A stretch of DNA of 64,000 nucleotides from Candidatus Caldatribacterium sp. SIUC1 (lineage in GTDB: Bacteria > Atribacterota > Atribacteria > Atribacterales > Caldatribacteriaceae), in the NCBI RefSeq assembly GCF_051549785.1, contig NZ_CP189974.1, positions 34,093 to 98,092 on the forward strand, given 5' to 3'. The position numbers were made by a program, and so were the translations under genes. Below the pieces are notes generated by a model, which ran no database searches, was not told the DNA's origin, and saw only the letters and a list, made by a program, of their open reading frames with translations. Positions 1 through 64,000 of this stretch are shown here, one piece after another. Numbering within the stretch: the first letter of the stretch is position 1; the number at the start of each line of letters is the position of its first letter.

Positions 1-942
1 CTCGTCAGAGAAGGACGGAACGCCCGGAGCATCCTCACCGAAAGAGCCCTCCGGAATGCCATCCGTGTGGACTTGGCCCTTGGGGGATCAACCAACACCG
101 TCCTGCACCTTCTCGCTCTTGCCCGGGAACTTGGGCTTGAGAGCATTTCTCTTGGGACGTTCGACGAGCTTTCCCGGGAAATCCCCCACCTCGTGCTCCT
201 TGAGCCGGCAGGGGACCTCTTCATGGAGGACCTGGAGTTCGCCGGGGGCATCCCTGCCCTTTTAGCCACCCTGGGGGACCTCCTCGAAGATACCTGGACG
301 GTTTCGGGGAAAACCATCCGGGACATCCAGAGGTCTGTGAGCTTTGTGGACCGCTCGGTGATTCGACCCCTCGACAACCCCTACAACCGCGAAGGTGGCA
401 TCGCAGTGCTCTTTGGGTCCCTTGCTCCAGAGGGAGCAGTGGTGAAACAAGCAGCGGTAGACGAGAGCGTGCGTGTGTTCCGGGGGAAAGCGGTGTGCTT
501 CAACAGCGAAGAGGAAGCCATGGAGGCCATCACCTCGGGGAAAATCACCAAAGGTTCGGTCGTGGTGATCCGCTTTGAAGGTCCCCGGGGAGGTCCAGGC
601 ATGCGGGAAATGCTCGCCCCAACCTCAAGCATTGTGGGTATGGGGCTGGCGAAAGACGTGGCCCTGGTGACCGATGGGAGATTTTCGGGTGGCACCCGGG
701 GACCATGTGTTGGGCACGTGGCGCCTGAGGCCTTCGTGGGAGGGCCAATCGCTCTCGTCCGGGATGGGGATGAAATCCTCATCGACATCCCTAACCGAAG
801 GATTGAGCTTCTGGTGAGCGGGGAAGAACTTGAGCAACGCAAAAGGGCTTTCGTTCCACCAAAACCCCGTTACGATCGGGGGATTCTGGCTCGCTTTGCG
901 AAACTCGCCTCCTCCGCATCCCTTGGTGCAAGCATGTCCTGA
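1..942 (+). CDS. ilvD: dihydroxy-acid dehydratase, C-terminal part (gene starts upstream of window)
   Basis: Open frame from base 1 in the frame of ORF 67..942. Translation (..[22 protein letters not shown].., ..[18 protein letters not shown]..) matches the IlvD/EDD C-terminal domain. Operon context with ilvBNC. Confidence 0.9.
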
Positions 943-958
943 AAAGGAGGTGAAGACT

Positions 959-2629
959 ATGCGCATGAAAGGCGCCCAGGTTCTTGTGGAACTTTTGAAG
1001 AAAGAGGGCGTGGAGTTCATCTTCGGATATCCCGGTGGTGCAGTCCTTGACATTTACGATGCCCTCTTTGACACTCCCGAGATCCATCACATCCTCGTGC
1101 GACACGAACAGGGGGCAGCTCATGCTGCCGATGGATACGCCCGGACCACAGGGAAGGTGGGGGTGTGCATCGCCACTTCCGGGCCAGGAGCCACGAATCT
1201 CGTGACAGGTCTTGCTACAGCCTACATGGATTCCATCCCCATTGTGGCCCTCACCGGGCAGGTTTTCACTCACCTCATCGGCAAAGACTCCTTCCAGGAG
1301 GCCGACACCACCGGCATCACCATGCCCATCACCAAACACAACTTCCTGGTGACAAACGCCGAAGACCTGCCCTACGTGATCCGGGAGGCATTCTACCTTG
1401 CCTCTTCCGGCCGCCCGGGACCGGTGCTTGTGGACCTCCCCCGTGATGTGCAGCAGAAAATGATTGAGCTCGTCTATCCCGAGAAAATCAAAATCCCAGG
1501 GTATCGGCCAACCTACAAGGGCCACGCCAAGCAAATCAAACTCGCCGCTGAGGCCATCGGGGAGGCAAAACGTCCCCTCCTCTACGTCGGTGGAGGTGTT
1601 ATCGCCTCAGGGGCCTCTGAGGTCCTTTTTGAACTTGCCACCAAAGCCGATATCCCCGTGGTGCATACGCTTATGGGGAAGGGGGCTTTCCCCGAAAGCC
1701 ATCCCCTGTCTTTGGGAATGCTCGGCATGCACGGAACGTACTGGGCCAATAAAGCCGTTATGCGCTGCGATCTCCTCATCGCCGTCGGGGCTCGTTTTGA
1801 CGACCGGGTGACGGGGAAACTCGACACTTTTGCCCCCCACGCCAGAATCATCCACATCGACATCGACCCGGCAGAAATCGGCAAAAACGTGAAACCCCAC
1901 ATCCCCATCGTGGGCGATGCCCGGATGGTCCTCGCCGAAATCGTGAAGCGCCTTGAACCCATGACCCACCCTGAATGGCGCGAGGAGATTGCGCAGTGGA
2001 AAAGGGAGTACACTCCAAAGTATCGGGAGAGCAAGAAACTCCTCCCCCACCAGGTTATTGAACGAATCTACGAGAAAACGAAGCACCTCGACACGGTTGT
2101 CGTGACCGACGTGGGACAACACCAGATGTGGGCTGCCCAGAAATACCCCCGGGAGAAGCCGCGGACCTGGGCGAGTTCCGGGGGGCTTGGAACTATGGGG
2201 TATGGACTGCCAGCTTCCATCGGAGCCCAGGTGGGCAATCCCGGCAAGACCGTCATCCTCATTAGCGGTGACGGGAGCATTTTCATGAAGATTCAGGAAC
2301 TCGTGACCGCCGTGAATTACTGCCTCCCCATCAAAATCTTCGTGATGAACAACGAGTTCCTCGGGATGGTCCGCCAGTGGCAGGGGTGTCTCTATCGGGG
2401 TCGGTATTCCTGTACACGCCTCGTGAACCCGGATATCGCCCGGGTTGCCCAGGCCTTCGGAGCAGTGGGTATTTCGGTCACCACAAAAGACGAGCTCGAC
2501 CGGGCCATCGATGAGGCCCTGAAGACAGAAGACCGACCAGTCCTTGTGGACTGCCACATCGAGGAGGAAGAAAACGTCCTCCCCTTTGTGCCACCTGGAA
2601 AATCTCTGGAAGAGATGATTCTCGAGTGA
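959..2629 (+). CDS. ilvB: acetolactate synthase large subunit (TPP enzyme)
   Basis: ATG at 959 preceded by RBS AAGGAGGTG. The N-terminus [30 protein letters not shown] is a typical ALS N-terminus and the protein carries a TPP-binding GDGS motif. Product is 556 aa. Confidence 0.92.
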
Positions 2630-2642
2630 AGGAGGTGACGGT

Positions 2643-3128
2643 GTGGAACACATCATTGCGGTCCTTGTGGAGAATAAACCAAGGGTTCTGGCTCGGGTAG
2701 CGTCGCTTTTTGCCCGGCGGGGATACAACATCGAGAGCCTCGCAGTCGGGCCAACCCAGGATCCCAGCATTTCCCGGATCACCCTCGTTGTCACCGGAAA
2801 TGAGCACGTCCTCGAGCAGATTACCAAGCAACTCTACAAGCTCATCGAGGTCATCAAGGTCAGCGATTTTGCCAACACCCCGGTGGTCGACCGGGAACTG
2901 GCGCTCATCAAGGTCCATGCTCCCTCGAACCTGCGGGGAGAAATCGCCCAGACTGCGGAAATCTTCCGGGCTCGCATTGTCGATGTTGACGAAGAGAGCC
3001 TCATCGTGGAGGTCACCGGGACCCCGGATAAAATCGATGCCTTAGAGCAACTCCTGCGAAAGTACGGTATCATTGAGATGACCCGTACAGGGCGGATAGC
3101 TCTGGCACGGGGCAGTCAATCCCTATAA
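2643..3128 (+). CDS. ilvN: acetolactate synthase small (regulatory, ACT) subunit
   Basis: GTG start with RBS GGAGGTGA. The N-terminus HIIAVLVENKPRVLARVASLFARRGYNIESL is an IlvN hallmark. Sits directly after ilvB. Confidence 0.9.
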   Translation: MEHIIAVLVENKPRVLARVASLFARRGYNIESLAVGPTQDPSISRITLVVTGNEHVLEQITKQLYKLIEVIKVSDFANTPVVDRELALIKVHAPSNLRGEIAQTAEIFRARIVDVDEESLIVEVTGTPDKIDALEQLLRKYGIIEMTRTGRIALARGSQSL

Positions 3129-3142
3129 AAGGAGGATGAACC

Positions 3143-4141
3143 ATGGCGAAAATGTACTACGACCAGGACGCTAACCTCGACATCCTGAAGGGGAAGGTCA
3201 TCGCCATCATTGGTTTCGGGAGCCAGGGGAGTGCCCAGGCTCAGAATCTGCGGGACAGCGGCCTCAACGTCATCGTTGCAGAGCTCCCCGGAACCCCCGG
3301 TTTTGAGAAGGCGAAAAACGCAGGGTTTGAACCCGTGAGCGCTAAAGAGGCGGCAGAACAAGGCGACATCATCCAGATGCTTGCCCCTGATCAGTACCAG
3401 CCAGCGATTTACCGGGAATCCATTGCTCCTCACCTCACGAAAGGCAAGGCCCTCATGTTCTCCCACGGATTCAACATCCACTACCACCAGATTATCCCCC
3501 CTGCAGATGTCGATGTCATTATGGTGGCTCCGAAGGGTCCTGGGGACCTCGTGCGGCGGATGTACCTTGAGGGGAAAGGGGTACCTTCCCTTGTGGCCGT
3601 GTACCAGGACGCTACAGGCCAGGCCAAGGACATCGCCCTGGCCTACGCCAAGGGTATTGGCGCCACGAGGGCAGGGGTTCTTGAAACCACCTTTGCCGAA
3701 GAGACGGAAACCGACCTTTTCGGAGAGCAGGCCGTGCTCTGTGGTGGTCTCACCGCCCTCATCAAGGCCGGTTTTGAGACCCTGGTTGAGGCGGGTTACC
3801 AGCCGGAGGTGGCGTACTTTGAGTGCCTCCACGAGATGAAGCTCATCGTGGACCTTGTGTACGAGGGTGGCCTCATGCACATGCGCCAGGTCATCAGCGA
3901 CACTGCTGAATACGGTGACCTCACCCGGGGACCACGAATCATCAACGACCAGGTGAAGGCGGAGATGAAAAAGATTCTCGCCGAAATCCAGGATGGAACA
4001 TTTGCCCGGGAGTGGATTCTCGAGAACCAGGCGAACCGCCCGGTGTACCATGCGCTCCGCCAGAAGGACGCCGAGCACCTCATCGAAAAGGTCGGCAAGA
4101 CCTTAAGGAACATGATGCCCTGGCTGAAGAAGGAGGGGTGA
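3143..4141 (+). CDS. ilvC: ketol-acid reductoisomerase
   Basis: [40 protein letters not shown] is a classic IlvC N-terminus (Rossmann motif). RBS AAGGAGGAT. Product is 332 aa. Confidence 0.93.
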
Positions 4142-5688
4142 TGATGCGGCGTATCCGTGTGTTCGATACAACTTTAAGAGACGGCGAGCAATCTCCGGGG
4201 GTTGCCCTGAACGCCCAAGAGAAACTGGAGATTGCTCTGCAGCTTGCCCGCTTAAACGTCGACGTCATCGAAGCAGGCTTCCCCATTGCCTCTCCGGGAG
4301 ACGCCGAGGGGGTAAAACTCGTCGCAGACAACGTGAAGGGCCGGGCCGTTTGTGCCCTGGCCCGGGCCAAAGACAAAGACATTGACATCGCCTGGGAGTG
4401 CCTGAAAAACGCCGAGCACCCTATCATCCATACCTTCATTGCCACCTCAGACATTCACCTACGACACAAACTGCGCCTTTCCCGAGAAGAGGCCCTGGAG
4501 CAGGCAGTATGGGCAGTGAAAAGGGCGAAAAAGTACGTTGCCGATGTGGAGTTTTCTGCCGAAGACGCCACCCGCTCAGACTGGGAGTACCTGAGCCGGG
4601 TCTACGCAGCGGTCATTGAGGCAGGTGCCACCATCATCAATGTCCCCGATACGGTTGGATACATCACACCTTTTGAAATGCAGGAGCTCATTAAATACCT
4701 CTTAGAAAACACCAGGGGTATTGAAAAGGTCGTCCTGAGCGTGCACTGCCACAACGACCTTGGCCTTGCCACCGCCAATTCCCTTGCTGCTGTCCTTGCC
4801 GGCGCCGGACAGGTGGAGTGCACCATAAACGGCATTGGTGAGCGAGCGGGAAACGCCGCCTTGGAAGAGATTGCCATGAGCCTGTACGTCCGCCGGGACT
4901 TCTTCCAGGCCGAGACAAACCTCAACTTCCAGGAAATCTACCGCACGAGTCGCCTCGTGAGCCAGCGCACGGGAATGCTTGTCCAACCGAACAAGGCCAT
5001 TGTGGGTCAGAACGCCTTCGCCCACGAGTCTGGAATCCACCAGGACGGAGTACTCAAAGAAAAACTCACCTACGAAATCATGGATGCCAGACTCATCGGC
5101 CGGGAAGACCGGGTGCTGGTCCTTGGGAAACACTCGGGGCGCCACGCCTTCGCCAAAAAGATTGAGGAGCTCGGGTATAAACTCTCTGAAGAGGAGCTCA
5201 ACCAGGCATTCCAGCGCTTCAAGCAACTCGCTGACCAGAAGAAAGACATCACCGAGGACGACCTCAAGGCCATTGTCTCTGAAGAGGTGGCAAAACCCGA
5301 GGAAATCTACCACCTGGATTTCGTGCACGTGTGCTGTGGGAACAACATCCTGCCTACTGCCACCGTACGCCTGGTGAAGGATGGGAAAGAGGTGCTCGAG
5401 GGAGTTGCCACAGGAGTTGGTCCGGTGGATGCTGCCTACAAGGCCATCAGTAAGATGCTCGGTATTTCCTCAAACCTCGTGAATTACACCCTCCAGTCCA
5501 TCACCGGAGGGACCGAAGCACTGGGCGAGGTCATCGTGCGCATCCTCGATGGGGATGAAGAGTACATCGGACGGGGTTCGAGCCAGGACGTGGTGGTGGC
5601 AAGCGTCATAGCGTATCTTTCGGCCATCAACCGGATGGCCCAGAGAAAACGAAAACTCAACCCTCAAAAGGACTACGGGGAGAGCTGA
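4141..5688 (+). CDS. leuA: 2-isopropylmalate synthase
   Basis: ATG overlaps the ilvC stop (TGATGATG). N-terminus [20 protein letters not shown]; HxH and LeuA dimerisation regions present. About 515 aa. Confidence 0.9.
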
Positions 5689-5694
5689 TGGACC

Positions 5695-6957
5695 ATGGGG
5701 ATGACCATCACCGAAAAAATCATCGCCGCCCATGCGGGAAAGGACAGAGTGGTTCCCGGGGAGCTTGTCGAAGTCGCGGTGGATGTGATGCTCGCCAACG
5801 ACATCACCGCTCCCCTGAGCATCAAAGAACTCGAAAAGCGGGGGATAGCAACCATTGCAGACCCCGAGAAAATCGTCCTCGTTGCGGACCACAATACCCC
5901 CGCCCGGGACATCTCGTCAGCGGAAAACGTCAAGCTCATGCGGGAATTCGCAAAGAAGCACGGCATCCGCCACTTCTTTGAAGGGGGAGAGGTCGGGATA
6001 GAACACGTGCTCTTGCCCGAACTCGGCCTTGTGGTCCCGGGGGATCTCGTCATCGGTGCCGACTCTCACACCTGCACCTACGGGGCTCTGGGAGCCTTCG
6101 CCACGGGTATGGGAAGCACCGACCTTGCCGCCTCCTGGGTTCTGGGGAGGACCTGGCTCCGGGTTCCGGAGTCGTTGAAGTTCGTCCTTTCGGGAGAACG
6201 GCGACCCTTCGTCACCGGGAAGGACCTGATTCTCTTCATCATCGGCCAGATTGGGGTCGACGGTGCCCGGTACTGTGCCATGGAGTTTGAGGGACCGGTC
6301 ATCCAGTCCCTCTCCATGGATGAACGCTTCACTATAGCCAACATGGCCATAGAGGCAGGAGCCAAAAACGGTATCATTGCCCCAGACGATACCACCCTCG
6401 CCTATGTTCGCGCCACAGGAACTTCCCGTACCCCGAGGCTCTTTTCCTCCGATCCCGATGCGGAGTGGAAGGAAGTCTTCCACATTGACGTCACCGCAAT
6501 TGAGCCCCAGGTGGCCTTTCCTCACCTTCCCTCCAATACCCGTTCGGTCTACGCCATCCCGAAAATCGAAATCGACCAGGTGGTCATCGGTTCCTGCACC
6601 AACGGTCGCATCGAGGACCTGCGTATGGCAGCCTCGGTCCTGCGAGGGCGGAAGGTCCGAAAAGGCGTGCGGCTTCTCGTTTTTCCCGGAAGCCCCAGGG
6701 TTCTGAGGCAAGCGGAAGAAGAAGGACTCATCAAAACCTTCCTTGAGGCCGGCGCGGTCATTGCCCCGCCTTCCTGCGGCCCATGCCTTGGGGGACACCT
6801 CGGCGTTCTGGCCTCAGGAGAACGCTGCGCCTCAACCACAAACCGGAACTTCATCGGCCGGATGGGGCATGAGACGAGCGAGGTGTACCTTGTCAACCCC
6901 TACATTGCGGCAAGCTCCGCCGTTGCGGGGTACATTACCTCCCCGGAGAGACTCTGA
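5695..6957 (+). CDS. leuC: 3-isopropylmalate dehydratase large subunit
   Basis: Aconitase-family protein. N-terminus MTITEKIIAAHAG. Cys ligand motifs present (CTNGRIEDL, SCGPCLG). Confidence 0.9.
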   Translation: MGMTITEKIIAAHAGKDRVVPGELVEVAVDVMLANDITAPLSIKELEKRGIATIADPEKIVLVADHNTPARDISSAENVKLMREFAKKHGIRHFFEGGEVGIEHVLLPELGLVVPGDLVIGADSHTCTYGALGAFATGMGSTDLAASWVLGRTWLRVPESLKFVLSGERRPFVTGKDLILFIIGQIGVDGARYCAMEFEGPVIQSLSMDERFTIANMAIEAGAKNGIIAPDDTTLAYVRATGTSRTPRLFSSDPDAEWKEVFHIDVTAIEPQVAFPHLPSNTRSVYAIPKIEIDQVVIGSCTNGRIEDLRMAASVLRGRKVRKGVRLLVFPGSPRVLRQAEEEGLIKTFLEAGAVIAPPSCGPCLGGHLGVLASGERCASTTNRNFIGRMGHETSEVYLVNPYIAASSAVAGYITSPERL

Positions 6958-6967
6958 GGTGAGACCC

Positions 6968-7453
6968 ATGATTCGCGGAAAAGCAGTGGTTTTCGGAGAC
7001 AATGTGGACACCGACGTCATCATCCCGGCCCGGTACCTCACGAGTACCGACCCCGAAGAACTCGGCAAGCACTGCATGGAAGGCCTGGATCCCCACTTTC
7101 CCCAACGTATCACTCCTGGAGCGACCATTCTGGTAGCCGGGAAAAACTTCGGCTGTGGTTCCTCCCGGGAACACGCCCCCCTGGCCCTCAAGGGGTGCGG
7201 GGTTTCTGCCGTTGTGGCCGCTTCGTTTGCCCGGATTTTCTTCCGGAACGCCATCAACATCGGCCTTCCTATCCTTGAGTCCGAAGAAGCGGCAAGGGGA
7301 ATCCGGGAGGGAGATACGGTCTCTATTGACCTTGCCCGAGGGGAAATCCGTAACGAAACCACGGGGGAGATTTTCTGGGCTCGACCCTTCCCGCCCTTCC
7401 TCCAGGAAATCATCGCTGCCGGGGGGCTCATGAACCTCGTGGAAAAAGGTTAG
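6968..7453 (+). CDS. leuD: 3-isopropylmalate dehydratase small subunit
   Basis: N-terminus MIRGKAVVFGDNVDTDVIIPARYL. RBS GAGGTGAG. Product is 161 aa. Follows leuC. Confidence 0.9.
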   Translation: MIRGKAVVFGDNVDTDVIIPARYLTSTDPEELGKHCMEGLDPHFPQRITPGATILVAGKNFGCGSSREHAPLALKGCGVSAVVAASFARIFFRNAINIGLPILESEEAARGIREGDTVSIDLARGEIRNETTGEIFWARPFPPFLQEIIAAGGLMNLVEKG

Positions 7454-7456
7454 GGG

Positions 7457-8818
7457 TTAATTGCGAAGACTCGTCAGGGGTGCGGGGACGCGACCACCCC
7501 GGAGGATGAGCCGCGCACCCCGATAGGGGTTGACGGGGATAATGGTCGCCTCCCCGAGAAGCCCTCCAAAGCAGGCTCTCTCCCCTGCGCTCTTTCCGGG
7601 CACCGGGATGAGGCGGACGCCAACGGTCTTGTGGTTGATCACCCCAATGGCGATTTCGTCAGCCATGATGCAGGCGATGGTCTCCCAGGGAGTGTCGCCA
7701 GGAATGGCAATCATGTCAAGGCCCACAGAGGACACACTGGTCATGGCCTCGAGTTTCTCCAAAGATAAAGCCCCCACCGCCACCGCCTCGCTCATCCTTG
7801 CGTCCTCACTCACCGGGATGAACGCTCCACTCAGGCCTCCAACGGATGAGGAGGCCATGGCACCACCCTTTTTGCAGGCATCGGTCAAAAGCGCCAGAGC
7901 AAGCGTTGACCCCCACGCCCCACATCGCTCAAGCCCCATCTCTTCCAAAATCTCGGCGACACTGTCCCCAACCCGGGGCGTTGGCGCCAGCGACAGATCC
8001 ACAATGCCGAAGGCCACTCCGAGTTTCCCGGCAACCTCTCTCCCGATGAGCTCCCCCACTCGGGTGATCTTGAAGGCCGTCCGCTTGATGAATTCCGCAA
8101 GGGTCCCAAGATCCGCCCCAGGATGACGGCGCACGACCTCCTTCACCACGCCCGGACCGCTCACCCCGACGTTCACCACCGCCTCCCCCTCCCCCACGCC
8201 ATGGAACGCTCCCGCCATGAAGGGGTTGTCCTCCGGGGCGTTGGCAAAAACCACGAGTTTTGCACACCCAATACCATCCCGGTCTTTCGTGCGCTCTGCC
8301 GTTTCCTTCACAACCTGTGCCATGGTGAGGATGGCATCAACGTTAATACCTGTGCGGCTTGACGCTACGTTCACCGAGGCGCAGATACGCTCGGTCCCTG
8401 AAAGCACAGCGGGCAAACTCCCCATGAGGAGGACATCGCCCTTTGTGGCCCCCTTGTGGACCAGGGCCGAGAATCCACCGATGAAGTCGATGGCAAGTTC
8501 CCGGGCAAGGTCATCCAGGGCTTTCGCAAAATCCAGCACGCCCTCTCCCTCTTCTCCTGTAAGGAGCAGAGCCACCGGAGAGATGGCCACCCGGCGGTTC
8601 ACGATGGGGATGCCGTATTTGGCCGAGACCTCATCGGCCACGGCGTTTAGAGAAGCGGCGTACCGGCGAATTTTGGCAACCACCCGTTGTACCGTTTCCT
8701 CGAAGTCCTTCCCCCGGCAATCAAGGATCGAAATCCCCAGGGTTACTGTTCGCACATCGAGGTTCTCAATCTCAAGCATCCGCAGGGTCTCAAGGATCTC
8801 AGCGCGGTCGAAAAGCAT
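7457..8818 (-). CDS. UPF0210 / DUF711 (PFL-like) family protein
   Basis: 453 aa. N-terminus [34 protein letters not shown] is typical of UPF0210 proteins. Paired with a downstream ACT protein. Confidence 0.75.
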
Positions 8819-8827
8819 GGTGCCCCC

Positions 8828-9145
8828 CTAAATGCGGTGCATCACCTGGAAGATGCTCGCATGCTGCAGGTACACCTTGACCCCCACCTCTTCGCCCCGC
8901 CGGACCAGTCTCTCCCGAAGCTCTGAAAGCGAGACCGAACAGCGGGAGATATCACCCACAAGAATCATGGTGAAGTACTCTCCGAGAATCTTCTGGGTGA
9001 TATCCTCGATGTTGACGCTGTGCTCGGCAAGACAGGACGTGATGGCAGCGATAATCCCGATACGGTCCTTCCCCACAACAGTAATGACCACCCTGTGCTC
9101 GGTGGACGGCTCTTCCTCAAAGGCCCAGAGATTCACTTCGGTCAC
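8828..9145 (-). CDS. ACT domain protein (UPF0237 family)
   Basis: 105 aa. The segment VVITVVGKDRIGIIAAITSCLAEHSVNIEDITQ is an ACT fold. The UPF0237/UPF0210 gene pair is a conserved arrangement. Confidence 0.75.
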   Translation of the reverse strand: MTEVNLWAFEEEPSTEHRVVITVVGKDRIGIIAAITSCLAEHSVNIEDITQKILGEYFTMILVGDISRCSVSLSELRERLVRRGEEVGVKVYLQHASIFQVMHRI

Positions 9146-9824
9146 TGTGTTCTCCTCCTTTGAGCCGTTCGCTGAAGATATGGGCTAAACGCACGGGCTC
9201 AGGAAGACGAAACCCCCTTGCCGTCTTCAGGGCCCATTCCCGGGCTTTCTCTAAGTCTATCCGGTTTCCCGGAGAGACGAATACGGGCTGGGTGCAGTCT
9301 TTTGTTCGCAGGACAACGCCGACACGCTTCCCCCGGTATTCGACAAAAGAGAAGGAACCTCGCTTCTCCCCAGGTTCCTGAAAATGTCCCACGAGGGGCT
9401 TTTTGGCCACTCCAATAGAGACAAGACCAAAGAGGACCCCCAGGTGGCTGGCAATCCCCACTCCCCGGGGATGGGCGATACCCTGGCCGTCGAAGAAGAA
9501 AAGGTGCGGCACAACGGAAAGACGCCGGAAAGCCTCTTCAATCGCCGGACCTTCCCGGAAGGAGAGAAAACCCGGAACATAGGGGAAAGAGGGCTTATGC
9601 ACCCCCGAGGCCACTTCGACCACCTCAAGAGAAGGCCACCGCAGGACCACAACAACCGCCACCGCTTGCCCAAGAGCGTTGTAGGCAACGTCAACCCCTG
9701 CAAGAAGCGTAACAGCCTCGTCTTTCAAGGGAAATTCGAGGGAAACCTTTTGCCGGATATCCTCTTGGATGCGCAGGGCCTCCTCAAGCGTCACCTCGAA
9801 AGGATGAGGGTATTGCCTCTCCAT
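9117..9824 (-). CDS. nfi: endonuclease V (deoxyinosine 3' endonuclease)
   Basis: 235 aa. Contains ..LLAGVDVAY..VVVL.. and ..PYVPGFLSFREGP.. motifs of the Nfi family. Confidence 0.85.
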   Translation of the reverse strand: MERQYPHPFEVTLEEALRIQEDIRQKVSLEFPLKDEAVTLLAGVDVAYNALGQAVAVVVVLRWPSLEVVEVASGVHKPSFPYVPGFLSFREGPAIEEAFRRLSVVPHLFFFDGQGIAHPRGVGIASHLGVLFGLVSIGVAKKPLVGHFQEPGEKRGSFSFVEYRGKRVGVVLRTKDCTQPVFVSPGNRIDLEKAREWALKTARGFRLPEPVRLAHIFSERLKGGEHSDRSESLGL

Positions 9825-9839
9825 GGAGGGACAGGGAGG

Positions 9840-10073
9840 TTACAGGATTTCGAGCTCTACAGTTTTGGTGAGGATGTCGACGTAGTTGAAGGCCATGCGC
9901 TGAGCGGTACCGTCGACATCCACCCTGAGGATGAAGAAGAAGGGGTAAATCCCCTCAATGACGCCTTTGCGAACAACGGTCTTTTTGCGCCCTTTGTTGA
10001 CCTCTACAATGGCTTCTCGGCCGACGAGAGAGCCAATCCACTCTTTGATTTCCTGGAGATTCTGGACGGTCAA
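9840..10073 (-). CDS. veg: Veg-like protein (DUF1021)
   Basis: 77 aa. N-terminus MTVQNLQEIKEWIGSLVGREAIVEVNKGRKK..GVIEGIYP.F.L matches the Firmicutes Veg family. Confidence 0.75.
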   Translation of the reverse strand: MTVQNLQEIKEWIGSLVGREAIVEVNKGRKKTVVRKGVIEGIYPFFFILRVDVDGTAQRMAFNYVDILTKTVELEIL

Positions 10074-10109
10074 AAAGCATCATTCCCGCCGCATTTTTTG
10101 GTATTATAT

Positions 10110-10610
10110 CCTATTTCTCCAGAAAAAGCAAACGAAATCACGAAAAAGCAGCAGAGCACCTTTCTCGGTCTTCCGAACCCTCTTGTCCTCCATAAAGGAG
10201 AACACCTCAGCACATTCTGGGAGGTCCGCACCCTTCGGGATTCCTACGTACAAAAAGCCACGTAGACTTCAAAAGATTGTCAGAACACGTCTTGAGCTTT
10301 CGACCTTCCCCGCTACCCGCGCAAGATGAGAAGAACCCGGAACACCTCCTGCTGCTGGCAGAGAAAAAAGACTCAATCCCGAGATTCGGAAAGGAGAGCG
10401 AGACGAACCCGGACACCGCAAGACTGCACACATCGCCTAATAAATCTCCGCATCTACCGAGGAACAGAGCGCCTCCCCGGAGGAAATCGCCCTTGTCAGT
10501 GAGTCGCTTGCTGCATAAACCGAAAAACCGCAGAGCACCGTACACCAGTTCAGCGCGTGAGCTCCCCAACCACTGCTTTCCGGGAGCCCGGAAAGCAGTG
10601 GTTCTTTTTA
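10110..10610 (+). ncRNA. candidate unannotated plus-strand transcript (sRNA?) ending in an intrinsic terminator; identity unknown
   Basis: A 640 nt non-coding gap lies between divergent veg and serC. An extended -10-like TGGTATTAT sits near 10095-10103. A perfect 14-bp palindrome hairpin plus T-tract sits at 10570-10610. serC has its own promoter downstream of the hairpin. No credible ORF: the only long frame is low-complexity and K/R/P-rich. Confidence 0.3.
10570..10610 (+). terminator. Rho-independent terminator (plus strand)
   Basis: CCACTGCTTTCCGGG-AGC-CCGGAAAGCAGTGG followed by TTCTTTTTA. The reverse strand has no U-tract. Confidence 0.65.
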
Positions 10611-10654
10611 GGCTTCTGCCTTAGCTTCACTAAGCGCAGCTGAAAAGGCGGACA

Positions 10655-10712
10655 CCCCCTCCCGGGAAATGGTAGAATATCCGGGAAAAGCCAGAACGAG
10701 GGAGGAAGGGAA
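10655..10712 (+). promoter_or_regulatory. serC promoter/RBS region
   Basis: Extended -10 TGGTAGAAT at about 10662-10670. RBS GGGAGGAAGGGAA precedes the ATG at 10713. Confidence 0.4.
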
Positions 10713-11798
10713 ATGGAAGAGCGGGTGCATACTTTTAACCCTGGTCCAGCGGCCTTGCCCCTGCCAGTACTTGAGCGAATCCGTGACGAAATGCTCAACT
10801 TCCGTGGCACAGGGATGTCCATCCTTGAGGTTAGCCATCGCTCAAGGACCTTTGAAGAGGTCCTCGACGATGCTGCAGCAAGGCTCAAAAGGCTCCTGAA
10901 ACTCGACAACCGTTTCCATGTGGTTTTCCTCCAGGGCGGAGCAAGCCTCCAGTTCGCCATGGTTCCGATGAACCTGGCGCTTGAGGGGAAACCCGTAGGG
11001 TACGTGGACACCGGATACTGGGCCTCCAAGGCTCTCAAGGAAGCCCAGATTCTGGGGAAAGACGTGCAGGTGGTGGCGTCCTCCAAAGCGCAAAACTACA
11101 CGCATATCCCCAAGAACTTCACCGTCGATGACAACCTCGCCTATCTCCACCTCACCTCAAACAACACCATTGAGGGCACCCAGTGGCACCACTTTCCCGG
11201 GGTGGGGAATGTCCCCCTGGTGAGCGACATGTCTTCGGATATCTTAAGCCGGGTCTTTGACCCCTCGCCCTTTGGGCTCATCTATGCCGGGGCGCAGAAA
11301 AACCTGGGTCCTGCAGGGGTCACCGTGGTCATTATCCGGGAGGACATGCTGGAACGCACCCCCAAAAATCTCCCCACCATGCTCCGGTACTCCACGTTCG
11401 TTGAATCGAACTCCCTCTACAACACCCCGCCCTGCTTTGCCATCTATGTGGTTGACCTCGTCCTTGAATGGCTTGAGGAAACGGTTGGAGGTCTGGAAAC
11501 AATGGAGGCCATCAACCGAAAGAAGGCGAAAATCCTCTACGACTACCTCGACAGCCAGAACTTCTACACCTGCCCTGTGGCACCCGAAGACCGGTCCATG
11601 ATGAACGTGGTCTTTCGTCTCCCCAGCCCAGAATTAGAGGACAAATTCGTGAAAGAAGCAGAAAAAGCACGCCTTGTGGGGCTTAAAGGACACCGCTCTG
11701 TAGGAGGATGCCGGGCCTCCCTCTACAATGCCGTCACCGTGGAGGCGGTGCAGGCACTCGTGGACTTCATGCAGGAGTTTGCCCGAAAAAACGCCTGA
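10713..11798 (+). CDS. serC: phosphoserine aminotransferase
   Basis: 361 aa. N-terminus MEERVHTFNPGPAALPLPVLERIRDEML..GTGMSILEVSHRS is the SerC class V aminotransferase signature. Confidence 0.9.
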   Translation: MEERVHTFNPGPAALPLPVLERIRDEMLNFRGTGMSILEVSHRSRTFEEVLDDAAARLKRLLKLDNRFHVVFLQGGASLQFAMVPMNLALEGKPVGYVDTGYWASKALKEAQILGKDVQVVASSKAQNYTHIPKNFTVDDNLAYLHLTSNNTIEGTQWHHFPGVGNVPLVSDMSSDILSRVFDPSPFGLIYAGAQKNLGPAGVTVVIIREDMLERTPKNLPTMLRYSTFVESNSLYNTPPCFAIYVVDLVLEWLEETVGGLETMEAINRKKAKILYDYLDSQNFYTCPVAPEDRSMMNVVFRLPSPELEDKFVKEAEKARLVGLKGHRSVGGCRASLYNAVTVEAVQALVDFMQEFARKNA

Positions 11799-11812
11799 GG
11801 GACGAGCGTCCC

Positions 11813-13354
11813 TCAGGCAAGGCCAAGCTTTGCGAACTCCCGAAAAAGCGGTGCGTTCACCTCGTAGAGCCGCCTGAAGAGGCGGAAAAGCTCCTCGTAC
11901 AAAGCGTGGGCATTTGCGTCAGGGGTGACCTGGCCTTCGGTGGGAAAGAACTCCTCGGGGAATTCCTCGAAGGACCGGACATACCCCAGGGCCTTCAGGG
12001 CGATGAGGAATGCCCCCTTGGCGGAGGAAGAGGGATAACTGCTCACCGCCACCGGGACACCCAGAACGTCACAGAGCACCCTCCTCCCGTTCTCTGAAAG
12101 GGCAAACCCTCCGCCAATCACCACCTTCCTGGGCTCCCCCATGACCTCCCGGAGCATGTCAAAAACGGCGCGAATCGAAAAAGCCACGCTCTCATAGGCC
12201 GCCTGGAGAAGAGCCTCCGGGGTATGGAAGAAAGAGAGCCCGAAGAGAATCCCCCGGGCATAGGGGTCCCAGTAAGGGCTCCGTTCTCCGGTCAAAAAGG
12301 GCAAAAAGAGCGGACGTCGCCGGGAAAGGTCGAGAGCGACCTCGCCCTCTTTCAAGAGGTCCCGCATCCACGAGAAGACGATGCCTCCGTTGTTGATGGC
12401 CCCTCCCCCAACCCAGATATCGGAGGCAAGGTAGTAACACCAGGCCCGTTTTCCAGGGTCGATGACTGGCCGGAGGGCACACATGCGAACGGCCCCTGAA
12501 GACCCGACGCTCACGACCATTTCGCCTTCTCGAAAACACCCCTCTCCGAGATTGGCAAAAGGACCGTCCCCACCACCCCACACAACAGGCATCCCCAGGG
12601 GTAAACCGGTGGAAGCGGCGAAGTCCCGGCTCACAAGTGGCGCCGCGAAATCCGGCTCCACAAGGGGGGGAAGGAGTTCCGGGGAAATCGCAAGCAGGTC
12701 GCACATCTTCCTGCTCCACGCCTTCCTCTGCACCTCAAGAAGTCCCGTCCCTGAAGCCGTGGAGTAATCGCAGCAAAGCTCCCCCGTGAGCTGAAAGAGC
12801 ACCCAGTCCTTGATGCTCAGGATTTTCGAAACCCTCTTCCAGAGGTCCCCGTGGTGCTTCCTGAGCCAGAGAATCCGAGGAGGATGGTAGATAGTGTGGA
12901 GCGGTGCAGCCGTCAGTTCATAGAGGCGTTCCTTTTCATAGGACTCCCGGAATCCCTCAACTTCCTGGAAAGAGCGGGTGTCCATCCAGTTCCAGAGAGG
13001 GGCAAGGGGAGTGAAATTGCCATCCACAGGAAGGAGGCTGTGGAGCATGGTGTCAAAGCTCAGCGCTTCGAAAGAGCTTCCGGGAAAGGACGAAACCGCC
13101 TCCTTCACCGCCTCGGTAAGGGCACCGAAAATTTCCCCCGGGTCCTGCTCTGCGTATCCTGGGGCAGGAGAAGCAGTGGGGTATGCCCTTTTTGTCGAAA
13201 AGAGGATGTTCCCACTTTGGTCAAACACGCAGACTTTCAGGGACGATGTGCCAATATCCGCACAGAGGAAAAGCCTTTGTGCCACCGGTATCCCCCCGAC
13301 GCTTTTTCCTATTATAGCCCTGTCACCCATTTCCTTTAAAGAATAGGAAGACAT
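11813..13354 (-). CDS. FGGY-family carbohydrate kinase (xylulokinase/glycerol kinase-like)
   Basis: ..LFLCADIGTSSLKVCVFDQSGNIL.. N-terminal FGGY motif, with the C-terminal FGGY domain (GGG..N). The start is uncertain (ATG 13354 or 13330). The ORF-track start at 13393 is GTG. Confidence 0.8.
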   Translation of the reverse strand: MSSYSLKEMGDRAIIGKSVGGIPVAQRLFLCADIGTSSLKVCVFDQSGNILFSTKRAYPTASPAPGYAEQDPGEIFGALTEAVKEAVSSFPGSSFEALSFDTMLHSLLPVDGNFTPLAPLWNWMDTRSFQEVEGFRESYEKERLYELTAAPLHTIYHPPRILWLRKHHGDLWKRVSKILSIKDWVLFQLTGELCCDYSTASGTGLLEVQRKAWSRKMCDLLAISPELLPPLVEPDFAAPLVSRDFAASTGLPLGMPVVWGGGDGPFANLGEGCFREGEMVVSVGSSGAVRMCALRPVIDPGKRAWCYYLASDIWVGGGAINNGGIVFSWMRDLLKEGEVALDLSRRRPLFLPFLTGERSPYWDPYARGILFGLSFFHTPEALLQAAYESVAFSIRAVFDMLREVMGEPRKVVIGGGFALSENGRRVLCDVLGVPVAVSSYPSSSAKGAFLIALKALGYVRSFEEFPEEFFPTEGQVTPDANAHALYEELFRLFRRLYEVNAPLFREFAKLGLA

Positions 13355-13374
13355 GTAAGGAAAGGAGGTTGTCC

Positions 13375-13914
13375 ATGCATCGGGAACCAACACTCAAAGA
13401 CGTGCAGCATGTGGTTGAGCTTGCCCGGGCTTTTCTTGACGATGCCCTGACACTCCTTACCGCCTATGTCCAGTCCTCTCCTTCTCTCACGCGGTTTCTG
13501 AAAGACCAGGGACTGAACCCCGAAACGGTCCTCTTCTCTTTCTCCTTCCCCGAGGAGCTCCCGGTGATCCTCGAGGTGGCCAGGCGCTCCTTCCCACAAG
13601 ACGAGTCCTACCCCGTGAATCCTTACGCCCTGCTTTTGGCCATCCGGGAGGCCGAGCGGGGGCGCAAAGGCTTTGAGTTCGGGATAGTGGCGGCAAAAGA
13701 TACAGACCTCAAAACTCAGTGCGAGTGGGCGTGCGCCACGGTGAAGAAGAACTTCGAGCGCTTTAGAGGAAGCGGGGAAAAGGACTTCATCGCTTTCCTG
13801 GGGAAGCGATGGGCACCGGTTGGGGCGGAGAACGACCCAAAAGGGCTCAACCGGTTCTGGGTGGACAATGTCCGGTACTTCTACAACCTCTTCCGAAAGG
13901 AGGGAGAACAGTGA
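13375..13914 (+). CDS. hypothetical protein (179 aa), coupled to a downstream single-TM protein
   Basis: ATG at 13375 with RBS AAAGGAGG 5 nt upstream. No family recognised by eye. Ends in GTGA overlap with the next gene. Confidence 0.5.
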   Translation: MHREPTLKDVQHVVELARAFLDDALTLLTAYVQSSPSLTRFLKDQGLNPETVLFSFSFPEELPVILEVARRSFPQDESYPVNPYALLLAIREAERGRKGFEFGIVAAKDTDLKTQCEWACATVKKNFERFRGSGEKDFIAFLGKRWAPVGAENDPKGLNRFWVDNVRYFYNLFRKEGEQ

Positions 13915-14216
13915 ACTTCCAGGACTTCCTGCTCTCAGCGGCTTCACTCTTTCTGCTTGGGCTGGGAAGCTACGTTTTCTCCCGGTGGCATGTGGATCGC
14001 CTGACGCTTGACCGGTACCGGAAAATTCTGGACCTTGCGGAAGAGGCAGTGCTCTTTGTGGAGGACGCCTTCCCCGAAAAGCGAGGCCTTGAAAAGCTCA
14101 GAGAGGCCATTCAGTACCTAAGAAGGTGCTGTGAGCGGCTCGGCATTCCCCTGGACGATGCAGAGGCCGAAGCCAAGGTCCGAGCCGCCTACCAGAAGCT
14201 GGAAAGGACAAGATAA
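13911..14216 (+). CDS. small single-pass membrane protein, holin-like (reminiscent of LL-H type holins)
   Basis: GTG start overlapping the upstream stop (GTGA). N-terminal TM segment FLLSAASLFLLGLGSYVF is followed by a charged soluble tail ..EEAVLFVEDAFPEKRGLEKLREAIQYL..GIPLDDAEAEAKVRAAY.. The holin assignment is tentative. Confidence 0.4.
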   Translation: MNFQDFLLSAASLFLLGLGSYVFSRWHVDRLTLDRYRKILDLAEEAVLFVEDAFPEKRGLEKLREAIQYLRRCCERLGIPLDDAEAEAKVRAAYQKLERTR

Positions 14217-14219
14217 CCC

Positions 14220-15692
14220 TCAACCTCTCTCCAAAAACCTCAGGGTCCTTGCAATGCGGGCAAGGACCCGCTCCTTCCCCAGAACCTCGAGGAGCTCGAA
14301 GAGCCCCGGACCGACCTTTTTCCCCGATACCGCCACCCGAAGGGGATGGATGAACTGCGCCGCTTTGAGGCCTCGCCGCTCCGCCTCACTCCGTATAGCC
14401 TTTTCGATGGTTGCCGCGTCAAAGGGCTCAAGGTCCTTCAGAAGCTCATAAGAAGTCCCGAGAATCTCGGGCACCTTCTCCTCAAAGAGCACGCTCTCCA
14501 CCGCCTGAGGATCGTACTCGTAGTGCTCGGTGAAGAAGTACTCCGCCTCTTCGAGCACCTGCGCCACGTACCGGATGCGATCCCGCATGAGGGCCATAAC
14601 CCTTCTGCAGTAGGCGGAAAACTCCGGCGTGAGGTCTTCTCCCGTAACCTTCCCCTGACGTTTGAGGATGTCGATGAGGATTCCCGCAAGCCTCTCAGGA
14701 TTAGCTGCCCTGAGATAGACCCCGTTCATCCAGTTGAGCTTATCAAGGTCAAAGACTGCAGCGTGCTTGGTGACCTGCTCAAGGGAGAACCGCTCGATGA
14801 TTTCCTCCCGGGTAAAAATCTCCTTCTCCTCTTCCCCCGTTGCCCAGCTCAACCGGGCAAGGTAGTTCACCATGGCTTCAGGGAGGTACCCCATATCCCG
14901 GTAGTAGGTCACCGAGGGTGAACCGTGGCGCTTGCTCAGGCGGGTCCTGTCCTTTCCGAGGATCATGGGGATATGGGCAAACTGCGGGCAGGGAAATCCA
15001 AAAGCCTCATATAGCAGAACCTGGCGAGGGGTATTGGAGATGTGGTCATCGCCTCGGATGACGTGGGTGATGCGCATGAGCGCATCGTCCACCACACAGG
15101 CGAAGTTGTACGTCGGCATGCCGTCGGACTTCAGGATGACGAAATCGTCAAGCTCACCGTTGTCGAAGGTCACATCCCCCCGAAGCATGTCCACAAAGGT
15201 CGTCGTCCCCTCGGGAATCCGGAAGCGCAGCACGGGCTTTCGCCCTTCCCGACGAAAAGCCTCCCTTTCTCTTGCGCTTAAGTGGAGACAGCGCCGGTCA
15301 TACCGCCAGCTTCCCCCCTGGGCGATGACCCGTTCTTTTCGTTCCTTTAGTTCTTCGGGAGTACAGAAACACTCGTAGGCTAGACCTTTCTGAAGGAGCT
15401 TTTCGGCGTACTCCCGGTAAAGGTGCAGCCGCTGGCTCTGGAAATACGGCCCGTAGGGGCCACCAACCTCTGGCCCCTCGTCCCACAAAAGCCCAAGCCA
15501 CCTGAGGCTCTCAAGGATAACCCGAACGGATTCCTCAGTCGAGCGCGAAAGATCGGTATCCTCAATCCGGAGGACAAATACCCCCCCGTACTTTCGGGCA
15601 AAAGCCCAGTTGAAGAGTGCTGTGCGTGCTCCCCCAAGGTGCAGAAACCCTGTGGGGCTTGGCGCAAAGCGAACCCGAACGGTCTCACTCAC
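14220..15692 (-). CDS. gltX: glutamyl-tRNA synthetase
   Basis: 490 aa. N-terminus VRVRFAPSPTGFLHLGGARTALFNW with HIGH and KMSKS regions. GTG start in GTGA overlap with the upstream gene. Confidence 0.92.
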   Translation of the reverse strand: MSETVRVRFAPSPTGFLHLGGARTALFNWAFARKYGGVFVLRIEDTDLSRSTEESVRVILESLRWLGLLWDEGPEVGGPYGPYFQSQRLHLYREYAEKLLQKGLAYECFCTPEELKERKERVIAQGGSWRYDRRCLHLSAREREAFRREGRKPVLRFRIPEGTTTFVDMLRGDVTFDNGELDDFVILKSDGMPTYNFACVVDDALMRITHVIRGDDHISNTPRQVLLYEAFGFPCPQFAHIPMILGKDRTRLSKRHGSPSVTYYRDMGYLPEAMVNYLARLSWATGEEEKEIFTREEIIERFSLEQVTKHAAVFDLDKLNWMNGVYLRAANPERLAGILIDILKRQGKVTGEDLTPEFSAYCRRVMALMRDRIRYVAQVLEEAEYFFTEHYEYDPQAVESVLFEEKVPEILGTSYELLKDLEPFDAATIEKAIRSEAERRGLKAAQFIHPLRVAVSGKKVGPGLFELLEVLGKERVLARIARTLRFLERG

Positions 15693-16105
15693 GGCCTCTC
15701 ACTCCCCTTATCCTTCGGGACAACAAAGATACCCTCAGCCTCCGCAACCCTCTCTCCATCATAGAGGATTTCCCCAAAGGCCGCAACAATCCTTCCCTTT
15801 TGCCTCCGAACCCGCCCCCGAAGCATCAGGATTTTCTCTGTTGGGCAGGGCCTGAGGTACTTCACCCTGAGCGTCCCGGTGACGGCAGAAATCCCTGCAC
15901 GTTTCACGCTGTGGGACATCACCTCGTCAAGGAGTGACGCCACAATCCCCCCGTGGACCACCCCGGCAAAACCCTGCAGGTACCAGGGGACAACGGTTTC
16001 TGCCACCGTCCACCCATTTTCTTCCCGAAAGCGAAGCGAAAACCCGTGGGGATTTCGTTCCCCACAGAAGAAACACCTCCGGTTGTCCACAAATTCCACA
16101 AGCAT
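15689..16105 (-). CDS. PaaI/hotdog-fold thioesterase
   Basis: About 138 aa. N-terminal C-x2-C (CFFCGERNPHGFSL) followed by hotdog fold ..VHGGIVASLLDEVMS.. Confidence 0.7.
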   Translation of the reverse strand: MLVEFVDNRRCFFCGERNPHGFSLRFREENGWTVAETVVPWYLQGFAGVVHGGIVASLLDEVMSHSVKRAGISAVTGTLRVKYLRPCPTEKILMLRGRVRRQKGRIVAAFGEILYDGERVAEAEGIFVVPKDKGSERP

Positions 16106-17187
16106 CACCCTCCACTTTCAAGCATTTCAGAGAGAAAGACGAATTCGTACTCTGGATGCGGCCTTTCCAGAAAGCACTTCAGTGCCTCATAGGTGACCTC
16201 TTTCGGGTGCCCGATGGCCACGGCAAAGCCCTGCTTCCTCGCCACGGCCAGAGTGGCTTCGAGTTGCTTCAGAACGTACTCGATGGTGGTCTCTCCGTCA
16301 AGGAAAACATCTCGGCGAAGCGCCCGAACACCCATATTCTTCATCACCCGAAAGGCCACAGAACGCGGTGTGGTGAGACTGTCCAGAAAATAGGCGTTTT
16401 TCCCCCGGAGGACCAGGGCGCAGAGCGCCATCAGGCGCTCGTCCTGCGTGGCCCTGGAACCCTTGTGGTTGTTGAGGCCCTTTGCCTGGGGGATGCGTCG
16501 GAAAGCCTCTTCAAGCATCCGCACCACCTCTTCCTTAGGGGTGCCACTTCGAAGCAAAAATCGCTCTCTCGAGTTCTCCCCGGGATCCATCGCCTCCATC
16601 GGGAAGTGGATGAGCACTTCTTTCCCGCTTTCTTCAGCCCGTCGGGCAAGATGCGGGCCGTGCGGAAGGTGAGGGAATACCGCCACGTTGAGTTTGACCG
16701 GAAGGGAGAAAAACTTCTCCGCTATAGGCACATCGTACCCGATGTCGTCAATGACGATGGCGATCCGGAAAACCCGCCTGAGGCGAAGGTGGAAGTGGAA
16801 CCACTCCTCCTCCCCCCAGAAAAGACAGTAATCGTCATCCCCCACCCTTTTCCCCCAAAGACCGAAGGGCTCCAGAGGAGCAAGGAGGGCCTCAAGACGC
16901 CTGAGGAGACGCTCTCTCTGCCAAGCGTTCCCAAGCACCACCTCGACCTCAAAGGAAGGTCTTTCGGGAAGAGGATAACGGAGAACCTGAAAGGAGAGGC
17001 TGTTCTTTCTAACCTCGTGGAGCACAAGCAGGGCAAGTTCCCTTCCCACCCCCCGGAAGAGCGCCCGGGAAAGGGCAGCCTGGCCCTCTTCAAAAAGTCG
17101 TGTTTCAAGTCCCAGGGCAAAGAGCACCACTCCCCAGGCCAAAAGCCCAAAAAGGAGGAAGAAAAGGAACCTACGAGGCCAGGGCAT
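16105..17187 (-). CDS. divergent polysaccharide deacetylase family protein (YibQ-like)
   Basis: 360 aa. N-terminal TM segment, then IAIVIDDIGYD..LNVAVFPHLPHGPHLARRAEESGKEVLIHFPME. Lies in the ftsEX-envC-ctpA-yibQ conserved neighbourhood. Confidence 0.75.
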   Translation of the reverse strand: MPWPRRFLFFLLFGLLAWGVVLFALGLETRLFEEGQAALSRALFRGVGRELALLVLHEVRKNSLSFQVLRYPLPERPSFEVEVVLGNAWQRERLLRRLEALLAPLEPFGLWGKRVGDDDYCLFWGEEEWFHFHLRLRRVFRIAIVIDDIGYDVPIAEKFFSLPVKLNVAVFPHLPHGPHLARRAEESGKEVLIHFPMEAMDPGENSRERFLLRSGTPKEEVVRMLEEAFRRIPQAKGLNNHKGSRATQDERLMALCALVLRGKNAYFLDSLTTPRSVAFRVMKNMGVRALRRDVFLDGETTIEYVLKQLEATLAVARKQGFAVAIGHPKEVTYEALKCFLERPHPEYEFVFLSEMLESGG

Positions 17188-18346
17188 GGTCCTTGAGGAG
17201 TTTTTTGAGTTCCTGGATACCCCGCTTCAGCTGCTCGTCTTCACCGCTTGCCAGGACATCGGGAACGAGCCCCTGACCATTGATGTCCGTTCCATCGGCA
17301 AGGTAGTACTTAGAAACCGTGAAGATGACGCCTCCTCCATGCGACAGGGGGGAAATCTCCTGAATGACACCTTTGCCGAAGGTCTTCTCTCCCACAAGGA
17401 GGGCGTGGGCCGCAAGACGGAGAATCCCTGCGAGGATTTCCGCGCCACTCGCCGTCCCCCGATTCACCAGGACCACTACAGGAGCCGAGACCAGGGGGTG
17501 TATGAAGTTTGTGATGGTCTCGCGCTTGCCATTCCGGTCCTCCACAAGGAGGAGTTTCTCCCCATAGGGCACGAAGAACCCTGCGGTGACAAGCGCTGCC
17601 GAAAGCAATCCCCCGGGGTTGTTGCGAAGGTCAAGAATGAACCCCGTAACCCCCTGTGCGGCAAGATCAGTGAGGGCTTTCTGGACCTCATCGGCCGTTC
17701 GCCCGTGGAACTCGGAAATTCGTATAAGGCCGATACCCTCGGGGAGCACCTCGGCACTCACACTCTGGATTTTAATGATGCTTCGAACAACCTCCACGGT
17801 GATGTCCTCCGAAACCCCTTCTCGCCTCAAGGTGAGCACGACCCTGGTTCCCTCTGGCCCTCGCATTTTCTTCACCGCCTGGTCCAGAGACATACCAAGG
17901 GTCGACTCCCCGTCAATTGCCAGAATCACATCTCCTGCCTTCACCCCTGCTTTCTCTGCAGGAGAACCTGCAATGGGGGAGACAACGGTGAGCTTTTCAT
18001 CCCGTATGGCGATAACAATCCCGATTCCCGAAAAAGCCCCTTCCAGGGTATCGCTGGTTTCAATCCTGTAGTCCTCGGGGTCGAGGTAACGAGCGTAAGG
18101 GTCCGGAAGGGCTCGAAGCACTCCCCGGATAGCCTCTTCAAGGAGTTTCCCCTCGTCCAAAGGATCTTCTGAGTAGAACTTCTCCCGGATGAGGGAGATG
18201 GTCTCAAAAAGCGGTTCCCAGTTCTCAAAACCCTTTTCTTTCCCAAGGCCAAAGGCCAGGAATTCCCGCTCAAGGAAGAAAAGGAGTACCCCAAACCCTA
18301 CAAGAATCCCCAGAAATACCCGTAACCAGAGTCTTCTCTGCCCCAT
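17171..18346 (-). CDS. ctpA: carboxy-terminal processing protease (S41)
   Basis: 391 aa. PDZ domain plus S41 catalytic region (..GASGAEILAG..GEKTFGKGVIQ..). Confidence 0.88.
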   Translation of the reverse strand: MGQRRLWLRVFLGILVGFGVLLFFLEREFLAFGLGKEKGFENWEPLFETISLIREKFYSEDPLDEGKLLEEAIRGVLRALPDPYARYLDPEDYRIETSDTLEGAFSGIGIVIAIRDEKLTVVSPIAGSPAEKAGVKAGDVILAIDGESTLGMSLDQAVKKMRGPEGTRVVLTLRREGVSEDITVEVVRSIIKIQSVSAEVLPEGIGLIRISEFHGRTADEVQKALTDLAAQGVTGFILDLRNNPGGLLSAALVTAGFFVPYGEKLLLVEDRNGKRETITNFIHPLVSAPVVVLVNRGTASGAEILAGILRLAAHALLVGEKTFGKGVIQEISPLSHGGGVIFTVSKYYLADGTDINGQGLVPDVLASGEDEQLKRGIQELKKLLKDHALAS

Positions 18347-18364
18347 GCGCTCTTCACCTCGAAT

Positions 18365-19537
18365 TCACTGAAGCCAGAGGAGGGGGTCCTCCTCACGGGC
18401 GCTTGTACCCACCCGCACCTCAAAGTGTACCACTGGTCGTTCCACAAGGCCAGAGTCCCCGCTCAACGCAATGACCTGCCCTCCCCTGACTGTATCACCA
18501 GCCCGCACTTGAATCTCTCCAAGATGGGCGTACACGGTGACCAGGTCGTTGCCATGATCGATAATGACGGTCTTCCCGTACCCCCTAATGGTGCTCGCGA
18601 GAAGCACCACGCCGTCAGCTGCGGCGTACACCGGGGTTCCCACCGGACAGGCGATGTCGACTCCAGGGTTGTAGAAGGTGATGCCGTAGCGGGCGTCTTT
18701 CCACTCGCCAAATCGGCGGAAGATCGTTCCTCCTGACACAGGCCAGAAGAGCCGTCCACGTTTCACTGGAGCCTGAGGAGGAGAGGGCGTTTTCTTTCTC
18801 GCCAGTTCCTCCCGGAGTCTAGCCAGGGTGGCCTCAAGGTTCTCTCGCGCCTGGATGAGATCTTTGCGGTTTTTCTCAAGACGGGCCCGATCGGTCTCCA
18901 GACGCCGAAGAATCTCCTCCCGAGCTTTCCTGAGCTCGGCAAGGCGTCGATTCTCAAGGACCAGCCGCTCTTTCAGCACCACCTCGAGGCGGATGCGCTG
19001 CTTGATCTCCTCGAGTTTCCTCGCAAGTTCTTCCTGTCTTCTTGAGGCTTCCTCGATGGCGCTGCTTTTTGCCCTGAGGCACTGGGCAACCCAGTAAGTA
19101 TTGGCCTCCCACTCGCCCGGAGAAATCCCGCCGACAAGGCTCTGCAGCACCACCTCACCGGTGCCCACCCGGTAAGCTCCTCTGGCAATCGCCTCCTGGC
19201 TGCTCTTTTCCTGGAGAATACCCCGCTGCAGGCTCTCCACTTCTTGCTCAAGCTGCTTCCTCTGCTTCTCCAGAGTAAGAATCCGTTCCCGGGATCTTGC
19301 GATATCCGCTTCGGCGGTGGCAATCTGCTTTTCGAGCTTGGCAAGTTCACCGGAGAGGTCCTTCGCGCTTGAGAGCACCTTCTTGAGTTCACCCTCAAGG
19401 CGTGCCTGTTCCTTCCGAAGTTCCTCGAGTTTTTTCGTCTGCAGGGCAATTTCATCCTCGAGGGAATCCGGGCTCCCCAGAGCCCAGGGCGAACACACAA
19501 AGAGCACGACAAGGAGGATAAGCACAGCGCACCTCAC
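18365..19537 (-). CDS. murein hydrolase activator EnvC-like (coiled-coil + M23 peptidase domain)
   Basis: GTG start at 19537 (GTGA overlap with the ftsX stop, RBS GGAGGAG). Signal peptide, long coiled coil, and a C-terminal LytM/M23 domain (..GITFYNPGVDIACPVGTPVYAAADGVV..). The ORF-track N-terminal extension is probably not translated. Confidence 0.8.
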   Translation of the reverse strand: MRCAVLILLVVLFVCSPWALGSPDSLEDEIALQTKKLEELRKEQARLEGELKKVLSSAKDLSGELAKLEKQIATAEADIARSRERILTLEKQRKQLEQEVESLQRGILQEKSSQEAIARGAYRVGTGEVVLQSLVGGISPGEWEANTYWVAQCLRAKSSAIEEASRRQEELARKLEEIKQRIRLEVVLKERLVLENRRLAELRKAREEILRRLETDRARLEKNRKDLIQARENLEATLARLREELARKKTPSPPQAPVKRGRLFWPVSGGTIFRRFGEWKDARYGITFYNPGVDIACPVGTPVYAAADGVVLLASTIRGYGKTVIIDHGNDLVTVYAHLGEIQVRAGDTVRGGQVIALSGDSGLVERPVVHFEVRVGTSAREEDPLLWLQ

Positions 19538-20397
19538 GGTCTTCTCCTCCGGGCCCTCCAGTGTCCCAAAAGCACCCCCAGAACGCCCATCCCACACCCC
19601 ACACCAAGGTCTAAGGGGAGGAAAACCATGGCGAGCTCCTCCACGTTCACCCACAAAAACCCGGGAAAGGCCTCACCCACAAGGCGAAAGAAAGGCACAA
19701 AGAAGGCAAGGCTCAAAAGGTACGCCCCCGCACCACCCAGAAGCCCCCCGAAAAGCCCTTCAAGGAGAAAAGGCGCCAGGGAAAAAGCCGGAGGTGCTCC
19801 CACAAGGGACAGCACCTCGACTTCCCTCCCCCGAAGCTGCACCACCAGGGCTGTGGTCACCACGATGGCAAAAACCCCAAACCCTAAAACTCCAAGGAAA
19901 AACCCGCCCAGGGCTTTAAGCAAAAGCCGGAAAAGGCGGAGGAATCCCTCGACCTCTTTTCCTCCGCAGAATACCTCGGCGAAGGCCTCTTCCGTACGGA
20001 GAATAGCAGCGATGTCGGGGAGATCCTCGATGTGCCGGGGAACGACCTCAAGAGAGGCGGGGAAGGAAATGCCTGCAACCTCTCCCTCGGAAAGCCCAAG
20101 ACGCTCGAGAAAACGGGCCCTCGCCTCTTCGGGAGAGACCAGAACTACCCGCCCCACCAGAGGATGCCGGGCAATTTCCTCCCGAACCCGTTCCACAGAC
20201 TCCCTGCTCACATCCTCACGGAAAATGGCCCGAATCGTGAAATGCTCACGCCAGTGTTCCCGCAACCTCACCGCCTCGAGGTACCCAAAAACCGTGGCAT
20301 TCACCAGAACACCGGCAAAAAGGACGCTCAGAACACCGAGAACGAAAAGGCCGGGACGGCGAAACATATAGCGGGAAACACGCCCCATGTTCAGCAT
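19534..20397 (-). CDS. ftsX: cell division permease FtsX
   Basis: 287 aa with 4 TM segments. Follows ftsE. Confidence 0.85.
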   Translation of the reverse strand: MLNMGRVSRYMFRRPGLFVLGVLSVLFAGVLVNATVFGYLEAVRLREHWREHFTIRAIFREDVSRESVERVREEIARHPLVGRVVLVSPEEARARFLERLGLSEGEVAGISFPASLEVVPRHIEDLPDIAAILRTEEAFAEVFCGGKEVEGFLRLFRLLLKALGGFFLGVLGFGVFAIVVTTALVVQLRGREVEVLSLVGAPPAFSLAPFLLEGLFGGLLGGAGAYLLSLAFFVPFFRLVGEAFPGFLWVNVEELAMVFLPLDLGVGCGMGVLGVLLGHWRARRRRP

Positions 20398-21062
20398 CTC
20401 TCCCCCCGGATTCGTCCCCGCTCAAGCAAAATCGCCCGCGCCGGGAAGCGCTCAAGGAGAGCTTCGTTGTGGGTGGCCACGATGACCGTCACGCGATCAT
20501 TCCGGGAAAGGTTCCAGAGGAGATTCAGAACCTCAAGCGCTGAGGCAGCGTCGAGATTTCCCGTTGGTTCATCGGCAAGAACAAGCTTTGGTCGATGAAC
20601 TAAGGCACGCCCAACGCAGAGTTTCTGCTTCTCTCCCCCTGAGAGCCATCGAGCCCTGAATGTGCTTTTCTTCTCAAGACCAAGAAGACGCAGTACATCC
20701 CAGGCGACCTTTCTGGCCTCCTTCCCGTTAACTCCAAGGACCACAAGAGGTGCTACAAGGTGCTCGTACACCGTCCAATCCGGGACAATCTCCAGGTCCT
20801 GAAAGACCACACCCAGGTGCTGCCGGAGAAAGGGGACAAAGCGGGGATCCAGGGTGTCAATCCGGCGTCCGGAAAACCATATTTCCCCCTCGGTGGGTCG
20901 CTCTTCTTGAGTAATGAGCCGGAAGAGCGTCGTTTTCCCGGCTCCAGTCGGTCCCTGGAGGAAAAGGAACTCCCCCCTCTCCACGGTAAAGGTCACCTTT
21001 TCCAGGGCCCGGATCCCGGGGGGATACACCTTTGAGACTCCGCGGAACTCCAAAAACGCCAT
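20391..21062 (-). CDS. ftsE: cell division ATP-binding protein FtsE
   Basis: 223 aa. Walker A GPTGAGKTT and ABC signature LSGGEKQ. Confidence 0.9.
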   Translation of the reverse strand: MAFLEFRGVSKVYPPGIRALEKVTFTVERGEFLFLQGPTGAGKTTLFRLITQEERPTEGEIWFSGRRIDTLDPRFVPFLRQHLGVVFQDLEIVPDWTVYEHLVAPLVVLGVNGKEARKVAWDVLRLLGLEKKSTFRARWLSGGEKQKLCVGRALVHRPKLVLADEPTGNLDAASALEVLNLLWNLSRNDRVTVIVATHNEALLERFPARAILLERGRIRGERC

Positions 21063-21074
21063 GGTTCTCCTCTC

Positions 21075-21818
21075 TCACCCCGTATTATACCACCCCCACC
21101 ATTTCTCCCTGAGAAGCCAGAGGCCAAAGCGAAGGAAAGCCGGAACCACACGCCGGATCCTCCGGGGTTCAAGGAACAGTCGCCACAGCCACTCAAGGCC
21201 GAGGGAACGGAAAAGAAGGGGAGCACGGGGAAGCCTCCCTGCCCACACATCGAAACTCCCTCCAACACCCATGAAAACCTTCGCCGGAAGCACCTCCCGA
21301 TAGCGGGCAATCCAGAGCTCTTGTTTTGGCACACCCATGCCCACAAAGAGCACTTCCGGAGCGGCACGCTTAATGTCCTCGACGACCTCCGCATCGTCGG
21401 TGAAGTACCCGTGGTGACACCCGCAGACCTTGAGACCCGGATAGCGGTGCTGCATGGCCTGGACGGCCCGCTGCGCCACACCCTCCCGGGCACCGAGGAA
21501 GTAAAACCCCCAGCCCCGTTCGCTCCCCCACGCCATGATGGCCTCCGCTACGTCTATTCCCGGAAGCCGCCGAAGAACCCCGCACCGCAAGAAGCGGGAA
21601 GCCCACACCACCCCCATGCCATCGGGAAGACGAAGCTCAGCTGAAGCAAGAACCTCGAGGAAGCGAGGATCGCGGAGCACCAGCATCTCTGGATTCACCG
21701 TCACAATGTGGAGCTTTCTGCCCTGCTCCACAGCGTCCTCAACCACACTCCGCAAATCCTCAAGTCCCCCGGCAAAAAAGGAATACCCCAGAAGTGTAAC
21801 AGCCAGCACAGACCTCAC
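21075..21818 (-). CDS. WecB/TagA/CpsF family glycosyltransferase
   Basis: 247 aa. ..HIVTVNPEMLV.. ..LPDGMGVVWAS.. are typical of TagA-family N-acetylmannosaminyltransferases. Confidence 0.8.
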   Translation of the reverse strand: MRSVLAVTLLGYSFFAGGLEDLRSVVEDAVEQGRKLHIVTVNPEMLVLRDPRFLEVLASAELRLPDGMGVVWASRFLRCGVLRRLPGIDVAEAIMAWGSERGWGFYFLGAREGVAQRAVQAMQHRYPGLKVCGCHHGYFTDDAEVVEDIKRAAPEVLFVGMGVPKQELWIARYREVLPAKVFMGVGGSFDVWAGRLPRAPLLFRSLGLEWLWRLFLEPRRIRRVVPAFLRFGLWLLREKWWGWYNTG

Positions 21819-22882
21819 CCCAGGGTGCTTTCCAGAAGGCGGGCAAGCTCTCCCTTTGCAGCAAGCGCTCGCTTTCGGAACACATCTTGCAAGACGCGCG
21901 TCTTTTCACGAAGTACCGCAGCGTCCTGTAGGACAGTGCAAAGCAGGGCAGGTTCAAGCGCCGCCAGGGACAGGAGGTTTTTCCCCTCCCAGTGAGCGCT
22001 GAAGGCCACGATCTTCGGGTCAAGGTCAAAGGCCCACCAGGGAACACCGCTTTGGGTGGCCAGCACCAGGGGATGGAAGCGCATGCTCACCACTCCAGAA
22101 AGTCCCGAAAAATAGGAGAGAACCTCAGAAACTCTGGAGAAGACGTATACCGGGGCGCGGAGATGTCCTGCAAAGGACTCTGCGACCTCTTGATCCTCCC
22201 CCCGGTGGAACGCCACGAATTCAAGGTCCCACCCCTCCTTCTGGAGCCTCCGCAATCCTTCACAGAGTACTTCCTTTCGCCCCAGGGCCTCCCGCCGCAG
22301 GAAAATCCCAAGACGCGGCGAAGACGTTCTCGCTTCCTCCTGTTCAAGGAGGAAAACCGGATCGGCCCCCAGAGAAGCAGGACAAAGGCGGTGTTCTTCA
22401 AGGAACGCCAGGGTGGCCTCATCCCGGGCAAGGAACAGCCGCACCCGGCGAAGGAGCTTCCTGACAAGCTTCACACTGAGCTTCCTTCGAAAAGGACCAA
22501 GGCCGCAACCAAAAAAGACCACCGGCTTTCCTACGCGCTGAGCCAGAGACAGAAAGGCCGTGTAGTACAGGAGGGAGCGAAAACTGGTGGCATCCTGAAG
22601 GAGACTCCCCCCACCCACGACAACTCCCAGGCTCTCAAAGAGTGCCGAGAGCACCCGATCAGGGCGCCGCCGCTCCACCAGGATTACCTCCCCGGGAAGC
22701 GGAGGCACAAGGGATGGATTTCCCACAATCACCCGGTAGGCGAAAGGAAGGGAGCGTTCCTGCCTGATGTCCTCAAGCGCCCTGAGTGTCGCAAGCAGGC
22801 TCAGCTCATCCCCCCAGTTGCCGAAGCCATAGTACCCGTAGAGCACAAGGGGGATTCTCCGGGAAGGCGTTATGCGCCCCAT
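21815..22882 (-). CDS. csaB: polysaccharide pyruvyl transferase CsaB-like
   Basis: YYGFGNWGDELSLLATLRAL pyruvyl-transferase motif. Probable ATG at 22882. The ORF-track N-terminal extension overlaps the upstream gene. Confidence 0.75.
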   Translation of the reverse strand: MGRITPSRRIPLVLYGYYGFGNWGDELSLLATLRALEDIRQERSLPFAYRVIVGNPSLVPPLPGEVILVERRRPDRVLSALFESLGVVVGGGSLLQDATSFRSLLYYTAFLSLAQRVGKPVVFFGCGLGPFRRKLSVKLVRKLLRRVRLFLARDEATLAFLEEHRLCPASLGADPVFLLEQEEARTSSPRLGIFLRREALGRKEVLCEGLRRLQKEGWDLEFVAFHRGEDQEVAESFAGHLRAPVYVFSRVSEVLSYFSGLSGVVSMRFHPLVLATQSGVPWWAFDLDPKIVAFSAHWEGKNLLSLAALEPALLCTVLQDAAVLREKTRVLQDVFRKRALAAKGELARLLESTLG

Positions 22883-24723
22883 CGGCCCACCGTGCGCCAG
22901 AGCCAGAGCGCGAAGAGCACGGCGAGATAGTACACACCAAAGACCGGAAAACTCAGGGAAAGGGCGTTCACGAAGCGGAGGAGGATGAAAAAAAGCGGCG
23001 TGTGGAGGTGGCAGAAGGAATTCACCAGGGTCACAAACCCTACGGTTGCCGAGAGCCAGAGCACCATCCGGTACACCGGCCGGAGGTCCCGGAGGCACGC
23101 AAGAAGCCACAGGGCCGGGTACCCGATGAGGAACTCCTTGGTCCGGGGACGGGCAAAGAGCACCCGCTCAAGGAACGCCCGCATCCGACTCTCTAACTCT
23201 CCCGCTCCAAGAAGGGGGAAATTCCCCGAACGGGTGAGATAGAGCACAAAGGCCACTCCAAGCACCACAGCGATGAGGAGTTCAAATCGCCGAAGACCTC
23301 CAAGGAGTACTTCCTGAAGACTTCCCCCAAGAAGGCGGCGACGGAAAAGGTAAAGGAAGACAAGCACCACAGGAAGTGTGAGCATGACCTTCACACCGAA
23401 GTACTGCTCAATGCGCTGGACGAAAAGCCAGTGGTACAGTCCCTGGGCAATGACAAGGGAACCCGCGAAAGCCACGAGAAAGGCCTCAAGGATACCCCGA
23501 AATTTCCTCCCCTGAGAAAACTCTTCCACAAGGAGCATGACCGAAAGCGTCGGTGCGGTCACTCCGGCACAGAGGCCGATGATTTTCATCCCCCAGAGGG
23601 GACTGGCAAAGACCGCACCTGAAAGGAGCGTTCCTCCCAAAAACCCCAGCCAGAGGGGGAGACGGGAGAACAGCGCCTCAAGGAGGAAAAGGGCAAAAAA
23701 CGAAACCACAAAGGCAGAGAGCACAAGAAACGCCTGTGAGGGGGCGAAGGCTCTGTGGGGGAGAGAGGGCAGACCAAAGGCCAACCCCTGTGTCTGGATA
23801 TCCCCACGAAGGGCCTGAAGGTACGCCAGATTCTGTTCCCAGCCAGTGAAAGAGGGTTCGGTGAAAAGACGAAGGTACAGTACCCGAATTGAGCGTTCCT
23901 TTAGGGCCCGAAGAAACCGTTCCCGGGCCGTTCCGGGAGTGTAGTTCTTGAGCTCATCGGGGGGAATGCTGTGCACCCGGAGCGTCCACTGGGGCAAAAG
24001 CCGCGCCAGGGTGTCCTCACCCTTCTGCCCCACGAATTCCACGTACCCAAAAAAGAGCCCACGGCTACTGAGAAAGTCAGCGAACCTCCGGAGTGACTGA
24101 GGATTCCCGTATCCCGGAATGCTATCACCAGAAGCGATGACCCCCACCACTCCCTCGTTCTTCCACACGTCGTCCCCAAGGAGGCGGGAGAGCACTTCAG
24201 GGGAAACGTTCAGATAGTTGTACGGTCGAAGGACCAGGGTACAACCTTCTTCCCTCAGGCGCCGGATGAGATCCCTGTCCCAGCCAAGACCCACCTTTTC
24301 CTCCTCTTCAGGAAGCAGGCTCACCCCGAGAACTTCTCCAAAAACCTCCACCCGTTTCCCCAGGGTACTCAGCCGCTCCACCAAGGTCTTTCGCACCGTT
24401 TCTGAAGCAACGGTGAAGTACTGAAGGTAAGGTGGAGCATCAGGGGGTGCGGGAGCAGGAACAAGCAAACCCCGCGCTTTCAGGGTTTTCAGGGACCATT
24501 CGCTCACCCCAAAGACGGCAAACCCTTGTTGCCTCAGTTCCCGGGCAAGCCCAAAGGGGTCCACACCTTTCGTGCGGGCAAACCACTCTAAGTCATCCCA
24601 GTCCACCACAAGGAGAACGCTACGGTTCTCTCGTTCCCGGGCTATGCGCTCAAGGGCAAAGGGGAAAGCCGCCACAAGGACGACGATGCTCAGAAGGACA
24701 AGAAGGCGCCTCCCCGGCATCAC
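22870..24723 (-). CDS. large polytopic membrane protein (DUF5693-like), cell-wall polysaccharide associated
   Basis: 617 aa. N-terminal soluble domain followed by about 10 TM helices. Neighbours csaB/tagA. Confidence 0.55.
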   Translation of the reverse strand: MMPGRRLLVLLSIVVLVAAFPFALERIARERENRSVLLVVDWDDLEWFARTKGVDPFGLARELRQQGFAVFGVSEWSLKTLKARGLLVPAPAPPDAPPYLQYFTVASETVRKTLVERLSTLGKRVEVFGEVLGVSLLPEEEEKVGLGWDRDLIRRLREEGCTLVLRPYNYLNVSPEVLSRLLGDDVWKNEGVVGVIASGDSIPGYGNPQSLRRFADFLSSRGLFFGYVEFVGQKGEDTLARLLPQWTLRVHSIPPDELKNYTPGTARERFLRALKERSIRVLYLRLFTEPSFTGWEQNLAYLQALRGDIQTQGLAFGLPSLPHRAFAPSQAFLVLSAFVVSFFALFLLEALFSRLPLWLGFLGGTLLSGAVFASPLWGMKIIGLCAGVTAPTLSVMLLVEEFSQGRKFRGILEAFLVAFAGSLVIAQGLYHWLFVQRIEQYFGVKVMLTLPVVLVFLYLFRRRLLGGSLQEVLLGGLRRFELLIAVVLGVAFVLYLTRSGNFPLLGAGELESRMRAFLERVLFARPRTKEFLIGYPALWLLACLRDLRPVYRMVLWLSATVGFVTLVNSFCHLHTPLFFILLRFVNALSLSFPVFGVYYLAVLFALWLWRTVGRWGA

Positions 24724-25085
24724 AGACGCACCTCTTCGACGTCAAAGAGGGGATCGCCCACGTCCACGGTGTCGTTCTCCTCAACGTAGACCTGCGTGAT
24801 CACCCCATCGTGTTCCACCGGAATCTCGTTCTCCATCTTCATGGCTTCAAGAATCACCGCAACGTGTCCGGCCCGGACCTCGTCCCCCTTCTTCACGTTG
24901 ACGGCCACAATCCGCCCCGGCATGGGCGCCCGAACGGTGGTGGTCACCCGAAGGCCCTCAGCGGGTTTTGATTCTCCAATCCTTCGAATGTCACTCACGC
25001 TAAAGGCTTTCTTCTCACCCCCGGTGATCTCCACAACCTCGACCTCGTACTCCTCACCGTTCACCCGAACGAGGAATTTCCGCAC
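24720..25085 (-). CDS. biotin carboxyl carrier / biotin-lipoyl attachment domain protein (1.3S-like)
   Basis: 121 aa. GTG start with RBS GGGGAGGT. EAMKMENEI biotinylation motif at the C-terminus. Confidence 0.8.
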   Translation of the reverse strand: MRKFLVRVNGEEYEVEVVEITGGEKKAFSVSDIRRIGESKPAEGLRVTTTVRAPMPGRIVAVNVKKGDEVRAGHVAVILEAMKMENEIPVEHDGVITQVYVEENDTVDVGDPLFDVEEVRL

Positions 25086-25090
25086 GATCC

Positions 25091-25285
25091 TTACCTCCCC
25101 AGACGAATCCGCAGGCGTCCTTCCTGCAGAGCCAGTGCTTTCCAGGCATGGCTTTTCCGCAAAACGTAAGGCTTCTGACGTGGAGACTCTTCAGCTGTTT
25201 CCAGAAATTCCATGAGCGCAGCCACAATGGCAGCAACGACCTCTGGTTTCACACCCACCCCAAGGTCACACCGGGAAATTGCCAT
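25091..25285 (-). CDS. small subunit-like ORF (OadG/MmdD-like C-terminal motif)
   Basis: About 64 aa if started at MAISRC... Contains ..EVVAAIVAALMEFL.. resembling Na-pump decarboxylase gamma/delta subunits, but no TM helix. Overlaps the carboxyltransferase 3' end. Coding status uncertain. Confidence 0.3.
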   Translation of the reverse strand: MAISRCDLGVGVKPEVVAAIVAALMEFLETAEESPRQKPYVLRKSHAWKALALQEGRLRIRLGR

Positions 25286-26825
25286 GCTTTTTCCCCTTCC
25301 TCTCCTCCCGTTTCGACCAGAAAACCTCAAGTGCCCGGCCGATTTTGAGGCGCGTCAGGCGGGGGTCGATGACCTGGTCGACATACCCCCGTTTTGCAGC
25401 CTGATAGGGATTGTAGAACTCCTGACGGTACGCTTCAAGCAGCCGTTCCCGTTCCCTTTCGGGGTCCAGAGCGCCTTCAATCTCCCGGCGAAAGATAATT
25501 TCCACCGCACCTTCTGCGCCCATCACGGCAATTTCGGCAGTCGGCCAGGCGAAGACCACGTCTGCCCCCAGGTCCCGACTGCACATGGCAAGGTATGCCC
25601 CTCCATAGGCCTTGCGGAGGATGACCGTGATTTTCGGAACCGTGGCCTCAGAATACGCGTAGAGCATCTTTGCCCCGTGGCGGATAATTCCTCCAAACTC
25701 CTGGTTCGTTCCAGGCAGAAACCCCGGAACATCAACCAGCGTCACCAGAGGAATGTTGAAGCAATCGCAGAAGCGAATGAACCGCGACGCCTTATCCGCC
25801 GAATCGATGTCAAGACACCCCGCCAGATGATACGGCTGATTCGCCACAATCCCCACCACATGCCCTCCAATTCGGGCAAACCCCACGACGATGTTACGGG
25901 CAAAGCTCTTGTGAACCTCGAAGAATTCCCCCTGGTCCACGATACAGCGGATGACCTCTTTCACGTCGTAGGGCTTGTTGGGGTTGGTGGGGACAATCCC
26001 AAGCAGGCGCTCCTCCTGCCGTTCCAGGGGGTCACCGGTTTCCACAAAAGGGGGGTCTTCGGCGTTGTTTGAAGGGAGGAAGGAGAGGAGTTTCCGGACC
26101 TCCCGGAAACATTCCTCCTCGGTGCGGGCTGTAAAATGCGCAACACCGCTTCTTGTTGCGTGGGTCATGGCCCCCCCGAGTTCCTCGGCTGAAACCTCTT
26201 CTCCTGTGGCTGCCTTCACTACCTGGGGACCGGTGACGAACATCCGGCTGATGCCCTCAACCATGAAGATGAAATCCATGAGCGCTGGGGAGTACACCGC
26301 ACCCCCCGCACAGGGACCGGCGATAACGGCAATTTGCGGGATGACGCCTGACGCCTGGGTATTGCGGAAGAAAATCTGTCCGTATCCTGAAAGGGAGTCG
26401 ATGCCCTCCTGAATCCTTGCACCCCCCGAATCGTTGATGCCCACAAGGGGGGCACCGACTTTCAGAGCCATGTCCATGATTTTGCAGATTTTCTTGGCCT
26501 GCATCTCCCCCAGGGACCCACCCATGACGGTGAAATCCTGGGAGTACACAAAGACCACCCGGCCATCGATGGTTCCAAAGCCCGTGACCACCCCGTCGGC
26601 GGGGAGCTTCCGCTCGGGCATGCCGAATTTCTCCGCCCGGTGCTCCACGAAAAGGTCAATTTCCTCAAAGCTTCCCTCGTCAAGCAAAAGGGCAATTCGC
26701 TCTCGAGCGGTGAGCTTGCCACTTTGATGTTGCTTTTCAACAGCCTTCTCCCCACCACCCAGAAGGAGAACGGCTTCTTTCTCCCTGAGCTCTCTGAGGA
26801 GCTCCTCCATGGTTTTGCGAGCCAT
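25266..26825 (-). CDS. acyl-CoA carboxyltransferase (propionyl-CoA carboxylase beta / methylmalonyl-CoA decarboxylase alpha family)
   Basis: 519 aa. The carboxyl-transferase N and C domains are intact. The C-terminus ends ..KHGNFPV, typical of the PCC beta family. Confidence 0.88.
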   Translation of the reverse strand: MARKTMEELLRELREKEAVLLLGGGEKAVEKQHQSGKLTARERIALLLDEGSFEEIDLFVEHRAEKFGMPERKLPADGVVTGFGTIDGRVVFVYSQDFTVMGGSLGEMQAKKICKIMDMALKVGAPLVGINDSGGARIQEGIDSLSGYGQIFFRNTQASGVIPQIAVIAGPCAGGAVYSPALMDFIFMVEGISRMFVTGPQVVKAATGEEVSAEELGGAMTHATRSGVAHFTARTEEECFREVRKLLSFLPSNNAEDPPFVETGDPLERQEERLLGIVPTNPNKPYDVKEVIRCIVDQGEFFEVHKSFARNIVVGFARIGGHVVGIVANQPYHLAGCLDIDSADKASRFIRFCDCFNIPLVTLVDVPGFLPGTNQEFGGIIRHGAKMLYAYSEATVPKITVILRKAYGGAYLAMCSRDLGADVVFAWPTAEIAVMGAEGAVEIIFRREIEGALDPERERERLLEAYRQEFYNPYQAAKRGYVDQVIDPRLTRLKIGRALEVFWSKREERKGKKHGNFPV

Positions 26826-26878
26826 ACCTCTTTCGCCTCACAGGTTTTCGTATTTCCTACCAGATGCCACCCCGGATG

Positions 26879-27706
26879 TCAAGAGCAAGAAGGCTGCCAG
26901 GAGGGAAAGAGCACACCCTCGACATCCACGTGTACTGCCTGGAGCTCAACCCCTGTGAGGTACTCCACTCGCTCCCGGAGGTACTGCTGCAGGAAACGGC
27001 AGACCTCGGCCACCGACGAACCGTTCTGGAGCACACACGAAAGCTCCACCTCAAGACCCCGTTCCGTCCGGCGCAGATTGATGGCGGTAATCTTCTGCAC
27101 CCAGGGAGTGTGCACAAGGCAGAGGAACACAAGGGTCCGCAGGGCAGCTTCACTGACGACGAGCTTTCCAAGGTAACTGAAGGGTGGACGCACTACCGTT
27201 TTCTCCCGGGAGGTGTAGAACCAGCGCCACACGCCCACGGGAAGGGCATCGGTAATGGCGCTCCAGAGATTGCGCTTGACCTCCACAAGGGGCACGGGAA
27301 TGGTGTGCTTTCCCTGGGATTCCCGGGCTGCCAGAGCCATCTGAATCTCGTCAAGGGGCGCAAGGTGGAAAATATCCCAGACGACCTCAGGTTTCGGAAG
27401 CTCAAGGCGTTCGCAGATTTTCTCCACCATGGGGAGGGAAATGCCAAGGACCAGAACCTTTTCCGGGGCAAGTTCTTGAAGAGCCTTTTTGACTTCCTCC
27501 CGGTGGTTCGGGAAGTAAAAGACGGCAACCTTGGCCGCCCGGATTTTGCTGAGCTCAGCCTTTGCTGACCTCCCCGCCAGGATCCTCCCTGAGGCGATGA
27601 GCAACCCATCGTCAACAATGCAGTCGATCCCGTGTTCCTTTGCCAGGTGAGGAGCCCGGTAACTCTTCCCCGTCCCCGTTGGTCCGACAAGGGCATACAC
27701 CTTCAT
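26879..27706 (-). CDS. fusion protein: N-terminal P-loop NTPase + C-terminal Asp23/Gls24-like domain
   Basis: 275 aa. Walker A VGPTGTGKS at residues 7-15. C-terminal about 110 aa (..LRTLVFLCLVHTPWVQKITAINLRRTERGLEVELSCVLQNGSSVAEVCRFLQQYLRERVEYLTGVELQAVHVDVEGV) fits the Asp23 alkaline-shock family pattern. Confidence 0.55.
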   Translation of the reverse strand: MKVYALVGPTGTGKSYRAPHLAKEHGIDCIVDDGLLIASGRILAGRSAKAELSKIRAAKVAVFYFPNHREEVKKALQELAPEKVLVLGISLPMVEKICERLELPKPEVVWDIFHLAPLDEIQMALAARESQGKHTIPVPLVEVKRNLWSAITDALPVGVWRWFYTSREKTVVRPPFSYLGKLVVSEAALRTLVFLCLVHTPWVQKITAINLRRTERGLEVELSCVLQNGSSVAEVCRFLQQYLRERVEYLTGVELQAVHVDVEGVLFPSWQPSCS

Positions 27707-28798
27707 AGGCTCCGTTCCCTCTTGAGGAACGCTTCGATGAAGTCGTCGATTTCCCCATCCATCACCCGCTCAATGTTCCCCGTCTCGTGCCCTGTCCGGT
27801 GGTCCTTAACGAGCGTGTAGGGATGGAACACATAGGTCCGGATCTGGTTCCCCCAGGCGATGTCCTTCCGTTCTCCCTTGAGTTCCTGGATTTTCTTCAT
27901 CTGCTCCTGACGGTAGTATTCGTACAGACGGGCCCGGAGAATCCTCATGGCGACGGCTTTATTCTGGTGTTGGGAACGCTCGTTCTGACACTGGACCACA
28001 ATACCCGTGGGGATGTGGGTGATGCGGACAGCTGAATCGGTGACGTTCACGTGCTGCCCACCGTGACCGCTTGCTCTAAAGGTCTCAATCCGGAGATCCT
28101 GGGGGTTAATCTCCACCTTGACGTCCTCGCCGATTTCTGGAATGACGTCCACCAGGGCAAAAGTCGTGTGACGACGCCGGTTTGCATCAAAAGGAGAGAT
28201 GCGGATCAGGCGGTGCACCCCGTGTTCGGAACGGAGGTACCCGTACGCGTACTCTCCCTGAACAAGGAAGGTCACGTGTTTCAGCCCCGCCTCTTCCCCT
28301 TCGAGGATATCGGTTACCCGGACATCGAAACCCTTGCGTTCGCAGAAACGGAGGTACATCCGGAAGAGCATCTCCACCCAGTCCTGGGACTCCGTTCCTC
28401 CCGCACCCGAGTGAATGGTCACAATGGCGTTGCACCGGTCCTCTTCCCGACGGAACAGGAGCCGGATGTCCAGGTCCTCCACGGCTTCGGAGAGCTTCCG
28501 AACCTCCTGCACGAGCTCCTGGTACTCCGGGTCCTCGGGAGCGACAAGGTGCGCAAGCTCCTCCGTATCCTCCAGGCGTTTCTTGAGCTCCAGGTACTCC
28601 TCAAACACCTGCCGGTACTTCCGGTACTCCGCAAGGAGACGGCTCTGTTTCTCTCCGTCGCCCCAGAAATCACCCCGGGACATCTCGAACTCTATGGCCT
28701 TGATTTTTTCCGGAACCCTTTCCTCCTCAAAGATACCCTCCGATTTCCTCGAGTTTCTTTCGGATGAGGGTAAGGTCCCCGGAGAGGTCAACTTGCAT
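27703..28798 (-). CDS. prfB: peptide chain release factor 2, with programmed +1 ribosomal frameshift
   Basis: Frame 0 runs ATG(28798) MQVDLSGDLTLIRKKLEEIGGYL-TGA. The shift site CTT TGA G sits at 28727-28732, preceded by the internal SD GGAGGG. The +1 frame continues EEERVPEK...SPFDANRRRHTSFA..GQHVN (GGQ motif) to the stop at 27703. Total about 364 aa. Confidence 0.9.
28727..28747 (-). other. prfB autoregulatory +1 frameshift site (GGAGGG-TAT-CTT-TGA-G)
   Basis: Near-identical to the E. coli prfB recoding cassette (AGGGGG TAT CTT TGA C). Confidence 0.85.
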
Positions 28799-28812
28799 CG
28801 TTCTTCCTCCTT

Positions 28813-31491
28813 TCACTTTTTCCCACAGCAGTATTTGTACTTGAGCCCACTCCCACAGGGGCAGGGGTCATTCCGGCCCACTTTACGCCGCGCCTCCTGG
28901 GGTTTTGGTACAGAGGCCGGTCGGGGCTTCTCCGAAGTCCTCTGGACAGAGGGCCTTCTTTCGGGAACCACCCGGACGTGGAAGAGGTACCGTAAGGCGT
29001 CTTCCCGGATAGCGGTGACCATGTTCTGGAACATCTCAAAGGCCTCGAGCTGGTACTCCACAAAGGGGTCCTTCTGGCCCACCGCCCGGAGTCCGATACC
29101 CTCCCGGAGGTGGTCCATGTTGTGGAGGTGGTCCTTCCAGTGGTAATCCACAACCCGCAGGAGGACATAGCGCTCAATATCGCGGAAGACCTCATCACCT
29201 ACCTCTTGGACCCGGTGCTCGTAGAGATGCACCAGATCCGTGTAGAGCCTCCCCTTAAGGTCCTTTGAGGTGAGCTTCAAACGTTCTTCCTCAGAGGGCT
29301 GGAATGCCACCCCAAAAAGGAGCCGCAGGCGCTGGTTCAACCCTTCAAGGTCCCATTCCTCCGGATACACCCGCTCATTGGCATAAGCCTCAACAAGGTC
29401 GTCGATGACCTTCTCCAGCATATCGTACACGAAGGGTCGGAGGTTCTCCTCAAAGAGCACCCGCCGCCTCTGGGCGTAGATGACCTCCCGCTGCTTGTTC
29501 ATAATGTCGTCGTACTGGAGAAGGGTCTTGCGAATGCTGAAGTGGTGTCCTTCGACCCTTTTTTGAGCCGCCTCCACAAGACGGGTGACCAGGGGATGCT
29601 CGATGGGAACTCCTTCCTCCATCCCAAAGCGAGCCATGACAGAAGACAAGCGTTCTGGAACGAAAAGCCGCAAAAGGTCATCCTCAAGGGAAAGGAAAAA
29701 CTGTGACGACCCCGGATCTCCCTGGCGTCCGGCACGGCCCCGAAGCTGATTGTCGATACGACGGCTCTCGTGGCGTTCCGTGCCAATGACGTGCAACCCT
29801 CCCAGGGTCTTCACTTCCTCGGCTTCCCTGTCGGTTTCCGCTTTGAAGCGCGCGTAGAGCTCACGGTAGACTTCTCTGGCCCGTTGCATTTCAGGGTCAT
29901 CGGCAGGAATGCCAAGACTCAGGCGGAGAATGACGTGCTCCGGAAAGCCCATCTCCCGCATCTTCCGCTTGGCAAGGAAATCCGGGTTGCCCCCAAGGAG
30001 GATATCTGTCCCCCTCCCGGCCATATTCGTCGAGATGGTGACCGCCCCCTTGCGGCCTGCCTGGGCGATGATTTCCGCCTCCCGTTCGTGGTGCTTGGCA
30101 TTCAACACCTCGTGGGGAATACCCCGCTTTTTCAGCATGTCGCTCAGACGTTCCGACTTCTCAATGGAGGTCGTCCCCACAAGGACTGGCCGTCCCAAAG
30201 CGTGCAGGCGTTCAATCTCCCGGACCACAGCCTCAAACTTCTCCCGCTCTGTACGGTAGATGACATCAGGAAGCGTCGTTCGGCGAAGGGGCTTATTCGT
30301 GGGAATCACTACCACCGGCATCCCATAGGTGTAGATGAACTCTTCTTCTTCCGTTTTTGCCGTTCCGGTCATGCCACAGATTTTCTCGTACATTCGGAAG
30401 TAATTCTGGTAGGTGATGGAGGCCAGGGTCTGGTTTTCACTCGCTACCTGCAACCCCTCTTTTGCCTCAATGGCCTGGTGGAGACCGTCGCTGTAACGCC
30501 TCCCGTACATGAGGCGACCGGTGAACTCGTCCACGATGATGACCTGACCGTCCTTCACTACGTAATCCACGTCCCTTTTGTACAGGTAATGCGCCCTGAG
30601 GGCCTGCCGCACAAGGTGCTCCAGGGTTCCTTTCCCCGTCTCCTCATAGAGATTTGCCACGTGAAGGAGTTTCTCAATTTTGGCGATGCCTTTCTCCGTC
30701 AGCCACACCGAGCGAGTTTTTTCCTCGAAGTCGAAATCCTCCTTGGGGATGAGCTTCCGGACCACCCGGTCGATCTTGTAGTAGATTTCGGTATTTTCCT
30801 CTGCCGGACCGGAGATGATGAGAGGCGTTCGGGCTTCATCAATGAGGATGGAGTCCACCTCGTCGATGATGGCGTAATGGAGTTCCCGCTGGACCACGTC
30901 TTCTTTTCGGAGGGCCATGTTGTCCCTGAGGTAGTCAAAGCCAAACTCGACGTTCGTGCCGTAGGTGATATCGCACCGGTACGCCTTCTTCCGCTCCTCA
31001 GGTGTTGACTCATGCTGAATAAGCCCAACAGAGAGCCCGAGGAACTCAAAAATCGGCCCCATCCAGTACCGGTCGCGCTTGGCAAGGTAGTCGTTCACCG
31101 TGACGATATGGACGCCCCGTCCGGTGAGGGCATTGAGGTAGGCAGGCATGGTGGCCACCAGAGTTTTTCCCTCTCCAGTCTGCATCTCGGCGATCTTCCC
31201 CTGGTGGAGCACAACCGCCCCCATGATCTGCACGTCAAAGGGACGCATACCGACGACCCTGCGAGCCACCTCCCGCACCACGGCAAAGGCCTCGATGAGA
31301 AGGTCATCGAGGGTCTCACCCCGGGCAAGGCGCTCTTTGAACTCCTCGGTTTTTCGGGAAAGCTCCTGATCCGAAAGCGCGCGTATCTTTTCCTCTAAAG
31401 CATTAACCGGCTCGACGAACTTCTTCTGGAGCTCCCGGATGATGCGCTCCTGGGCCTTCTTCGCCCATACCTCTTTCAGCAGGGCAAGCAT
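28813..31491 (-). CDS. secA: preprotein translocase ATPase SecA
   Basis: 892 aa. N-terminus [28 protein letters not shown]-like motor with Walker [11 protein letters not shown]-terminal zinc finger [16 protein letters not shown]. Confidence 0.95.
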
Positions 31492-31514
31492 ACGGTTTCC
31501 TCCTCAGGGATTGC

Positions 31515-31552
31515 CCAGAGGGCAGTTACCATTATAACACAGAGAGGTATCG
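31515..31552 (-). promoter_or_regulatory. candidate sigma70-type promoter for secA
   Basis: Minus-strand TTGGCG...TGTGTTATAAT (extended -10) lies about 25-60 nt upstream of the secA ATG. RBS GAGGAGGAAAC. Confidence 0.4.
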
Positions 31553-31580
31553 CCAAGGCGCAGAGAGAGTTCCAGAAGGA

Positions 31581-31604
31581 CTGGCGGGGGAGAGCCCCCG
31601 CCAG
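31581..31604 (-). terminator. GC-rich stem-loop immediately after encapsulin stop (possible terminator without U-tract)
   Basis: CTGGCGGGGG-AGAG-CCCCCGCCAG: 10-bp perfect stem, 3 nt downstream of the encapsulin stop codon. No U-run follows. Confidence 0.35.
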
Positions 31605-31606
31605 CC

Positions 31607-32395
31607 TCAGCGAAGGACACACACCGAGCGGGGTTCGGTAAGGAGAAGGGCCAGACTCTCCGAGACGGAGAAGAGATAACCTCCCGCTTCCGGACCGATG
31701 AACCCAACCTCAAGGTCCTGACCAAGGAGAATTCGGGCGTAGGCCGGGTTCACCGCAAGAAGCACCCCTCCTTCTTTCAAGTACGGCGCCTTGACCACCC
31801 GGTCACCCACAATGGTCCTTATGTGGTCAAGCTCAATCTGTGCCGTTTCGGGGTAACGGCGGAGGAGGAGATTGTACCGCCCTGGAGAAAGCGCCAGAGC
31901 AAAGGGCCCATGGAATCCCTCTCCATCAAGAAGAGAAACGGCCCGAATGAGGTCCTCAGCCGCTTTTCCCGGTTCATCCCAGGGAGAGAGGGAGCTCTCA
32001 AGAACCCCGGAAGCTGTGCAGAGACCCTTAGAGTCCCCAAACCCTTCGAAAATCAGCCGTTCCTCAAGATGAGCAATTTTCTTCACCGCTGCCACAAGCG
32101 GCGCAAGGTCCAGGGTCACACCGTTTCGTTCAAACTGGGCAATATCGAGTTTCCTGAGGGAGAACGTCTGCTCGAGCGCCACAAGTGGCTGTCCTCCGGC
32201 AACAAGAACCCCCTCTTCAAGGGGCTTCGTCCCGAAGGGGACAAGGGCAAATCCAAGACCGAAAGGGCCTTCAAGGGGGAGAATTCTCCGTCCCGCAAGC
32301 TCCGACTTTGCCACAGAAATGGCGGTTTTCTCAAGCAACTCCCAGAAGGCCTGCCCGAAAGGCGCATCCTCTCGACCAAGGTACGAACCGCTCAC
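31607..32395 (-). CDS. family 1 encapsulin nanocompartment shell protein (linocin M18-like, HK97 fold)
   Basis: 262 aa, a typical encapsulin length. ..LAGRRILPLEGPFGLGFALVP.. and C-terminal ..LGQDLEVGFIGPEAGGYLFSVSESLALLLTEP.. match family-1 encapsulin conserved blocks. GTG start in GTGA overlap with the EncFtn stop. RBS GGAGGAGGGAGGA. Confidence 0.8.
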   Translation of the reverse strand: MSGSYLGREDAPFGQAFWELLEKTAISVAKSELAGRRILPLEGPFGLGFALVPFGTKPLEEGVLVAGGQPLVALEQTFSLRKLDIAQFERNGVTLDLAPLVAAVKKIAHLEERLIFEGFGDSKGLCTASGVLESSLSPWDEPGKAAEDLIRAVSLLDGEGFHGPFALALSPGRYNLLLRRYPETAQIELDHIRTIVGDRVVKAPYLKEGGVLLAVNPAYARILLGQDLEVGFIGPEAGGYLFSVSESLALLLTEPRSVCVLR

Positions 32396-32739
32396 TGTCC
32401 TCCCTCCTCCCGCAGGGACCCCAGGGTCGGGGTACTCTGACCGAATGAGCGAGCAAGGTCATCGACTTCCTTTGCTCCCTGCGCCAGGAAATCCGCCTCG
32501 TCCCCTGTGAGAATCTCAAGGAGTCGCAGGAATTCCCCCGCATGGACCCGTTCCTCGTTGGCAATATCAATGAGAACCTTTTTGGCTAAAGGGTGGTCAG
32601 TGGCCTCGGCGTGGGCAAGGTACAGATGCACGGCTTCTTCCTCAGCCGCGAGATTCAGACGAATGGCACGGATGAGCTCCTCTTTCGTCATCTTCCGACC
32701 GGGCACCATACCACTGAAGGGGTTCACAAACTCCGGCAA
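32392..32739 (-). CDS. encapsulated ferritin-like protein (EncFtn) cargo with C-terminal encapsulin targeting peptide
   Basis: Ferritin-like four-helix motifs ..IRLNLAAEEEAVHLYLAHAEAT.. ..ANEERVHAGEFLRLLEIL.. C-terminal ..TPTLGSLREEGGQ resembles the xLGSL(K/R) targeting peptide. Most likely start is TTG 32739 (RBS AGGAGGTG 6 nt upstream). Alternative starts are GTG 32790 or ATG 32709. Confidence 0.75.
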   Translation of the reverse strand: MPEFVNPFSGMVPGRKMTKEELIRAIRLNLAAEEEAVHLYLAHAEATDHPLAKKVLIDIANEERVHAGEFLRLLEILTGDEADFLAQGAKEVDDLARSFGQSTPTLGSLREEGGQ

Positions 32740-32791
32740 CGGTACCACCTCCTGTGAGGTTTTTAGAGTACAACCATGGTCTGTGACCACT

Positions 32792-33220
32792 TTATTCCGG
32801 GTTCTGCGTGGTCTGCCCTTTCTGACACACGCTCTCTAAAGTGTGGGAGGCAAGGTACTCCCGAAAGCGATGGGCAAACTCTCCAAGAAGCCCGCCGAAA
32901 ATGCACTCCCCGAAAGGACACTCCGGCCCCTCAAGGAGGCAGATTCGCTCAGAAACCGGCCCTTCAATGGCCGCATAGACTTCAAGGAGGGTGATGCGCT
33001 CTGGAGGGCGGGAAAGCGTGAAACCCCCTCGAGGCCCACGGGTGGACATCACAAGTTGTGCCTTGCGCAGACGCTGGAAAACCTTCGCCAGGTGGTGAAA
33101 GGAGGCACCCGTCTTTTCGGCCATCTCTTTCACCGTGAGGGGAGCGCGGCTTTTACTCAAAAGCACCATGCTGTGCAGTGCTAAAGACACAGCTTCACTG
33201 AACTGAGGAAAAGGCGACAC
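32792..33220 (-). CDS. Rrf2-family transcriptional regulator (IscR/NsrR-like, three-Cys putative Fe-S ligands)
   Basis: 142 aa. wHTH region ..LTVKEMAEKTGASFHHLAKVFQRLRKAQLVMSTRGPRGGFTL.. Cys cluster CLLEGPECPFGEC. GTG start with RBS AAGGGGTG. Confidence 0.8.
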   Translation of the reverse strand: MSPFPQFSEAVSLALHSMVLLSKSRAPLTVKEMAEKTGASFHHLAKVFQRLRKAQLVMSTRGPRGGFTLSRPPERITLLEVYAAIEGPVSERICLLEGPECPFGECIFGGLLGEFAHRFREYLASHTLESVCQKGQTTQNPE

Positions 33221-33266
33221 AGCTTCACCCCTTCAAGAGGAGGATACTCAACGCTCCATTACTATA

Positions 33267-34457
33267 TCACAGAACTCGCAGGATGAAACACTTCAGGTAC
33301 CGGGATTCAGGATATCCCACAAGGACGGGATGGTCCTGAGCCTGCCCCCGCTGCTCAAGAATCTGCAGGCGTCTCCCGGCGTCCTGGCTCGCCTCCTTAA
33401 GCACCTCAAGGAAGAGGTCTTCGGAGAGATGGTACGAACAGGAACAGGTGACGAGGGTTCCCGAAGGGACGAGGAGTTTCATGGCCAGGAGATTGATGTC
33501 CTTGTACCCCCGGAGCGCCCCCTCGAGGGCCTCCTTCCCCTTGACGAAGGCAGGAGGATCGAGAATCACAAGGTCAAAGCGCTCGCCCTTTCTGAAGAGT
33601 TCCCGCAGGGCCTCAAAGACGTCGGCAACCTCAAACCGGACCCGATCCTCCAGTCGGTTTAGGCGAGCGTTCTCCCGGGCAAGGGCCACGGCGCTCTCGG
33701 AGATGTCAAGTCCCAGGACCTCTTTCGCCCCAAAAGCCGCCGCATGGATGGCAAACCCCCCGGTGTACGAGAAGCAATCAAGAACCCGTGCTCCCTGGAC
33801 ATAGCGGCGAAGGCTCAGGCGGTTCTCCCGCTGATCCAGGAAATACCCCGTCTTCTGGCCCCGGGCGACGTCCACGAAAAAGGCAAGGCCGTTCTCCTTG
33901 ATGACCACCTCCGGACTCCCACCCGGGAGAATCCACCCCGTGCGTTCCTCAAGGCCCTCTCTCTTGCGGACCTCTACATCGCTCCGTTCATAGATACCCT
34001 CAGGATGCAGGAGGACCTCAAGCGCCTCCACGACGTCTCCTCTTCTTTTTTCCATCCCAAGAGTGAGAAACTGCACCACAAGCAGAGAAGCAAACCGGTC
34101 CACAATGAGCCCGGGGAGGAAGTCTGCCTCGGCAAAAACCACGCGGAAGGCATTGGTTGTTGCTTCTCGAAAAAGCTTCAGACGAAGCTCAAGGGCCTGC
34201 TGCATCCGGCGAAGGAAAAAGTCCCGGTCGATGCGTTCCTCGGGGTTCCGGGTCAGCACCCGGACGGCGATGACCGAACTCGGGTTGTAATACCCCAGAG
34301 CAAGGGGTTTCCCCCGGTGATTCTCTAAGAGCACAACATCCCCGGGGTCTGCCGGACCCCGCAGAACCTCGATGTCCGTACGGTACACCCAGGGATGGCC
34401 CAGAAGTACCCGCTTTTCTTTTCCTTTCTTGAGACGGACCCGGGCGTACTCCGTCAC
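33267..34457 (-). CDS. class I SAM-dependent rRNA methyltransferase, RlmI-like (PUA + MTase)
   Basis: 396 aa. N-terminal PUA-like region (..LLGHPWVYRTDI..). SAM motif ..VLDCFSYTGGFAIHAA.. ..DLVILDPPAF. GTGA overlap with the hemerythrin stop. Confidence 0.8.
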   Translation of the reverse strand: MTEYARVRLKKGKEKRVLLGHPWVYRTDIEVLRGPADPGDVVLLENHRGKPLALGYYNPSSVIAVRVLTRNPEERIDRDFFLRRMQQALELRLKLFREATTNAFRVVFAEADFLPGLIVDRFASLLVVQFLTLGMEKRRGDVVEALEVLLHPEGIYERSDVEVRKREGLEERTGWILPGGSPEVVIKENGLAFFVDVARGQKTGYFLDQRENRLSLRRYVQGARVLDCFSYTGGFAIHAAAFGAKEVLGLDISESAVALARENARLNRLEDRVRFEVADVFEALRELFRKGERFDLVILDPPAFVKGKEALEGALRGYKDINLLAMKLLVPSGTLVTCSCSYHLSEDLFLEVLKEASQDAGRRLQILEQRGQAQDHPVLVGYPESRYLKCFILRVL

Positions 34458-34861
34458 GTACCCATCTTTGCCCGCAAAAATGCCCCGAGTTCCTTATCCA
34501 CTTTCAGGATGTGATTCACCCACCAATCCACCACTGTTTTATTCACCTGTGTAACCAGAGCGACACCAACGCTCTTTTCGGCTTCCTTCTGTAACCTCAG
34601 GAAAGTCTCGGTAAAACCCTCGTGGAGCCTCTTGTGAGCATCGAACCCTGGATACCTATACTGCACCATGAGCTTTTCCTCAGTGGCGAAGTGGGTTTTC
34701 ACATAGTCTCCAAGGAAAGCCAGGGTCTCCTGAACGGCGTCCTTCCCCCTTCCTTCCTGACAGGCTTCAAGGAGACGATTGGTCCGGGCAAAGAGCTCCT
34801 TATGCTGCTCATCAATCACCACCACACCCACCGAGAACGTATCCGACCACACAAGTGCCAC
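34454..34861 (-). CDS. bacteriohemerythrin
   Basis: About 135 aa. GTG start at 34861 gives (M)ALVWSDTFSVGVVVIDEQHKELF.., the canonical hemerythrin HHE N-terminus. His/Glu iron ligands present (H..E, H...H, ..H....D). Confidence 0.85.
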   Translation of the reverse strand: MALVWSDTFSVGVVVIDEQHKELFARTNRLLEACQEGRGKDAVQETLAFLGDYVKTHFATEEKLMVQYRYPGFDAHKRLHEGFTETFLRLQKEAEKSVGVALVTQVNKTVVDWWVNHILKVDKELGAFLRAKMGT

Positions 34862-34873
34862 AGAGCACACCCC

Positions 34874-36196
34874 CTATTCCGTGAACCGGATGGTCTCCTG
34901 ACGAAAGGCCGCATACTCTAAGACTGATTGCTCCTGAACCTCCCTGCAGGAAGCATGAATCTCGTCAAAGTGGTCCAGAAGCATCGCCACGACATCGGCA
35001 TCCAGACCTCCCAAATTCGCCATATCTCCGAGGATTTCCCGAATACGCTGGGGCCTCAGGGCTGGTCGGTAAGGGCGGTCTTCGGACAACGCCACGAAGA
35101 CATCAGCAACGGCCATGACCCTTGACTCAAAGAGGAGTTCTTCCCTTGTTCTTCCAAAAGGATACCCTTGACCATTGCACCGTTCGTGGTGCTCCGAAGC
35201 CCACAAAGCAACGTCCTTCAGGTTTTGAATCCAGGAAAGAGCCGCAAAAGTGTAGTAGGCGTGGGACTTCATAACGCGTATTTCCTTTTCGGTCAGCGGC
35301 CCAGGTTTTTCGAGAATCTCTACCGGTACGGCTATTTTCCCCAGGTCATGGAGGAGCCCTGCCGCAAAAATAAGCTCATGCTCTCCTCTTGGGAGTCCGG
35401 TGAGTTCTCCAAGCCTGCGAGCTGTATACGCCACCCCAGCAGAATGGGTAGCCGTGAAGGCGCTCCGGAAATCAACGAGATGGGCAATAACACGGCAGAA
35501 TCGGAGGAAATCCTCCACATTTAGACACAGTTTCCCCGGAGGAACGAGGCCATGCACGATGTGGCGAAGGCGGGGCGAAGCAAGGTCAAACCACACGTAA
35601 TCCTTGGAGAGGAGTTTTCGAAATGCTTCGAAAACCTCTGGATGGAAGAGACGGGGAACAAAAGACCGGAAGAAAGGCTCTCTCTCCCGGATCTCCCCCA
35701 AGGGATCTTCCTGAAAAGAACACACGATGCTGACCCGGTCAGCGAAATGGATGACGTGGCTTTCAAGGGGAGCGGTTCTGCCACGGCCCTCTTCCCAAGG
35801 AAGATGGTGGCAACGGATAACCTCTGCAAGCGATGCAAAAGGTCCAAAGTCCTTGAGCAACACGTAGCCCACAAAAGCGTGGTGATGAGGATTACGAAAC
35901 TCAAAGTGAAGAGCGTCAAGACGCTCCAGTAGAGAGAACGCTCCGATATCGTGCAGCAGGCCTCCAATGAGGAGATCCCTGAGGGACTGCTCCGGGAATC
36001 CCAGAACCTCTCCGAGGCGAAAGGCAAGGTAAGCAACCTTCAGGTGGTGCTCAAAAAGCCGTCGATTCACAAGGTCTACCACCTCAGCAAGGCAGAGCAC
36101 GAACCCAAGAAGGGGAATACCGTAACAAGAGTCCTCTTCGTTCTCCTGTGTAGGACAAATGACGTTCCAATCCTCCATGGCGACGACACTCCCCAA
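34874..36196 (-). CDS. tandem HD-domain protein, HD-GYP-type (putative c-di-GMP phosphodiesterase)
   Basis: 440 aa. Two HD motifs (..GGLLHDIGAFSL.. and ..AGLLHDLGKIAVP..) with a downstream ..HHE.. GYP-like region. Confidence 0.7.
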   Translation of the reverse strand: MGSVVAMEDWNVICPTQENEEDSCYGIPLLGFVLCLAEVVDLVNRRLFEHHLKVAYLAFRLGEVLGFPEQSLRDLLIGGLLHDIGAFSLLERLDALHFEFRNPHHHAFVGYVLLKDFGPFASLAEVIRCHHLPWEEGRGRTAPLESHVIHFADRVSIVCSFQEDPLGEIREREPFFRSFVPRLFHPEVFEAFRKLLSKDYVWFDLASPRLRHIVHGLVPPGKLCLNVEDFLRFCRVIAHLVDFRSAFTATHSAGVAYTARRLGELTGLPRGEHELIFAAGLLHDLGKIAVPVEILEKPGPLTEKEIRVMKSHAYYTFAALSWIQNLKDVALWASEHHERCNGQGYPFGRTREELLFESRVMAVADVFVALSEDRPYRPALRPQRIREILGDMANLGGLDADVVAMLLDHFDEIHASCREVQEQSVLEYAAFRQETIRFTE

Positions 36197-37212
36197 ACTT
36201 CAGGGAAAGTATACCACAGTCCTCGTTCGTGTACATTTACCGTAAAGGTTCCAACCCAAAAGAACAAACCTCACCGTCCAGAGTATGGGGGAAATCCCAT
36301 GGGTGAAACACCACCAAAACGCTCTGGAGGTGAGGTCCCATGGATATCGGGGCTCCAGGAGATTCTGGCATGCTCTCTCCACTTCCTGGAAAAAAAGAGT
36401 GGGTTTCCAGGAGTTTGCAGAGAAGCTCTCAAAGACCGAAAGCAGTGTGGGCAGATTGAGGGTGGTCCTCGAAAGCCAAAGACGAGGCCATCCACCGGGA
36501 GAGGGATAGAAACGCCTTCCAGGTGGTCCGAAGGAAAGACCAGCGGACCGTCCTCGCCCCCTTTGGGGATGCCACCTCAAGGAAGGACCTCCTATGGGCA
36601 GAGCGACAGAGAGTGTACCTGCACCTCCTCGATGACCAGATCATCTCCGTCCTACCTTGATGCCCCTGGTGCAGGGAGTCCGGAGGCCTGTCCTGAGCGT
36701 TATGCCAGAGGGCAGAGAGAGGGTTCCTGGGAGAACGCGGAAGCCTTCTGCTCTCAAGCCTGCCCGTACCTCCCTCAGAGCTGAGGAGAATCCCAGCACA
36801 CCAGGCGCTCCCAGGCTGCAATCGGCGCCGAAGTCCACGGGAACCTCTCAGCTTGACTCTCCCACAACCCCATGGGCTCTTTGAGCCTTGAAGTTCAACG
36901 GGCGCTGAGAGAGGAAGGGAGGTTTTCCGGGAAGTCCATAACGACATCCCGGCGATGCGGAAAGCGGTGAGTGCTTTAGCACGACCTCAAGGCCCTGGCG
37001 CAGGGTACGTCCTGGGTTCCTGTGGTATGAGGTGACCGTAATCCTCTGGATAGGTAGGGTTGAAAAGGAGAAACCCATGGTGAGAGAACCAGGAGTGGAG
37101 AGAACTCGAGAAAATCCCCCTACGATAGGTTGACACCCATCCAATTCTCCCGCCTGTCACCGGCTTTTTGAGTTTGTGCTACAATGGAAGCAAAAAGGAG
37201 AAAAAATGAATC
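36197..37212. other. about 1 kb GC-rich non-coding region (long 5' leader of HD-GYP gene and/or unidentified structured RNA)
   Basis: No credible ORF in any frame. All frames are short or low-complexity and Arg/Pro-rich. Flanked by divergent genes (HD-GYP on minus, acyl-CoA ligase on plus). Contains an extended -10-like TGTGCTACAAT at about 37176-37186 for the plus-strand gene. Confidence 0.3.
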
Positions 37213-38703
37213 ATGCCGGAAACCATTCCCGAACGTCTGGAAAAAATGAGCAGGGACTACCGGGGGAAAGTCGCCATTTCCTTTCGGGGGACGCGGATAC
37301 TGTACCGGGACCTCCCCGGAATCATCGCCCAGGAAGTAGCGGCTATGCAACAGGCCGGAATACGGCCCGGGACAAGGGTAGTCACGGCCATCGGGAACAG
37401 CTGGTATGCCCTCCGATTCTACCTTGCCGCGCTCACTCTCGGCGTCATTCCCATTCCTCTTTCCCCCCGTACCCCGGAGGACATGCAAGTGAACATCCTC
37501 CGTGCCGCCTCGGCGCAGTTCCTCCTCCGTGAAGCCCCCCTCAAAGACCAGGACGTCCCCTGCGCTATCCTGAGGGAGAACGGGGAAATTTCCTACCCCT
37601 CGACCCTCCTCCCCTCTTCCATACCCCTTCCAGAGCTCGAAAGCCCTGTAGCGGCCCTCTTCTGCACTTCGGGAACTACAGGAATGCCGAAACTCGTCAT
37701 GCTCACCCACCGGAACATCCTCTCCGACATCGACAGTTGCTTCGACCTCGTCGATATCTCCCCCGAAGACCGGATGCTCGGGGTTTTGCCCATGTTCCAC
37801 GTCTTTGGGTTCTCCATCGCCTACCTCCTCCCGCTCATGAAGGGCATGACGCTCACCATTGTCCCCTCCCTGTATCCCCTTGAAGAGTTTGTCACCGCCT
37901 TGCGGGAGGACCAGTCCACCGTTTTCCTCGGTGTTCCAGCAATCTTCTCCATTCTCACCGGTGCCCGGAGAAAGACCTCCTTTGACCTCCATCCCCTGCG
38001 ACTTCTCATCTGCGGGGGCGATGCGCTGCCCTCAAGGGTGCGGGAGGCCTTTGAGGAGGCCTTTGGACTCTGCATCATTGAAGGATACGGCATCACCGAA
38101 GCCTCTCCGGTGGTGGCCGTGAATCCCTCTCCTGAGGCGCGCGTTCCCGGTTCTGCAGGACCAGTCATCAGTGCTATACGCCTGCGAATCGTCAACGACG
38201 CAGGAGAAGACCTGGGCACAAACGAGGTTGGAGAAATCCTCCTTGCCGGAGACCCCGTTTCTCCCGGGTACTTCGCCAACCCCAAAGAGAACGCTCAAGC
38301 CTTCCGGGAGGGGTGGTTCTGCACAGGGGACCTGGGGAGAATAGATGAGCAGGGAATCCTCTACATCGAGGGACGGAAAAAGGAAGTGATCATTGTCTCC
38401 GGTTTCAACGTGTATCCTCAGGAAGTTGAGGAAGTCCTCCTTGGCTTTCCCGGGGTGGCGCAGGCTGCAGTGGTAGGCGTCAAGAGAGAACTCCGGGGAG
38501 AGATGGTGAAAGCCTACATTGTGCCCCAAGAAGGAGCTTCTCTCACGCCCCGAGAGATTGTGGATTTTTGCCGGAAACACCTTCCCCCTCACAAGGTGCC
38601 ACGCCTTGTGGAAATCGTTCCTGGACTCCCCCAGACAGCCACCGGAAAGGTGATGAAATACCTCCTCACCCAGGCTGCTTCGGAGAAGGAGTACGAGGTA
38701 TGA
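37213..38703 (+). CDS. AMP-dependent synthetase/ligase (long-chain-fatty-acid--CoA ligase-like)
   Basis: 496 aa. AMP-binding motif LFCTSGTTGMPK. C-terminal ..TATGKVMKYLL. RBS AAAGGAG. Confidence 0.88.
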   Translation: MPETIPERLEKMSRDYRGKVAISFRGTRILYRDLPGIIAQEVAAMQQAGIRPGTRVVTAIGNSWYALRFYLAALTLGVIPIPLSPRTPEDMQVNILRAASAQFLLREAPLKDQDVPCAILRENGEISYPSTLLPSSIPLPELESPVAALFCTSGTTGMPKLVMLTHRNILSDIDSCFDLVDISPEDRMLGVLPMFHVFGFSIAYLLPLMKGMTLTIVPSLYPLEEFVTALREDQSTVFLGVPAIFSILTGARRKTSFDLHPLRLLICGGDALPSRVREAFEEAFGLCIIEGYGITEASPVVAVNPSPEARVPGSAGPVISAIRLRIVNDAGEDLGTNEVGEILLAGDPVSPGYFANPKENAQAFREGWFCTGDLGRIDEQGILYIEGRKKEVIIVSGFNVYPQEVEEVLLGFPGVAQAAVVGVKRELRGEMVKAYIVPQEGASLTPREIVDFCRKHLPPHKVPRLVEIVPGLPQTATGKVMKYLLTQAASEKEYEV

Positions 38704-39386
38704 AGCTTTTTGCGCTTTTTGGAGCTTTGTGTTTGCTCTGTACTTCCCAGGTTCTCGCTCTCTCTCCCGGAGAAGACCTCATCAACCGCTCCATTGAAGT
38801 CCTCTACGAGCTTTCCCGTTCCCTTGATCGCCGGATTCTCCTGCCTCTTTTTGAGAACGCCCAGAGCATCGCGATTTTCCCCGAAGTGAAACGAGTCGGA
38901 CTCTTTGTGGGCATCGCTCAGGGCGAAGGGGTGGTCTTTGCGCGGGGCAAGGACCGAAAAACCTTTTTTGGACCAGCGTTCTACACCCTTCAGGGGGTCA
39001 ACCTCGGGGTCCAGGTGGGCATCCAGTCCCAGGATATCATCCTCTTCATCATGCGACGGGTAGCCTTAGAGACCCTATCTCGGGGGTACGCAGTCCTTGG
39101 AGGGAATCTCTCCGTCACCCTGGGACCAGCGGGACGGGGAGTTTCCGTTGCCCTGGACTCTGAACTCTCCTCACCCTGCTACGCCTACGCCCTCTCCCGG
39201 GGGGTGTTCCTTGGAGTTACCCTTGAGGGAACAAAGCTCACCGAAAACGTAAAGCTCAATGAGAAGTTCTGGGGGCGAAAGGTTGAGGCGGCAACCATTC
39301 TCTCACAGTTTCTGCCCCCTGACTTTGCCTCACGGAACCTGGAACGGTTCCTGAGAGACCTCGCCAAAGGAGGTGAAAAACCCTGA
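38700..39386 (+). CDS. SYLF (Ysc84/DUF500) lipid-binding domain protein, secreted
   Basis: 228 aa. Signal peptide MKLFALFGALCLLCTSQVLA. SYLF core ..ESAQSIAIFPEVKRVGLFVGIAQGEGVVFAR.. ATGA overlap with the upstream ligase. Confidence 0.7.
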   Translation: MKLFALFGALCLLCTSQVLALSPGEDLINRSIEVLYELSRSLDRRILLPLFENAQSIAIFPEVKRVGLFVGIAQGEGVVFARGKDRKTFFGPAFYTLQGVNLGVQVGIQSQDIILFIMRRVALETLSRGYAVLGGNLSVTLGPAGRGVSVALDSELSSPCYAYALSRGVFLGVTLEGTKLTENVKLNEKFWGRKVEAATILSQFLPPDFASRNLERFLRDLAKGGEKP

Positions 39387-39394
39387 TCCGCATC

Positions 39395-39610
39395 TTGTGG
39401 TCGCTCATTGTTTTGGTGTTCCTTGTGGCGCTCTTTGCCATCCTCTTCCACACCCTTCCTCTCTTCTTCCCCTTTTTCCTGGGAAGCCTGGCGTTTCTTT
39501 TCGTTTTCCTCCTCGGCGTATTCCTCTTTGGCTGGGCGCTGCTTGTAGTGTTCCCTTTTGTCCTTGCTGGACTCACACTCTGGGCAATTCTCTGGGCGTT
39601 CGTCTTCTGA
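39395..39610 (+). CDS. small hydrophobic membrane protein (71 aa, 2 TM)
   Basis: Extremely hydrophobic, F/L-rich ORF. Its stop lies 1 nt before the next gene's ATG. Confidence 0.45.
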   Translation: MWSLIVLVFLVALFAILFHTLPLFFPFFLGSLAFLFVFLLGVFLFGWALLVVFPFVLAGLTLWAILWAFVF

Positions 39611-39611
39611 A

Positions 39612-40496
39612 ATGCGCACTCTGGGGTACTTCTGCCGCTACGTCCCCCAGGAGCTCCTTGAAGCCTGTGGCTTCACAGCCGTATTCTTCAAACCGGATTT
39701 CTCAAGCCCTCAGTTCTCCTCCCTTCCCGTTCCCTTCTGTGCGCTCTGCAAGACCTTCATCAGCTGGGCCCTGAACCACAGGGAATTCTCGGGGTTTGTT
39801 GTTCCCCTGGCATGCGATGCCTCCCGGAGGACTTACGAAATCCTCAGGGCGCTCTCTATTCCGGCTCTCCCCCTTGACGTTCCCGCTCTGGCCGGGGAAA
39901 CGGCCGTAGAGCGGCTGACCAAAAACCTGAACGAGCTTGCCCGGGAGCTTCTGGCGCAAAGTGGCCGCTCCTTTCTGGAATTCACCACATCCTTAAAGCA
40001 AGCCTTAGAGGAAACGCTCAGGCAAAGGGAAAGGTTCTCTCGGGAATGGGAAGAGCGCCGGAGGGCGTCGGACCGTATTCCTCTTCTGCTTTCGGGCTCG
40101 CATTTCGCCCACGCGCTTTTGCCCCTTCTTGAGGAGAAAGGGTTCCTGGTTTTTCCGGATCTCCCCGAAAACCGGTTTCTTCTCGGCGAAGAACCTCTGT
40201 CTCTCACCGCATCTCCCCTTGAGGACCTGGCACGCTTTATCCTCCACCGCCTTCCCTGTCCGCGGCTTTCCGGCCCTGCACGAAGAATAGCGCTCAAAAG
40301 GCTCCGTGGTACTCTTGGCCTGCGTGGAATGGTAATAGTCTTCTCCAAGTTCTGCGACTTTCAGCTTTACGATATCGGGCTTCTTGGGCGAAGCTTTGGT
40401 CTTCCCGTGCTCTGTCTTGAACACGACACCACCCCGTCTTTTCCTCAGTGGGAAACGCGACTTGATGCCTTCCGGGAGATGATTCTCCATGGATGA
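39612..40496 (+). CDS. 2-hydroxyacyl-CoA dehydratase family protein (HgdB/BcrB/BadD-like subunit)
   Basis: N-terminal signature MRTLGYFCRYVPQELLEACGF (compare the GYFCsYvPeEii.AaG family start). Conserved Cys residues. About 294 aa. Confidence 0.65.
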   Translation: MRTLGYFCRYVPQELLEACGFTAVFFKPDFSSPQFSSLPVPFCALCKTFISWALNHREFSGFVVPLACDASRRTYEILRALSIPALPLDVPALAGETAVERLTKNLNELARELLAQSGRSFLEFTTSLKQALEETLRQRERFSREWEERRRASDRIPLLLSGSHFAHALLPLLEEKGFLVFPDLPENRFLLGEEPLSLTASPLEDLARFILHRLPCPRLSGPARRIALKRLRGTLGLRGMVIVFSKFCDFQLYDIGLLGRSFGLPVLCLEHDTTPSFPQWETRLDAFREMILHG

Positions 40497-41733
40497 CATT
40501 CCCCCAGTGCTTCTTCGGATTCTCCGCTTCCTTTTTGAACGGAGAACGCTTTTCCAGCTCCTTAGGCCGTACGAGTGGTGGCTTCGCCGGAAATACCCCA
40601 ATCCAGCGCTCCCACAATTCTCCTACCAGGTGACTATCCACACCATCCGTAACCTTTACGGAAGGCGAGGGAAAATCGCCTGGGCCAGCCTCTTCTTCCC
40701 TTCGGAATTCCTCCACGCCGCCCACCTCATCCCCTTTTACCCTGAAATCGCCACCGGACTCGTCGCCGCCCTGCGTTTTGCCCAGCTTCCTCTTGCTGCA
40801 GCCGAGAAGGCCTGGTTTTCCCAGGACCTCTGTAGCTACCACCGGGGAGGTATCGGCATGAGCCTGCTCCGGCTCTTTCCCCGACCGGACTTTCTCTTTG
40901 CCACTTCAAGCATCTGCCACGGGACGGTAGGATTCTTTGAGGTCCTACGGGAAATCTGGAACGTTCCCCTCTTTCTCGTAGATGTCCCGAAGCAGTGGAC
41001 CCGGGACGCGGAGAGGTACGTCGCCGAACAGCTCACCAATATCGCCAGGCGTTTAGAAAGGGAGTGGCATGTCCGCTTTGTGTGGGACAAACCTTTCTTG
41101 CTCTCTAACAGAACCCGGGAGATTCTCCTTGAAGTAGAGGCACTGCGCCAGAGGAAAGACCGGATGCTCCTTCCCCCAACCAAAAACCTCGACTACCTCC
41201 CGTACTACTACGAATTCCTGGGTGAGGAGACATCACGCTGCTTTGCCGAACGCCTGAAGGAAGAACTCGCAAAACCCTCCAAAACCCTGCCACATCGTCT
41301 CATCTGGCTTCACCTCAAGCCCTTCTACTCAGGCGAACTTCCGGCCCTCCTTGAAAAGCTCGGCCTCGGGGTGGTGTACGAGGAGTTCACAACACCCTTC
41401 CCCGAGGAACTCTCTCCCTCTTCGCCCCTGAAGTCCCTGGCGCGGAAGATTCTCTGGGCCAGCGAAATCCTGGCCACTTCCCGGGGGCGCATATCGGGAA
41501 TTCTCGAGGCGCTGAAGAGGTACGACGCAGAGGGCGTCATTCAGTGCACCCAGTGGGGGTGTCGCCAGAGCCAGGGAATGGTCATGCTTCTTCGGGAAAA
41601 ACTCCTTGAGGCAGGGTATCCGGTGCTCTTTCTTGATGGTGACCACCTCGACCGGCGACACAGCGCCCCGGAGCAACTCCGTACACGTCTTGAGGCTTTC
41701 CTTGAGGTGCTTGAAGGAAGGGGGAGCTTCTAA
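40489..41733 (+). CDS. 2-hydroxyacyl-CoA dehydratase family protein (HgdA/HgdB-like second subunit)
   Basis: 414 aa. ..IAWASLFFPSEFLHAAHLIPFYPE.. family motif. 8-nt overlap with the upstream paralogue. Confidence 0.65.
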   Translation: MDDIPPVLLRILRFLFERRTLFQLLRPYEWWLRRKYPNPALPQFSYQVTIHTIRNLYGRRGKIAWASLFFPSEFLHAAHLIPFYPEIATGLVAALRFAQLPLAAAEKAWFSQDLCSYHRGGIGMSLLRLFPRPDFLFATSSICHGTVGFFEVLREIWNVPLFLVDVPKQWTRDAERYVAEQLTNIARRLEREWHVRFVWDKPFLLSNRTREILLEVEALRQRKDRMLLPPTKNLDYLPYYYEFLGEETSRCFAERLKEELAKPSKTLPHRLIWLHLKPFYSGELPALLEKLGLGVVYEEFTTPFPEELSPSSPLKSLARKILWASEILATSRGRISGILEALKRYDAEGVIQCTQWGCRQSQGMVMLLREKLLEAGYPVLFLDGDHLDRRHSAPEQLRTRLEAFLEVLEGRGSF

Positions 41734-42786
41734 TCCTCAAAAGTGAACCTCTTTTCCTGGAAAATCCGAAGACAGGCATCAAACGCAGCCTCGTCGTAGA
41801 ACACGCCCCGCCCAGGAGCAATCTCCCGCAGGGTCTCCTGCAGCTCCAGTGCAGAGCGGTAAGGGCGGTAGTATGTCATGGCTTCCACCACATCGGCCAC
41901 GGCAAGAGTACGGGCTTCAACGAGGATTCCCCCGAAGGCCATGAGGGTATCCGGAGCCGTTCATCCGCTCGTGGTGCTCAAGAATGGCCTTCGCTTAGGG
42001 AGCCAGAAGCTCAACCGAGGAAACGATGTCGTAACCCTTTTTAGGATGCTCCTCCACAATAGCCCGCTCAAGAGGCGCAAGCTTCGCCGGTTTGTTCGGA
42101 ATTTCCCCGGGAATGGCAATCTTGCCAATGTCATGAAGGAGACCAGCGATGGAAACTTCACGGATTTTTTCCTCCGAAAACCCCATCTCCCGGGCAAGAA
42201 CCCTTGCAAGCCGTCCGATGGTCTCCTCAGCGCTTGCAAAACCCAGGATTCGCACCATTGCCGGGTTGGCATCGAGAATCGTCCCTTCCCGAGAGGTGTG
42301 GTAAAGACCCAGGGGAACATTGTCGAAAAGACGCTGGTACTGAACGTGAAGCTCCAATGAGAGCCGTTGTACAGCCAAGAGATTCTCCACCCTGGCCTTC
42401 AGCTCCGTCTGGTCAATGGGAGTGGTGATGCCCTCATCCACCACAACCCACAGAAAGTGCATCGCCAGACCAAGGTCTCCCCGGGAGGTGACGAGCATAG
42501 AGGGGAGAAAGAGCGGAGCCTCCTGCTCTCTGCGTTTTTGCATCACCGCCCTCAAGGACCGAAGCACTGGCCTATCCACGATGCCCAGGGAGAAATCCTC
42601 CTCAAGCAGAGCCCTCTCAAGAGAACCTGTGGGAGAAAAGGGAAGATGATTCCACGAGCAAGGGTGAGAGGAGGAAGCTGCTGTTCCTGGAGTCTTTAGG
42701 GAGTAATGCCTGACCAAGCATCCGTCGAACTTTAGACCCAGGGTCAGCTCATGGAACGATGGGGAACTGAAAGATGAAATATCCAC
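41730..42786 (-). pseudogene. disrupted response-regulator/PAS/HD-GYP gene (in-frame TAA plus frameshift in a G-run)
   Basis: ORF 41995..42786 encodes a REC C-terminal half, a PAS fragment and the HD motif (AGLLHDIGKIAIP). After a TAA at 41995-41997 the same frame continues AKAILEHHERMNGSGYPHGLRG (canonical HHExxDGSGYP). The reading then shifts frame at CTTCGGGGGAATC (about 41925-41937) into ..ILVEARTLAVADVVEAMTYYRPYR (ORF 41730..41942). Confidence 0.55.
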
Positions 42787-42925
42787 GTGATCCTTGGTAC
42801 GAGCTTTAGCCTAAAGATACGCGGTCAACAACTTTCCTAAGCCGGGGCTATGACGAGGCCAAGGTCTCTGATCATTTCCAAATCCAAGGAGGATTCTCGA
42901 CCTTGGGTGGTGAGGTAGTTGCCGG

Positions 42926-43720
42926 TCATGAGGGAATCGGCACCCGCCAGAAGACCCAGGGGCAGGAGTTGTCGCAGGGTTTTTCTTTCCCGCCACAGAG
43001 CCTAATGTTCTTGTCGGGAAGGATAAAACGAAAGACCGCCACGCTCTTCAGGGCTTCCCAGGGTTCCATAAGGGGTCGATGCTCCAGAGGGGTACCTGGA
43101 ATGGGGTTGAGAACGTTCAGGGGAACAGCATCAACATCCAGCTCGCGAAGGAGCAAGGCCAGTTCCACCCTTTGGGCCGGGGTTTCCCCCATGCCCAGGA
43201 TACCTCCACAACAAACCTTCAACCCTGCTTCCTTAGCTACCTCAACGGTAGCTATGTCCTCGGCAACGTCGTGGGTGGTACAGATTTGGCGAAAGAAACT
43301 CGGCGCTGTTTCCAAGTTGTGATGGTACATACAAAGCCCGGCTTCCTTTAACTCTCTGGCCTGTTCCGGTGTGAGGAAGCCAAGGGAAGCGTCAGGCCAG
43401 ATTTTTCCTTCCGTAGCGATAACCTCAACTGCCCGAAGGATTTCCCGCCACTCTTCTAGAAGGCTTATTCTGGCGCCACTAGTGACGATCCCGAAGCGGT
43501 GGACCCCACTGGCTGCGGCACTGCGGGCGCGCCTTATCAGTTCTTCAGCAGGAAGAAGAGGGTAGACGTCCACTGCCGTGCGGTGGTAGGCGGACTGAGC
43601 ACAGAAGGCGCAATTTTCTGTGCAACGCCCAGACTTGGCGTTGACAATGGAGCAGAGCCCAACAGCAGCTCCCTTGTAGACCAGGCGTATCCGGTGGGTC
43701 GCTGCAAGCAGGTCCATCAT
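42926..43720 (-). CDS. bioB: biotin synthase
   Basis: 264 aa. Radical SAM CxxxCxxC (CTENCAFCAQ). BioB-type ..VCCGGILGMGE.. motif. Confidence 0.9.
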   Translation of the reverse strand: MMDLLAATHRIRLVYKGAAVGLCSIVNAKSGRCTENCAFCAQSAYHRTAVDVYPLLPAEELIRRARSAAASGVHRFGIVTSGARISLLEEWREILRAVEVIATEGKIWPDASLGFLTPEQARELKEAGLCMYHHNLETAPSFFRQICTTHDVAEDIATVEVAKEAGLKVCCGGILGMGETPAQRVELALLLRELDVDAVPLNVLNPIPGTPLEHRPLMEPWEALKSVAVFRFILPDKNIRLCGGKEKPCDNSCPWVFWRVPIPS

Positions 43721-43732
43721 AGCCTCTTGTGG

Positions 43733-43778
43733 CAGGTTATAACCATAAGTTTAAACAAGGTTAACGTATTTCTCAACT
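43733..43778 (-). promoter_or_regulatory. candidate bioB promoter with overlapping palindromes (possible BirA operator)
   Basis: Minus strand TTGAGA-N17-TAAACT. The palindromes GTTAACC, GTTTAAAC and GGTTATAACC (43735-43744) overlap the spacer, the -10 and the +1 region. Confidence 0.3.
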
Positions 43779-43991
43779 CTATCCCTCAAAACCCTAGCGG
43801 GGTCAGAAAGTGCAGGATTCATAGAGAGCGATGAAGCTCAGACAATAGACGTATAGGTATTTGAACAGAACGAATGCCGGATTGCAAGGTACGCAGGAAC
43901 AAACCACAAACCAAAATCGCAACAAATCCTGACCAAGTCCAGGGGCTAAAACCACTCGGATAGAGCTGATACAGGTCCTACTTTCCTGAAC

Positions 43992-44020
43992 TTGCAAAGC
44001 GTGCCGCAGTTCGCTAACAT
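43992..44020 (+). promoter_or_regulatory. candidate sigma70 promoter for icd
   Basis: TTGCAA (43992-43997), 17-nt spacer, TAACAT (44015-44020). RBS GGAGGT before the ATG at 44053. Confidence 0.4.
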
Positions 44021-44052
44021 TCCCTTACAAAGGAGACAAAGGAGGTTGCGCC

Positions 44053-45144
44053 ATGTACCGGGTGACGCTGATACCGGGAGACGGAACCGGACCGGAAATC
44101 ATCGAAGTTGCGACAAGGGTCATTGAAGCCACCGGGGTACCCATTGAATGGGACATCCAGGAAGCCGGTGCAGAGGTCATCGAAAAGTACGGTACTCCCC
44201 TCCCGCCACAGGTTCTTGAGTCCATCAGGCGAAACGGTGTCGCCCTGAAGGGTCCCATCACCACACCTGTGGGGACAGGGTTCCGGAGTGTGAACGTCGC
44301 GCTCCGGAAAGAGCTCGACCTCTACGCCTGCGTCCGGCCCTGTAAAGTGTACCCGGGCGTCCGTTCCCGCTACGAGAACGTTGATCTTGTGGTCATCCGG
44401 GAGAACACCGAGGACCTCTACGCCGGAATTGAGTTCGAGCGGGGCAAACCCGAGACTCTGGAATTCATCGCCACCGTGGAGCGCCTGGGGAAGGGGAAAA
44501 TCCGTCCGGATTCTGGCATCAGTGTGAAACCTATCTCGGTCTTCGGTGCTGAGCGCATCGTGCGATTCGCCTTCGAGTACGCCCGAAAGCACAGGCGGAG
44601 AAAGGTCACCGCAGTCCACAAGGCCAATATCATGAAGTACTCCGACGGGCTTTTCCTCGAAGTCGCCCGGGAAGTGGCCAAGAATTACCCCGATATCGAA
44701 TTCGAAGACCGCATCGTCGATAACATGTGCATGCAGCTTGTCCAAAAGCCCGAACTCTACGACGTCCTTGTGCTCCCGAACCTCTACGGAGACATCGTCT
44801 CCGACCTTGCCGCCGGACTCGTCGGAGGACTGGGAGTGGCCCCGGGAGGGAACATCGGGGACCACTATGCGGTTTTCGAACCGACCCACGGGAGCGCACC
44901 GAAGTACAAGGGGCTCCACAGGGTGAATCCCATCGCCACCATCCTCTCGGGGGTCATGATGCTCCGCCACCTCGGAGAGGAAGAAAGAGCGGATCTCCTC
45001 GAGCGTGCCGTGGCCGCCGTCATCCGGGAGGGGAAAAAGGTCACCTACGACCTGAAGCCTGACCCCAGCGACCCAGAAGCGGCGAAAACCTTTGAGGTGG
45101 GTGACGCCATCATCGAAAAGATGGAGGAGCTGAAAAGAGGATGA
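44053..45144 (+). CDS. icd: isocitrate/isopropylmalate dehydrogenase family enzyme, most likely NAD(P)-dependent isocitrate dehydrogenase
   Basis: 363 aa. N-terminus [19 protein letters not shown]. ..[27 protein letters not shown].. metal/substrate motif. Confidence 0.85.
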
Positions 45145-46547
45145 GGGTACTCCTCGTCCAGCCCCCATCTCCGGGAATTTACGATCTCATCGGCCTGAAA
45201 CTCCCACCCCTTGGTCTGGCGTACCTTGCGGCGTCATGCCGTACCCACCACGAGGTTGCCATTGTGGACCTCCAGGTTGAGGATGCAAAGCGCTTTGAGG
45301 AAGAACTCAGGCGGTGCGACCTCGTGGGCATCACGGCGACCACAAGCACCTTTCCCGAAGCCCTCCGGATAGCCCGGAAAGCCAAAGGCGAAGGCCGATT
45401 GGTGGTCATGGGTGGATACCATGTCACCTTCAGGGATGAAGAGGCCTTAAGAAGTGGCGTGGTGGACTACGTTGTGCGGGGGGAGGGAGAGGAAATCTTT
45501 GTGGAACTCCTTGAAGCCCTGGAGCGGGGAATGTCCCCGGAGAACGTTCCGGGTATTTCCTTCCTGCGGGAGGGGACAGTCTTCCGCACGCCCACTTCTT
45601 TGCCACCCCAGGACCTCGATGTCTTGCCTTTCCCGGCCCGGGACCTCCTGCAACTCTCCAAGTACTGGATGACCCAGCTTGAGGGAGAACCCCTGGTGAA
45701 CGTCCTGACGAGTCGCGGATGCCCTTTTGCCTGCAAGTTCTGCGCCTCCTCCCACTTCTCGGGAAGGAAATGGCGGGCCCGCTCTCCGGAGAATATCCTC
45801 CGGGAGCTTGAAACCCTCTACTTCGACTGGGGATTCCGGGCCGTGGCCTTTGTGGACGATAACTTCACCCTGCAGCCTGAACGGGTGGAGCGCCTCTGTG
45901 AGGAGATCGAGCGACGACGTCTGAAACTCCGGTGGTGGTGCTTCTCCCGGGCGGACACCATCGTCCGCCATGAGTCCCTGGTGAAAAAGATGGCGAAAGC
46001 CGGACTTCGCATGGTGTACCTTGGTCTTGAGAGCGCCGAGCGGGCCATTCTCGAAGACTACGGGAAGCAGCTCACCCAGGAGGTAGCCAGGAAGGCCCTG
46101 GAAATCCTCCGCAAGTACGGAGTAAAAAGCTGGGGGTCGTTCATCCTTGGAAGCCTCCGGGAAACGAAGGCCACCATCCGGAAAACCGTTGAATTCGCCC
46201 GGAAAATCCGCCCCGATATCGTGCAGTTCTCCCTCCTCACGCCTTTTCCCGGAACGGCGCTTTTTGAGGAGCTCCAGAGGGAAAACCGCATTCTCCCCCT
46301 CAGCTGGTCGCTCTTTGACGGTGCCCACCCCGTGGTGAGGCTCGACACCTTAAAGCCCGGGGAGCTCCGTCGACTGCTCATCTCGGCGTACCTTGAGGTG
46401 TACCGGGGATGGCATGCCCTGCCACAGGCTGTGCAATTTTTGCGGAAACTCTGTACTGTGAAGATTCCTTTCCTTGCGCGTTTTAAGGAACAACGCTATC
46501 TGAAGGAGCGGATGAACCGTGAAAATCCTTCGCTTTCTGCATCCTGA
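45141..46547 (+). CDS. B12-binding domain-containing radical SAM protein
   Basis: 468 aa. N-terminal cobalamin-binding domain. Radical [15 protein letters not shown] overlap with icd. Confidence 0.85.
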
Positions 46548-47283
46548 GCGACGCACGCCCTCCTGGGGAAGGCTCCTTGAAGGAGACGTGGTCGAGGAAA
46601 TCACCTCTCCCTTTGGAAAGGGAACAGGACGGGGAGCACGCTTCTTCCTTAGGGACCTCCGGATCCTCCCTCCCGTGCGACCGAGCAAAATCGTGGCCGT
46701 GGGCCTCAACTACAAAGACCACATCGCTGAGCTTGGCCAGAGCGTTCCTGAAAACCCTATCCTCTTTTTGAAGCCCCAAACAGCGGTCATCGGGCCGAAA
46801 GAACCGATTCTCCTTCCTCCCTGTTCCAGCCGGGTGGATTACGAAGCAGAACTTGCGGTGGTGATGAAACGACGAGCCTTCCGCCTGAAGAAAAGTGAGG
46901 TCCGGGACTACATCCTCGGCTACACCTGCTTCAACGACGTCACTGCTCGGGACCTCCAGACCAAAGACGGGCAATGGACACGCGCAAAATCCTTCGATAC
47001 TTTCGCTCCCCTTGGTCCCTGGATTGAAGATGAACTCGACCCGGAGGACTGCACGGTACGGTGTTTTGTGAACGGCACCCTGAAGCAGGAAGGCAACACC
47101 CGGATGCTCCTTTTTCCGGTGGAGGAGCTCATCGTGTTCATTTCGGAAATCATGACCCTTCTTCCCGGGGACGTCATCGCCACGGGAACCCCAAAGGGTG
47201 TTGGACCGCTTGCTCCCGGGGATGTTGTGGAAGTGGAGGTTGAGGGTATCGGCATCCTGCAGAATCCTGTAGCCGCAAGGTAG
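46519..47283 (+). CDS. fumarylacetoacetate hydrolase (FAH) family protein
   Basis: 254 aa. ..KIVAVGLNYKDH..YEAELAVVM..GDVIATGTPKGVG.. FAH fold. GTG start. Confidence 0.85.
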   Translation: MKILRFLHPERRTPSWGRLLEGDVVEEITSPFGKGTGRGARFFLRDLRILPPVRPSKIVAVGLNYKDHIAELGQSVPENPILFLKPQTAVIGPKEPILLPPCSSRVDYEAELAVVMKRRAFRLKKSEVRDYILGYTCFNDVTARDLQTKDGQWTRAKSFDTFAPLGPWIEDELDPEDCTVRCFVNGTLKQEGNTRMLLFPVEELIVFISEIMTLLPGDVIATGTPKGVGPLAPGDVVEVEVEGIGILQNPVAAR

Positions 47284-47289
47284 GGCACA

Positions 47290-48186
47290 ATGAGCCAGGT
47301 CCTCGGGTTGATGTTTGCGCTCATCGGCCTTGGGTTTCTCCTGCGGGTTCTCCGGGTTTTCCCGAAAGAAACCGCTCCTTTACTCAATCGCTTCGTCCTC
47401 TACGTGACCTTCCCGTGTCTTGTTTTCCGCTCCCTCCAGGGAGCCACCTTAGACCGGAGGCTGTGGGGCATCCCACCCCTGGCCTACATGGCCATCAGTG
47501 CCCTCTTCCTCCTCGCTTTCCTCATAGGGTCGAAGGGTTTCCGCCTTCCCCCCAGGCGGGCAGTGAGTTTTGCCATGGGCGCAGCCTTTGGGAACACCGC
47601 ATTCTTAGGATACCCCTTCATCCTTGCCCTCCTTGGGGAAGGGGGGTTACCGGCAGCCATCTTCTATGACCAGCTCGGGAATTTCCTCTCAGTCTACACC
47701 CTGGGGGTAACGTTTTGCGTGTTCGGGAAAACGGGGAAGTTCTCGGGGAAAAACGCCGCGGAATTCCTGAAACTCCCTCCCTTCAACGCCTTCCTCCTGG
47801 CGCTCCTCCTCAACGGTCTTCCCTTGCCACCCTTTCTCCTTGGCGTCATTAACCGTCTGGCTGATGCCACCGTTCCCCTCACCATGGTGGCCATCGGCCT
47901 TGCCCTCTCCCCTGCCAGCCTCTCCAAAGATGCGCCACTCCTTGGTGCCTCAGCCCTCCTCAAGCTCCTTCTCCTTCCCCTTGTGGCTTTAGGGCTTGTG
48001 AAGCTCTTCCCCCTTCCCCCGCTTTATGCGAAGGTCCTTGTGCTCCAGTCGGCCACACCGACTCTGGTGAGCTCCTATGTCTTTGCCTCGGTGTATGAAC
48101 TCGACACCGAACTCTCCTCAAGCATTATCTGCGTAACGACGCTCATCGCTTTGGGAAGTCTTCCCCTCTGGAATCTCCTCTTTTAG
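47290..48186 (+). CDS. AEC family transporter (auxin efflux carrier-like permease)
   Basis: 298 aa, about 10 TM. N-terminus MSQVLGLMFALIGLGFLLR. Confidence 0.8.
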   Translation: MSQVLGLMFALIGLGFLLRVLRVFPKETAPLLNRFVLYVTFPCLVFRSLQGATLDRRLWGIPPLAYMAISALFLLAFLIGSKGFRLPPRRAVSFAMGAAFGNTAFLGYPFILALLGEGGLPAAIFYDQLGNFLSVYTLGVTFCVFGKTGKFSGKNAAEFLKLPPFNAFLLALLLNGLPLPPFLLGVINRLADATVPLTMVAIGLALSPASLSKDAPLLGASALLKLLLLPLVALGLVKLFPLPPLYAKVLVLQSATPTLVSSYVFASVYELDTELSSSIICVTTLIALGSLPLWNLLF

Positions 48187-49296
48187 CCTCAGGAAAACCC
48201 TCATGGGGCCAGCCACGAAGATGTCCCCTTCGGCCACTGCCTCAAGGACTACCGTTCCTTCCCGCTTCTCGAGCTCCTGGCGTATCTCGCTCAGGTTCAC
48301 CGCCGAAATCACTCCCACCTTTCCTTCCTGGGGGAGAACCCCTCGCTCTACCCCCAGGACGTTGAGGTCCCGGAGCATTTCTGCAAGCACCAGGTCAGGA
48401 CTGGTCTTCCCCCGCTCAAGCGTCAGCTCCTTCTTCAAGAGCACCTCACCCTGGGCAAAGATTTTCCGGTTCTCATCAATCACAAAGCGGGCGACGACCG
48501 GCTCTCCCCGGAGGGTGTTGAGGGCGGCCACAAGACGCACCACGTACTCCTTCGTTGCCTTAGAGAGCCTCTGCACCGCTTCCCGGAAGTTCATTTCCTG
48601 GACGAACACCACCCCCCTCCCTTCCCGGTCCTGCCCCGCTCCCCGCGCCTGGGCAACAACCGTTGCCCGCTGAATGAGGGCAAGGAGGAAGTTCTCCGCC
48701 TCTTCTTGAGTCATTCCCGGCTGGGCCACCACACGCAGGATTTCCTCTTCATCCCGGAAGACAATCTCTCCTTGTCGCACCGCCAGGAGATTGGCCCGAA
48801 GACGGGTAAGCTCCATCTGCAGAGACTGGATTTCATCCTGGAGGGTTTTCCGCTGCTTCTCAAGTTCAGCAACACTCTGGGAAAGCGACTTCACCTGTTC
48901 CTCAAGGCTGGCTTTGGAGATCGAGAGCTCCTTCTCCTTCTCCGAGAGCACCGTGACCTGTTCCTCGTACATCTTGACGGTCCTCTGCATGTGCTCAAGC
49001 TGGGCATTCCGTTCCAGAACCTCCCGGTTCAGCAACTCAAGCTGTGCCTTGAGTTCCTCCATGCCAAAAAGTGCCGTACGCACGTCTTTTGAAGCCAGGC
49101 TCAGAATGGCAAGCGTCACCGTAGAGATGAGAATCCCCGTGAGGATGCTCACAAGAATCGCCGTATAGCGGGGACGGAGGGTGAGAACCGAGAGCTTTCG
49201 CTTGCCGATACGACGGCCGAGGAAATCTCCCACGTAGGCAATGACACCGCTTAGAAGGAGAAGCACCAGAACAAGCAGGAAGCCACCTGTACCCAT
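48118..49296 (-). CDS. DUF3084 domain membrane-anchored coiled-coil protein
   Basis: ATG at 49296 (RBS GAGGTGG). N-terminal TM, long coiled coil, conserved C-terminal domain. The ORF-track extension to 49341 overlaps lptG. Confidence 0.6.
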   Translation of the reverse strand: MGTGGFLLVLVLLLLSGVIAYVGDFLGRRIGKRKLSVLTLRPRYTAILVSILTGILISTVTLAILSLASKDVRTALFGMEELKAQLELLNREVLERNAQLEHMQRTVKMYEEQVTVLSEKEKELSISKASLEEQVKSLSQSVAELEKQRKTLQDEIQSLQMELTRLRANLLAVRQGEIVFRDEEEILRVVAQPGMTQEEAENFLLALIQRATVVAQARGAGQDREGRGVVFVQEMNFREAVQRLSKATKEYVVRLVAALNTLRGEPVVARFVIDENRKIFAQGEVLLKKELTLERGKTSPDLVLAEMLRDLNVLGVERGVLPQEGKVGVISAVNLSEIRQELEKREGTVVLEAVAEGDIFVAGPMRVFLRLKEEIPEGKTSQSDERRYADNA

Positions 49297-49306
49297 TTGT
49301 GCCACC

Positions 49307-50392
49307 TCACTGTGCAGCATCCCGCCTAAAGAGGAGCACACTCCCCCCGAGGCTTCCGAGGATATTCGGTATCCACGTCCCGAGAAAAGGAGGGAGCACT
49401 CCCCCTTCGGCGAGGGTGCTCATGATGGAGAAGAGGACGTAGTACCCGAAAACGATGAGAATGCTCAACCCAATGCCTAAAGCCTTCCCCGAGCGGGGCG
49501 AAGTAATCCCAAGCGCCACACCAAGAAGGGCAAAGACCAGCGCCGCAAAGGGGATAGCGGTTTTGTGCCAGAGGAGAACCTCAAGGCGTCCCGTAGCCTG
49601 ACCACGGGCTCTCTCCCGGGCAATGTAGGCCCGGAGTTCTGCAAAGCTCATCTCCTGGGGGCTTTTCCTCGTTTTGAGGACGCCCGAAATGGTTTCCTGT
49701 GTTTTTGCCCTTTCCCGGGTGAAACGGACGACCCGCTCGACCTCACCGCGGTCGTTCACCTCGTAGTACACCCCATCCTCAAAGACCCACTGACCGTCGG
49801 TCACCCGGGCCCGGGCTGCGTTGATGATGCGCCGGAGTTTCTCTTTCTGGTATTCTTGGACCACGACCCCCCGGAGGGTTTCATGACGGGAGTCTATTTC
49901 CCGGACGTAGAAAATGCGCTCCACACCCTCCTCGCTGACGTCCCGGAAAAACGTCCGTTCCTCCACCGGCCAGGAAAATCCCCCTTCAGACCAGATTTCC
50001 TTCAGTTTCAGTGCTGCAAAGGGGAGCGCAACTTCCTGGAGAAGAACGGTCCCCACGCACACCCACAGGGCAAAGAGGAAAAAGGGGGCAAAGAACCGGA
50101 TAAGGCTCACCCCGCAGGACCGAAGGGCGATGATTTCACTGTCTGCGGCCATCCTTCCAGTGACAAGAAGCACCCCCAGAAGCAGCGCCATGGGGAGGAC
50201 GTAGACGAGAAGTTGAGGGAGGCTCAGGAAGAAAATGGCCACAACTCTCTCCCCCGAAAGACCCTCCCGAAGCCACATCCGGGCCAGGCGAAAGAGGAGA
50301 TCTCCCGCACTCAGAATGGCCACAAAGAGGCAAACCCCAAAGAGAAACGACCCACTGACCTGCCTGAGTACGTACCGGTCAAGCACCTGCAT
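49307..50392 (-). CDS. lptG: LPS export ABC permease LptF/LptG family (YjgP/YjgQ)
   Basis: 361 aa. N-terminus MQVLDRYVLRQVSGSFLFGVCLF is characteristic. 6 TM. Confidence 0.85.
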   Translation of the reverse strand: MQVLDRYVLRQVSGSFLFGVCLFVAILSAGDLLFRLARMWLREGLSGERVVAIFFLSLPQLLVYVLPMALLLGVLLVTGRMAADSEIIALRSCGVSLIRFFAPFFLFALWVCVGTVLLQEVALPFAALKLKEIWSEGGFSWPVEERTFFRDVSEEGVERIFYVREIDSRHETLRGVVVQEYQKEKLRRIINAARARVTDGQWVFEDGVYYEVNDRGEVERVVRFTRERAKTQETISGVLKTRKSPQEMSFAELRAYIARERARGQATGRLEVLLWHKTAIPFAALVFALLGVALGITSPRSGKALGIGLSILIVFGYYVLFSIMSTLAEGGVLPPFLGTWIPNILGSLGGSVLLFRRDAAQ

Positions 50393-50394
50393 GC

Positions 50395-51129
50395 TCAGAG
50401 ATTGAACCGCTCCCCAAGGTAGTACCGGCGGCTCAGTTCCGATTCGATGATTTCCTTCGGTGTTCCTGAAACCAGGATCTTCCCCTCAAAGATAATGTAG
50501 GCCCGATCGGTTATGGCCAGCGTCTCCCGAACGGCGTGGTCGGTGATGAGGACACCAATACCTCTTCCGGCCAGCCCCCGCACGATGTTCTGGATGTCCT
50601 CCACGGCTATGGGGTCGATGCCCGTGAAGGGTTCGTCAAGGAGGATGAAGGAAGGGGAGGTAGCCAAAGCCCTGGCAATCTCCAGACGCCTCCGCTCACC
50701 ACCTGAGAGGAGGTTGGCTACCGACTTCGCCAGATGGGCGATACCAAACTCCTCAAGGAGCTCGTTCCTCCGCCGCACCACCTCTTTCCGGGAAAGTCCC
50801 TGCATCTCCAGGACAAGATCGAGGTTCTCCTGAACCGTAAGCCGGCGAAAGACTGAGGGCTCCTGCGGGAGGTACCCAATACCCATGCGGGACCGGAGAT
50901 ACATGGGGAAGTGGTTGAGCTCAAGGTCATCAAGGAATACCTGTCCCCCAGTGGGTCGGACAAGACCGACGAGCATATAGAAGGTGGTGGTTTTCCCCGC
51001 ACCATTGGGGCCGAGGAGTCCCACGATTTCCCCCCTGCGAACCGTAATGTCGACCTCATGCACCACCCGTTTCTTGCCGTATTCCTTTGTCAGGCGCCGA
51101 CCAGAGAGTACGTTCCAGTTCCGTTTCAT
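50395..51129 (-). CDS. lptB: LPS export ABC transporter ATP-binding protein
   Basis: 244 aa. Walker A GPNGAGKTT. Signature LSGGERRRLEI. LptB-like C-terminus. Confidence 0.88.
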   Translation of the reverse strand: MKRNWNVLSGRRLTKEYGKKRVVHEVDITVRRGEIVGLLGPNGAGKTTTFYMLVGLVRPTGGQVFLDDLELNHFPMYLRSRMGIGYLPQEPSVFRRLTVQENLDLVLEMQGLSRKEVVRRRNELLEEFGIAHLAKSVANLLSGGERRRLEIARALATSPSFILLDEPFTGIDPIAVEDIQNIVRGLAGRGIGVLITDHAVRETLAITDRAYIIFEGKILVSGTPKEIIESELSRRYYLGERFNL

Positions 51130-51833
51130 TGTGCCTCTTCCTTGGGAGGGACAAGGAAAATCTCCACGTTACCCTCCACTTTTACCTGAAGGGTATCGAG
51201 GTTGACCGTGATGCGTTCCCCCCGAAGACGGTTGCCCTCCCGCTCAAGCTCCGCTTCCCCCTCAAGGATCAGGAAACTGGACCCCTCGGTGTACCGCGCC
51301 CGCTTCGCACTCCCCCGCCACCCCTCCCGCTGGACCACCGCATCCTGTCCTTGCCAGGCTTTCTCGGCAAAGCGGTACTCTGCCCGGGAAAAGACCACCT
51401 GAAAGCCCCGGAAGGTGAGAGCAGGATTCCCCGTGAACACCGCCACACCCTGAAGGAAATCGAAAAGCCCTTCCCGAGCCCCAAAGCTCATGTCCTTCCC
51501 GGTCCCCGAAAGGTCCAGGACATGAAGGGCATTGGCCTTTCGGGAATAGGAGAGGGAGCCGATACGGACTGTAAGGCCATCGAGGAGGGCGGTGATATCA
51601 CCGCTTGAGCGGACCTCCTGGGCCTTGACGTCCACCTCGAGGGTGGGGCAGAAAACCTCGAGGTTCTTCCAGCTCAGGGTGGCCTTATGGGCCACGATCT
51701 TCCCCGTTTTTTCGTCGTACTCTGCCTCCTGAGTCCGCACAAGGAGCACGTTTTCTTCTTCTCCCCAAAGTCCCCACACCGGGACGAACAAAGCCAAAGC
51801 GAAACATCCCAGAATCAGAAGCCATCGACTCAT
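51126..51833 (-). CDS. lptA: LptA/OstA-N family periplasmic LPS transport protein
   Basis: 235 aa. Signal peptide plus OstA-like beta-jellyroll repeats. Confidence 0.7.
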   Translation of the reverse strand: MSRWLLILGCFALALFVPVWGLWGEEENVLLVRTQEAEYDEKTGKIVAHKATLSWKNLEVFCPTLEVDVKAQEVRSSGDITALLDGLTVRIGSLSYSRKANALHVLDLSGTGKDMSFGAREGLFDFLQGVAVFTGNPALTFRGFQVVFSRAEYRFAEKAWQGQDAVVQREGWRGSAKRARYTEGSSFLILEGEAELEREGNRLRGERITVNLDTLQVKVEGNVEIFLVPPKEEAQ

Positions 51834-52387
51834 GGTTTTCCCATCTCCAGCCGCACCACAACATTCCCCCGGAGGTACGCCTTCTTCTCCGCTACATTAT
51901 AAACCAGCTCTCCACACTCTGCCCTCACTCCCTGACCGACAAAGCGCGCCTCTACCACCGAGAACTCCTCTCGCTCTCCCTGCCAGCTGAGCTCCCGCCC
52001 GAAAAACCGCTCCCCAGTCGTCACACGGCAAAGTTCCACACCCTCGAGGAACACGCTCTGTGTCCCAAGGAGAACACGCCCCGTCTGGGCCCGCACCTCA
52101 TAAAGCGGCATACCTCCGCTAAAGAGTGTTCCGACAATCGAGGACAGCACCACCGTGTCGCCCTGTTTTTCAATGTGCGGAGCCCTGAGGGCCCACTCCC
52201 TGCCTCTTGCGCTGACTTTCGTCACCTCGGCTTCCTCAAGGAGGATTGTCGTCTGCTTTTCCTCTGCGGGGGGTTCCTGAAGGGTCACCGAGTGGGGGAT
52301 GACAAAAAAGTACCCAACAAGCAACCCCAAAAGGACAAGGGAACCCAGAAAGAGCAGTACCCCCCCGGAGTCACTCTTTGGCACCAT
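51830..52387 (-). CDS. lptC: LptC-like protein
   Basis: Probable ATG at 52387 giving an N-terminal TM anchor (VLLFLGSLVLLGLLVGYFFV) plus an LptC fold. The ORF-track extension overlaps the upstream gene. Confidence 0.6.
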   Translation of the reverse strand: MVPKSDSGGVLLFLGSLVLLGLLVGYFFVIPHSVTLQEPPAEEKQTTILLEEAEVTKVSARGREWALRAPHIEKQGDTVVLSSIVGTLFSGGMPLYEVRAQTGRVLLGTQSVFLEGVELCRVTTGERFFGRELSWQGEREEFSVVEARFVGQGVRAECGELVYNVAEKKAYLRGNVVVRLEMGKP

Positions 52388-53135
52388 CGACCAGGAGGTA
52401 GTACACACGCCGGAAACCTCTGCCCGCCAGGGAAGCGGCAAAGGCTTTCCCTTCGGCGCTGGTTGCCGCAAGAATAACGTAAACGCCCTGGGGGTCAAGG
52501 TGGGAGAGGTCATCCTCTCCTGTTACGGTCTTGTAGCGGAGGCCTGGCTTCTCGGGAAAGGGGTTCGTGCCACGCTCCCGGAGATCCAGAAGCACCACTC
52601 CCTCAAGGACCTCAAGGAGGTTCCGGACCTCAGGAAGCAGAAGACCCCGGAACCACAGGATGCGATCGAGTTTCCTCCGGACAGTGGCTTCATCGCTTCC
52701 CCCAAGAATCACATCGGCAATCTTCCCCTGGGGGTCGATGAAAAAGAGCGTGGGAAGTCCAAAAATCCGATATGAAAAGGCGGTTTCTCCCCGCTCGTCA
52801 AGGAGGACAGGAAAGGAAAGGCCCAGCCCTTCCACGAAACGCCTGACCTTCTCCTCTGGCTCCTGCAGGTCAACGCCAAGAACAAGCAGAGACGCCTTTT
52901 CCCGGTACTCGCGGTAGAGCTTTTCAAGAAGCGGCAACTCCCTCTCGCAGTACGGACACCAGGTGGTGAAGAAAGACAGAATGACGGGCTGGCCCCGAAA
53001 GTCGGCGAGGGTGTATTCCTTCCCGTCAAGGCCGGGGAGGCGAAAAGCCGGTGCTTCCTGAGCTCCAGCTTGAGGAAGAACACATGCCACCACAAAGAGC
53101 ACGACAAAAAGCCCGAAAACTCTCCGAATACGCAT
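52371..53135 (-). CDS. TlpA-like thiol:disulfide oxidoreductase fused to C-terminal rhodanese-like domain
   Basis: 254 aa. Signal peptide. Redoxin WCPYC motif. C-terminal ..DVILGGSDEATVRRKL..RGFRRVYYLLVDG resembles a rhodanese. Confidence 0.7.
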   Translation of the reverse strand: MRIRRVFGLFVVLFVVACVLPQAGAQEAPAFRLPGLDGKEYTLADFRGQPVILSFFTTWCPYCERELPLLEKLYREYREKASLLVLGVDLQEPEEKVRRFVEGLGLSFPVLLDERGETAFSYRIFGLPTLFFIDPQGKIADVILGGSDEATVRRKLDRILWFRGLLLPEVRNLLEVLEGVVLLDLRERGTNPFPEKPGLRYKTVTGEDDLSHLDPQGVYVILAATSAEGKAFAASLAGRGFRRVYYLLVDGAKE

Positions 53136-53149
53136 GAAAGTAGCCTCCT

Positions 53150-53395
53150 TCAGGTTCGCGGGGCATTCTGGGGGAGGAAAATCTCTTTGAGGGTGTGCAC
53201 CATCTCTTCAGAGGCAAAGAGAGCATCCCGGTTCTTCTGCACGAGAGACCGGTAGAGTTCTTCCCGGTAGATGGGGACGTCCTTTGGGGCAAGGACCCCA
53301 AGACGGACCTTCCCCCGTTCAATGGCGACTACCCTGACCTCAATGGTATCGCCGATGCGAATGCTCTCATTGACCCTCCGGGTGATGACCAGCAT
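53150..53395 (-). CDS. csrA: carbon storage regulator CsrA (flagellar-type, FliW partner)
   Basis: MLVITRRVNESIRIGDTIEVRVVAIERGKVRLGV.. is the canonical CsrA N-terminus. Confidence 0.9.
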   Translation of the reverse strand: MLVITRRVNESIRIGDTIEVRVVAIERGKVRLGVLAPKDVPIYREELYRSLVQKNRDALFASEEMVHTLKEIFLPQNAPRT

Positions 53396-53825
53396 TGACT
53401 TCCGCTCCCTGCCCCTTGAGGACGAGGGGGTGATACAGGGTGTACCGTTCATCCTCAAGGATGATTTGCTTCCCCATCTTCAGAGTACAGTTTATCACAA
53501 GTGGGGCCAGAAGGTTAACACCTATTTCCTGAGGAGAACGGACACTCATGATGGCGAGAACGATGACCTCGTCACTCTTTGTGATTCCCAGGGCCTCGCA
53601 TTCAGAGGAGGGAATCTCCACCTCGTACCCCGGGAAACACACAAAGGGGTCACACACGGCAAAGACAATGTCCGGGTCGTCCACGCTCTGCAGCCAGAAA
53701 AACCCCCGATCCTCGAGGAGGAGAAAACGGTGGAGGTGCTCAAACCCGGGAATACCCCAGGGGAAAAGGAGGATTTTGTTCTCCTCAACCTCAATGTCGC
53801 CGAAATACCTTGTGGTCACCTTCAA
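53367..53825 (-). CDS. fliW: flagellar assembly factor FliW
   Basis: TTG start (RBS GAGGGAAG) gives MKVTTRYFGDIEVEENKILLFPWGIPGFE, the FliW consensus N-terminus. Confidence 0.85.
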   Translation of the reverse strand: MKVTTRYFGDIEVEENKILLFPWGIPGFEHLHRFLLLEDRGFFWLQSVDDPDIVFAVCDPFVCFPGYEVEIPSSECEALGITKSDEVIVLAIMSVRSPQEIGVNLLAPLVINCTLKMGKQIILEDERYTLYHPLVLKGQGAEVNAGHHPEGQ

Positions 53826-53835
53826 GGCGCTTCCC

Positions 53836-55002
53836 TCACCGCAAAAAGTCAAGGAGTGTCGGTTGCATGAGTCTTGCCGCGGCTGCCAGGGCCATCTGGT
53901 ACACATTCTGATGCTCCTGAAGCTGCACCACGACCTCGGCAACGTCGATGTCCTCGTCAAAGGAAAGGAGCTTTTTGAAATTCGTGGTGAAGTCCCCGAA
54001 ACGGTTCAGAGCGTTCTCCAGGCGAAGTGTGCGGGCACCGACTTCCGCCCGGACCTTCAGGAGGAGATCCAGAACCTGGTCCAGTTTCTCCAGGTCCTCT
54101 CCGGAAACGAGGTCCACCCGGTTCTCCCGAAGATGCTCCGCAAGGTCCCGGACCACCTTGAGCATCCCCGAGGCTTCCCGGGAGTTCGCAGGATCCAGGA
54201 GCCCCCAGTTTGCTAAGGGTGTCCCCAAACGGTCCTCAAGGATGAGAGGGTCTTCGGTCCGGGAACGCAGGAAAAGTCGCTTGCCGTCGGTGAAGGCGTA
54301 CACCTCTTCCTTGAGGGCCGGATCCTCGTTGATGCGGCGGACAAGGTCCTCAAGGGTCGTCATGGTGCCATCGATTTCGATTTCCACACCGTTTATGGCA
54401 AAGCGTTCTCCCGCTGTCAGCGTTATACCTTCGTTACTCTGGACTTCAAACCCCCGGAAGAAGAGGTCATCCCCGGGCACCCCAATCGTCACCACCACTC
54501 CCTCGCTGATTTCCCTCTGGATGGATGCTCCGTTCCCCTGATACGTAAGGCGGCCACCAGCAAGAACAAAGGGCGTGGTGAGGGTTTCGGTTCCGGAAAA
54601 TATGTACCTACCAGCATAGGCGGTGTTGCCAATTCCCGCAAGTTCCTCAAGGTACTTCTCCACCTCGGTGGCGATCATGGCGCGGTCCTCAGGAGTGAGT
54701 GTTCCGTTCGCCCCCTGAACGGCCAGCGTCCGCACCTTCTGGAGGACGCTGGTGGCCTGATCAAGACTTGTGTCGGTGAGGTTGAGCCAGCTCAGCCCGT
54801 CCTCAACGTTTGCAGTGTACTGCTCGAGCTTTCGGATGGATGTGCGCAGAAGGAGCACGTGGTTGAGCTTCACCGGGTCGTCCGAGGGACGGCGGAGGGT
54901 TTTGCCCGAAGAGAGCATATCCTGCACCCGGAGGAGCCTTTCCGTGATGCTATAGAGATTCGCCATGACCTGGTTTGTAACCATCCGATGGGTAACCCGC
55001 AT
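53836..55002 (-). CDS. flgL: flagellar hook-associated protein 3
   Basis: 388 aa. Flagellin-like N and C termini (MRVTHRM..NQVMANL..; ..RLMQPTLLDFLR). Confidence 0.85.
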   Translation of the reverse strand: MRVTHRMVTNQVMANLYSITERLLRVQDMLSSGKTLRRPSDDPVKLNHVLLLRTSIRKLEQYTANVEDGLSWLNLTDTSLDQATSVLQKVRTLAVQGANGTLTPEDRAMIATEVEKYLEELAGIGNTAYAGRYIFSGTETLTTPFVLAGGRLTYQGNGASIQREISEGVVVTIGVPGDDLFFRGFEVQSNEGITLTAGERFAINGVEIEIDGTMTTLEDLVRRINEDPALKEEVYAFTDGKRLFLRSRTEDPLILEDRLGTPLANWGLLDPANSREASGMLKVVRDLAEHLRENRVDLVSGEDLEKLDQVLDLLLKVRAEVGARTLRLENALNRFGDFTTNFKKLLSFDEDIDVAEVVVQLQEHQNVYQMALAAAARLMQPTLLDFLR

Positions 55003-55012
55003 CCTCTCACCT

Positions 55013-56401
55013 CTACCTGATCCTGTTCACTAAGGTGTCGAGCATCTCATCGATGGTACGCACAAGAAGGGAAGCCGCCTGGTACGCATACTGGTACCGG
55101 ATGAGGTTGGTCATCTCCTCATCAAGCGACACTCCCGAAATCGACTCCCGGCGGTTCTCAAGCTGCTGCACAAGAAGCTCCTGATTTTTGGCGATGCGCT
55201 GGGCCTCCTCCCGTTCCACTCCCAGACGGGAAACAATCCCCCGGTAGAAGTCGTCAGGGGTGGACCCGCTGACCACGGGTTGACTCCGAAGCCGGGCAAT
55301 GGCCAGGGCGTTTCCCCCATCTCCCGGAGCACCACTCAGGGAGGCTGCGATCTTTTCCGGGTTTTCGAGAATCTCCGGGCTCACCGCAAGGTCTTTCGCC
55401 CCATCTCCGATGAAGAAGTCCCCACCCCTTTGGGGTGGTTCCTCAAGGGTGAAGCCCTGAGCATGCACCCCGTTGACCGCCTCTTTGAGCCCCCTGGCCA
55501 GGGTATCCAGGGCTTCCTGGTACTTCGGAACAACAACATCTCGAAGGTCGAGAATCGCCTTAAGCTCCCCGTTCTGGTACGTGAAGTCCACCCGAGGACC
55601 GTTCTCCAAAAAGACCTCGTACATGCCCGAGGCATTCGGGGAGAGACTGAGGAAACTCCGTTCCCGGTCGTTCACAAGAATCCTCCCCTGGAGCACGATG
55701 GTGTAGGTCCCGTTCTGGTTCTCTTTGACCTGAACAGTGAGGACCTTCGAGAGATTCTCGACGAGAACGTCAAGCTGGTCTTTGTAATCGTTGATGTTGC
55801 CCCCTGCTGGGGCTATCCGGACAATCTGCTGGTTGAGGTCGTAAATCTGCTGGATGTAGTTGTTCACCTCCTGAACCTTTATGGCCACCTCTTCGTTGAG
55901 TTCGTTCCTTTGGGTCTCAAGCTGCATGTAGGCGTGGTTCAGCGCCTGCGCAAGGAGACTCCCGGTCTCGGCCACGAGGACCCGGGAAGCCTGGGACTCG
56001 GGAGACTTGGCAAGCTCCTGCCAGGTGTTCCAGAAGCGGTCAAAAATCTGGGAAAGGCCGCTCTCGCCCGGTTCCCCAAAAATCACCTCAATCTGTTCCA
56101 GCCCCTTGTCTATCGTGTTCCAGTACGCTCCAGTACGGGATTCCTGGCGAATCTGCAGGTCCAGGAATTCGTCCCGCATCCTCCGGATTTCGTCCACGTC
56201 GGTCCCAAGACCTACGTTCTTGAGATGAGGTGGAACGAAAAGGCCACTCAGGGGAACGGTTTCCTGCAAGAGGTGGGGAACCTGGCGGGTGTACCCTGGG
56301 GTATTGGCGTTGGCGATATTGTGGCTTGTGACGTTCATCGCTGCCTGGTGTGCCTGCAGCGCCTTTCGGGCAATTTCCAGTCCGAGGAAGATGGTGCGCA
56401 T
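55013..56401 (-). CDS. flgK: flagellar hook-associated protein 1
   Basis: 462 aa. MRTIFLGLEIARKALQAHQAAMNVTSHNIANANTPGYTRQ is the FlgK signature. Confidence 0.9.
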   Translation of the reverse strand: MRTIFLGLEIARKALQAHQAAMNVTSHNIANANTPGYTRQVPHLLQETVPLSGLFVPPHLKNVGLGTDVDEIRRMRDEFLDLQIRQESRTGAYWNTIDKGLEQIEVIFGEPGESGLSQIFDRFWNTWQELAKSPESQASRVLVAETGSLLAQALNHAYMQLETQRNELNEEVAIKVQEVNNYIQQIYDLNQQIVRIAPAGGNINDYKDQLDVLVENLSKVLTVQVKENQNGTYTIVLQGRILVNDRERSFLSLSPNASGMYEVFLENGPRVDFTYQNGELKAILDLRDVVVPKYQEALDTLARGLKEAVNGVHAQGFTLEEPPQRGGDFFIGDGAKDLAVSPEILENPEKIAASLSGAPGDGGNALAIARLRSQPVVSGSTPDDFYRGIVSRLGVEREEAQRIAKNQELLVQQLENRRESISGVSLDEEMTNLIRYQYAYQAASLLVRTIDEMLDTLVNRIR

Positions 56402-56412
56402 ATCCTTCCCCC

Positions 56413-56955
56413 CTACACGACGCCGTCAATGAGAATCCCACGGACGCCACCCCTGTACTTCTCACCCCGTGGGGGTCCGTAACAGGGGCTGTTTTTCTCT
56501 TCCTGCCGCTCTACCTCCCGGAGGAGTAAAGAGAACACCACATCGATGTAGTTCAGAACATCCTCAATGAGCAGGGCATTCTGCCGGTTGAGCTCCTGGA
56601 GCTCCCGAACCACCCGGTTGAGCTCCCCCTGAAGGACATGGAACTCCTCCTGGAGATCCGCATCGGCAAGCTCGAAAACCCTTGAGAGGCTCATCTCCTG
56701 CTCTTCCGGGAAGAACCGCCGTTTCATCTCCTCCCAGATGTTGCCCAACCGCCTCTCCACCGCGCAGGTTTGAAAGACCAGTTCCCCCTCTTCCTCAAGG
56801 AGGGGCACAAGGGCCTCAATGTCGTTTTTGAGGAGGAGTGCCTGCTTCTTCCGGGCAATCTCAAGAAGCCTCTCTTGGAGCCCGAGTTCCCTCCTGAACC
56901 CCTCGAGAAGATGCAGGAAGTACTCACGCCGAGTGGTCAACACGTTCACCCTCAC
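56413..56955 (-). CDS. flgN: FlgN-family flagellar chaperone
   Basis: 180 aa helical protein between flgM and flgK (Bacillus yvyG position). Confidence 0.65.
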   Translation of the reverse strand: MRVNVLTTRREYFLHLLEGFRRELGLQERLLEIARKKQALLLKNDIEALVPLLEEEGELVFQTCAVERRLGNIWEEMKRRFFPEEQEMSLSRVFELADADLQEEFHVLQGELNRVVRELQELNRQNALLIEDVLNYIDVVFSLLLREVERQEEKNSPCYGPPRGEKYRGGVRGILIDGVV

Positions 56956-57247
56956 TCACGATGAAATCCACCGCTTCGCGGTAGAGCATCTTTCGGGCAA
57001 TCTCCACACCGCCTGGGTGGTACTGACCCTTCTCAAGGCGTTCCCGGAAAGCCACCACGAGTTCCTGCCGGATGGGGGGAATCTCCCGCAGGCGTTCCTT
57101 CAAGACGCTCATCCTCTGGGCCTCAAGGGAGAGGGCGAGGGAATCGCCTTGAGGAGATACCCGGAGCGCTTCTCCTCGCTTCTGTCCTCTGGCTCTCTCG
57201 ACGTACACCTGGAGAAGGCTTTCTACCTGATTCCCAGAAATCTTCAC
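56924..57247 (-). CDS. flgM: anti-sigma-28 factor FlgM
   Basis: 107 aa. GTG start (RBS AGAGGGGATGG). C-terminal ..IRQELVVAFRERLEKGQYHPGGVEIARKML FlgM motif. Confidence 0.8.
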   Translation of the reverse strand: MKISGNQVESLLQVYVERARGQKRGEALRVSPQGDSLALSLEAQRMSVLKERLREIPPIRQELVVAFRERLEKGQYHPGGVEIARKMLYREAVDFIVSEGERVDHSA

Positions 57248-57307
57248 GCTCCATCCCCTCTTTTCTTCCCCTTCTGCCCCTATATATCGACGCCTTTTGA
57301 GTTTTCT

Positions 57308-57715
57308 TTAGCCCTGTTCCTTCTTTTTCTTCAGCGCATCTTTAAAGTAGAAATCAGGCCCTGAGGGCTTTTTCTTCTCTCCGCTCTGGACGAGCTGGGC
57401 AACTTTCCGGCGGCACTCCTCACAGAGACGCCCCGTAAGGATAGGCTTGCCACACCGCTCGCAGAAAAGCTCAAGGACAGGCTGCGCCTCAGACGCAACC
57501 TGCAACCGTCCCTCTTTCACGAACTCCAGAATCACCTTTCTCTCTACGCCAGTGGCCTCGCTGACCTCTTCAAGCCGTGCCTTGGGATGCCGGCGGAAGA
57601 ACTCCTTCACCTTCTGGAATTCCTCTTCCTCTTTGGCCAGACACGCCGGGCAGAGGTCTCGCTCGATGACCTTCTGGAAAATCGCCCCACACCGCTTACA
57701 CTTCGCCAGGGTCAC
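57308..57715 (-). CDS. flagellar operon zinc-ribbon protein (TIGR03826 / YvyF-like)
   Basis: 135 aa. CxxC...CxxC pairs (CKRCGAIF...CPAC; CERCGKPI..CEEC). Position upstream of flgM as in Bacillus. Confidence 0.7.
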   Translation of the reverse strand: MTLAKCKRCGAIFQKVIERDLCPACLAKEEEEFQKVKEFFRRHPKARLEEVSEATGVERKVILEFVKEGRLQVASEAQPVLELFCERCGKPILTGRLCEECRRKVAQLVQSGEKKKPSGPDFYFKDALKKKKEQG

Positions 57716-57932
57716 GGAACTTCCCCTCTTTCACGAGACGCTCGAAAAGGAACTTCCCCAGACCTACCCCTCCTTGGGCACTCGCCCTTTTGGCTACCTC
57801 CTCGACCCAGAGCTCCCGAAACCACAGCTCCTCCCGGCTTGAGAGCGAAGAAGAGAACACCGGCACAAACGCCCGTCTGAACACAAACCCCAGGAAGAAG
57901 GCCTCGAAATCACTGCAGGCCTTTTGCATCAT
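57696..57932 (-). CDS. rod-binding protein (FlgJ N-terminal domain-like)
   Basis: Starting at MMQKACSDFEAFFLGFVFRRAF..; the ..ACxEFEAxFL..GGxGLGxxLxxxL pattern matches the Rod_binding domain. Confidence 0.6.
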   Translation of the reverse strand: MMQKACSDFEAFFLGFVFRRAFVPVFSSSLSSREELWFRELWVEEVAKRASAQGGVGLGKFLFERLVKEGKFRDPGEV

Positions 57933-57999
57933 TTTCAACGATTTTTCCTCTCCTGTCAAATACCCTGAGCACTTCCCCTCAATGCGCATACACCATCCC

Positions 58000-59112
58000 T
58001 CACTGAATCACGAGTTCTCCCTGCAGCGCCCCTGCCTCTTTCAGAGCCTGGAGAATGGCGATGAGGTCTCTTGGGCTCACGCCTAAAGCGTTGAGCACCC
58101 GTACAAGGTCATCGATGGTATTGCCTGACTCCACCCGGAAAAGACGGGCTTCCTGCTCCTCCACCTGAACCTGTGTCTCCGGTACCACCACGGTTTCCCC
58201 CGGCGAGAACGGCGGGGGCTGGGACACCTCGTACTGGGTTCTGATGGTCACGGTGAGATTCCCGTGAGCCAAAGCCACGGGGAGAATCCTCACGTTCCCC
58301 CCGATGACGATGGTCCCAGTGCGTTCGTTCACCACCACCCGGGCCGGCGCGTCAGGCATCACCGGAATTTCCCCCAGAAACGCCACAAGCTGGGACACCT
58401 GGTCCCGGTAGCGCTCGGGGATGCGCACCTCCACCCGGTTTGCATCTAAAACCCGGGCTGCATCGCCTCCAAGCTCCACATTGATGGCCTGAGCGATGCG
58501 GGAGGCGGTGACAAAATCGGGGTTTCGGAGAAGGAGGGTGAGGGTTCCCCGGGCAGCGTCGAAGAAATTCGTCTCCACCGTCCGTTCCACAATGGCCCCG
58601 CCGGGAATCCGGCCCACCGTGGGGTGGTTCCTCTGCACCTGGTTTCCCCCTCCTCCACCAACGTTGAACCCTCCGATGGAAACCGGCCCCTGGGCCACCG
58701 CGTACACCTTTCCGTCCACCCCTTTGAGCGGGGTGAGGAGCAGCACCCCTCCCTGGAGGCTTTTAGCGTCCCCCAAAGAAGAAACGGTGCAGTCGATGCG
58801 CTCCCCGTTCCGGACAAAGGGAGGAAGCTCTGCGGTCACAAGAACTGAAGCGACGTTTCGGGAACGCACAAGCTGTGAGTCAACAGGGATACCGAACTTC
58901 GCCAGGACGTTCGCCAGGGCCTGGTTGGTGAAGAGGGTGCTCTGGCTGTCTCCGGTGCCCGAGAGCCCCACAACCAGCCCGTACCCCACGAGTTGATTCC
59001 CCCGCACACCCTCGATGTCGGTGATATCCTTAATCCGCACCACCTCTGCCCGAAGGGGCAACGCCAGAAGAACGCAGAAGACGCTGATGAGAACTCCAAA
59101 AAGCCGCCTCAT
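58000..59112 (-). CDS. flgI: flagellar P-ring protein
   Basis: Probable ATG at 59112 gives MRRLFGVLISVFCVLLALPLRAEVVRIKDITDIEGVRGNQLVGYGLVVGLSGTGD, the FlgI signature. Confidence 0.88.
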   Translation of the reverse strand: MRRLFGVLISVFCVLLALPLRAEVVRIKDITDIEGVRGNQLVGYGLVVGLSGTGDSQSTLFTNQALANVLAKFGIPVDSQLVRSRNVASVLVTAELPPFVRNGERIDCTVSSLGDAKSLQGGVLLLTPLKGVDGKVYAVAQGPVSIGGFNVGGGGGNQVQRNHPTVGRIPGGAIVERTVETNFFDAARGTLTLLLRNPDFVTASRIAQAINVELGGDAARVLDANRVEVRIPERYRDQVSQLVAFLGEIPVMPDAPARVVVNERTGTIVIGGNVRILPVALAHGNLTVTIRTQYEVSQPPPFSPGETVVVPETQVQVEEQEARLFRVESGNTIDDLVRVLNALGVSPRDLIAILQALKEAGALQGELVIQ

Positions 59113-59122
59113 CTTCTCCCCT

Positions 59123-59716
59123 CTAAAAGAGCACGTCAAGAATGGAACCGAAAAGTCCCTGGAGCACCCCCAAAAGGCCACTCTGTTTTTTGGGCTTGAG
59201 CGTTCCTTCAAGACGAATCACCACGTCCATCACCTGGGTGGAAGAAATGGTGTTCTGTGGCGAGAGCAGACGGGGATCGATGGTTCCCTCAATACTCAGG
59301 GTTTCCCGCTCTTTATTGAGGAAGATTTCCTTTTTGCCCGCAATGCGGAGGTGACCGTTCTCGAGAACCTCGACAACCCGGCAGGCGATGACACCACTTA
59401 AGGTGACACCCCGGCTATACGAACGCTTCCCTGTTTGAGAACTCTTGTGGTTGAGCTGCGCCGGGGGAAGAAAATCAAAGATGCCCTGGCCTGCTTGAAG
59501 CCCAACCTGCGTCTCGTTGCTGCCCTGGGATGAAGCTGTAGCCGTTCCCTTGGTCTGTTCTTCAAGGATCACCGTGACCACATCTCCGACGTCCCTGGCC
59601 CGTTCCGCCACGTAAGGTTCCGAGAACCACCCATCGTCCCGCCAGAGGGACTCCCCGAAGGCCACACCTCCGAAAAGAAGGGAAAGACCAACAAGACAAC
59701 CGAAAAGCCACCTCAC
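59123..59716 (-). CDS. flgH: flagellar L-ring lipoprotein
   Basis: 197 aa. Signal/lipobox, ..VGDVVTVILEE.. FlgH family. GTG start in GTGA overlap with the flgA stop. Confidence 0.85.
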   Translation of the reverse strand: MRWLFGCLVGLSLLFGGVAFGESLWRDDGWFSEPYVAERARDVGDVVTVILEEQTKGTATASSQGSNETQVGLQAGQGIFDFLPPAQLNHKSSQTGKRSYSRGVTLSGVIACRVVEVLENGHLRIAGKKEIFLNKERETLSIEGTIDPRLLSPQNTISSTQVMDVVIRLEGTLKPKKQSGLLGVLQGLFGSILDVLF

Positions 59717-60660
59717 TGGACCACCACCCGCACAGTCCGCTCATCAACAACGATGCCCTCCACCCTCTTCCGGGAGGAGGTGTTCTCAACAACAATGCGA
59801 TCTCCTAAGGTCCCTTCCCCCCGGGCCTTCCCTGTGGTCGTCACCACAATGCCCCCGTACTCTGCCACCATGGTCACAAGGTCCCCTCGCTTAATAAGGA
59901 CGTCCTTCCCCAAAGCGGTGGGCACAACAGGATCCCCGGCTCTGATGGTCTTCCGCACCGGTTTCCCCAGAACCTCTTCAAGGGCGGTGCAGGCCTTCTC
60001 AGTTGCAAAAGACACCGGCTCAACACTCACGGCAACGTCCTCCGGGCCAATGGTCGCGCGAGCGGTTAGGTCTTTCCTGGCCCGAACCACAGGACGGTAG
60101 ATCGAAAGAGCGAATCGCACCGTTTTCCTCTGCGTCCCATCCTCTGCAACAATATCCGCCCCCTGTACCCCCCAGGGTTTCAGGGTCTCTGGGAGCACCA
60201 CCGTAAACTCTGGGGTGGGGAGGGTAATCCCGGACTCCTCAAGGAGGGTTACCTCAATTCGCTCGGCTTCAGGGAAACGTTCCTGTAAAGCCTTGCGAAT
60301 CTCATCCTCAAGGGTTTCCCGGACTACCGGCACTCCTCCTCGCCGCACCCGGGAGACACTGGCCCCGGAGAAGTAGATGTAGTCAAGACCCGGAACCCCC
60401 TGCCTTACCACCCGGGCGTAGATTTCCTGGGGCGAAATCACCCGCTCTCCCTGAGAAGGCAAAGCCCCAAGGCTCAAGCCCCGCAGAACCTTCTCCCACC
60501 GGGGATCAGGATACAAGACCTCGGCGATATCCCCGAGTGTGAGGGTCTCCTGAAAGACCACGACCTCCTCCCTGAGGCGCACCTCAAGGGTCAGCGCAAA
60601 GGCCAAAGACACCGCGCTTAAAAGGCCAAAAAGCACAAAAACCCCCACCCACAGCCGCAA
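59713..60660 (-). CDS. flgA: flagellar basal-body P-ring formation protein FlgA
   Basis: 315 aa. TTG start (RBS AGAGGTGAGG). Signal peptide. C-terminal SAF-like ..IRAGDPV..LIKRGDLVTMVAEYGGIVVTTTGKA.. Confidence 0.75.
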   Translation of the reverse strand: MRLWVGVFVLFGLLSAVSLAFALTLEVRLREEVVVFQETLTLGDIAEVLYPDPRWEKVLRGLSLGALPSQGERVISPQEIYARVVRQGVPGLDYIYFSGASVSRVRRGGVPVVRETLEDEIRKALQERFPEAERIEVTLLEESGITLPTPEFTVVLPETLKPWGVQGADIVAEDGTQRKTVRFALSIYRPVVRARKDLTARATIGPEDVAVSVEPVSFATEKACTALEEVLGKPVRKTIRAGDPVVPTALGKDVLIKRGDLVTMVAEYGGIVVTTTGKARGEGTLGDRIVVENTSSRKRVEGIVVDERTVRVVVQ

Positions 60661-60666
60661 ACGGCC

Positions 60667-61455
60667 TCACCTCTTCATATTGTTGGTGATGCTCATCATC
60701 TCGTCGGCCGTGGTGACCGCTTTGGCGTTGATCTCGTAAGCTCTCTGGGCAGAAATCATCCGGACCATCTCCTCCACAATCTGGACGTTGGAGGTCTCGA
60801 GAAACCCCTGGGCCAGCGTCCCGAAACCCCCAAGTCCTGGGGTTCCCACCTGGGGATCGCCTGAAGCTGCTGTGGCCACGTAGAGGTTCCTTCCAATACT
60901 CAGGAGTCCTGCGGGGTTCACAAAACGGACCAGTTCAATCACTCCGACTTCCTGAGGTTCCGTCTCCCCGGGCATCTTCACCGTAACCGTCCCGTCCTGG
61001 GCGATGGTGATGGACTCAGCTTCCTGAGGAATGGTGATGGGAGGCTCAAGAGGGAATCCATCGCTTGTGACCATCCTTCCCTGGGCATCGAGCTTAAAGG
61101 ACCCGTCTCTCGTGTAGGCCACCGTTCCGTCAGGGAGAAGGACCTGGAAGAACCCATCCCCCTCGATCACGAGATCCAGCGGATTCCCAGTTTCGTAGAC
61201 ATCACCCTGGGAGAAAATCTTCTGAATGGCCGCCGGGCGTACCCCAAGACCCACCTCAATGCCCGAAGGAACCTGGGTCTCGGGAGAGGTGGGGGTTCCC
61301 TTGAAGCGGATAACCTGGTACATGAGGTCCTGGAAGTCCACCCGGCTCTTCTTGAACCCCGTGGTGTTGACGTTGGCGAGGTTGTTGGCAATCACATCGA
61401 GGTCGAGTTGCTTGGCCTGCATCCCCGTGGCCGCCGTCCATAGCGCTCGAATCAT
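60667..61455 (-). CDS. flgG: flagellar basal-body rod protein FlgG
   Basis: Probable ATG at 61455: [36 protein letters not shown].. The C-terminus ..[23 protein letters not shown] is canonical. Confidence 0.88.
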
Positions 61456-61468
61456 CGCTCTCCTCCTC

Positions 61469-62224
61469 CTATCCCAGACGAGGGATGTCATTTACCGCCT
61501 TCCCCAGCGTTTCATCCTGGGCCACTACAGCCCGCTGGGTGAGCTCGTACTCTCTGAGGGCTTCAATCATCCGCACCATGGCCTCCACAATCTCCACATT
61601 GGACCGTTCCAGAAATCCCTGCCGGATGGTATACCGCTGGGCCACCTCGGGCACCACTCCTCTTGGCACCCGAAAGAGGTTCTCACCCTGTTTCTCCAGA
61701 AGGCCAGGATCAGCGAACCGCACAATCCGGAGTTTCCCTACCACCTCTTCCCCCACCCGGATATTGCCCTCTTCATCCACCACCACCTCTCCCTGCGGGG
61801 GAAGCACGAGGTCGCCCCCCTCTCCCTGGACAGGATACCCCCCTGGAGTCACAAGCCTTCCATCGGCACTCCGCAGGAAATTCCCTGCCCGGGTGTACGC
61901 TTCGCCTTCCCCGGTCATCACCACGAAAAACCCTTCACCCTCGATGGCGAGATCCAGGGGGTTCCCCGTCATCTCCAACCTGCCCTGGGAAAAATCGGTG
62001 GTGAACTCCACCTGGGGCTGCACAGCAAGGGGGAGTTCCCCCACAAAAGCGGGATGTTCTCCAGAAACAAAGCGGAAAAGCTCCGCTACCTCTCCTCCCT
62101 CAATGGAGAAGACGTCCTTTTTAAAGCCCGGGGTGTCGATATTGGCAATGTTGTTGGCGAGGATAGCCTGCTTGATTTCGTGGAGATTGAGCCCCGAAAG
62201 GGCAGTGTAGATTCCCCGGATCAC
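61469..62224 (-). CDS. flgF: flagellar basal-body rod protein FlgF
   Basis: N-terminus (V/M)[35 protein letters not shown]. The start is probably GTG at 62224. Confidence 0.8.
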
Positions 62225-62276
62225 GCTATCACCTCCCGCAGGGGAGGTGATAAAGAAACATGCCAAAAAGAAGAGG

Positions 62277-63050
62277 TTACGGATGGGAATTTCTGAGGAA
62301 AACCCGAAGGAAGTTCTCCCAAAGACACGCCTTCAGGTCCTCGGGGTTTTCCCCCAAAAGAGCGGCGAAAAAGCCCGCCGTCTCCACGAGGAATGCCGGC
62401 TCGTTTCTTGCACCCCGCTTTGGCTGAGGCGCAAGATAAGGCGCATCGGTTTCGAGGAAAAGACGCTCAGGAGGAACCGTCCGCGCCATCTCCCGGAGAC
62501 GAAACGCCTTCGGATAGGTCACCACACCGCCAAAAGATACGTACCACCCCCGGGAGAGAACACGCCTGAGGAGTTCCGAATCCCCCGAAAAGCAGTGCCA
62601 CACCACAGGGACGTTTCTGGCTTTTTCTGCGAGAATCCGGAAGACGTCCTCCTCTGCATTCCGGGAGTGCACCACAAGGGGAAGGCTGTACCGTTCAGCG
62701 AGTTCAACCTGAGCAGCAAAAACGGCCTTTTGCTCTTTTTTGTAGGTTGTGTCCCAGAAGTAATCGAGGCCAACCTCCCCCACCGCGAGGATGCTTTCCT
62801 CTTTGAGGAGGTCCTCAAGCGGTGAAAGGTCGACCTCCCCCTTCACCTCTTGAGGGTGTACCCCCACACATCCGTAGACCCCGGGATAGAGCCGGACGAG
62901 TTCCACGACCTTTTCCGAAGACTCAAGAGAGGTCCCAGCGGTGACAACGTGCGCCACTCCCACCTTCCGGGCACGGGACAGCACCTCGGGGAGATCCTCC
63001 CGGAAGGCCTTGTCGTCAAGGTGGGCGTGAATGTCGACCCAAAAGGTCAT
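62277..63050 (-). CDS. tatD: TatD-family metal-dependent hydrolase (DNase)
   Basis: 257 aa. N-terminus MTFWVDIHAHLDDKAF. ..HCFSGD.. ..ETDAPYL.. motifs. Confidence 0.88.
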   Translation of the reverse strand: MTFWVDIHAHLDDKAFREDLPEVLSRARKVGVAHVVTAGTSLESSEKVVELVRLYPGVYGCVGVHPQEVKGEVDLSPLEDLLKEESILAVGEVGLDYFWDTTYKKEQKAVFAAQVELAERYSLPLVVHSRNAEEDVFRILAEKARNVPVVWHCFSGDSELLRRVLSRGWYVSFGGVVTYPKAFRLREMARTVPPERLFLETDAPYLAPQPKRGARNEPAFLVETAGFFAALLGENPEDLKACLWENFLRVFLRNSHP

Positions 63051-63382
63051 CGCACTCTGCTTCCCGGAGCGATGTCTCGATCAACGGTGACGAGGCTCAC
63101 CTTCCCCTGCCCGTCATCGGCGGCAAGGAGCATTCCCTGGGATTTGATCCCCCGGATGACCGCGGGTTCGAGGTTGGCGACCACCACAACCTTTTTCCCC
63201 ACCATCTCCTCCACCGAATAGTACGGAGCCAGTCCGGCAACCAGGGTCCGTTCCTCCGTTCCCAGGTTCACCCGGAGCACCATAAGGGCCCGGGTTCCCT
63301 CCACCCGCTCGGCGCTCACCACTTCCCCAACCCGAAGGTCGATTTTCTGGAAATCTTCAAGGTGGATTTCCTGAGATTGCAT
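63047..63382 (-). CDS. stand-alone tRNA-binding domain protein (Trbp111/CsaA/MetRS C-terminal domain-like)
   Basis: 111 aa. MQSQEIHLEDFQKIDLRVGEVVSAERVEGT..LVAGLAPYY.. is an OB-fold tRNA-binding domain. Own RBS GAGGAGG 9 nt upstream of the ATG. Separated from metG by TGA and a frame change. Confidence 0.7.
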   Translation of the reverse strand: MQSQEIHLEDFQKIDLRVGEVVSAERVEGTRALMVLRVNLGTEERTLVAGLAPYYSVEEMVGKKVVVVANLEPAVIRGIKSQGMLLAADDGQGKVSLVTVDRDIAPGSRVR

Positions 63383-63398
63383 TCCGTTCAACCTCCTC

Positions 63399-64000
63399 TC
63401 ATCCCTGCAGGCGAGGAAACAGGGGCTCAGGCTGAGCCACAGAGAACACCGATGGACCCTTCCCCCAATCGCACAGCGCCAGAGGATTGCAATCCTCCAG
63501 AATTTCCTCCACCCCCAGGTACTGCAAAAGCCTCGTTGCAGTCTCCGGCATGAAGGGGAACACAAACACCCCGAGTATCCTTCCGCAATCAAGGAGTCTA
63601 TATAGCACCCGGTCGAGTTCCTCCCCAAGACCCGGATCCTTTGCCATCCGCCAGGGGGCCCTCTGGTCGAGGTAACGGTTGCCGAAGTGCACAAGACGCC
63701 AGACCTCTCCAAGGGCCTGGGAGAAGGCAAAACGGTCCATAAAGGCGAAGAACCGTTCTCGAACCTCCTGAAGGAGCTCTTCCCACTCCCGGTCTTCATA
63801 CCGGGAAGGTTTCGCCACCCGGCCACTCCGGTACTTCCAGACCATGTTCAGCGTCCGGTGGATGAGGTTTCCGAAGTTATCCGAAAGATCAGCATTGCTC
63901 CGCTCCACAAATGCCCGCTCCGAAAAATCCCCATCCAGCCCAAAGCTCACCTCCCGCATGAGGAAGTACCGGAAGCGATCCACACCAAATCGGGCAATAA
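63399..64000 (-). CDS. metG: methionyl-tRNA synthetase, 3' part (anticodon-binding domain). Gene continues beyond the window
   Basis: ..DRFRYFLMREVSFGLDGDFS.. ..NLIHRTLNMV.. ..QALGEVWRLV..RYLD..APW.. MetRS anticodon-binding helices. Confidence 0.85.
   Translation of the reverse strand, partial: IARFGVDRFRYFLMREVSFGLDGDFSERAFVERSNADLSDNFGNLIHRTLNMVWKYRSGRVAKPSRYEDREWEELLQEVRERFFAFMDRFAFSQALGEVWRLVHFGNRYLDQRAPWRMAKDPGLGEELDRVLYRLLDCGRILGVFVFPFMPETATRLLQYLGVEEILEDCNPLALCDWGKGPSVFSVAQPEPLFPRLQG

What the first reader, a model, noticed from the sequence alone, without database searches (positions are those of the whole stretch)
10074..10712. Candidate unannotated sRNA between veg and serC, ending in a perfect terminator
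The 640 nt divergent intergenic region contains a strong plus-strand intrinsic terminator. It is a perfect 14-bp palindrome CCACTGCTTTCCGGG/CCCGGAAAGCAGTGG plus a T-tract at 10570-10610. It lies about 100 nt upstream of serC, and serC has its own extended -10 promoter (TGGTAGAAT) after the hairpin. A plus-strand transcript therefore appears to terminate here without encoding a plausible protein. The only long frame is low-complexity and K/R/P/S-rich. An extended -10-like TGGTATTAT near 10095 could be its promoter. Alternatively the hairpin is an attenuator for serC fed by an upstream promoter.
Basis: seen in the sequence. Interest (0 to 1): 0.5.

Follow-up and report, generated by a model that had tools for sequence, protein, structure and literature searches.

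The report
Orphan terminator of a dead chemoreceptor gene
The "candidate small RNA" between veg and serC is mostly fast-decaying leftover DNA that ends in the last codons and the still-intact transcription terminator of a broken chemotaxis-receptor gene, so it is an ordinary gene relic rather than a conserved RNA gene.

Summary
Window 10568-10603 is a perfect 16-bp hairpin (loop 4, -29.6 kcal/mol) followed by CTTTTT on the + strand. serC has its own conserved promoter after it, and no Rfam family matches.

The sRNA reading is not supported. The window comes from a Caldatribacterium-like Atribacterota genome. The 115 nt before the hairpin (10444-10560) are the decayed last ~38 codons of a methyl-accepting chemotaxis protein (MCP) gene. 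The hairpin starts 7 nt after that gene's ancestral stop codon. It is homologous to the hairpin that follows an open MCP tail in metagenome contig L099.

About 441 nt (10211-10651), hairpin included, are missing from two of four sibling lineages that are ~94-95% identical in the flanking genes. Between the two lineages that keep it, the body differs at 24-31% of sites with frameshifting indels. That is at or above the 14-21% seen at fourfold-degenerate sites.

Only the hairpin looks constrained. All four stem substitutions form two compensatory pairs (P about 0.0004-0.0009 by chance). It may therefore still stop stray + strand transcription before serC. TGGTATTAT overlaps veg's own TATAAT on the opposite strand.

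Ordinary; low interest.

The parts
9840..10073 (-). veg (Veg family protein, 77 aa from TTG at 10073)
   Evidence: ORF. Homologues carry PF06257 and are 97% identical (P0001).
10074..10146 (-). veg promoter and 5' leader. On the minus strand, -10 TATAAT is at 10108->10103 and -35 TTGCTT at 10131->10126 (17-nt spacer).
   Evidence: Sequence. The block is 85-99% identical in all relatives, including those with another gene upstream of veg. Only 2 substitutions in 105 nt against L081.
10147..10443 (.). Unassigned, fast-evolving spacer DNA of unknown origin. It ends in TAA TAA at 10438-10443.
   Evidence: 26-31% substitutions plus 66 gap columns against L081. No protein, DNA or RNA-family similarity. 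No conserved ORF: indels of 17, 5, 1, 5, 5 and 27 nt.
10211..10651 (.). Segment absent from sibling lineages L087 (NCBI GCA_000353875.1) and L089. Boundaries are uncertain by a few nt.
   Evidence: Alignment of veg-serC spacers. The spacer is 639-653 nt in the window and the L081 group, against ~211 nt in L087 and L089.
10444..10560 (+). Relic of the last ~38 codons of a methyl-accepting chemotaxis protein gene: ISASTEEQSASPEEIALVSESLAA*TEKPQSTVHQFSA*. Internal stop TAA at 10516-10518; ancestral stop TGA at 10558-10560.
   Evidence: Translation. It is 55-58% identical to the C-termini of intact 650-780-aa MCPs. It shows DNA homology to the better-kept L081 relic and to the open MCP tail of L099. 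The L081 version hits annotated MCP C-termini in plasmids at E 3e-5. The window peptide alone reaches only E 0.1, at the same MCP site.
10568..10603 (+). 16-bp perfect hairpin with loop GAGC: the orphaned intrinsic terminator of the dead MCP gene.
   Evidence: Homologous hairpins exist in L081 (-31.4 kcal/mol) and after the L099 MCP tail (-25 kcal/mol). There are two compensatory pair changes against L081 and no broken pair.
10604..10609 (+). T-tract (CTTTTT) of the terminator.
   Evidence: L081 has TTTTTT.
10649..10678 (+). serC promoter: CGGACA, 18-nt spacer, TAGAAT, with TG at 10670-10671.
   Evidence: Scan. Region 10649-10712 has 3 substitutions in 64 nt against L081 and is kept in L087 and L089.
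10713..11798 (+). serC (phosphoserine aminotransferase, 361 aa).
   Evidence: ORF. Relatives. Pfam Aminotran_5 on the orthologues.

Best explanation
The veg-serC spacer is a rearrangement scar, not a conserved RNA gene.

Shown:
- Window 10444-10560 is the decayed 3' end of a methyl-accepting chemotaxis protein (MCP) gene.
- The hairpin plus T-tract at 10568-10609 is that gene's own Rho-independent terminator, starting 7 nt after the ancestral stop codon.
- The premature stop is at the same codon in the window (TAA) and in the L081 lineage (TGA), so the gene was already dead in their common ancestor.
- The ~300 nt upstream (10147-10443) has no recognisable origin and drifts at the neutral rate.
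- About 441 nt, hairpin included, are absent from two sibling lineages, so the segment is dispensable.
- Only the hairpin resists decay.

Inferred mechanism: low-level + strand transcription still terminates at the hairpin. It may arise from the pseudo-symmetric -10 of the strong veg promoter (TATAAT on one strand, TATTAT on the other) or from chance promoters in the relic. Termination here would keep that transcription from running across the serC promoter. On this view the element's value, if any, lies in terminating, not in the sequence of the RNA made.
For: MCP origin:
- The relic peptide of the sibling lineage L081 matches 79 plasmid records by tblastn. Almost every match that overlaps an annotated gene is annotated as a methyl-accepting chemotaxis protein (47-52% identity, best E 3e-5 in 7.3 Gb).
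- That match ends 3 codons, stop codon included, before the annotated MCP CDS end.
- A metagenome scan found 66 relatives; the full-length ones inspected are 650-780 aa and end ...AEENAASSEEVSASTEEQSASLEEI.SA.ESLAKLAEELQ..V..F.V*.
- They are 69% identical to the L081 relic and 55-58% identical to window 10444-10551.
- L099 carries an open MCP tail with DNA-level homology that continues through the stop codon into a homologous hairpin.
- Related MCP genes are followed directly by hairpins.

Dispensable and neutral:
- The segment is absent in L087 and L089, although the flanking genes are 92-96% identical among all four lineages.
- Divergence from L081 is 0.31, 0.26 and 0.24 in the three body segments, against 0.14-0.21 at fourfold-degenerate sites. 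The veg promoter is at 0.02 and the serC promoter at 0.05.
- RNAalifold gives a covariation term of +0.69 and many broken pairs outside the hairpin.
- Whole-region folding z-scores are only about -1.8 on either strand.
- No Rfam hit.

Hairpin constrained:
- All 4 stem substitutions form 2 compensatory pairs.
- In simulation, the chance that all 16 pairs stay Watson-Crick is 0.0002-0.007 at local neutral rates, and 0.0004-0.0009 given exactly 4 stem changes.

Context:
- Chemotaxis genes are reported in all Caldatribacteriaceae genomes examined (PMC11227167).
- Pseudo-symmetric prokaryotic promoters are reported to drive divergent transcription (abstracts of PMC12825309 and PMC10268837).
Against: - There is no transcript data, so neither termination nor any + strand transcription is shown.
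- Pfam MCPsignal did not hit the relic. A PDB sequence search did not recover MCPs. The word-indexed protein search returned only the relic's own 69-aa ORF. The window's peptide alone reaches only E 0.1. MCP ancestry for the window therefore rests on DNA homology to L081 and L099.
- The L099 MCP is cut by the contig end, so only its last 43 codons are seen.
- The hairpin comparison rests on two lineages plus L099.
- Compensatory changes in a perfect palindrome can also arise from template-switch mutation without selection (my own knowledge, not tested here).
- The insulator role is not essential, because L087 and L089 lack the hairpin.
Confidence: 0.8

Rival explanations
1. It is a real trans-acting sRNA of ~0.5 kb. 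It would be transcribed from the extended -10 TGGTATTAT (10099-10107) and end at the hairpin.
For: An extended -10-like motif and a strong terminator lie in the right order on the + strand. The hairpin is kept by compensatory changes. No conserved ORF lies between them.
Against: - The body evolves at or above the neutral rate with many indels.
- There is no conserved structure beyond the hairpin.
- No Rfam family matches.
- The segment is absent in two of four sibling lineages.
- The 3' third is recognisably a dead MCP gene.
- Conservation of the 'promoter' is explained by the overlapping veg promoter, which is conserved even where the neighbouring gene differs.
Confidence: 0.07
2. The hairpin is an attenuator or leader terminator that regulates serC, fed by an upstream promoter.
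For: The hairpin lies 110 nt upstream of serC on the same strand.
Against: - A conserved promoter (10649-10678) lies between the hairpin and serC, leaving a leader of only ~28 nt.
- L087 and L089 lack the hairpin but keep that promoter.
- No riboswitch, T-box or leader family was detected.
- No conserved alternative (antiterminator) pairing was found.
Confidence: 0.03
3. The hairpin is inert. It looks preserved only because palindromes self-correct by template-switch mutation, or because too little time has passed. Nothing is transcribed or terminated.
For: The segment is dispensable in sibling lineages. The scan found no sigma-70-like + strand promoter upstream of the hairpin, in the window or in L081. 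Only two or three independent lineages are available.
Against: Flanking relic DNA has taken 17-31% substitutions, yet the 16-bp stem stayed perfect in both lineages. The T-tract is also kept. A third, more distant version (L099) still folds with further pair changes.
Confidence: 0.25
4. The segment encodes a small protein, such as the 69-aa ORF called in JGI data for L081 (P0026).
For: A gene was called in L081 at 2537-2746 and is on record as a hypothetical protein. The ATG and the first ~14 codons are similar in the window (MRRTRNTSCCWQR against MRRAWDTSCHWQR).
Against: After ~14 codons a 5-nt indel changes the frame. The window reads through different sequence to a different stop, and TAA TAA interrupts the L081 frame. 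There is no Pfam hit, and only self-hits among 5.8 billion proteins.
Confidence: 0.02

Closest known systems
Rho-independent (intrinsic) terminators left behind by degraded genes (orphan terminators in pseudogene remnants)
   Same: A G+C-rich perfect stem-loop and U-tract starting 7 nt after the ancestral stop codon of a gene that no longer exists. The relic has premature stops and is truncated at its 5' side.
   Different: The stem is kept perfect by two compensatory changes while the relic around it drifts. This suggests continued use or a palindrome-specific mutation process.
Methyl-accepting chemotaxis proteins of Atribacterota and Firmicutes (C-terminal helix of the signalling domain)
   Same: The relic translates to ...ASTEEQSAS.EEIA.VSESLA..E..Q.TVH.FSA*. 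It aligns to the extreme C-terminus of full-length MCPs at 55-69% identity.
   Different: Only the last ~38 codons (window) to ~54 codons (L081) survive. Sensor, transmembrane, HAMP and hairpin-tip regions are absent, there are in-frame stops, and Pfam MCPsignal does not hit.
sRNAs derived from mRNA 3' ends, which share the parent gene's terminator (my own knowledge)
   Same: The RNA, if made, would end at the terminator of a protein-coding gene and contain that gene's 3' coding sequence.
   Different: The parent gene is dead. No conserved seed or processing site was found, the body evolves neutrally, and the locus is missing in sibling lineages.
Bidirectional (pseudo-symmetric) bacterial promoters (PMC12825309, PMC10268837)
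   Same: veg's perfect TATAAT on one strand overlaps TATTAT preceded by TGG on the other. This is the kind of symmetry reported to drive divergent transcription.
   Different: Divergent initiation at this promoter has not been tested. No gene is served on the + side.

Membership tests
Rho-independent terminator | Stable G+C-rich stem-loop | tested here: met
   16 bp, 9 G-C pairs, -29.6 kcal/mol, z = -5.6.
Rho-independent terminator | U-tract directly 3' of the stem on the transcribed strand | tested here: met
   CTTTTT at 10604-10609 on the + strand; none on the minus strand. L081 has TTTTTT.
Rho-independent terminator | Position just downstream of a gene's stop codon | tested here: met
   The stem starts 7 nt after the ancestral MCP stop at 10558-10560. 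That stop aligns with the TAG of the L099 MCP tail.
Rho-independent terminator | Actual termination of RNA polymerase | not testable with these tools
   Needs term-seq, Northern blot or an in vitro assay.
Methyl-accepting chemotaxis protein gene | Homology to the conserved C-terminal signalling-domain helix | tested here: met
   The window peptide alone is marginal (E 0.1).
Methyl-accepting chemotaxis protein gene | Intact open reading frame with sensor, transmembrane, HAMP and hairpin-tip regions | tested here: not met
   In-frame stops at 10438-10443 and 10516-10518. No MCP similarity upstream of 10444. No Pfam MCPsignal hit. It is a relic, not a gene.
Bacterial trans-acting sRNA | Own promoter | tested here: inconclusive
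   TGGTATTAT is present, but it overlaps veg's -10 on the other strand and has no -35. The scan reports no + strand promoter upstream of the hairpin.
Bacterial trans-acting sRNA | Sequence or structure conserved among relatives beyond the terminator | tested here: not met
   24-31% divergence with indels, against 14-21% at neutral sites. Absent in L087 and L089. Covariation term +0.69.
Bacterial trans-acting sRNA | Match to a described RNA family | tested here: not met
   Rfam 15: nothing at gathering score in 64 kb, and no match at E<=10 within the 10074-10712 spacer; the three weak hits in 9000-12000 (E 1.3-9.9) lie outside it.
Bacterial trans-acting sRNA | Detected transcript with defined ends | not testable with these tools
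   No expression data available.
Transcription attenuator or riboswitch leader of serC | Terminator lies between the gene's promoter and its start codon, with a conserved alternative structure | tested here: not met
   The serC promoter (10649-10678) is downstream of the hairpin. It is conserved where the hairpin is absent. No alternative pairing is conserved.

The most novel reading that the evidence does not exclude
A dead chemoreceptor gene's 3' end is being reused. The orphaned terminator would be kept by selection because a non-coding + strand RNA, started divergently from the strong veg promoter, must be stopped before serC. Alternatively, this RNA is a young sRNA being born from a pseudogene tail.
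Probability: 0.12. Interest if true: 0.4.

Novelty: already known. Interest (0 to 1): 0.13.

Why it matters
It matters mainly as a caution. A strong terminator with no gene in front of it, in a long intergenic region, looks like an sRNA but can be the tail of a degraded gene. Comparing sibling genomes resolves this quickly. A minor point of interest is that the orphan terminator's stem is maintained by compensatory changes while everything around it decays. That makes it a small natural test of whether terminators are kept as insulators next to strong promoters. The veg-upstream junction is also a rearrangement hot spot in Caldatribacterium-like genomes.

Tried and rejected
- Rfam, at both gathering and E<=10 thresholds, found nothing in the spacer.
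- ARAGORN found no tRNA or tmRNA in the window.
- Whole-region folding gave z about -1.8 on both strands, mostly from the hairpin itself.
- A repeat or MITE was ruled out: the spacer is unique in the window and only the hairpin self-matches.
- Exact-protein look-ups for the window's Veg, SerC and endonuclease V found nothing on record.
- SerC-based genome loci were too distant or not syntenic. L001 has gdhA upstream and L002 has a glyoxalase gene.
- Pfam on all spacer frames gave no hit.
- A PDB sequence search with the relic peptide returned only designed coiled coils.
- The word-indexed protein search returned only the relic's own ORF.
- I looked for MCP homology upstream of 10444 with 13 MCP sequences and found none.
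- I tested whether the unassigned 300 nt derive from neighbouring genes of relatives (histidine kinase, response regulator, OEP, a 49-aa ORF) or from any fetched locus. There was no significant hit.
- The small-protein reading was rejected because of frameshifts between lineages.

Full report
**1. What is in the sequence**

veg (9840-10073, minus strand) and serC (10713-11798, plus strand) are divergent and separated by 639 nt.
- AACCACTGCTTTCCGG-GAGC-CCGGAAAGCAGTGGTT at 10568-10603, with 16 perfect pairs and a 4-nt loop, followed by CTTTTT.
- It folds at -29.6 kcal/mol with z = -5.6.
- It is the strongest terminator-like site in the first 20 kb of the window.
- The T-tract is on the + strand only.

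serC has CGGACA-18-TAGAAT with an upstream TG at 10649-10678. No Rfam family matches anywhere in the window at gathering scores, and none matches within the spacer at E<=10. There is no tRNA or tmRNA. The spacer is not a repeat.

On the other strand the same bases read TATAAT (10108->10103), with TTGCTT 17 nt upstream. That is the veg promoter. This block (10074-10146) is 85-99% identical in every relative, including those with a different gene next to veg.

**2. Relatives**

Veg homologues identify the organism as Caldatribacteriaceae, phylum Atribacterota. Contigs encoding a 97%-identical Veg fall into four lineages that are 92-96% identical to each other in the flanking genes:
- the window;
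- the L081 group (L081, L082, L084, L085, L086, L090), which keeps a 653-nt spacer;
- L087 (NCBI GCA_000353875.1) and L089, which also have veg next to serC but with a spacer of only ~211 nt.

The alignment shows that window ~10211-10651, hairpin included, has no counterpart in L087 or L089. The veg promoter block and the serC promoter are retained there. L083 and L088 are 99.4% identical to L089 in the veg block, yet carry a histidine-kinase gene instead of serC. More distant relatives (L091-L094) carry an outer-membrane efflux gene, with a divergent tRNA-Gln confirmed in the two scanned, L091 and L092. The junction upstream of veg is therefore unstable in this clade.

**3. What the segment is**

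In L081 the stretch before the hairpin translates to RKASYIASISKEHAASSQVFASTEEQSASLEEIASVSESLAK*AEEPQRTVHRFSA*. The window reads ISASTEEQSASPEEIALVSESLAA*TEKPQSTVHQFSA* at 10444-10560.

Evidence that this is the tail of a methyl-accepting chemotaxis protein (MCP) gene:
- tblastn of the L081 peptide against 7.3 Gb of plasmids gave 79 records. Almost every match that overlaps an annotated gene is annotated as a methyl-accepting chemotaxis protein (47-52% identity over ~90% of the query, best E 3e-5).
- That match ends three codons, stop codon included, before the MCP CDS end.
- A metagenome scan returned 66 relatives. The full-length ones inspected are 650-780 aa and end ...AEENAASSEEVSASTEEQSASLEEI.SA.ESLAKLAEELQ..V..F.V*.
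- They are 69% identical to the L081 relic and 55-58% identical to window 10444-10551.
- The window peptide alone is marginal (E 0.1), but it hits the same MCP site.

One contig, L099, carries an open MCP tail whose DNA aligns with the window and L081. The alignment continues through the stop codon (TAG against TGA) into a homologous hairpin, cgACCACCGCTTTCAGGGTA...AAGTGGTGGTcg (-25 kcal/mol). Other MCP genes of this group are also followed directly by hairpins. The hairpin is therefore the MCP gene's own terminator.

MCP similarity stops at about 10444. The 300 nt upstream match nothing I could test. The premature stop sits at the same codon in the window (TAA) and in L081 (TGA), so the relic predates their split. 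Chemotaxis genes are reported in all Caldatribacteriaceae genomes examined (PMC11227167). A decayed paralogue is unremarkable in that setting.

**4. Is anything under selection?**

Divergence between the window and L081, by segment:

| Segment | Substitutions per site |
|---|---|
| veg promoter block | 0.02 |
| serC promoter and leader | 0.05 |
| 10147-10300 | 0.31 |
| 10301-10443 | 0.26 |
| MCP tail | 0.24 |
| hairpin | 0.17 |
| hairpin to serC -35 | 0.18 |
| fourfold-degenerate sites in serC, the DUF711 gene and nfi | 0.14-0.21 |

Indels of 17, 5, 1, 5, 5, 27, 1 and 4 nt rule out a conserved ORF. RNAalifold finds no covariation support outside the hairpin: the covariation term is +0.69 and many pairs are broken.

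The hairpin is the exception. Its four stem substitutions are two compensatory pairs (U-A to C-G, and C-G to U-A), and no pair is broken. In simulation, a 16-bp stem stays fully Watson-Crick with probability 0.0002-0.007 at these rates, and 0.0004-0.0009 given exactly four stem changes. Either the structure is selected, or the palindrome is maintained by template-switch mutation. The second possibility is from my own knowledge and was not tested.

**5. Mechanism**

- Shown: the origin of the 3' third and of the hairpin; dispensability of the segment; neutral drift of the body; independence of the serC promoter.
- Inferred: some + strand transcription reaches the hairpin and is stopped there, shielding the serC promoter. 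A plausible source is divergent initiation at veg's pseudo-symmetric -10 (abstracts of PMC12825309 and PMC10268837).
- Not shown: any transcript.

**6. Comparison and verdict**

The feature meets the sequence definition of an intrinsic terminator. It fails the tests for an sRNA gene (no conservation, no family, patchy presence) and for a serC attenuator (the promoter is downstream of the hairpin). It is a gene relic with an orphan terminator, which is a known and ordinary kind of thing. The only mildly interesting aspect is the maintained stem. Interest is low.

Noticed in passing
L091 2579-2652 (-), L092 2777-2850 (-): In more distant relatives a tRNA-Gln(CUG) gene lies divergent from veg, overlapping the 3' end of the called outer-membrane efflux gene. 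It is absent from the window, L081, L083 and L087 (L089 was not scanned for tRNAs).
   Followed up: partly
L083/L088 vs L089, upstream of veg (locus ~2600-3000): Contigs 99.4% identical in the veg-nfi-ACT-DUF711 block have different genes upstream of veg: a histidine kinase in one case and serC in the other. This is either a very recent rearrangement hot spot or assembly chimeras.
   Followed up: partly
window 10072-10076: The window has five A where all close relatives have four. This puts the relatives' ATG start of veg (79-aa product) out of frame and leaves TTG at 10073 as the start. It is either a real change or a homopolymer error.
   Followed up: no
window 11792-11819 (-): A 12-bp hairpin plus TTTTTT lies between the convergent serC and FGGY-kinase genes. 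The weak Rfam 'ar14' hit (E 9.9) is just this terminator.
   Followed up: no
window 1-64000: The + strand of the whole window is C>G (19859 against 17067) and A>T (14267 against 12807). The spacer shows the same skew more strongly (A 186, T 118).
   Followed up: no
window 10328-10346 / 10400-10417 and 10141-10160 / 10521-10539: Short imperfect direct repeats occur inside the spacer (GAnGAACCCGGAaCACC; CGAAAAAnCnGCAGAGCACC). A CGGACAC-like motif recurs at the right edge of the indel (10649-10655). The E-values are at chance level, but these could be the microhomology used in the deletion seen in L087 and L089.
   Followed up: partly
L002 3367-3995: A more distant Atribacteria MAG also has a ~630-nt AT-rich gap upstream of serC. 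It is unrelated in sequence to the window's spacer, and a long hairpin follows the preceding glyoxalase-like gene.
   Followed up: no

Follow-up and report, generated by a model that had tools for sequence, protein, structure and literature searches.

Three co-directional genes lie on the minus strand of the window, the 64-kb stretch of DNA analysed here, whose host is the hot-spring bacterium Candidatus Caldatribacterium sp. SIUC1. They encode an Rrf2-family transcription factor (32792-33220), a ferritin-like cargo protein (32392-32739) and an encapsulin shell protein (31607-32395), and the open reading frames were found where an initial annotation of this DNA had placed them. The GTGA overlap between cargo and shell that had been described was likewise seen, the cargo stop codon TGA and the shell start codon GTG sharing positions 32392-32395 (4 nt). 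Further upstream on the same strand, the genes for a hemerythrin and for RlmI overlap by 4 nt, and a gap of 46 nt separates RlmI from Rrf2.

The encapsulin shell and its ferritin-like cargo

The shell protein (262 aa, GTG start) was assigned to family 1 of the encapsulins by profile searches and by its predicted fold. Both profiles consulted were passed above their cutoffs, as the family-1 claim of the initial annotation would have it: NCBIfam NF041155 (encap_f1) matched over the full length with 199.6 bits (cutoff 100, E 5.8e-59) and Pfam PF04454 (Linocin_M18) with 214.4 bits (cutoff 24.3, E 2.1e-63), and 37 solved encapsulins matched at E <= 1e-5. An exact-sequence search with the shell returned no recorded entry. 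Structure prediction pointed to the encapsulin/HK97 fold: an AF2 model (pLDDT 92, pTM 0.87), when searched against the PDB with Foldseek, returned encapsulin shells as all of its top 50 matches, the best being M. xanthus EncA (E = 2e-27, TM 0.85). The shell gene is moreover overlapped by a cargo gene whose product ends in a conserved C-terminal PTLGSL peptide.

The open reading frame of the cargo extends from 32392 to 32790, and its true start is the TTG at 32739, giving a protein of 115 aa. This start, which the initial annotation had also chosen, agrees with a ribosome-binding site GGAGG at 32748-32752 (8 nt ahead of the TTG), with the alignment of the protein to position 1-2 of the NCBIfam profile and with the N-termini of orthologues ('MPEFVNPFSG'). 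The cargo passes the NCBIfam model NF058679 (EncB_fam; 106.4 bits, cutoff 90, E 8.5e-31) and matches EncC (7s8t, 5.7e-16) and the P. furiosus EncFtn (5n5e, 4.9e-12) in the PDB; it does not pass the narrower EncFtn profiles Pfam PF22277 (EncFtn-like; 16.1 bits, cutoff 27) and TIGR04535 (80.1 bits, cutoff 125), and the subfamily profile reaches EncFtn of the R. rubrum/H. ochraceum type (5n5f, 6suw) only at E = 0.17-0.33. By its sequence, then, the cargo is placed in the EncC/P. furiosus-like branch of the EncFtn superfamily, with only marginal resemblance to the R. rubrum archetype. Its ferroxidase residues are E33, Y40, E63 and H66, the last two inside D58-x3-E62-E63-x2-H66, and their columns, lined up with the solved EncC and P. 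furiosus EncFtn, are invariant in the subfamily alignment; residue roles are taken from those described for the equivalents Glu32, Tyr39, Glu62 and His65 (ExxH motif; PMC11202242). What had been called an EncFtn cargo is a ferritin-like protein of EncFtn type, with the E/ExxH ligands in place and the EncB_fam model passed, and the EncFtn label in its narrow sense falls away.

The cargo ends in ...TPTLGSLREEGGQ, and we regard the region P104-T-L-G-S-L109-REEGGQ (32395-32430, minus strand) as a C-terminal targeting peptide. P104, T105, G107 and L109 do not vary between phyla and follow a variable linker, and the peptide co-varies with the presence of a shell gene: among 71 related loci, TLGSL is carried by 51/53 cargo genes that adjoin a shell gene, compared to 3/18 of those that do not (Fisher p = 1e-10). 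This pattern bears out the earlier suggestion that the cargo C-terminus serves in targeting. We discounted the hemerythrin encoded upstream as a possible second cargo, since it has no tail resembling a targeting peptide; only the Flp cargo carries such a tail in the window. Taken together, cargo and shell form with near certainty a standard Flp/EncFtn-type family-1 encapsulin module, and the iron-mineralising pair itself is an ordinary two-gene nanocompartment of known type.

Probable boundaries of the transcription unit

The spacer of 52 nt between Rrf2 and the cargo (32740-32791, minus strand) contains the ribosome-binding site of the cargo, and a terminator scan of this spacer gave no minus-strand terminator, the only hit being a 5-bp palindrome on the plus strand. 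As the gap is free of a terminator, Rrf2, cargo and shell most likely belong to one transcript, which would run from an extended -10 element at the RlmI stop codon to a hairpin behind the shell gene. The 5-3-5 palindrome TGGTCACAGACCA in the spacer was tried as an operator and discarded: its occurrence is within chance expectation and it is conserved only in the closest relatives.

The extended -10 element (TGATATAGT, 33261-33269, minus strand) overlaps the RlmI stop codon, and seven Caldatribacteriaceae loci all carry its pattern TGATATA[AG]T, whereas the sequence that follows it diverges. We rely on this conservation because a strict sigma-70 consensus scan of 31300-33500 found no promoter, that is, no full -35/-10 pair; in the sister loci, promoter and terminator matches were no commoner than in shuffles. 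The element probably starts the Rrf2 transcription unit. At the other end lies the GC-rich hairpin that the initial annotation had seen as closing the unit (31581-31604, minus strand), CTGGCGGGGG-CTCT-CCCCCGCCAG, with perfect 10-bp arms (31581-31590 and 31595-31604), a 4-nt loop, an MFE of -29.5 kcal/mol and z = -3.67 compared to shuffles. A hairpin is kept at this position in the sister loci L001, L006 and L107; a compensatory pair change is seen, as is a clear T-run in L107. The hairpin of the window is probably a transcription terminator with a weak U-tract, and it was missed by the strict terminator scan because of this poor T-tract. An inverted-repeat search with a seed of 6 returned the terminal hairpin as its sole match; none of the regulatory regions gave a repeat that resembled an operator.

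The Rrf2 regulator and its possible link to the compartment

The regulator (142 aa) combines a winged-HTH with a loop C94-x6-C101-x4-C106. It passes Pfam PF02082 (Rrf2; 96.6 bits, cutoff 30, E 1.7e-27) and TIGR00738 (95.4 bits, cutoff 73.3), is matched in NCBIfam at the superfamily level only, and is 100% identical to the protein named Rrf2 of Ca. Caldatribacterium sp. SIUC1. Every finer model failed: IscR (61.9 bits, cutoff 207.55), NsrR (31.7, cutoff 182), RirA (35.7, cutoff 193), CymR (48, cutoff 195), HypR (21.9, cutoff 180) and the SUF regulator (50, cutoff 110.65). On the equivalog scores we dropped an identity as IscR or NsrR, so that of the 'IscR/NsrR-like' regulator proposed earlier there remain the Rrf2 family and the three conserved cysteines. 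All 20 homologues compared, the most distant at 39% identity, keep C94, C101 and C106 as well as E9 and H16; a fourth cysteine, C132, is not conserved. In alignments, C94 falls on position 92 of E. coli IscR and on C90 of RsrR, the closest solved relative (6hsd/6y45), and H16 on RsrR His12. The genes that adjoin relatives of 44-58% identity encode the hybrid-cluster protein Hcp (4 contexts), a ferredoxin-like protein (1) and a truncated globin (1), neighbours that argue for sensing of NO or oxidants rather than of iron. We consider that the protein probably senses through an Fe-S cluster and represents a subfamily that is associated with Hcp and as yet uncharacterised, and its context points to NO or oxidants, not iron, as the signal.

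A possible, weak operator for Rrf2 lies at 33235-33248 (minus strand), where a degenerate palindrome AGTA-TCCTCC-TCTT (4/8) looks like the remnant of a GGTA-N6-TACC site that sister lineages carry ahead of Rrf2 at the equivalent position (8/8 in L025, 7/8 in L006, 6/8 in L003). The same palindrome is present at 8/8 in three of four promoters of Hcp-linked relatives, and at 6/8 in L017, where it overlaps the -10. The 64-kb window holds no exact GGTA-N6-TACC site, and a GGTA/TACC-type site ahead of the cargo is absent in every lineage.

We favour, with a probability of about 0.45, a single explanation that joins the compartment module, a transcript headed by Rrf2 and NsrR-like sensing of NO or oxidants. 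The shell would self-assemble into an HK97-fold icosahedral cage, and the two-helix cargo, held within the cage by the P-T-L-G-S-L peptide at its C-terminus, would form di-iron ferroxidase centres that oxidise Fe2+ by means of O2 or H2O2, the iron then being mineralised within the shell; in a strict anaerobe, the main role of such a compartment would be protection against oxidants. Among 50 upstream neighbours of the cargo subfamily in other lineages, we counted desulfoferrodoxin (6), SOD (4), rubrerythrin (3) and OsmC (2), an enrichment for oxidant defence with no recurrent regulator, which speaks in favour of this explanation. Rrf2 probably holds an Fe-S cluster on C94, C101 and C106. Following NsrR-like logic, holo-Rrf2 would repress near its own promoter and would be released when NO or oxidants damage the cluster, and synthesis of the compartment would then go up when Fe-S clusters are destroyed and free iron appears. 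We hold more tentatively an evolutionary version, in which the Caldatribacteriaceae recruited an Fe-S Rrf2 sensor, whose relatives elsewhere adjoin NO/O2-detoxification genes (Hcp, ferredoxin-like, globin), to head their encapsulated-ferritin operon, damage to its cluster by NO or oxidants directly switching on synthesis of the compartment.

It is also quite possible that Rrf2 is a mere neighbour, passed on by vertical descent in its place between RlmI and the two encapsulin genes, autoregulated or acting on a remote target (e.g. an hcp-type gene elsewhere), with the compartment expressed independently. The distribution of the gene arrangement speaks for this. Adjacency of Rrf2 was seen only in Caldatribacteriaceae, where the trio is retained down to 66-69% identity. 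The housekeeping genes that flank it, RlmI and SecA, are just as well conserved there, so that the adjacency may be mere synteny. Of the 55 informative loci that carry this cargo subfamily outside the family, none (0/55) had an Rrf2 neighbour, even when matches at E < 1 were admitted, and Rrf2 is also missing from three further shell contexts; a viral-contig scan yielded one distant locus only. In sister lineages the spacers between Rrf2 and cargo measure 105-325 nt, and a promoter-like block conserved in the sister clade, TTCTCA-17-TACAAT, stands directly ahead of the cargo, where the palindrome is absent; Rfam found no RNA family in these long spacers. The relatives of Rrf2, finally, are tied to Hcp and not to encapsulins. 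Against independent expression stand the same-strand gap of only 52 nt, whose lack of a terminator favours read-through, the habit of Rrf2 regulators of being the first gene of the operon that they control (in the Hcp-linked relatives the gap is 5-48 nt), and the absence from the 64-kb window of an Hcp or ferredoxin-like partner gene. The initial annotation had seen a dedicated regulator inside the encapsulin unit; in view of its restriction to one family and of the synteny of RlmI and SecA, we regard Rrf2 instead as a lineage-specific neighbour that may plausibly control the compartment.

The same annotation had tied the compartment to iron or oxidative status. Read as a link to iron, this would make Rrf2 a sensor similar to IscR or RirA that responds to sufficiency of iron or Fe-S and adjusts storage to supply. 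Three invariant cysteines in the canonical loop, the alignment of C94 with IscR and RsrR and the iron storage encoded downstream agree with such a sensor, but we consider it unlikely: the IscR, RirA and SUF regulator models fail by wide margins, the relatives accompany genes for handling NO and O2 and not genes for iron or Fe-S assembly, and a holo-repressor would stop storage just when iron abounds, a logic that runs the wrong way round unless the protein is an activator. That seven co-directional genes (among them those for the HD-GYP-like protein, hemerythrin, RlmI, Rrf2, cargo and shell) form one long unit, in which transcription of the encapsulin starts far upstream and the position of Rrf2 is not special, fits the common strand and the short gaps or overlaps but is very improbable, because in the sister clade divergent genes precede RlmI, yet the RlmI-Rrf2-cargo-shell block persists, and because the -10 after the RlmI stop codon is conserved.

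Encapsulated ferritins are structurally well characterised, and hardly anything is known of how cells control when the compartment is built; the reviews consulted name no dedicated regulator. If Rrf2 does control the module, it would provide a simple link from Fe-S cluster damage to compartmentalised iron sequestration in a strict anaerobe, and if the sensor was indeed recruited, the encapsulin system described here would be the first to encode a dedicated redox sensor in its operon. Otherwise, the Atribacterota join the phyla with a standard Flp-type encapsulin. The shell and cargo are in addition a thermophilic pair of possible use in nanocompartment engineering.

Comparison with known systems

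The winged-HTH of the regulator is homologous to those of RsrR, NsrR and IscR (6hsd, 5n07, 4hf0; E 4e-13 to 4e-7). Known Fe-S Rrf2 regulators space their cysteines as C-x5-C-x5-C, whereas the protein studied here has C-x6-C-x4-C; the position of RsrR Glu8 is occupied by Ser, and the invariant Glu9 lies elsewhere. Akin to NsrR, its subfamily adjoins NO-detoxification genes such as hcp (PMC1274295).

The encapsulin of Thermotoga maritima and its ferritin-like cargo (3dkt, 7kq5, 7mu1) likewise come from an anaerobic thermophile and are encoded in a two-gene operon, cargo first and shell second. The two shells have nearly the same length (query 5-261 on chain 3-263), which is only a hint that the shell studied here assembles with T=1 like that of T. 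maritima, and share ~24% identity in the structural alignment. A Thermotogota metagenome locus carries a cargo of the same subfamily (73% identity), with no Rrf2 gene adjoining it.

For both proteins the best solved match lies in the M. xanthus system, which comprises the shell EncA and the cargo EncB, EncC and EncD (4pt2, 7s20, 7s8t, 7s5c): EncA for the shell (2.5e-29) and EncC for the cargo (5.7e-16). In both systems a ferritin-like cargo bears a GSL-type C-terminal peptide. Along the aligned stretch (query 4-261 compared to chain 3-278), EncA has ~18 residues more. In M. xanthus, some of the cargo genes lie apart from the shell gene, in contrast to the single cargo described here, which is translationally coupled to its shell. 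The M. xanthus encapsulin functions in iron mineralisation and in protection from oxidative stress (PMC8346489).

The Flp-encapsulin fusion of P. furiosus (2e0z, 5n5e) contains a homologous cargo domain (4.9e-12) with the same D-x3-E-E-x2-H motif, a metal motif described for archaeal fusion FLPs (PMC11202242). There, cargo and shell are joined covalently, whereas in Ca. Caldatribacterium sp. SIUC1 they are separate genes with a 4-nt overlap, and the cargo would be loaded by means of its targeting peptide.

Shell, cargo and the order of the genes

All the elements that the initial annotation had listed were found in the window, on the minus strand, in the order Rrf2 gene (32792-33220), ferritin-like cargo gene (32392-32739), family-1 encapsulin shell gene (31607-32395) and GC hairpin (31581-31604), between the housekeeping genes for an RlmI-type rRNA methyltransferase (33267-34457) and SecA (28813-31491). 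The assignment of the 262-residue shell to family 1 was borne out by profile searches (Pfam Linocin_M18, 2.1e-63; NCBIfam family-1 shell equivalog, 199.6 bits, cutoff 100), and its sequence matched 37 solved encapsulins. An AlphaFold2 model built from 39 homologues (pLDDT 92) retrieved encapsulin shells only among the top 50 Foldseek matches in the PDB (best TM 0.85). The shell has the same length as the T. maritima T=1 protein, assembly size not being readable from sequence; M. xanthus EncA exceeds it by ∼18 residues across the aligned span. Copies 94-95% identical are present in Ca. Caldatribacterium genomes.

For the cargo (115 residues), the TTG start at 32739 proposed earlier is preferred over the mechanical ORF extending to a GTG at 32790, because GGAGG lies 8 nt upstream, position 1-2 of the NCBIfam profile falls there and orthologues start at this point with MPEFVNPFSG. 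The cargo stop is shared with the shell start in the GTGA overlap, as described. The label EncFtn held in part: the cargo passes NCBIfam EncB_fam (106.4 bits vs 90), but stays under threshold for TIGR04535 and Pfam EncFtn-like, the sole Pfam profile passed being Rubrerythrin. Among solved structures it is related to M. xanthus EncC (5.7e-16), P. furiosus EncFtn (4.9e-12) and EncB (1e-4), and the archetypal proteins of H. ochraceum and R. rubrum were reached at E = 0.17-0.33 only, even with a cargo-subfamily profile. Profile scores and matches to solved relatives together place the cargo, by sequence, in the EncC/P. furiosus-like branch, as a protein of the Flp-with-targeting-peptide type. Residues E33, Y40, E63 and H66 (numbered from the TTG) are the counterparts of the EncFtn ferroxidase residues Glu32, Tyr39, Glu62 and His65 (PMC11202242) and are unchanged in 7/7 cargo orthologues from four phyla. 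That cargo and shell together make an iron-mineralising encapsulin is, in our view, almost certain (probability about 0.95).

In the closing hairpin, which had been proposed, perfectly paired 10-bp arms enclose a 4-nt loop (MFE -29.5 kcal/mol, z = -3.67), and sister lineages carry a hairpin in the same position; in the Caldatribacteriaceae locus L107 it shows a compensatory change (GGCGGGG/CCCCGCC to GGTGGGG/CCCCACC) and a clear T-run. Just past it, ∼40 nt before SecA begins, lies a perfect extended -10 (TGTTATAAT; 31531-31539, minus strand), a probable sign that SecA is a transcription unit of its own. At the other end of the locus (34454-36196, minus strand), 3 nt separate the gene for an HD-GYP-type HD_5/HD protein (34874-36196) from the hemerythrin gene behind it (34454-34870), which overlaps the RlmI gene by 4 nt. 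It is odd to find an O2/NO-binding protein coupled to a housekeeping methyltransferase; the pairing is kept in the sister locus L003 and not in the L006 clade.

Targeting peptide and cargo relatives

In the cargo C-terminus, P104, T105, G107 and L109 are invariant and preceded by a variable linker. Of 80 metagenome loci of the cargo subfamily, 71 could be used, their cargo gene being complete and the DNA behind it long enough; in these, the final 15 residues contain the core T-[LIVM]-G-[SP]-[LM] in 51 of the 53 cargo genes with a shell gene next downstream vs 3 of the 18 without one (Fisher p = 1e-10, the loci not all being independent). Both motif-less genes beside a shell (L040, L095) adjoin truncated shell fragments. 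The comparative evidence that the tail serves as a shell-loading signal, as first predicted, is strong.

Fifteen shell-less loci (L038, L049, L059, L062, L066, L072, L073, L075, L077, L078, L083, L088, L092, L096 and L102) encode peptide-less homologues that share 76-82% identity with cargo residues 1 to ∼100. In each, at least 900 nt of downstream sequence is free of a shell gene, and by sequence the products are short ferritin-like members of the cargo subfamily that stand alone. In L079, L081 and L084, cargo-like genes carry the variant tail FTVGPMKG and no shell gene lies within ∼1 kb downstream; the system is either decaying or has its shell gene elsewhere. L031 (215-853) and L032 (1344-1934) have, ahead of the main cargo, another ferritin-like ORF with a weaker match (cargo HMM E ∼1e-9) and are possibly two-cargo operons. 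A 331-aa open frame in L103 (3971-4963; IMG/VR contig IMGVR_UViG_3300035698_035315, 71.7 kb, filed as viral), whose N-terminal domain shares 53% identity with the cargo, may be a Flp-shell fusion of the archaeal type that was wrongly classed as virus.

The Rrf2 protein and its neighbours

Profile search identified the 142-residue regulator as a bona fide Rrf2 protein; the IscR/NsrR-like identity given to it did not hold at equivalog level, every named equivalog (IscR, NsrR, RirA, CymR, HypR, SUF regulator) failing, and among solved structures it comes closest to the [2Fe-2S] redox sensor RsrR. The three cysteines noted earlier (C94, C101, C106) are invariant across 20 homologues with identity down to 39%, as are H16 and E9. 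The aligned counterparts of C94 are IscR position 92 and RsrR C90, and that of H16 is RsrR His12. Because of this Cys/His/Glu invariance and the alignment to IscR and RsrR, binding of an Fe-S cluster is likely.

Of the claim that this is a dedicated encapsulin regulator, the position directly upstream stands, but the adjacency is confined to Caldatribacteriaceae. There, every locus examined keeps Rrf2-cargo-shell, at identities as low as 66-69%; the upstream RlmI and downstream SecA genes are kept too, and the adjacency is therefore indistinguishable from inherited synteny. An Rrf2-subfamily HMM found the gene in only 3 of the 80 cargo-subfamily loci, all Caldatribacterium-like, and, of the 77 others, in none of the 55 with at least 700 nt upstream, even at E < 1. 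One other Atribacterota, one Anaerolineae and one Thermotogota genome have plain cargo-shell pairs with no Rrf2. Across 50 other lineages (loci within L026-L102), no recurrent transcription factor lies just upstream of the cargo; oxidant-defence genes in this position were desulfoferrodoxin (6), Fe/Mn SOD (4), rubrerythrin (3), OsmC (2) and ferritin (1). This comparison argues against the generality of a dedicated regulator and is neutral on function.

Rrf2 copies fall into two groups with a clear break in identity between them: those at least 68% identical are encapsulin-linked, and those at most 58% identical lie beside other genes: Hcp/Prismane (L009, L010-13, L017/18, L104), ferredoxin-like (L016, L017) or truncated globin (L105/106). 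In anaerobes, NO-responsive regulators classically act on Hcp and associated ferredoxin-like proteins (PMC1274295), and in some of these organisms this uncharacterised Rrf2 subfamily appears to stand in for HcpR/NsrR.

Promoters, operators and the case for control

A GGTA-N6-TACC palindrome covers the -10 boxes of the Hcp-linked relatives, upstream of the Rrf2 genes in L009 (∼4951-4974), L010 (∼4957-4980), L015 (∼3923-3950) and L017 (∼3958-3981), matching 8/8 in three of the four promoters, and is a candidate operator of the subfamily. The L009 promoter contains a perfect 10-4-10 repeat, ATTTAGGTAT-CATA-ATACCTAAAT. Between the Rrf2 -10 and RBS, the sister loci L025, L006 and L003 match at 8/8, 7/8 and 6/8; the homologous position in the window and its closest relatives reads AGTA-TCCTCC-TCTT (4/8), and the whole 64-kb window holds no exact site. 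The operator evidence is thus suggestive for sister lineages and weak for the SIUC1 genome.

Directly past the RlmI stop codon, an extended -10 (TGATATA[AG]T) is invariant across Caldatribacteriaceae while the sequence beyond diverges, which suggests that Rrf2 has its own promoter. The Rrf2-cargo gap in the window (52 nt, no minus-strand terminator found) favours co-transcription, and we regard it as fairly probable that Rrf2 is co-transcribed with cargo and shell in SIUC1. In L003 the gap is 105 nt, with a weak hairpin and T-run; in the L006/L025/L107 clade it is ∼320 nt and conserved in the last ∼65 nt only, where TTCTCA-17-TACAAT (L006 5664-5692, with aligned blocks in L025, L107 and L108) precedes the cargo RBS with no palindrome, suggesting a separate cargo-shell promoter. 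With gaps that differ in this way, operon architecture is not conserved across the family.

Real control of compartment expression by Rrf2 stays a tentative proposal, somewhat short of an even chance, and the main rival, that the regulator is a mere neighbour of the encapsulin genes, has a comparable standing. Were Rrf2 control real, the signal would more probably be NO or oxidant damage to an Fe-S cluster, with NsrR-like derepression, than iron level.

Our literature search found no paper naming both 'encapsulin' and 'Atribacter', and 'encapsulin' and 'Rrf2' together in one only, as separate topics. The main text of an encapsulin paper with supplementary neighbour-Pfam lists mentions neither Atribacteria nor Rrf2, and PF02082 occurs once in its supplement, among unprocessed neighbour Pfams. 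The adjacency to Rrf2, specific to this lineage, is a previously undescribed setting, uncertain in meaning, for an encapsulin system that is itself of a known kind.

Follow-up and report, generated by a model that had tools for sequence, protein, structure and literature searches.

The non-coding interval that separates two divergent genes of a Candidatus Caldatribacterium genome, an HD-domain gene on the minus strand and an acyl-CoA ligase gene on the plus strand, is, with a probability that we put at about 93%, the site of a decayed insertion sequence (IS) of the ISLre2 family, lodged in the divergent promoter region of the two genes. The interval runs from position 36179 to position 37212 of the window, by which we mean the whole stretch of 64 kb that was analysed. 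At 1,034 bp, it is slightly longer than the gap of approximately 1 kb without a credible ORF that had been described from the sequence, and the original prediction was right about its setting: the flanking genes encode proteins with Pfam HD_5/HD and AMP-binding/AMP-binding_C domains, respectively, and the interval is not AT-rich, with a GC content of 0.49–0.61 per 200 nt compared with 0.577 for the whole window, so that the remnant is host-like in composition. Three explanations had been offered for the interval: a large structured RNA, a long regulatory leader of the HD-GYP gene holding a c-di-GMP or other riboswitch, and a decayed gene. The first two did not survive the analysis, whereas the third held in a more specific form, the decayed gene being that of an insertion sequence, a transposase pseudogene with terminal repeats.

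Mechanical ORFs of 277, 172, 126 and 98 aa can be drawn inside the interval; they are off-frame products rich in Arg, Ser, Pro and Gly, without convincing Pfam matches. The periodicity of GC content with codon position, which is strong in both flanking genes, collapses in the interval except at approximately 36450–36700 on the plus strand, and this exception is the transposase remnant described below. The most probable start codon of the HD-domain gene is the ATG at 36178 rather than the TTG at 36196 that the ORF list gives, because the N-terminus predicted from the former (MEDWNV...) aligns from residue 1 with the orthologues in two close relatives, L001 and L002 (tblastn); the start codon of the ligase gene is the ATG at 37213.

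The evidence for an insertion comes from the orthologous locus in four related genomes. The ligase protein is 96% identical to that of C. saccharofermentans OP9-77CS (L001), 95% identical to that of the MAG RSWS11 (L002) and 76–77% identical to those of two more Caldatribacterium MAGs (L004 and L003), and in all four genomes an orthologue of the HD-domain gene lies divergently beside the ligase gene (63–83% identity; 81–83% in L001 and L002). The start codons of the HD-domain and ligase genes lie 111 bp apart in L001, 110 bp in L002, ~76 bp in L004 and ~82 bp in L003, compared with 1,034 bp in the window. When positions 36000–37300 were compared with the relatives' loci by blastn, 36000–36184 and 37143–37300 aligned, with nothing between them, and alignment of the junctions traces the two flanks, …TATACCACAGTCCTC on the left and CAATTCTCCCGCCTGTCACC… on the right, to a single L002 sequence, TATACCATAATTCCTCCCGCCTGTCACC. 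Subtraction of the element (917 bp) and of one duplication (8 bp) from the 1,034 bp of the interval leaves a spacer of 109 bp. This comparison establishes 36225–37141 as a 917-bp insertion that is polymorphic among Caldatribacterium genomes; the coordinates of its parts and of its neighbours are collected in Table 1.

Table 1. Coordinates of the insertion, its recognisable parts and the flanking features in the window.
Feature	Position	Strand	Basis or remark
HD-domain (HD-GYP-type) gene	34874–36178	−	Pfam HD_5, 1.5e-34; HD, 6e-32; outside the element
Putative hybrid HD-gene promoter	36208–36235	−	Sole sigma-70-like site of the scan of 35800–37600
Left target-site duplication, CAGTCCTC (degenerate, 8 bp)	36217–36224		6/8 match to the right copy
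ISLre2-family IS remnant, internally deleted and frameshifted (917 bp)	36225–37141	+	Empty sites; repeat homology
Left terminal repeat (IRL), GTTCGTGTACATTTACCGTAAAGGTTCC	36225–36252	+	5/28 mismatches to the family consensus GTTAGTGTAAATTTATCGTAGGGGTTCC
Leader hairpin	36268–36336	+	3′ arm holds the transposase Shine–Dalgarno sequence GGAGGTGAGG (36317–36326)
Remnant transposase start codon, ATG	36330	+	Directly after the Shine–Dalgarno sequence of the hairpin
Transposase N-terminal remnant, consensus residues 5–105	36339–36642	+	Two reading frames
Degraded transposase C-terminal remnant, consensus residues ~302–478	36686–37027	+	tblastn; in-frame stops, gaps
Right terminal repeat (IRR), ATCCCCCTACGATAGGTTGACACCCATC	37114–37141	+	Extra base and substitutions relative to the consensus ATCCCTACAATAAGTTGACGCTATC
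Right target-site duplication, CAATTCTC	37142–37149		Same basis as the left copy
Ligase promoter and ribosome-binding site	37155–37203	+	Block almost invariant in the window, L001, L002 and L054
Acyl-CoA ligase (AMP-binding) gene	37213–38703	+	Pfam AMP-binding, 2.5e-67; AMP-binding_C, 1.3e-22; outside the element

The inserted segment belongs to a repeat family. Homologues of the piece 36460–36657 in a collection of 5.8 billion proteins were eight JGI/ENA proteins of 78–115 aa, 58–78% identical to it, and all but one of these carry PF06782. Taken together, the contigs of these proteins and a metagenome scan that started from their alignment yielded 51 metagenome loci, with which the window segment shares 74–84% identity at the DNA level. 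Homology begins sharply at window position 36220–36225 in every matching locus and, where the contigs are long enough, ends at 37134–37136 or later, the right boundary being at 37134–37141. The left boundary, GTTAGTGTAAATTTATCGTAGGGGTTCC, was found at 39 junctions, which fall into 27 distinct clusters of unrelated flanks, and alignment of the right ends over approximately 12 loci gave the consensus ATCCCTACAATAAGTTGACGCTATC; the family is dispersed over some 27 distinct hot-spring metagenome sites. Its terminal inverted repeats are imperfect, approximately 25 bp in length and sharply ended, the IRL consensus GTTAGTGTAAATTTATCGTAGGGG and the reverse-complemented IRR consensus GATAGCGTCAACTTATTGTAGGGA matching at about 19 of 25 positions when counted by eye, and full-length copies measure 1,552–1,676 bp (~1.65 kb). 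No other copy was found in the 64-kb window or in the neighbourhood of ligase homologues at 80 genome loci, barring a doubtful trace of ~90 bp at ~42645–42763.

An intact transposase ORF was found in none of the approximately 20 metagenome copies examined. The consensus protein used here, of 478 aa, represents the majority of eight full-length copies and was stitched by hand over four frame changes. It passes the NCBIfam profile NF033529, 'ISLre2 family transposase', its 254.3 bits over the whole profile (1–382) exceeding the cut-off of 200, and it matches Pfam PF06782 with E = 4.4e-59, whereas the matches to the profiles of the ISKra4 family and of the Mycoplasma ICE, NF033572 and NF046004, were weaker, with 78 and 95 bits against cut-offs of 205 and 162. 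ISLre2 is the only family whose NCBIfam cut-off is passed, and on the strength of these profiles we assign the repeat family to the ISLre2 insertion sequences, whose transposase is predicted to be a DDE enzyme of p-MULT 3, a group of Mutator-like transposases of prokaryotes. The transposases of the ISKra4 family and of the Mycoplasma ICE (Mbov_0401) belong to the same Mutator-like superfamily, but the consensus lies far below their cut-offs.

Comparison with the stitched consensus (tblastn) resolves what is left of the transposase gene in the window copy. Residues 5–51 are found at 36339–36479, with 49% identity, and residues 49–105 at 36472–36642, with 60% identity and in the other frame; further downstream, positions 1424–1575 of the consensus match 36907–37059 with 81% identity at the DNA level (blastn). 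Consensus residues ~106–301 are missing, a deletion of approximately 600 bp between 36642 and 36718, and in an alignment with the eight full-length copies the row of the window copy lacks columns 631–1226, 1327–1360 and 1389–1472; the internal loss amounts to ~600–750 bp. The deletion is unique to the window, as other copies have ~640 bp where the window has ~78 bp, and because no other copy shares it, this copy most likely decayed in place. Two motifs of the consensus, FIEADEDH and YGDGAP, fall in the deleted part; by analogy with Mutator-like DDE transposases they would contain the first two catalytic aspartates, and the central deletion would thus have taken the catalytic core with it.

When ten stop-to-stop pieces from all frames were searched against Pfam, the piece 36460–36657 (plus strand) gave the one meaningful match, to PF06782 (UPF0236, the ISLre2 transposase family), with E = 1.6e-4; its 21 bits lie under the gathering score of 24.3. 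Weak matches to FYRN, Zn_ribbon_HMPTM, Axin and SgrR_N were dismissed as noise, and the window fragment alone gave no NCBIfam match. As the fragment is below threshold by itself, what ties it to the ISLre2 family is its DNA similarity to the repeat family, together with the consensus of the latter. The IRL and IRR of the window copy match at ~15 of 24 positions, by eye, and are more degenerate than those of the family consensus; a repeat search in the interval returned only short, chance-level repeats, the true terminal repeats being too degenerate for detection. One of them, the inverted repeat I1 (36358/37094; 26 nt, 73%), is not the terminus of the IS. A complete ISLre2-type element comprises ~1.5–2 kb (the size range given in ISfinder) and has an intact DDE transposase gene. 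With its 917 bp, the loss of residues 106–301, and its frameshifts and stops, the window copy is not an autonomous IS; it is the remnant of a family member rather than a functional member.

The hairpin that precedes the transposase remnant has a minimum free energy of −38.8 kcal/mol (z = −4.57), and none of 200 shuffled sequences was as stable; 13 of its pairs are conserved in 18 copies, none of them covarying. Stem–loops that occlude the ribosome-binding site are found in the leaders of IS10, IS50 and IS200. The present hairpin resembles these in its stability, in the Shine–Dalgarno sequence held in its 3′ arm and in its place before the transposase ATG, but it is unrelated to them in sequence and shows no covariation. 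It may once have masked the ribosome-binding site of the transposase gene. In the window copy, where the downstream gene is dead, it is vestigial.

The duplication that flanks the window copy is degenerate, and its empty counterpart in L002 is a single TAATTCCTC. Clearer duplications accompany other copies, with GTCTGGAGT/GTCCGGAGT at L116 (8/9 positions) and GAGTTAAA at L086 and L088 (8/8); five assembled copies (L091, L101, L110, L112 and L118) have none, possibly as a result of chimeric assembly across repeats. Beyond the right end, a sigma-70-type −35 lies at 15–17 nt from IRR in 6–7 of 12 independent right flanks, and TTGACA occurs 16–17 nt past the end in several otherwise unrelated flanks. 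The −35/−10 pairs of L098, L101, L104, L110 and L118 match 10–12 of 12 consensus positions and start 15–17 nt from IRR, while those beyond IRR in L105 and L116 are weaker. In the window, the best −35/−10 pair starts 14 nt after the end of IRR, and the −35 position of the ligase gene lies at 14–15 nt, a distance that depends on a weak −35 placed from the conserved −10, TGcTACAAT. The motif CCTATACA-N5-TTGACA, which stands beside several metagenome IS ends, has no match in the window. For the p-MULT 3 elements, which comprise TnGBS and the ISLre2 insertion sequences, Guérillot et al. (2014) report that insertion is always in one orientation, that sigma-A promoters are strongly over-represented at 16 bp from IR-right and that direct repeats of 8–9 bp are made (PMC3942029), and ISGka4, of the ISLre2 family, makes 9-bp repeats (PMC8024623). 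The position of the window insertion fits this published ISLre2/TnGBS target preference.

The repeat family resembles characterised members of the ISLre2 family, such as ISLre2 of Limosilactobacillus reuteri and ISGka4 of Geobacillus kaustophilus, with which it shares the NF033529-type transposase, a length of ~1.65 kb taken up by one transposase gene, imperfect terminal inverted repeats of ~25 bp, in some copies a duplication of 8–9 bp, and oriented insertion, with IRR 15–17 nt upstream of a sigma-70-type −35 (PMC3942029; PMC8024623). It differs from them in its host, which belongs to the Atribacterota (Caldatribacterium), and the window copy differs further in having only 917 bp, in being frameshifted and in having lost the central part of the transposase. 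TnGBS, streptococcal integrative conjugative elements, belong to the same p-MULT 3 clade and likewise insert upstream of sigma-A promoters (PMC3942029), but they extend over tens of kb and carry conjugation genes, whereas the present repeat is a simple IS, free of cargo. The hosts listed for the ISLre2 family in the 2014 survey were Firmicutes, Fusobacterium and Synergistetes (PMC3942029), and the window copy adds to the family a decayed member from a phylum that was not on that list.

We propose that an ISLre2-family IS of ~1.65 kb would have transposed into the ~110-bp promoter region between the HD-domain and ligase genes in the Candidatus Caldatribacterium (Atribacterota/OP9) lineage, its IRR landing ~14–15 nt upstream of the ligase −35 and a target duplication of 8–9 bp being made. 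The copy would then have decayed through frameshifts, stops and the internal loss of ~600–750 bp, including the presumed catalytic core, to leave 917 bp of non-coding DNA with a host-like GC content.

The flanking sequences suggest how the two promoters may have fared. On the ligase side, the −35 region (~37155–37162), an extended −10 (TGcTACAAT, 37177–37185) and the ribosome-binding site GGAG (37197–37200) can be recognised; on the other side, the −10 and the ribosome-binding site of the HD-domain gene lie no more than ~35 nt from the start codon and have conserved counterparts in the relatives. Both genes thus appear to keep leaders of ~20–25 nt, and with leaders so short the 917 bp would be the leader of neither. 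The −10 hexamer of the HD-domain gene (36213–36208) lies in the original flank, within a TATACC block that is invariant in L001 and L002. The −35 of this gene in both relatives is GTGACA, which in the window is now beyond the far side of the IS. In L002 the minus strand upstream of the gene reads GTGACA-17 nt-TGgTATATT and this −35 overlaps the −35 region of the ligase gene, which sets the two promoters back-to-back, and the insertion point of the IS is inside the spacer of the HD-gene promoter. The putative promoter now found there consists of a −35, TGTACA, within IRL (36235–36230), a 16-nt spacer and an extended −10, TGgTATACT. Because the insertion parted the original −35 from its −10, the left end of the IS now seems to supply the −35 of the HD-domain gene; save for this hexamer, the copy is probably immobile and without function.

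A further reading adds to the explanation of the interval as an IS fossil and does not exclude it: the remnant may have been co-opted as regulatory DNA, physically uncoupling the two promoters and giving the HD-domain gene a new −35 from IRL, with a change in the expression of that gene. This is conceivable, though on balance we consider it unlikely. In its favour, the two −35 elements overlap in L002, the insertion lies inside the spacer of the HD-gene promoter, and the TGTACA of the window stands 16 nt from the retained TGgTATACT, at the place where the family IRL consensus has TTTACA; the extended −10 may, however, do away with the need for any −35, IS ends commonly carry −35-like hexamers that face outward, and there is no evidence of selection keeping the remnant. 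Hexamers of this kind at IS ends are often tied to a promoter formed in the circular junction. The stronger claim that the fossil is not neutral, in that the IRL hexamer has replaced the −35 of the HD-domain gene and rewired its expression in this lineage only, strikes us as doubtful. If it were true, the expression of a putative c-di-GMP phosphodiesterase would have been rewired relative to that of the neighbouring gene.

That the copy is still mobile, as a non-autonomous, MITE-like deletion derivative that an intact ISLre2 transposase from another genomic site mobilises in trans, appears very improbable. It has kept both terminal repeats and lost its interior, and its family is multi-copy; but its deletion is shared by no other copy, a second copy is absent from the 64-kb window, its ends are degenerate (5/28 mismatches in IRL, an extra base and substitutions in IRR) and none of the ~20 copies examined has an intact transposase.

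The proposal of a large structured RNA, or of a long riboswitch-type leader of the HD-GYP gene, is scarcely tenable. Rfam at gathering thresholds gave no match in the whole window, and c-di-GMP-I/II, RNase P, tmRNA, SRP, T-box, OLE, GOLLD, ROOL, HEARO and group II intron families were all unmatched, in agreement with the earlier failure to recognise RNase P, tmRNA, SRP, T-box or c-di-GMP-I elements by eye. With the limit relaxed to E ≤ 10 on both strands of 35800–37600, preQ1-II was the sole match, with 20.4 bits against a gathering score of 47, and it was rejected because it sits on the Shine–Dalgarno sequence and A-run of the ligase gene and scores far below that threshold. ARAGORN found neither a tRNA nor a tmRNA in the window, and a terminator scan found no terminator. 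Each strand of the segment does give a stable fold (−393 and −405 kcal/mol over 1,016 nt), although these energies, for which no shuffle control is possible at such a length, are uninformative. The one local hairpin that is significantly stable is the IS leader, which lies on the strand opposite to the HD-domain gene and lacks covariation. Conservation, which the original prediction had named as a test, also argues against a functional RNA at this locus: none of the four relatives, each with an intact orthologue of the HD-domain gene, has the segment in its orthologous intergenic region (76–111 bp), and the conserved −10 and ribosome-binding site near the start codon imply a short leader for the HD-domain gene.

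We give almost no weight to an assembly artefact in which a repeat was wrongly joined into the intergenic region, because, although metagenome contigs often break or turn chimeric at this repeat (many of the loci end inside it) and several copies lack target duplications, both junctions in the window are precise, the duplicated target is recognisable, removal of the element restores the ancestral 110-bp spacer, and the deletion and substitutions are unique to the window copy, unlike those of a collapsed repeat.

The interval is therefore ordinary genomic debris, with no sign of a new RNA or riboswitch, and the result matters mainly as a negative one, in that a 1-kb non-coding gap of normal GC content proved to be transposon debris rather than an RNA candidate. 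It also places on record, for the uncultivated phylum Atribacterota, an ISLre2-family element whose ends and consensus are defined. Every sampled Caldatribacterium copy of this IS family is frameshifted, so that, on a reading more remote than that of a rewired promoter, the family might owe its persistence to a mechanism such as recoding rather than to an ordinary transposase ORF. The insertion provides a clean polymorphism marker between closely related Caldatribacterium lineages and, as the published preference of the family for sites 15–17 nt upstream of sigma-70-type promoters holds in the Atribacterota, the ends of these elements mark likely Caldatribacterium promoters.

The decayed ISLre2-family insertion sequence (IS) remnant lies between the HD-domain gene and the acyl-CoA ligase gene. 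Conservation among orthologues, together with a Shine–Dalgarno-like GGGGAG motif, favours ATG 36178 over the TTG at 36196, to which the ORF list extends the HD-domain gene, as that gene's true start. At the start of the acyl-CoA ligase gene, an Rfam match to preQ1-II (37175-37208) was sub-threshold (20.4 bits versus a gathering score of 47) and skipped nearly the whole model, its aligned part being confined to the −10, the RBS and the area of the start codon. This match is a false positive. In the alignment of the ligase promoter, positions 1-76 of L054, a 473-bp single-cell contig of Candidatus Caldatribacterium californiense, lie upstream of the conserved promoter block and are unlike the HD-gene sequence of the window and of L001 and L002, two of the Caldatribacterium genomes that have the orthologous locus without the insertion; either the C. 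californiense genome has a different gene neighbourhood here or this short contig is a chimera, both being possibilities. An 18-nt inverted repeat, 94% complementary, joins the IS remnant to the ligase coding region, and its ligase arm is found in L001 and L002 too; with a blast E-value of about 0.2, the repeat is probably a chance occurrence.

Elsewhere in the window, we noted a possible second, tiny trace of the ISLre2-type family, which aligned to consensus positions about 1265-1411 with a DNA identity of about 70% over 72-90 nt and gave a 15-aa tblastn match (LKFDGCLVRHYSLKT versus LKFNGCSVRHDFLRT), the E-values reaching significance only for a search limited to this 700-nt region. The host ORF encodes an HD-domain-like C-terminal part, and its 5′ end may therefore be chimeric or mis-called.

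Possible IS trace and inverted-repeat arms in the window
Feature	Position	Strand	Location	Sequence
Possible IS trace	42645-42763	−	5′ end of ORF 41995..42786 (−)	
Inverted-repeat arm	36998-37015		IS remnant	GCGCAGGGTACGTCCTGG
Inverted-repeat arm	37548-37565		Ligase coding region	CCAGGACGTCCCCTGCGC

Across the metagenome loci L081-L131, the ~1.65-kb ISLre2-type element occupies about 27 different sites. All copies examined from these loci carry frameshifts, usually several per copy and some of them common to copies at different insertion sites, and no intact transposase gene was recovered among them; the element is nevertheless dispersed, with well-conserved ends. In four unrelated flanks, two on the right (L104 and L118) and two on the left (L112 and L120), the motif (G)GA(C/T)CTATACA-N5-TTGACA directly abuts the IS end. 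It had no match in the 64-kb window with up to two mismatches allowed. Its recurrence beside the IS end could reflect a conserved element upstream of promoters, or an extra target preference, in the genomes that carry it.

Follow-up and report, generated by a model that had tools for sequence, protein, structure and literature searches.

A conserved Caldatribacterium operon likely to encode an ATP-dependent BCR/HAD-family radical enzyme served by an activase in trans

We analysed a window of DNA from Candidatus Caldatribacterium, a stretch of 64 kb in all, and found that five of its genes probably form a functional operon. They are predicted to provide an ATP-dependent radical enzyme that belongs to the BCR/HAD family (benzoyl-CoA reductase/2-hydroxyacyl-CoA dehydratase; Pfam HGD-D, PF06050, IPR010327) and relies on an activase acting in trans. 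The operon encodes an AMP-forming acyl-CoA ligase, a secreted SYLF-domain protein, a small membrane protein and two HGD-D paralogs, henceforth referred to as S (the small accessory, electron-relay subunit) and L (the large catalytic subunit). S and L belong to the family and carry conserved ligand patterns, and the operon is conserved and under purifying selection. The activator that seemed to be missing appears not to have been dispensed with: it is found elsewhere in Caldatribacterium genomes and at the end of the operon in sister genera.

All five genes lie on the plus strand, and we recovered each of them with the ATGA overlap, 1-nt gap and 8-nt overlap described in an earlier note on this DNA. 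The ligase gene (37213–38703, 496 aa) has a GGAGA ribosome-binding site 10 nt 5' of its start, and its stop codon overlaps the ATG of the SYLF gene (38700–39386, 228 aa) as ATGA at position 38700, which translationally couples the SYLF gene to the ligase. The SYLF stop codon is followed by 8 nt and then by the TTG start of a 71-aa ORF (39395–39610), so this junction is not tight. S (39612–40496, 294 aa; N-terminus MRTLGYFCRYVPQELLEACGF) starts 1 nt past the stop of the 71-aa ORF, and L (40489–41733, 414 aa) overlaps S by 8 nt. The ORFs of all five genes are intact, all five are under purifying selection (pN/pS 0.07–0.43), and the operon is kept across Caldatribacterium species with identities down to 69%. 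Two Caldatribacterium-like loci (L009 and L011) are without a ligase gene within 10 kb. Genes for a CoA-transferase, a 2-hydroxyacid dehydrogenase, an ETF/acyl-CoA dehydrogenase or the dienoyl-CoA pathway do not accompany the module in the window, in the sister genera or among the co-directional neighbours at 65 distant loci. The stretch just downstream of L is unstable: it contains a PAS-HD gene that is split and a BioB-like gene that is short, and it differs in length between species.

The ligase matches Pfam AMP-binding (2.5e-67) and AMP-binding_C (1.3e-22), has intact adenylation motifs (TSGTTGMPK and the C-terminal GK lysine) and shows a pN/pS of 0.07–0.08. Its best NCBIfam model is the long-chain-fatty-acid-CoA ligase PRK06187, at 370 bits and thus below the cut-off of 476. 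The substrate is not assignable because the nearest PDB entries comprise feruloyl- and fatty-acyl-CoA synthetases as well as oxalate- and malonyl-CoA ligases. The SYLF protein (Pfam Ysc84, 1e-30; pN/pS 0.13–0.15) has an N-terminal Sec signal peptide, predicted by reading the sequence (MKLFALFGALCLLCTSQVLA, ending before LS), and a weak likeness to the BPSL1445 SYLF lipoprotein (NCBIfam) and to PDB entry 7ofn, 'Lipoprotein'. The operons of Caldatribacterium, Atribacter and L013 contain its gene, and that of Atrimonas lacks it. The ultra-hydrophobic product of the 71-aa ORF matched no Pfam or NCBIfam family and probably has 2–3 transmembrane helices. This ORF is a real gene: every Atribacterota locus, those of Atribacter, Atrimonas and L013 among them, has an ORF of 65–75 aa directly before S (89 aa in L010 when counted from the first start codon), so that slot and size are conserved in three genera, and pN/pS within Caldatribacterium is 0.14–0.43. 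The Caldatribacterium versions share the motif FPFF.PF.LGSLA...LGVF.LGWALL. The SYLF and small membrane proteins may be involved in handling a hydrophobic acid at the membrane.

The last two genes had been read as paralogs of HgdB/BcrB/BadD type, and the HGD-D scan supports this for both S (1.7e-29, 104 bits) and L (4.8e-57, 194.5 bits) against a gathering score of 28.4. The Pfam-assigned ligase and the HGD-D pair likewise agree with the proposal that the genes combine CoA-ester activation with a radical BCR/HAD module. The PDB sequence matches of S are HadC, BzdN and DCCP, and a Foldseek search with its AF2 model (pLDDT 82.7) placed DCCP (6eno), HadC (3o3m_B) and BzdN (8s02_B) at the top with TMq values of 0.76–0.80. 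The best NCBIfam model for S is 'double_cubane' (NF040772; 46 bits against a cut-off of 350), and the HadC model reached 15.3 bits against a cut-off of 700. We mapped the cysteines of S by aligning it with the published ligand lists (PMC11971306 and PMC7317905). Five invariant residues (C8, C43, C68, C216 and C248) occupy five of the six double-cubane ligand positions that form the [8Fe-9S] site of BzdN (Cys36/73/100/263/293/327). C43, C68 and C248 would be the proximal set, and C19 is an extra cysteine specific to the clade. The remaining position, matching BzdN Cys263, is Pro or, in Atribacter laminatus, Ala in all 17 Atribacterota S sequences examined, and all six ligand cysteines are kept in 126 of the 156 S-type sequences compared. 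At the positions of BzdN Cys36 and Cys293, S has invariant cysteines, whereas the aligned parts of HadC have none. The seven-cysteine motif of DCCP (CX19CX18-19CX29CX166-170CX32-34CX32C; PMC7317905) is not matched, since S lacks the seventh cysteine and L has only three. Judged from its sequence, S (pN/pS 0.14–0.17) is a descendant of the double-cubane [8Fe-9S] type.

L (pN/pS 0.14–0.19) has HadB as its best NCBIfam model, with 61.7 bits (4.8e-17) against a cut-off of 750; NF040772 scores 49 bits against 350. The NCBIfam BCR models (BcrB/BcrC, BzdN/BzdO) score 36–38 bits against cut-offs of 449–487. The PDB matches of L are HadB (3o3m_A, 3e-12), BzdO (7e-10) and DCCP (2.5e-9). All 107 homologs have C115, C143 and C358, which align with C95, C128 and C380 of BzdO (for C128 the printed alignment is off by one residue) and with their HadB equivalents. 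These three cysteines are predicted to hold a [4Fe-4S] cluster that leaves one Fe site open. Comparing Cys ligands with double-cubane proteins, as the earlier note had proposed, thus yielded five of the six BzdN/DCCP ligands in S and the three catalytic cysteines of HadB and BzdO in L. The same 107 homologs all have E86, and 92% of them have W65, the counterpart of BzdO Trp46. E86 belongs to a HadB-like 'YPE' motif and matches BzdO Glu65 only with an offset, across a conserved Pro; L has nothing that corresponds to BzdO His131.

The hints to the reaction type conflict because L is HadB-like and S is BzdN/DCCP-like. A HadB-like elimination or dehydration of a substituted acyl-CoA, which we give slightly better than an even chance, is preferred over a two-electron reduction, which we give slightly less. 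The pair could possibly be a BzdNO-like ATP-dependent reductase, with a double-cubane-derived cluster in S as the electron store and L reducing an aromatic or other acyl-CoA by two electrons, but we consider this doubtful. It has been suggested that two electrons build up on the BzdN [8Fe-9S] cluster (PMC11971306). BzdN/DCCP ligands are retained in S (five) and in 126 of 156 S-type sequences (all six), L has three Cys ligands in common with BzdO as well as the Trp46 counterpart, and the ligase is as similar to aryl- and feruloyl-CoA ligases as to fatty-acyl ones. Nevertheless, L lacks the His131 counterpart and matches Glu65 only by the offset E86, and the BCR models stay at 36–38 bits where cut-offs are around 450–490. 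Class I BCRs have two different ATPase subunits (BcrA and BcrD, or BzdP and BzdQ), whereas a single activase gene is found here. A published survey detected none of the downstream genes of the benzoyl-CoA pathway in Atribacteria (PMC6776118).

We regard as unlikely a classical 2-hydroxyacyl-CoA dehydratase (HgdAB/HadBC/FldBC/LcdAB type) that acts in amino-acid or lactate fermentation and is primed by an FldL-like CoA ligase. Database annotations name such an enzyme, HadB is the best characterised match of L by both NCBIfam and PDB, L has the YPE motif and no His131 counterpart, and the orthologous operons hold a single activase gene, like HAD systems. However, the L score is far under the equivalog cut-off (61.7 against 750 bits), and S has two distal double-cubane ligands that are absent from HadC at aligned positions. 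The CoA-transferase, 2-hydroxyacid dehydrogenase and acyl-CoA dehydrogenase/ETF genes are unlinked in three genera and at 65 distant loci; the 2-Hacid_dh gene of Atrimonas is not part of the operon, being located ~4 kb downstream and oppositely oriented. Caldatribacterium isolates produce acetate and H2 by sugar fermentation (PMC13408713), and an AMP-forming ligase is ill-suited energetically to bulk fermentation. A further idea, likewise unlikely, is that the Atribacterota S-L pair stands naturally between the HadC type with its [4Fe-5S] cluster and the [8Fe-9S] double-cubane carriers (BzdN/DCCP), with the second sub-cluster held by only two cysteines and a non-Cys ligand, and that the conserved secreted SYLF protein and the small membrane protein turn the operon into a membrane-linked route for the capture, CoA activation and radical conversion of a hydrophobic acid. 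Atribacterota have unusual multilayered membranes, with which such a route, if real, might connect.

The earlier note had also reported that the window holds no activase, and tblastn with two operon-linked Atribacterota activases detected no BcrAD_BadFG activase in the 64 kb (best E-value 0.06). An activase gene follows L directly on its 3' side in Atribacter laminatus, Atrimonas thermophila and L013, in eight more Atribacterota loci from metagenomes and in the majority of S-L loci outside the Atribacterota; it is missing in cis from all 14 Caldatribacterium or Caldatribacterium-like loci. A stand-alone activase gene (255–269 aa) is present as a single copy in every Caldatribacterium genome checked, including the nearest species, and in four assemblies it occupies a conserved slot between Dak1-Dak2 and DeoR-ABC sugar genes. 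It lies ~435 kb from the operon on one shared contig of 1.09 Mb, and one copy shares an assembly with locus L010. The 90%-identity cluster of this activase covers C. californiense and the complete genomes of the isolates C. saccharofermentans and Caldatribacterium sp. SIUC1, both of which hold S and L too. Neighbour-joining places the stand-alone activases inside the group of operon-linked Atribacterota activases; they are 62–63% identical to the L013 operon copy and retain both cluster-Cys motifs (NDKCAAGTGRF and TCAVFAESE). Each orthologous operon has one activase gene, as does the stand-alone locus, and none has a pair of two ATPase subunits. These comparisons identify the stand-alone activase as the ortholog of the operon-linked one, relocated in Caldatribacterium. 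Taking its presence from the closest relatives, we infer that the organism of the window has it as well, and it would serve the S-L pair of the operon, although in principle it could serve another partner.

The earlier note had considered an activase-independent double-cubane-type variant and had named an activase gene just outside the window, or elsewhere with clear co-regulation, as evidence to the contrary. The double-cubane descent of S stands (five of six ligands, and all six in 126 of 156 sequences), but independence is not supported, given the cis activases of Atribacter, Atrimonas and nine further Atribacterota loci and the orthologous stand-alone gene, which largely supplies that contrary evidence. 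Nor do known double-cubane proteins act independently of an activase; DCCP needs the ATP-dependent DCCP-R (PMC7317905). It is very improbable that in Caldatribacterium ferredoxin or some other donor passes electrons straight to S-L, leaving the stand-alone activase with a different role or none. This reading could draw on the lack of an activase in the window and beside every Caldatribacterium operon, on the few other lineages without one in cis (L020 and the soda-lake loci L040, L068, L077, L083 and L087) and on the altered cluster site, in which the fourth double-cubane ligand has become Pro. Yet the Cys-to-Pro change is common to Atribacter, Atrimonas and L013, all with the activase in the operon, and therefore does not correlate with the loss of cis linkage. 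The stand-alone activase keeps its Fe-S ligands and is retained in all Caldatribacterium genomes checked, and no family member, not even DCCP, is known to dispense with an ATP-dependent reductase (PMC7317905, PMC11971306). A decaying remnant, left non-functional by the loss of the cis activase, would fit the unstable downstream region (split PAS-HD gene, short BioB-like gene, variable length) and the missing ligase of L009 and L011, but is hardly credible for five intact genes under purifying selection with invariant Cys ligands and an operon retained between species down to 69% identity.

The activase-dependent enzyme that we favour would work as follows. The AMP-forming ligase would convert a carboxylic acid to its CoA thioester, which would face the free Fe site of the three-Cys [4Fe-4S] cluster in the catalytic subunit L. 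A homodimeric BcrAD_BadFG activase would use ATP hydrolysis to drive a low-potential electron through S, a putative relay derived from a double-cubane [8Fe-9S] carrier with five of six cysteines kept, to L and on to the substrate, giving a ketyl-type radical. Such radical catalysis on a CoA thioester is the likely chemistry of S-L. In Caldatribacterium, the activase gene has moved from the operon to the locus between the dak genes and the DeoR/ABC sugar cluster, and the enzyme would therefore be activase-dependent in trans and not activase-independent.

Among characterised systems, HadBC with its activator HadI (PDB 3o3m) and the other 2-hydroxyacyl-CoA dehydratases are, like S-L, heterodimers of two HGD-D paralogs. 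They resemble it in the predicted three-Cys [4Fe-4S] cluster and YPE motif of the large subunit, in the single-gene, presumably homodimeric BcrAD_BadFG activator of the orthologous operons and, by analogy, in an expected CoA thioester substrate. The similarity is remote, however, with L matching HadB at 3e-12 and far under the NCBIfam cut-off, and S is ~80 aa shorter than HadC and has two extra cysteines of the double-cubane distal sub-site. The Caldatribacterium operon also has an AMP-forming ligase in place of a CoA-transferase, is without fermentation pathway context, adds the secreted SYLF and small membrane proteins and has its activator encoded elsewhere.

The class I system BzdNO (PDB 8s02; PMC11971306) offers a counterpart of L in BzdO, with its three-Cys [4Fe-4S]-OH2 site, and of S in the accessory subunit BzdN, with its double-cubane ligands; an aryl/acyl-CoA ligase supplies its substrate, as would be the case here, and in the Bzd type the ATPase module takes part in transient complexes only. 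It differs in having six ligand cysteines where S has five (Pro replacing Cys263), BzdP and BzdQ where we find one activase gene, dienoyl-CoA pathway genes, and in BzdO a His131 and a Glu65 for which L has no counterpart and the offset E86, respectively. DCCP, which works with DCCP-R (PDB 6eno, 7yyl; YjiM/YjiL type), is closest to S in fold and NCBIfam similarity, shares five of six cluster ligands with it and needs an ATP-driven reductase that is homodimeric and comes from the same family of ATPases. DCCP is nevertheless a homodimer of one seven-Cys protein with channels too narrow for CoA esters, whereas here two distinct paralogs occur, L without any distal ligands and S without one ligand and the seventh cysteine, and the Caldatribacterium operon has a CoA ligase attached.

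The closest relatives in sequence are uncharacterised S-L-activase triplets (L 28–38% identical) of Anaerolineae, Actinomycetota (Humimicrobiia-like), Desulfobacterota, Bacillota and other anaerobes. The co-directional neighbours at 65 distant loci of this wider family include no partner genes for fermentation or aromatic degradation, and one triplet lineage has a secreted GerMN-domain protein upstream. Most triplets have all six S cysteines and a cis activase and are without the ligase, SYLF and small membrane protein genes of the Caldatribacterium operon, with which they share the order of S then L, the three L cysteines and the double-cubane motif of S. The wider family is mostly a self-contained S-L-activase triplet, spread over many anaerobic phyla in housekeeping rather than catabolic contexts.

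The operon contains five co-directional plus-strand genes, all found as the earlier note had described them. They encode an acyl-CoA ligase (37213-38703; Pfam AMP-binding plus AMP-binding_C), a SYLF protein (38700-39386; Ysc84/SYLF), a 71-aa hydrophobic product with a TTG start (39395-39610), and two proteins, S (294 aa; 39612-40496; N-terminus MRTLGYFCRYVPQELLEACGF) and L (414 aa; 40489-41733). S and L both match the Pfam HGD-D profile of the benzoyl-CoA reductase/2-hydroxyacyl-CoA dehydratase (BCR/HAD) family, as had been proposed. The tight couplings reported for these genes are borne out by the ORF coordinates: the SYLF start overlaps the ligase stop (ATGA), a 1-nt gap follows the small ORF, and S and L overlap by 8 nt. 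The junction between SYLF and the small ORF is less tight, with 8 nt separating the SYLF stop from the TTG start. The SYLF protein appears from its sequence to carry a Sec signal peptide, and the small ORF, which matches no Pfam family, is predicted to encode an integral membrane peptide. No operon protein reached an NCBIfam equivalog cut-off. Below the cut-offs, the ligase scored best with a generic long-chain-fatty-acid-CoA ligase model and S with "double_cubane"; for L, HadB ranked first, ahead of "double_cubane" and BzdO/BcrB. NCBIfam and PDB comparisons gave no clue to the ligase substrate: the protein lies no closer to fatty-acyl ligases than to feruloyl, oxalyl, malonyl or aryl ones. 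A promoter and terminator scan of 36000-44200 gave no signal above shuffled expectation, and Rfam had no matches in the whole 64-kb window.

Homologs of L are nearly all from Atribacterota. A scan of species-representative genomes assigns the window to Candidatus Caldatribacterium: its L is 94% identical to that of C. californiense and 91% identical to that of C. saccharofermentans. Throughout this genus the genes run in the order ligase, SYLF, small ORF, S and L. Purifying selection acts on all five genes, with pN/pS values of 0.07-0.19 in the four longer ones and 0.14-0.43 in the small ORF. The small ORF is a real gene, because Atribacter, Atrimonas and homologous locus L013 also have it in the same slot, with a length of 65-75 aa. 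Two Caldatribacterium-like loci (L009 and L011; L 69-71% identical) have SYLF, small ORF, S and L with no ligase within 10 kb, and ligase linkage is therefore not obligatory either. In locus L001 (GCA_017880035.1) the ligase (6785-8271) is split into ORFs of 419 and 89 aa; the Logan assembly of the same locus (L002, 5231-6718) has it intact at 495 aa, and the break probably stems from faulty assembly or a frameshift error rather than from biology.

The earlier note had remarked that the window holds no ATP-dependent activase of the BcrAD_BadFG type, and tblastn with two Atribacterota activases indeed gave no match in the 64 kb. In sister lineages, a BcrAD_BadFG gene begins 5-15 nt 3' of L. This operon-linked activase occurs in Atribacter laminatus (CP065383; 257 aa), in Atrimonas thermophila (AP028803; 250 aa), at locus L013, and in eight further Atribacterota metagenome loci whose L proteins are 53-57% identical to that of the window. 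None of the Caldatribacterium loci examined has an activase directly 3' of L. Searching with the L013 activase retrieved a clade of 255-269 aa activases (62-63% identical), which in four assemblies are solitary and lie between dak1-dak2 and a DeoR/ABC sugar cluster. One of these stand-alone genes is ~435 kb from operon locus L001 on the same 1,092,938-bp contig, and another is in assembly GCA_025060675, which also carries operon locus L010. Clustering at 90% identity groups the activase with proteins of C. californiense, C. saccharofermentans (2,255,665-bp genome) and Caldatribacterium sp. SIUC1 (1,967,957-bp genome); the latter two are isolates (PMC13408713), and S and L are likewise encoded in both of their complete genomes. 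L and the activase are 36 accession numbers apart in strain GBS (XTJ29654 vs XTJ29690) and 834 apart in SIUC1, and if accession numbers track gene order, the distance differs between species.

In a neighbour-joining tree the stand-alone activases fall within the operon-linked Atribacterota clade, and they keep the two Cys-containing motifs. We conclude that relocation of the activase gene took place in the ancestor of Caldatribacterium, and that the S-L enzyme probably still depends on it. An activase-independent variant, the other reading that the missing gene had suggested, is not borne out, given the activase in sister-genus operons and its stand-alone ortholog in Caldatribacterium genomes. 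For the genome of the window itself, the presence of the activase is extrapolated from its nearest relatives. Comparison of the four stand-alone activase loci (±10 kb) with the window by blastn and tblastx detected generic ABC-ATPase similarity only, which rules out a syntenic copy of the activase locus within ~10 kb of either end of the window. At these ends lie ilvD/ilvB and flagellar/tatD genes, with no dak or deoR.

We examined the cluster ligands of both subunits. Across 107 homologs of L, C115, C143, C358 and E86 are invariant, and W65 is present in 92%. The three cysteines align to Cys95, Cys128 and Cys380 of BzdO, with an offset of one residue at Cys128 in the printed alignment, and to their HadB equivalents. 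S could be aligned with BzdN, HadC and the double-cubane protein DCCP. The suggested resemblance to double-cubane proteins held in part: S C8, C43, C68, C216 and C248 match five of the six ligand positions of BzdN (Cys36/73/100/263/293/327; PMC11971306) and of the DCCP motif (PMC7317905), and the sixth is missing. This is the position of BzdN Cys263 and of the DCCP "EETC" motif; it is Pro in 16 of the 17 Atribacterota S sequences inspected, in the conserved context ED-S-P-L-G / DLPE, and Ala in Atribacter laminatus. By homology to the BzdO ligands, C43, C68 and C248 would make up the proximal sub-site, and C8 and C216 would be two of the three distal ligands. In an alignment of 156 S sequences (the best 150 relatives among 1.84 billion cluster representatives, plus sequences from the present analysis), 126 have all six cysteines, and the 18 with five are the Atribacterota clade. 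C8 and C216 are invariant across genera in which S identity is only ~30-35%, and a metal site of some kind has probably been retained there.

The AF2 model of S (pLDDT 82.7) matched DCCP, HadC and BzdN about equally (TMq 0.76-0.80), although S is without part of their central helical domain. C19, considered as a substitute sixth ligand, was rejected on the topology of this model, which would place it at the C-terminal end of helix 13-18, directly before strand 2, and at the Rossmann-like sheet edge that lies opposite the C8 cluster loop. C19 is also missing from 2 of the 18 five-Cys members.

A metagenome scan with the L family as seed retrieved more than 486 relatives. S-L-activase is the usual arrangement in the 65 loci that were kept from outside Atribacterota; locus L020 and some soda-lake loci lack a cis activase, and one lineage has an L-activase fusion. 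In an Anaerolineae S (L021, 6000-7037), P0286 and similar sequences, four of the six double-cubane cysteines are gone (pattern -C---C) and the gene is still in an S-L-activase triplet. The cluster content of the accessory subunit seems to vary widely across the family. Pfam statistics on 79 co-directional neighbours included no CoA-transferase, ETF, acyl-CoA dehydrogenase or 2-hydroxyacid dehydrogenase, and no catabolic partner families that would give substrate clues. The neighbours seen instead were lineage-specific GerMN, radical-SAM/SPASM and housekeeping genes only. The most frequent, in a lineage of the family other than Atribacterota, was a secreted GerMN-domain protein (PF10646, ~180 aa) directly upstream of S in 21 loci (L038, L042, L045-L049, L055, L056, L058, L062-L064, L067, L071, L073, L075, L079, L086, L094 and others), which parallels the secreted SYLF protein that the operon encodes in Atribacterota.

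The neighbours of the operon in the window are housekeeping or unrelated genes. Upstream, from the far end towards the operon, are SecA, an encapsulin with a rubrerythrin-like protein and Rrf2, an RNA methyltransferase, a hemerythrin and an HD-domain protein. At 31607-33220 (minus strand), the encapsulin shell gene (Linocin_M18, 2e-63) adjoins the small rubrerythrin-like protein and the Rrf2 regulator; this set, syntenic in L001, looks like a nanocompartment cassette for iron or oxidative stress. Downstream are an isocitrate/isopropylmalate dehydrogenase (Iso_dh), a B12-binding radical SAM enzyme, an FAA hydrolase and an AEC-type transporter, a tightly overlapping operon (44053-48186, plus strand) that in Caldatribacterium comes after the S-L operon. 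The gene for a B12-binding radical SAM protein 32-33% identical to that of the window also lies just 3' of S-L-activase in two unrelated metagenome loci (L055, 7232-8695; L067, 7600-8961), which may be coincidence. Between the two operons, a PAS plus HD-GYP-like gene (41730-42786, minus strand) is broken into a 263-aa ORF that stops within HD_5 (profile position 96 of 170) and a 70-aa ORF that bears the C-terminal ADVVEAMTYYRPYR motif and whose stop overlaps that of L; it is probably a frameshift or pseudogene. A BioB-like radical SAM protein (42926-43720, minus strand) has only 264 aa and matches positions 1-46 of 88 of BATS, and may be truncated. Cultured Caldatribacterium are reported to be vitamin dependent, with biotin among the vitamins for strain SIUC1 (PMC13408713). 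The whole 2.3 kb segment is missing in C. californiense (L007), where Iso_dh is ~190 bp after L.

Taken together, we propose that the CoA ligase would feed an activase-dependent BCR/HAD-family enzyme, with L as the putative catalytic subunit and S as a candidate electron relay. The constant presence of the SYLF and small membrane proteins in the operon may mean that a hydrophobic acid is handled at the membrane. The apparent anomaly of a BCR/HAD radical enzyme without its activator would be resolved by movement of the activator gene within one genus, and the S-L-activase genes now define a widespread branch of the family that is so far uncharacterised. A literature search for Atribacter with 2-hydroxyacyl-CoA dehydratase found no paper; one earlier genomic study of Atribacteria mentions no more than bcrBCD-annotated genes with best matches to hgdABC. 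Atribacter, Atrimonas and Caldatribacterium are now cultured, which makes them a tractable system in which to test whether accessory subunits evolved from the double-cubane to the single-cluster type, as proposed, and offers a route to a new substrate of ketyl-radical chemistry.

In comparison with the characterised enzymes, L looks dehydratase-like and S reductase-like, and we lean slightly towards an elimination or dehydration chemistry. L and HadB have a YPE motif in common whereas BzdO has GEP, and His131 of BzdO is without counterpart in L. The accessory subunit of the S-L-activase branch bears the double-cubane ligand set previously described in BzdN and DCCP only, and the Atribacterota have fixed a five-Cys version of this site. 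On present evidence the finding is incremental rather than surprising. Nothing is outside known BCR/HAD family logic; the novelty lies in the five-Cys site and reduced length of S, in the extracytoplasmic accessory genes and in the relocated activase gene.
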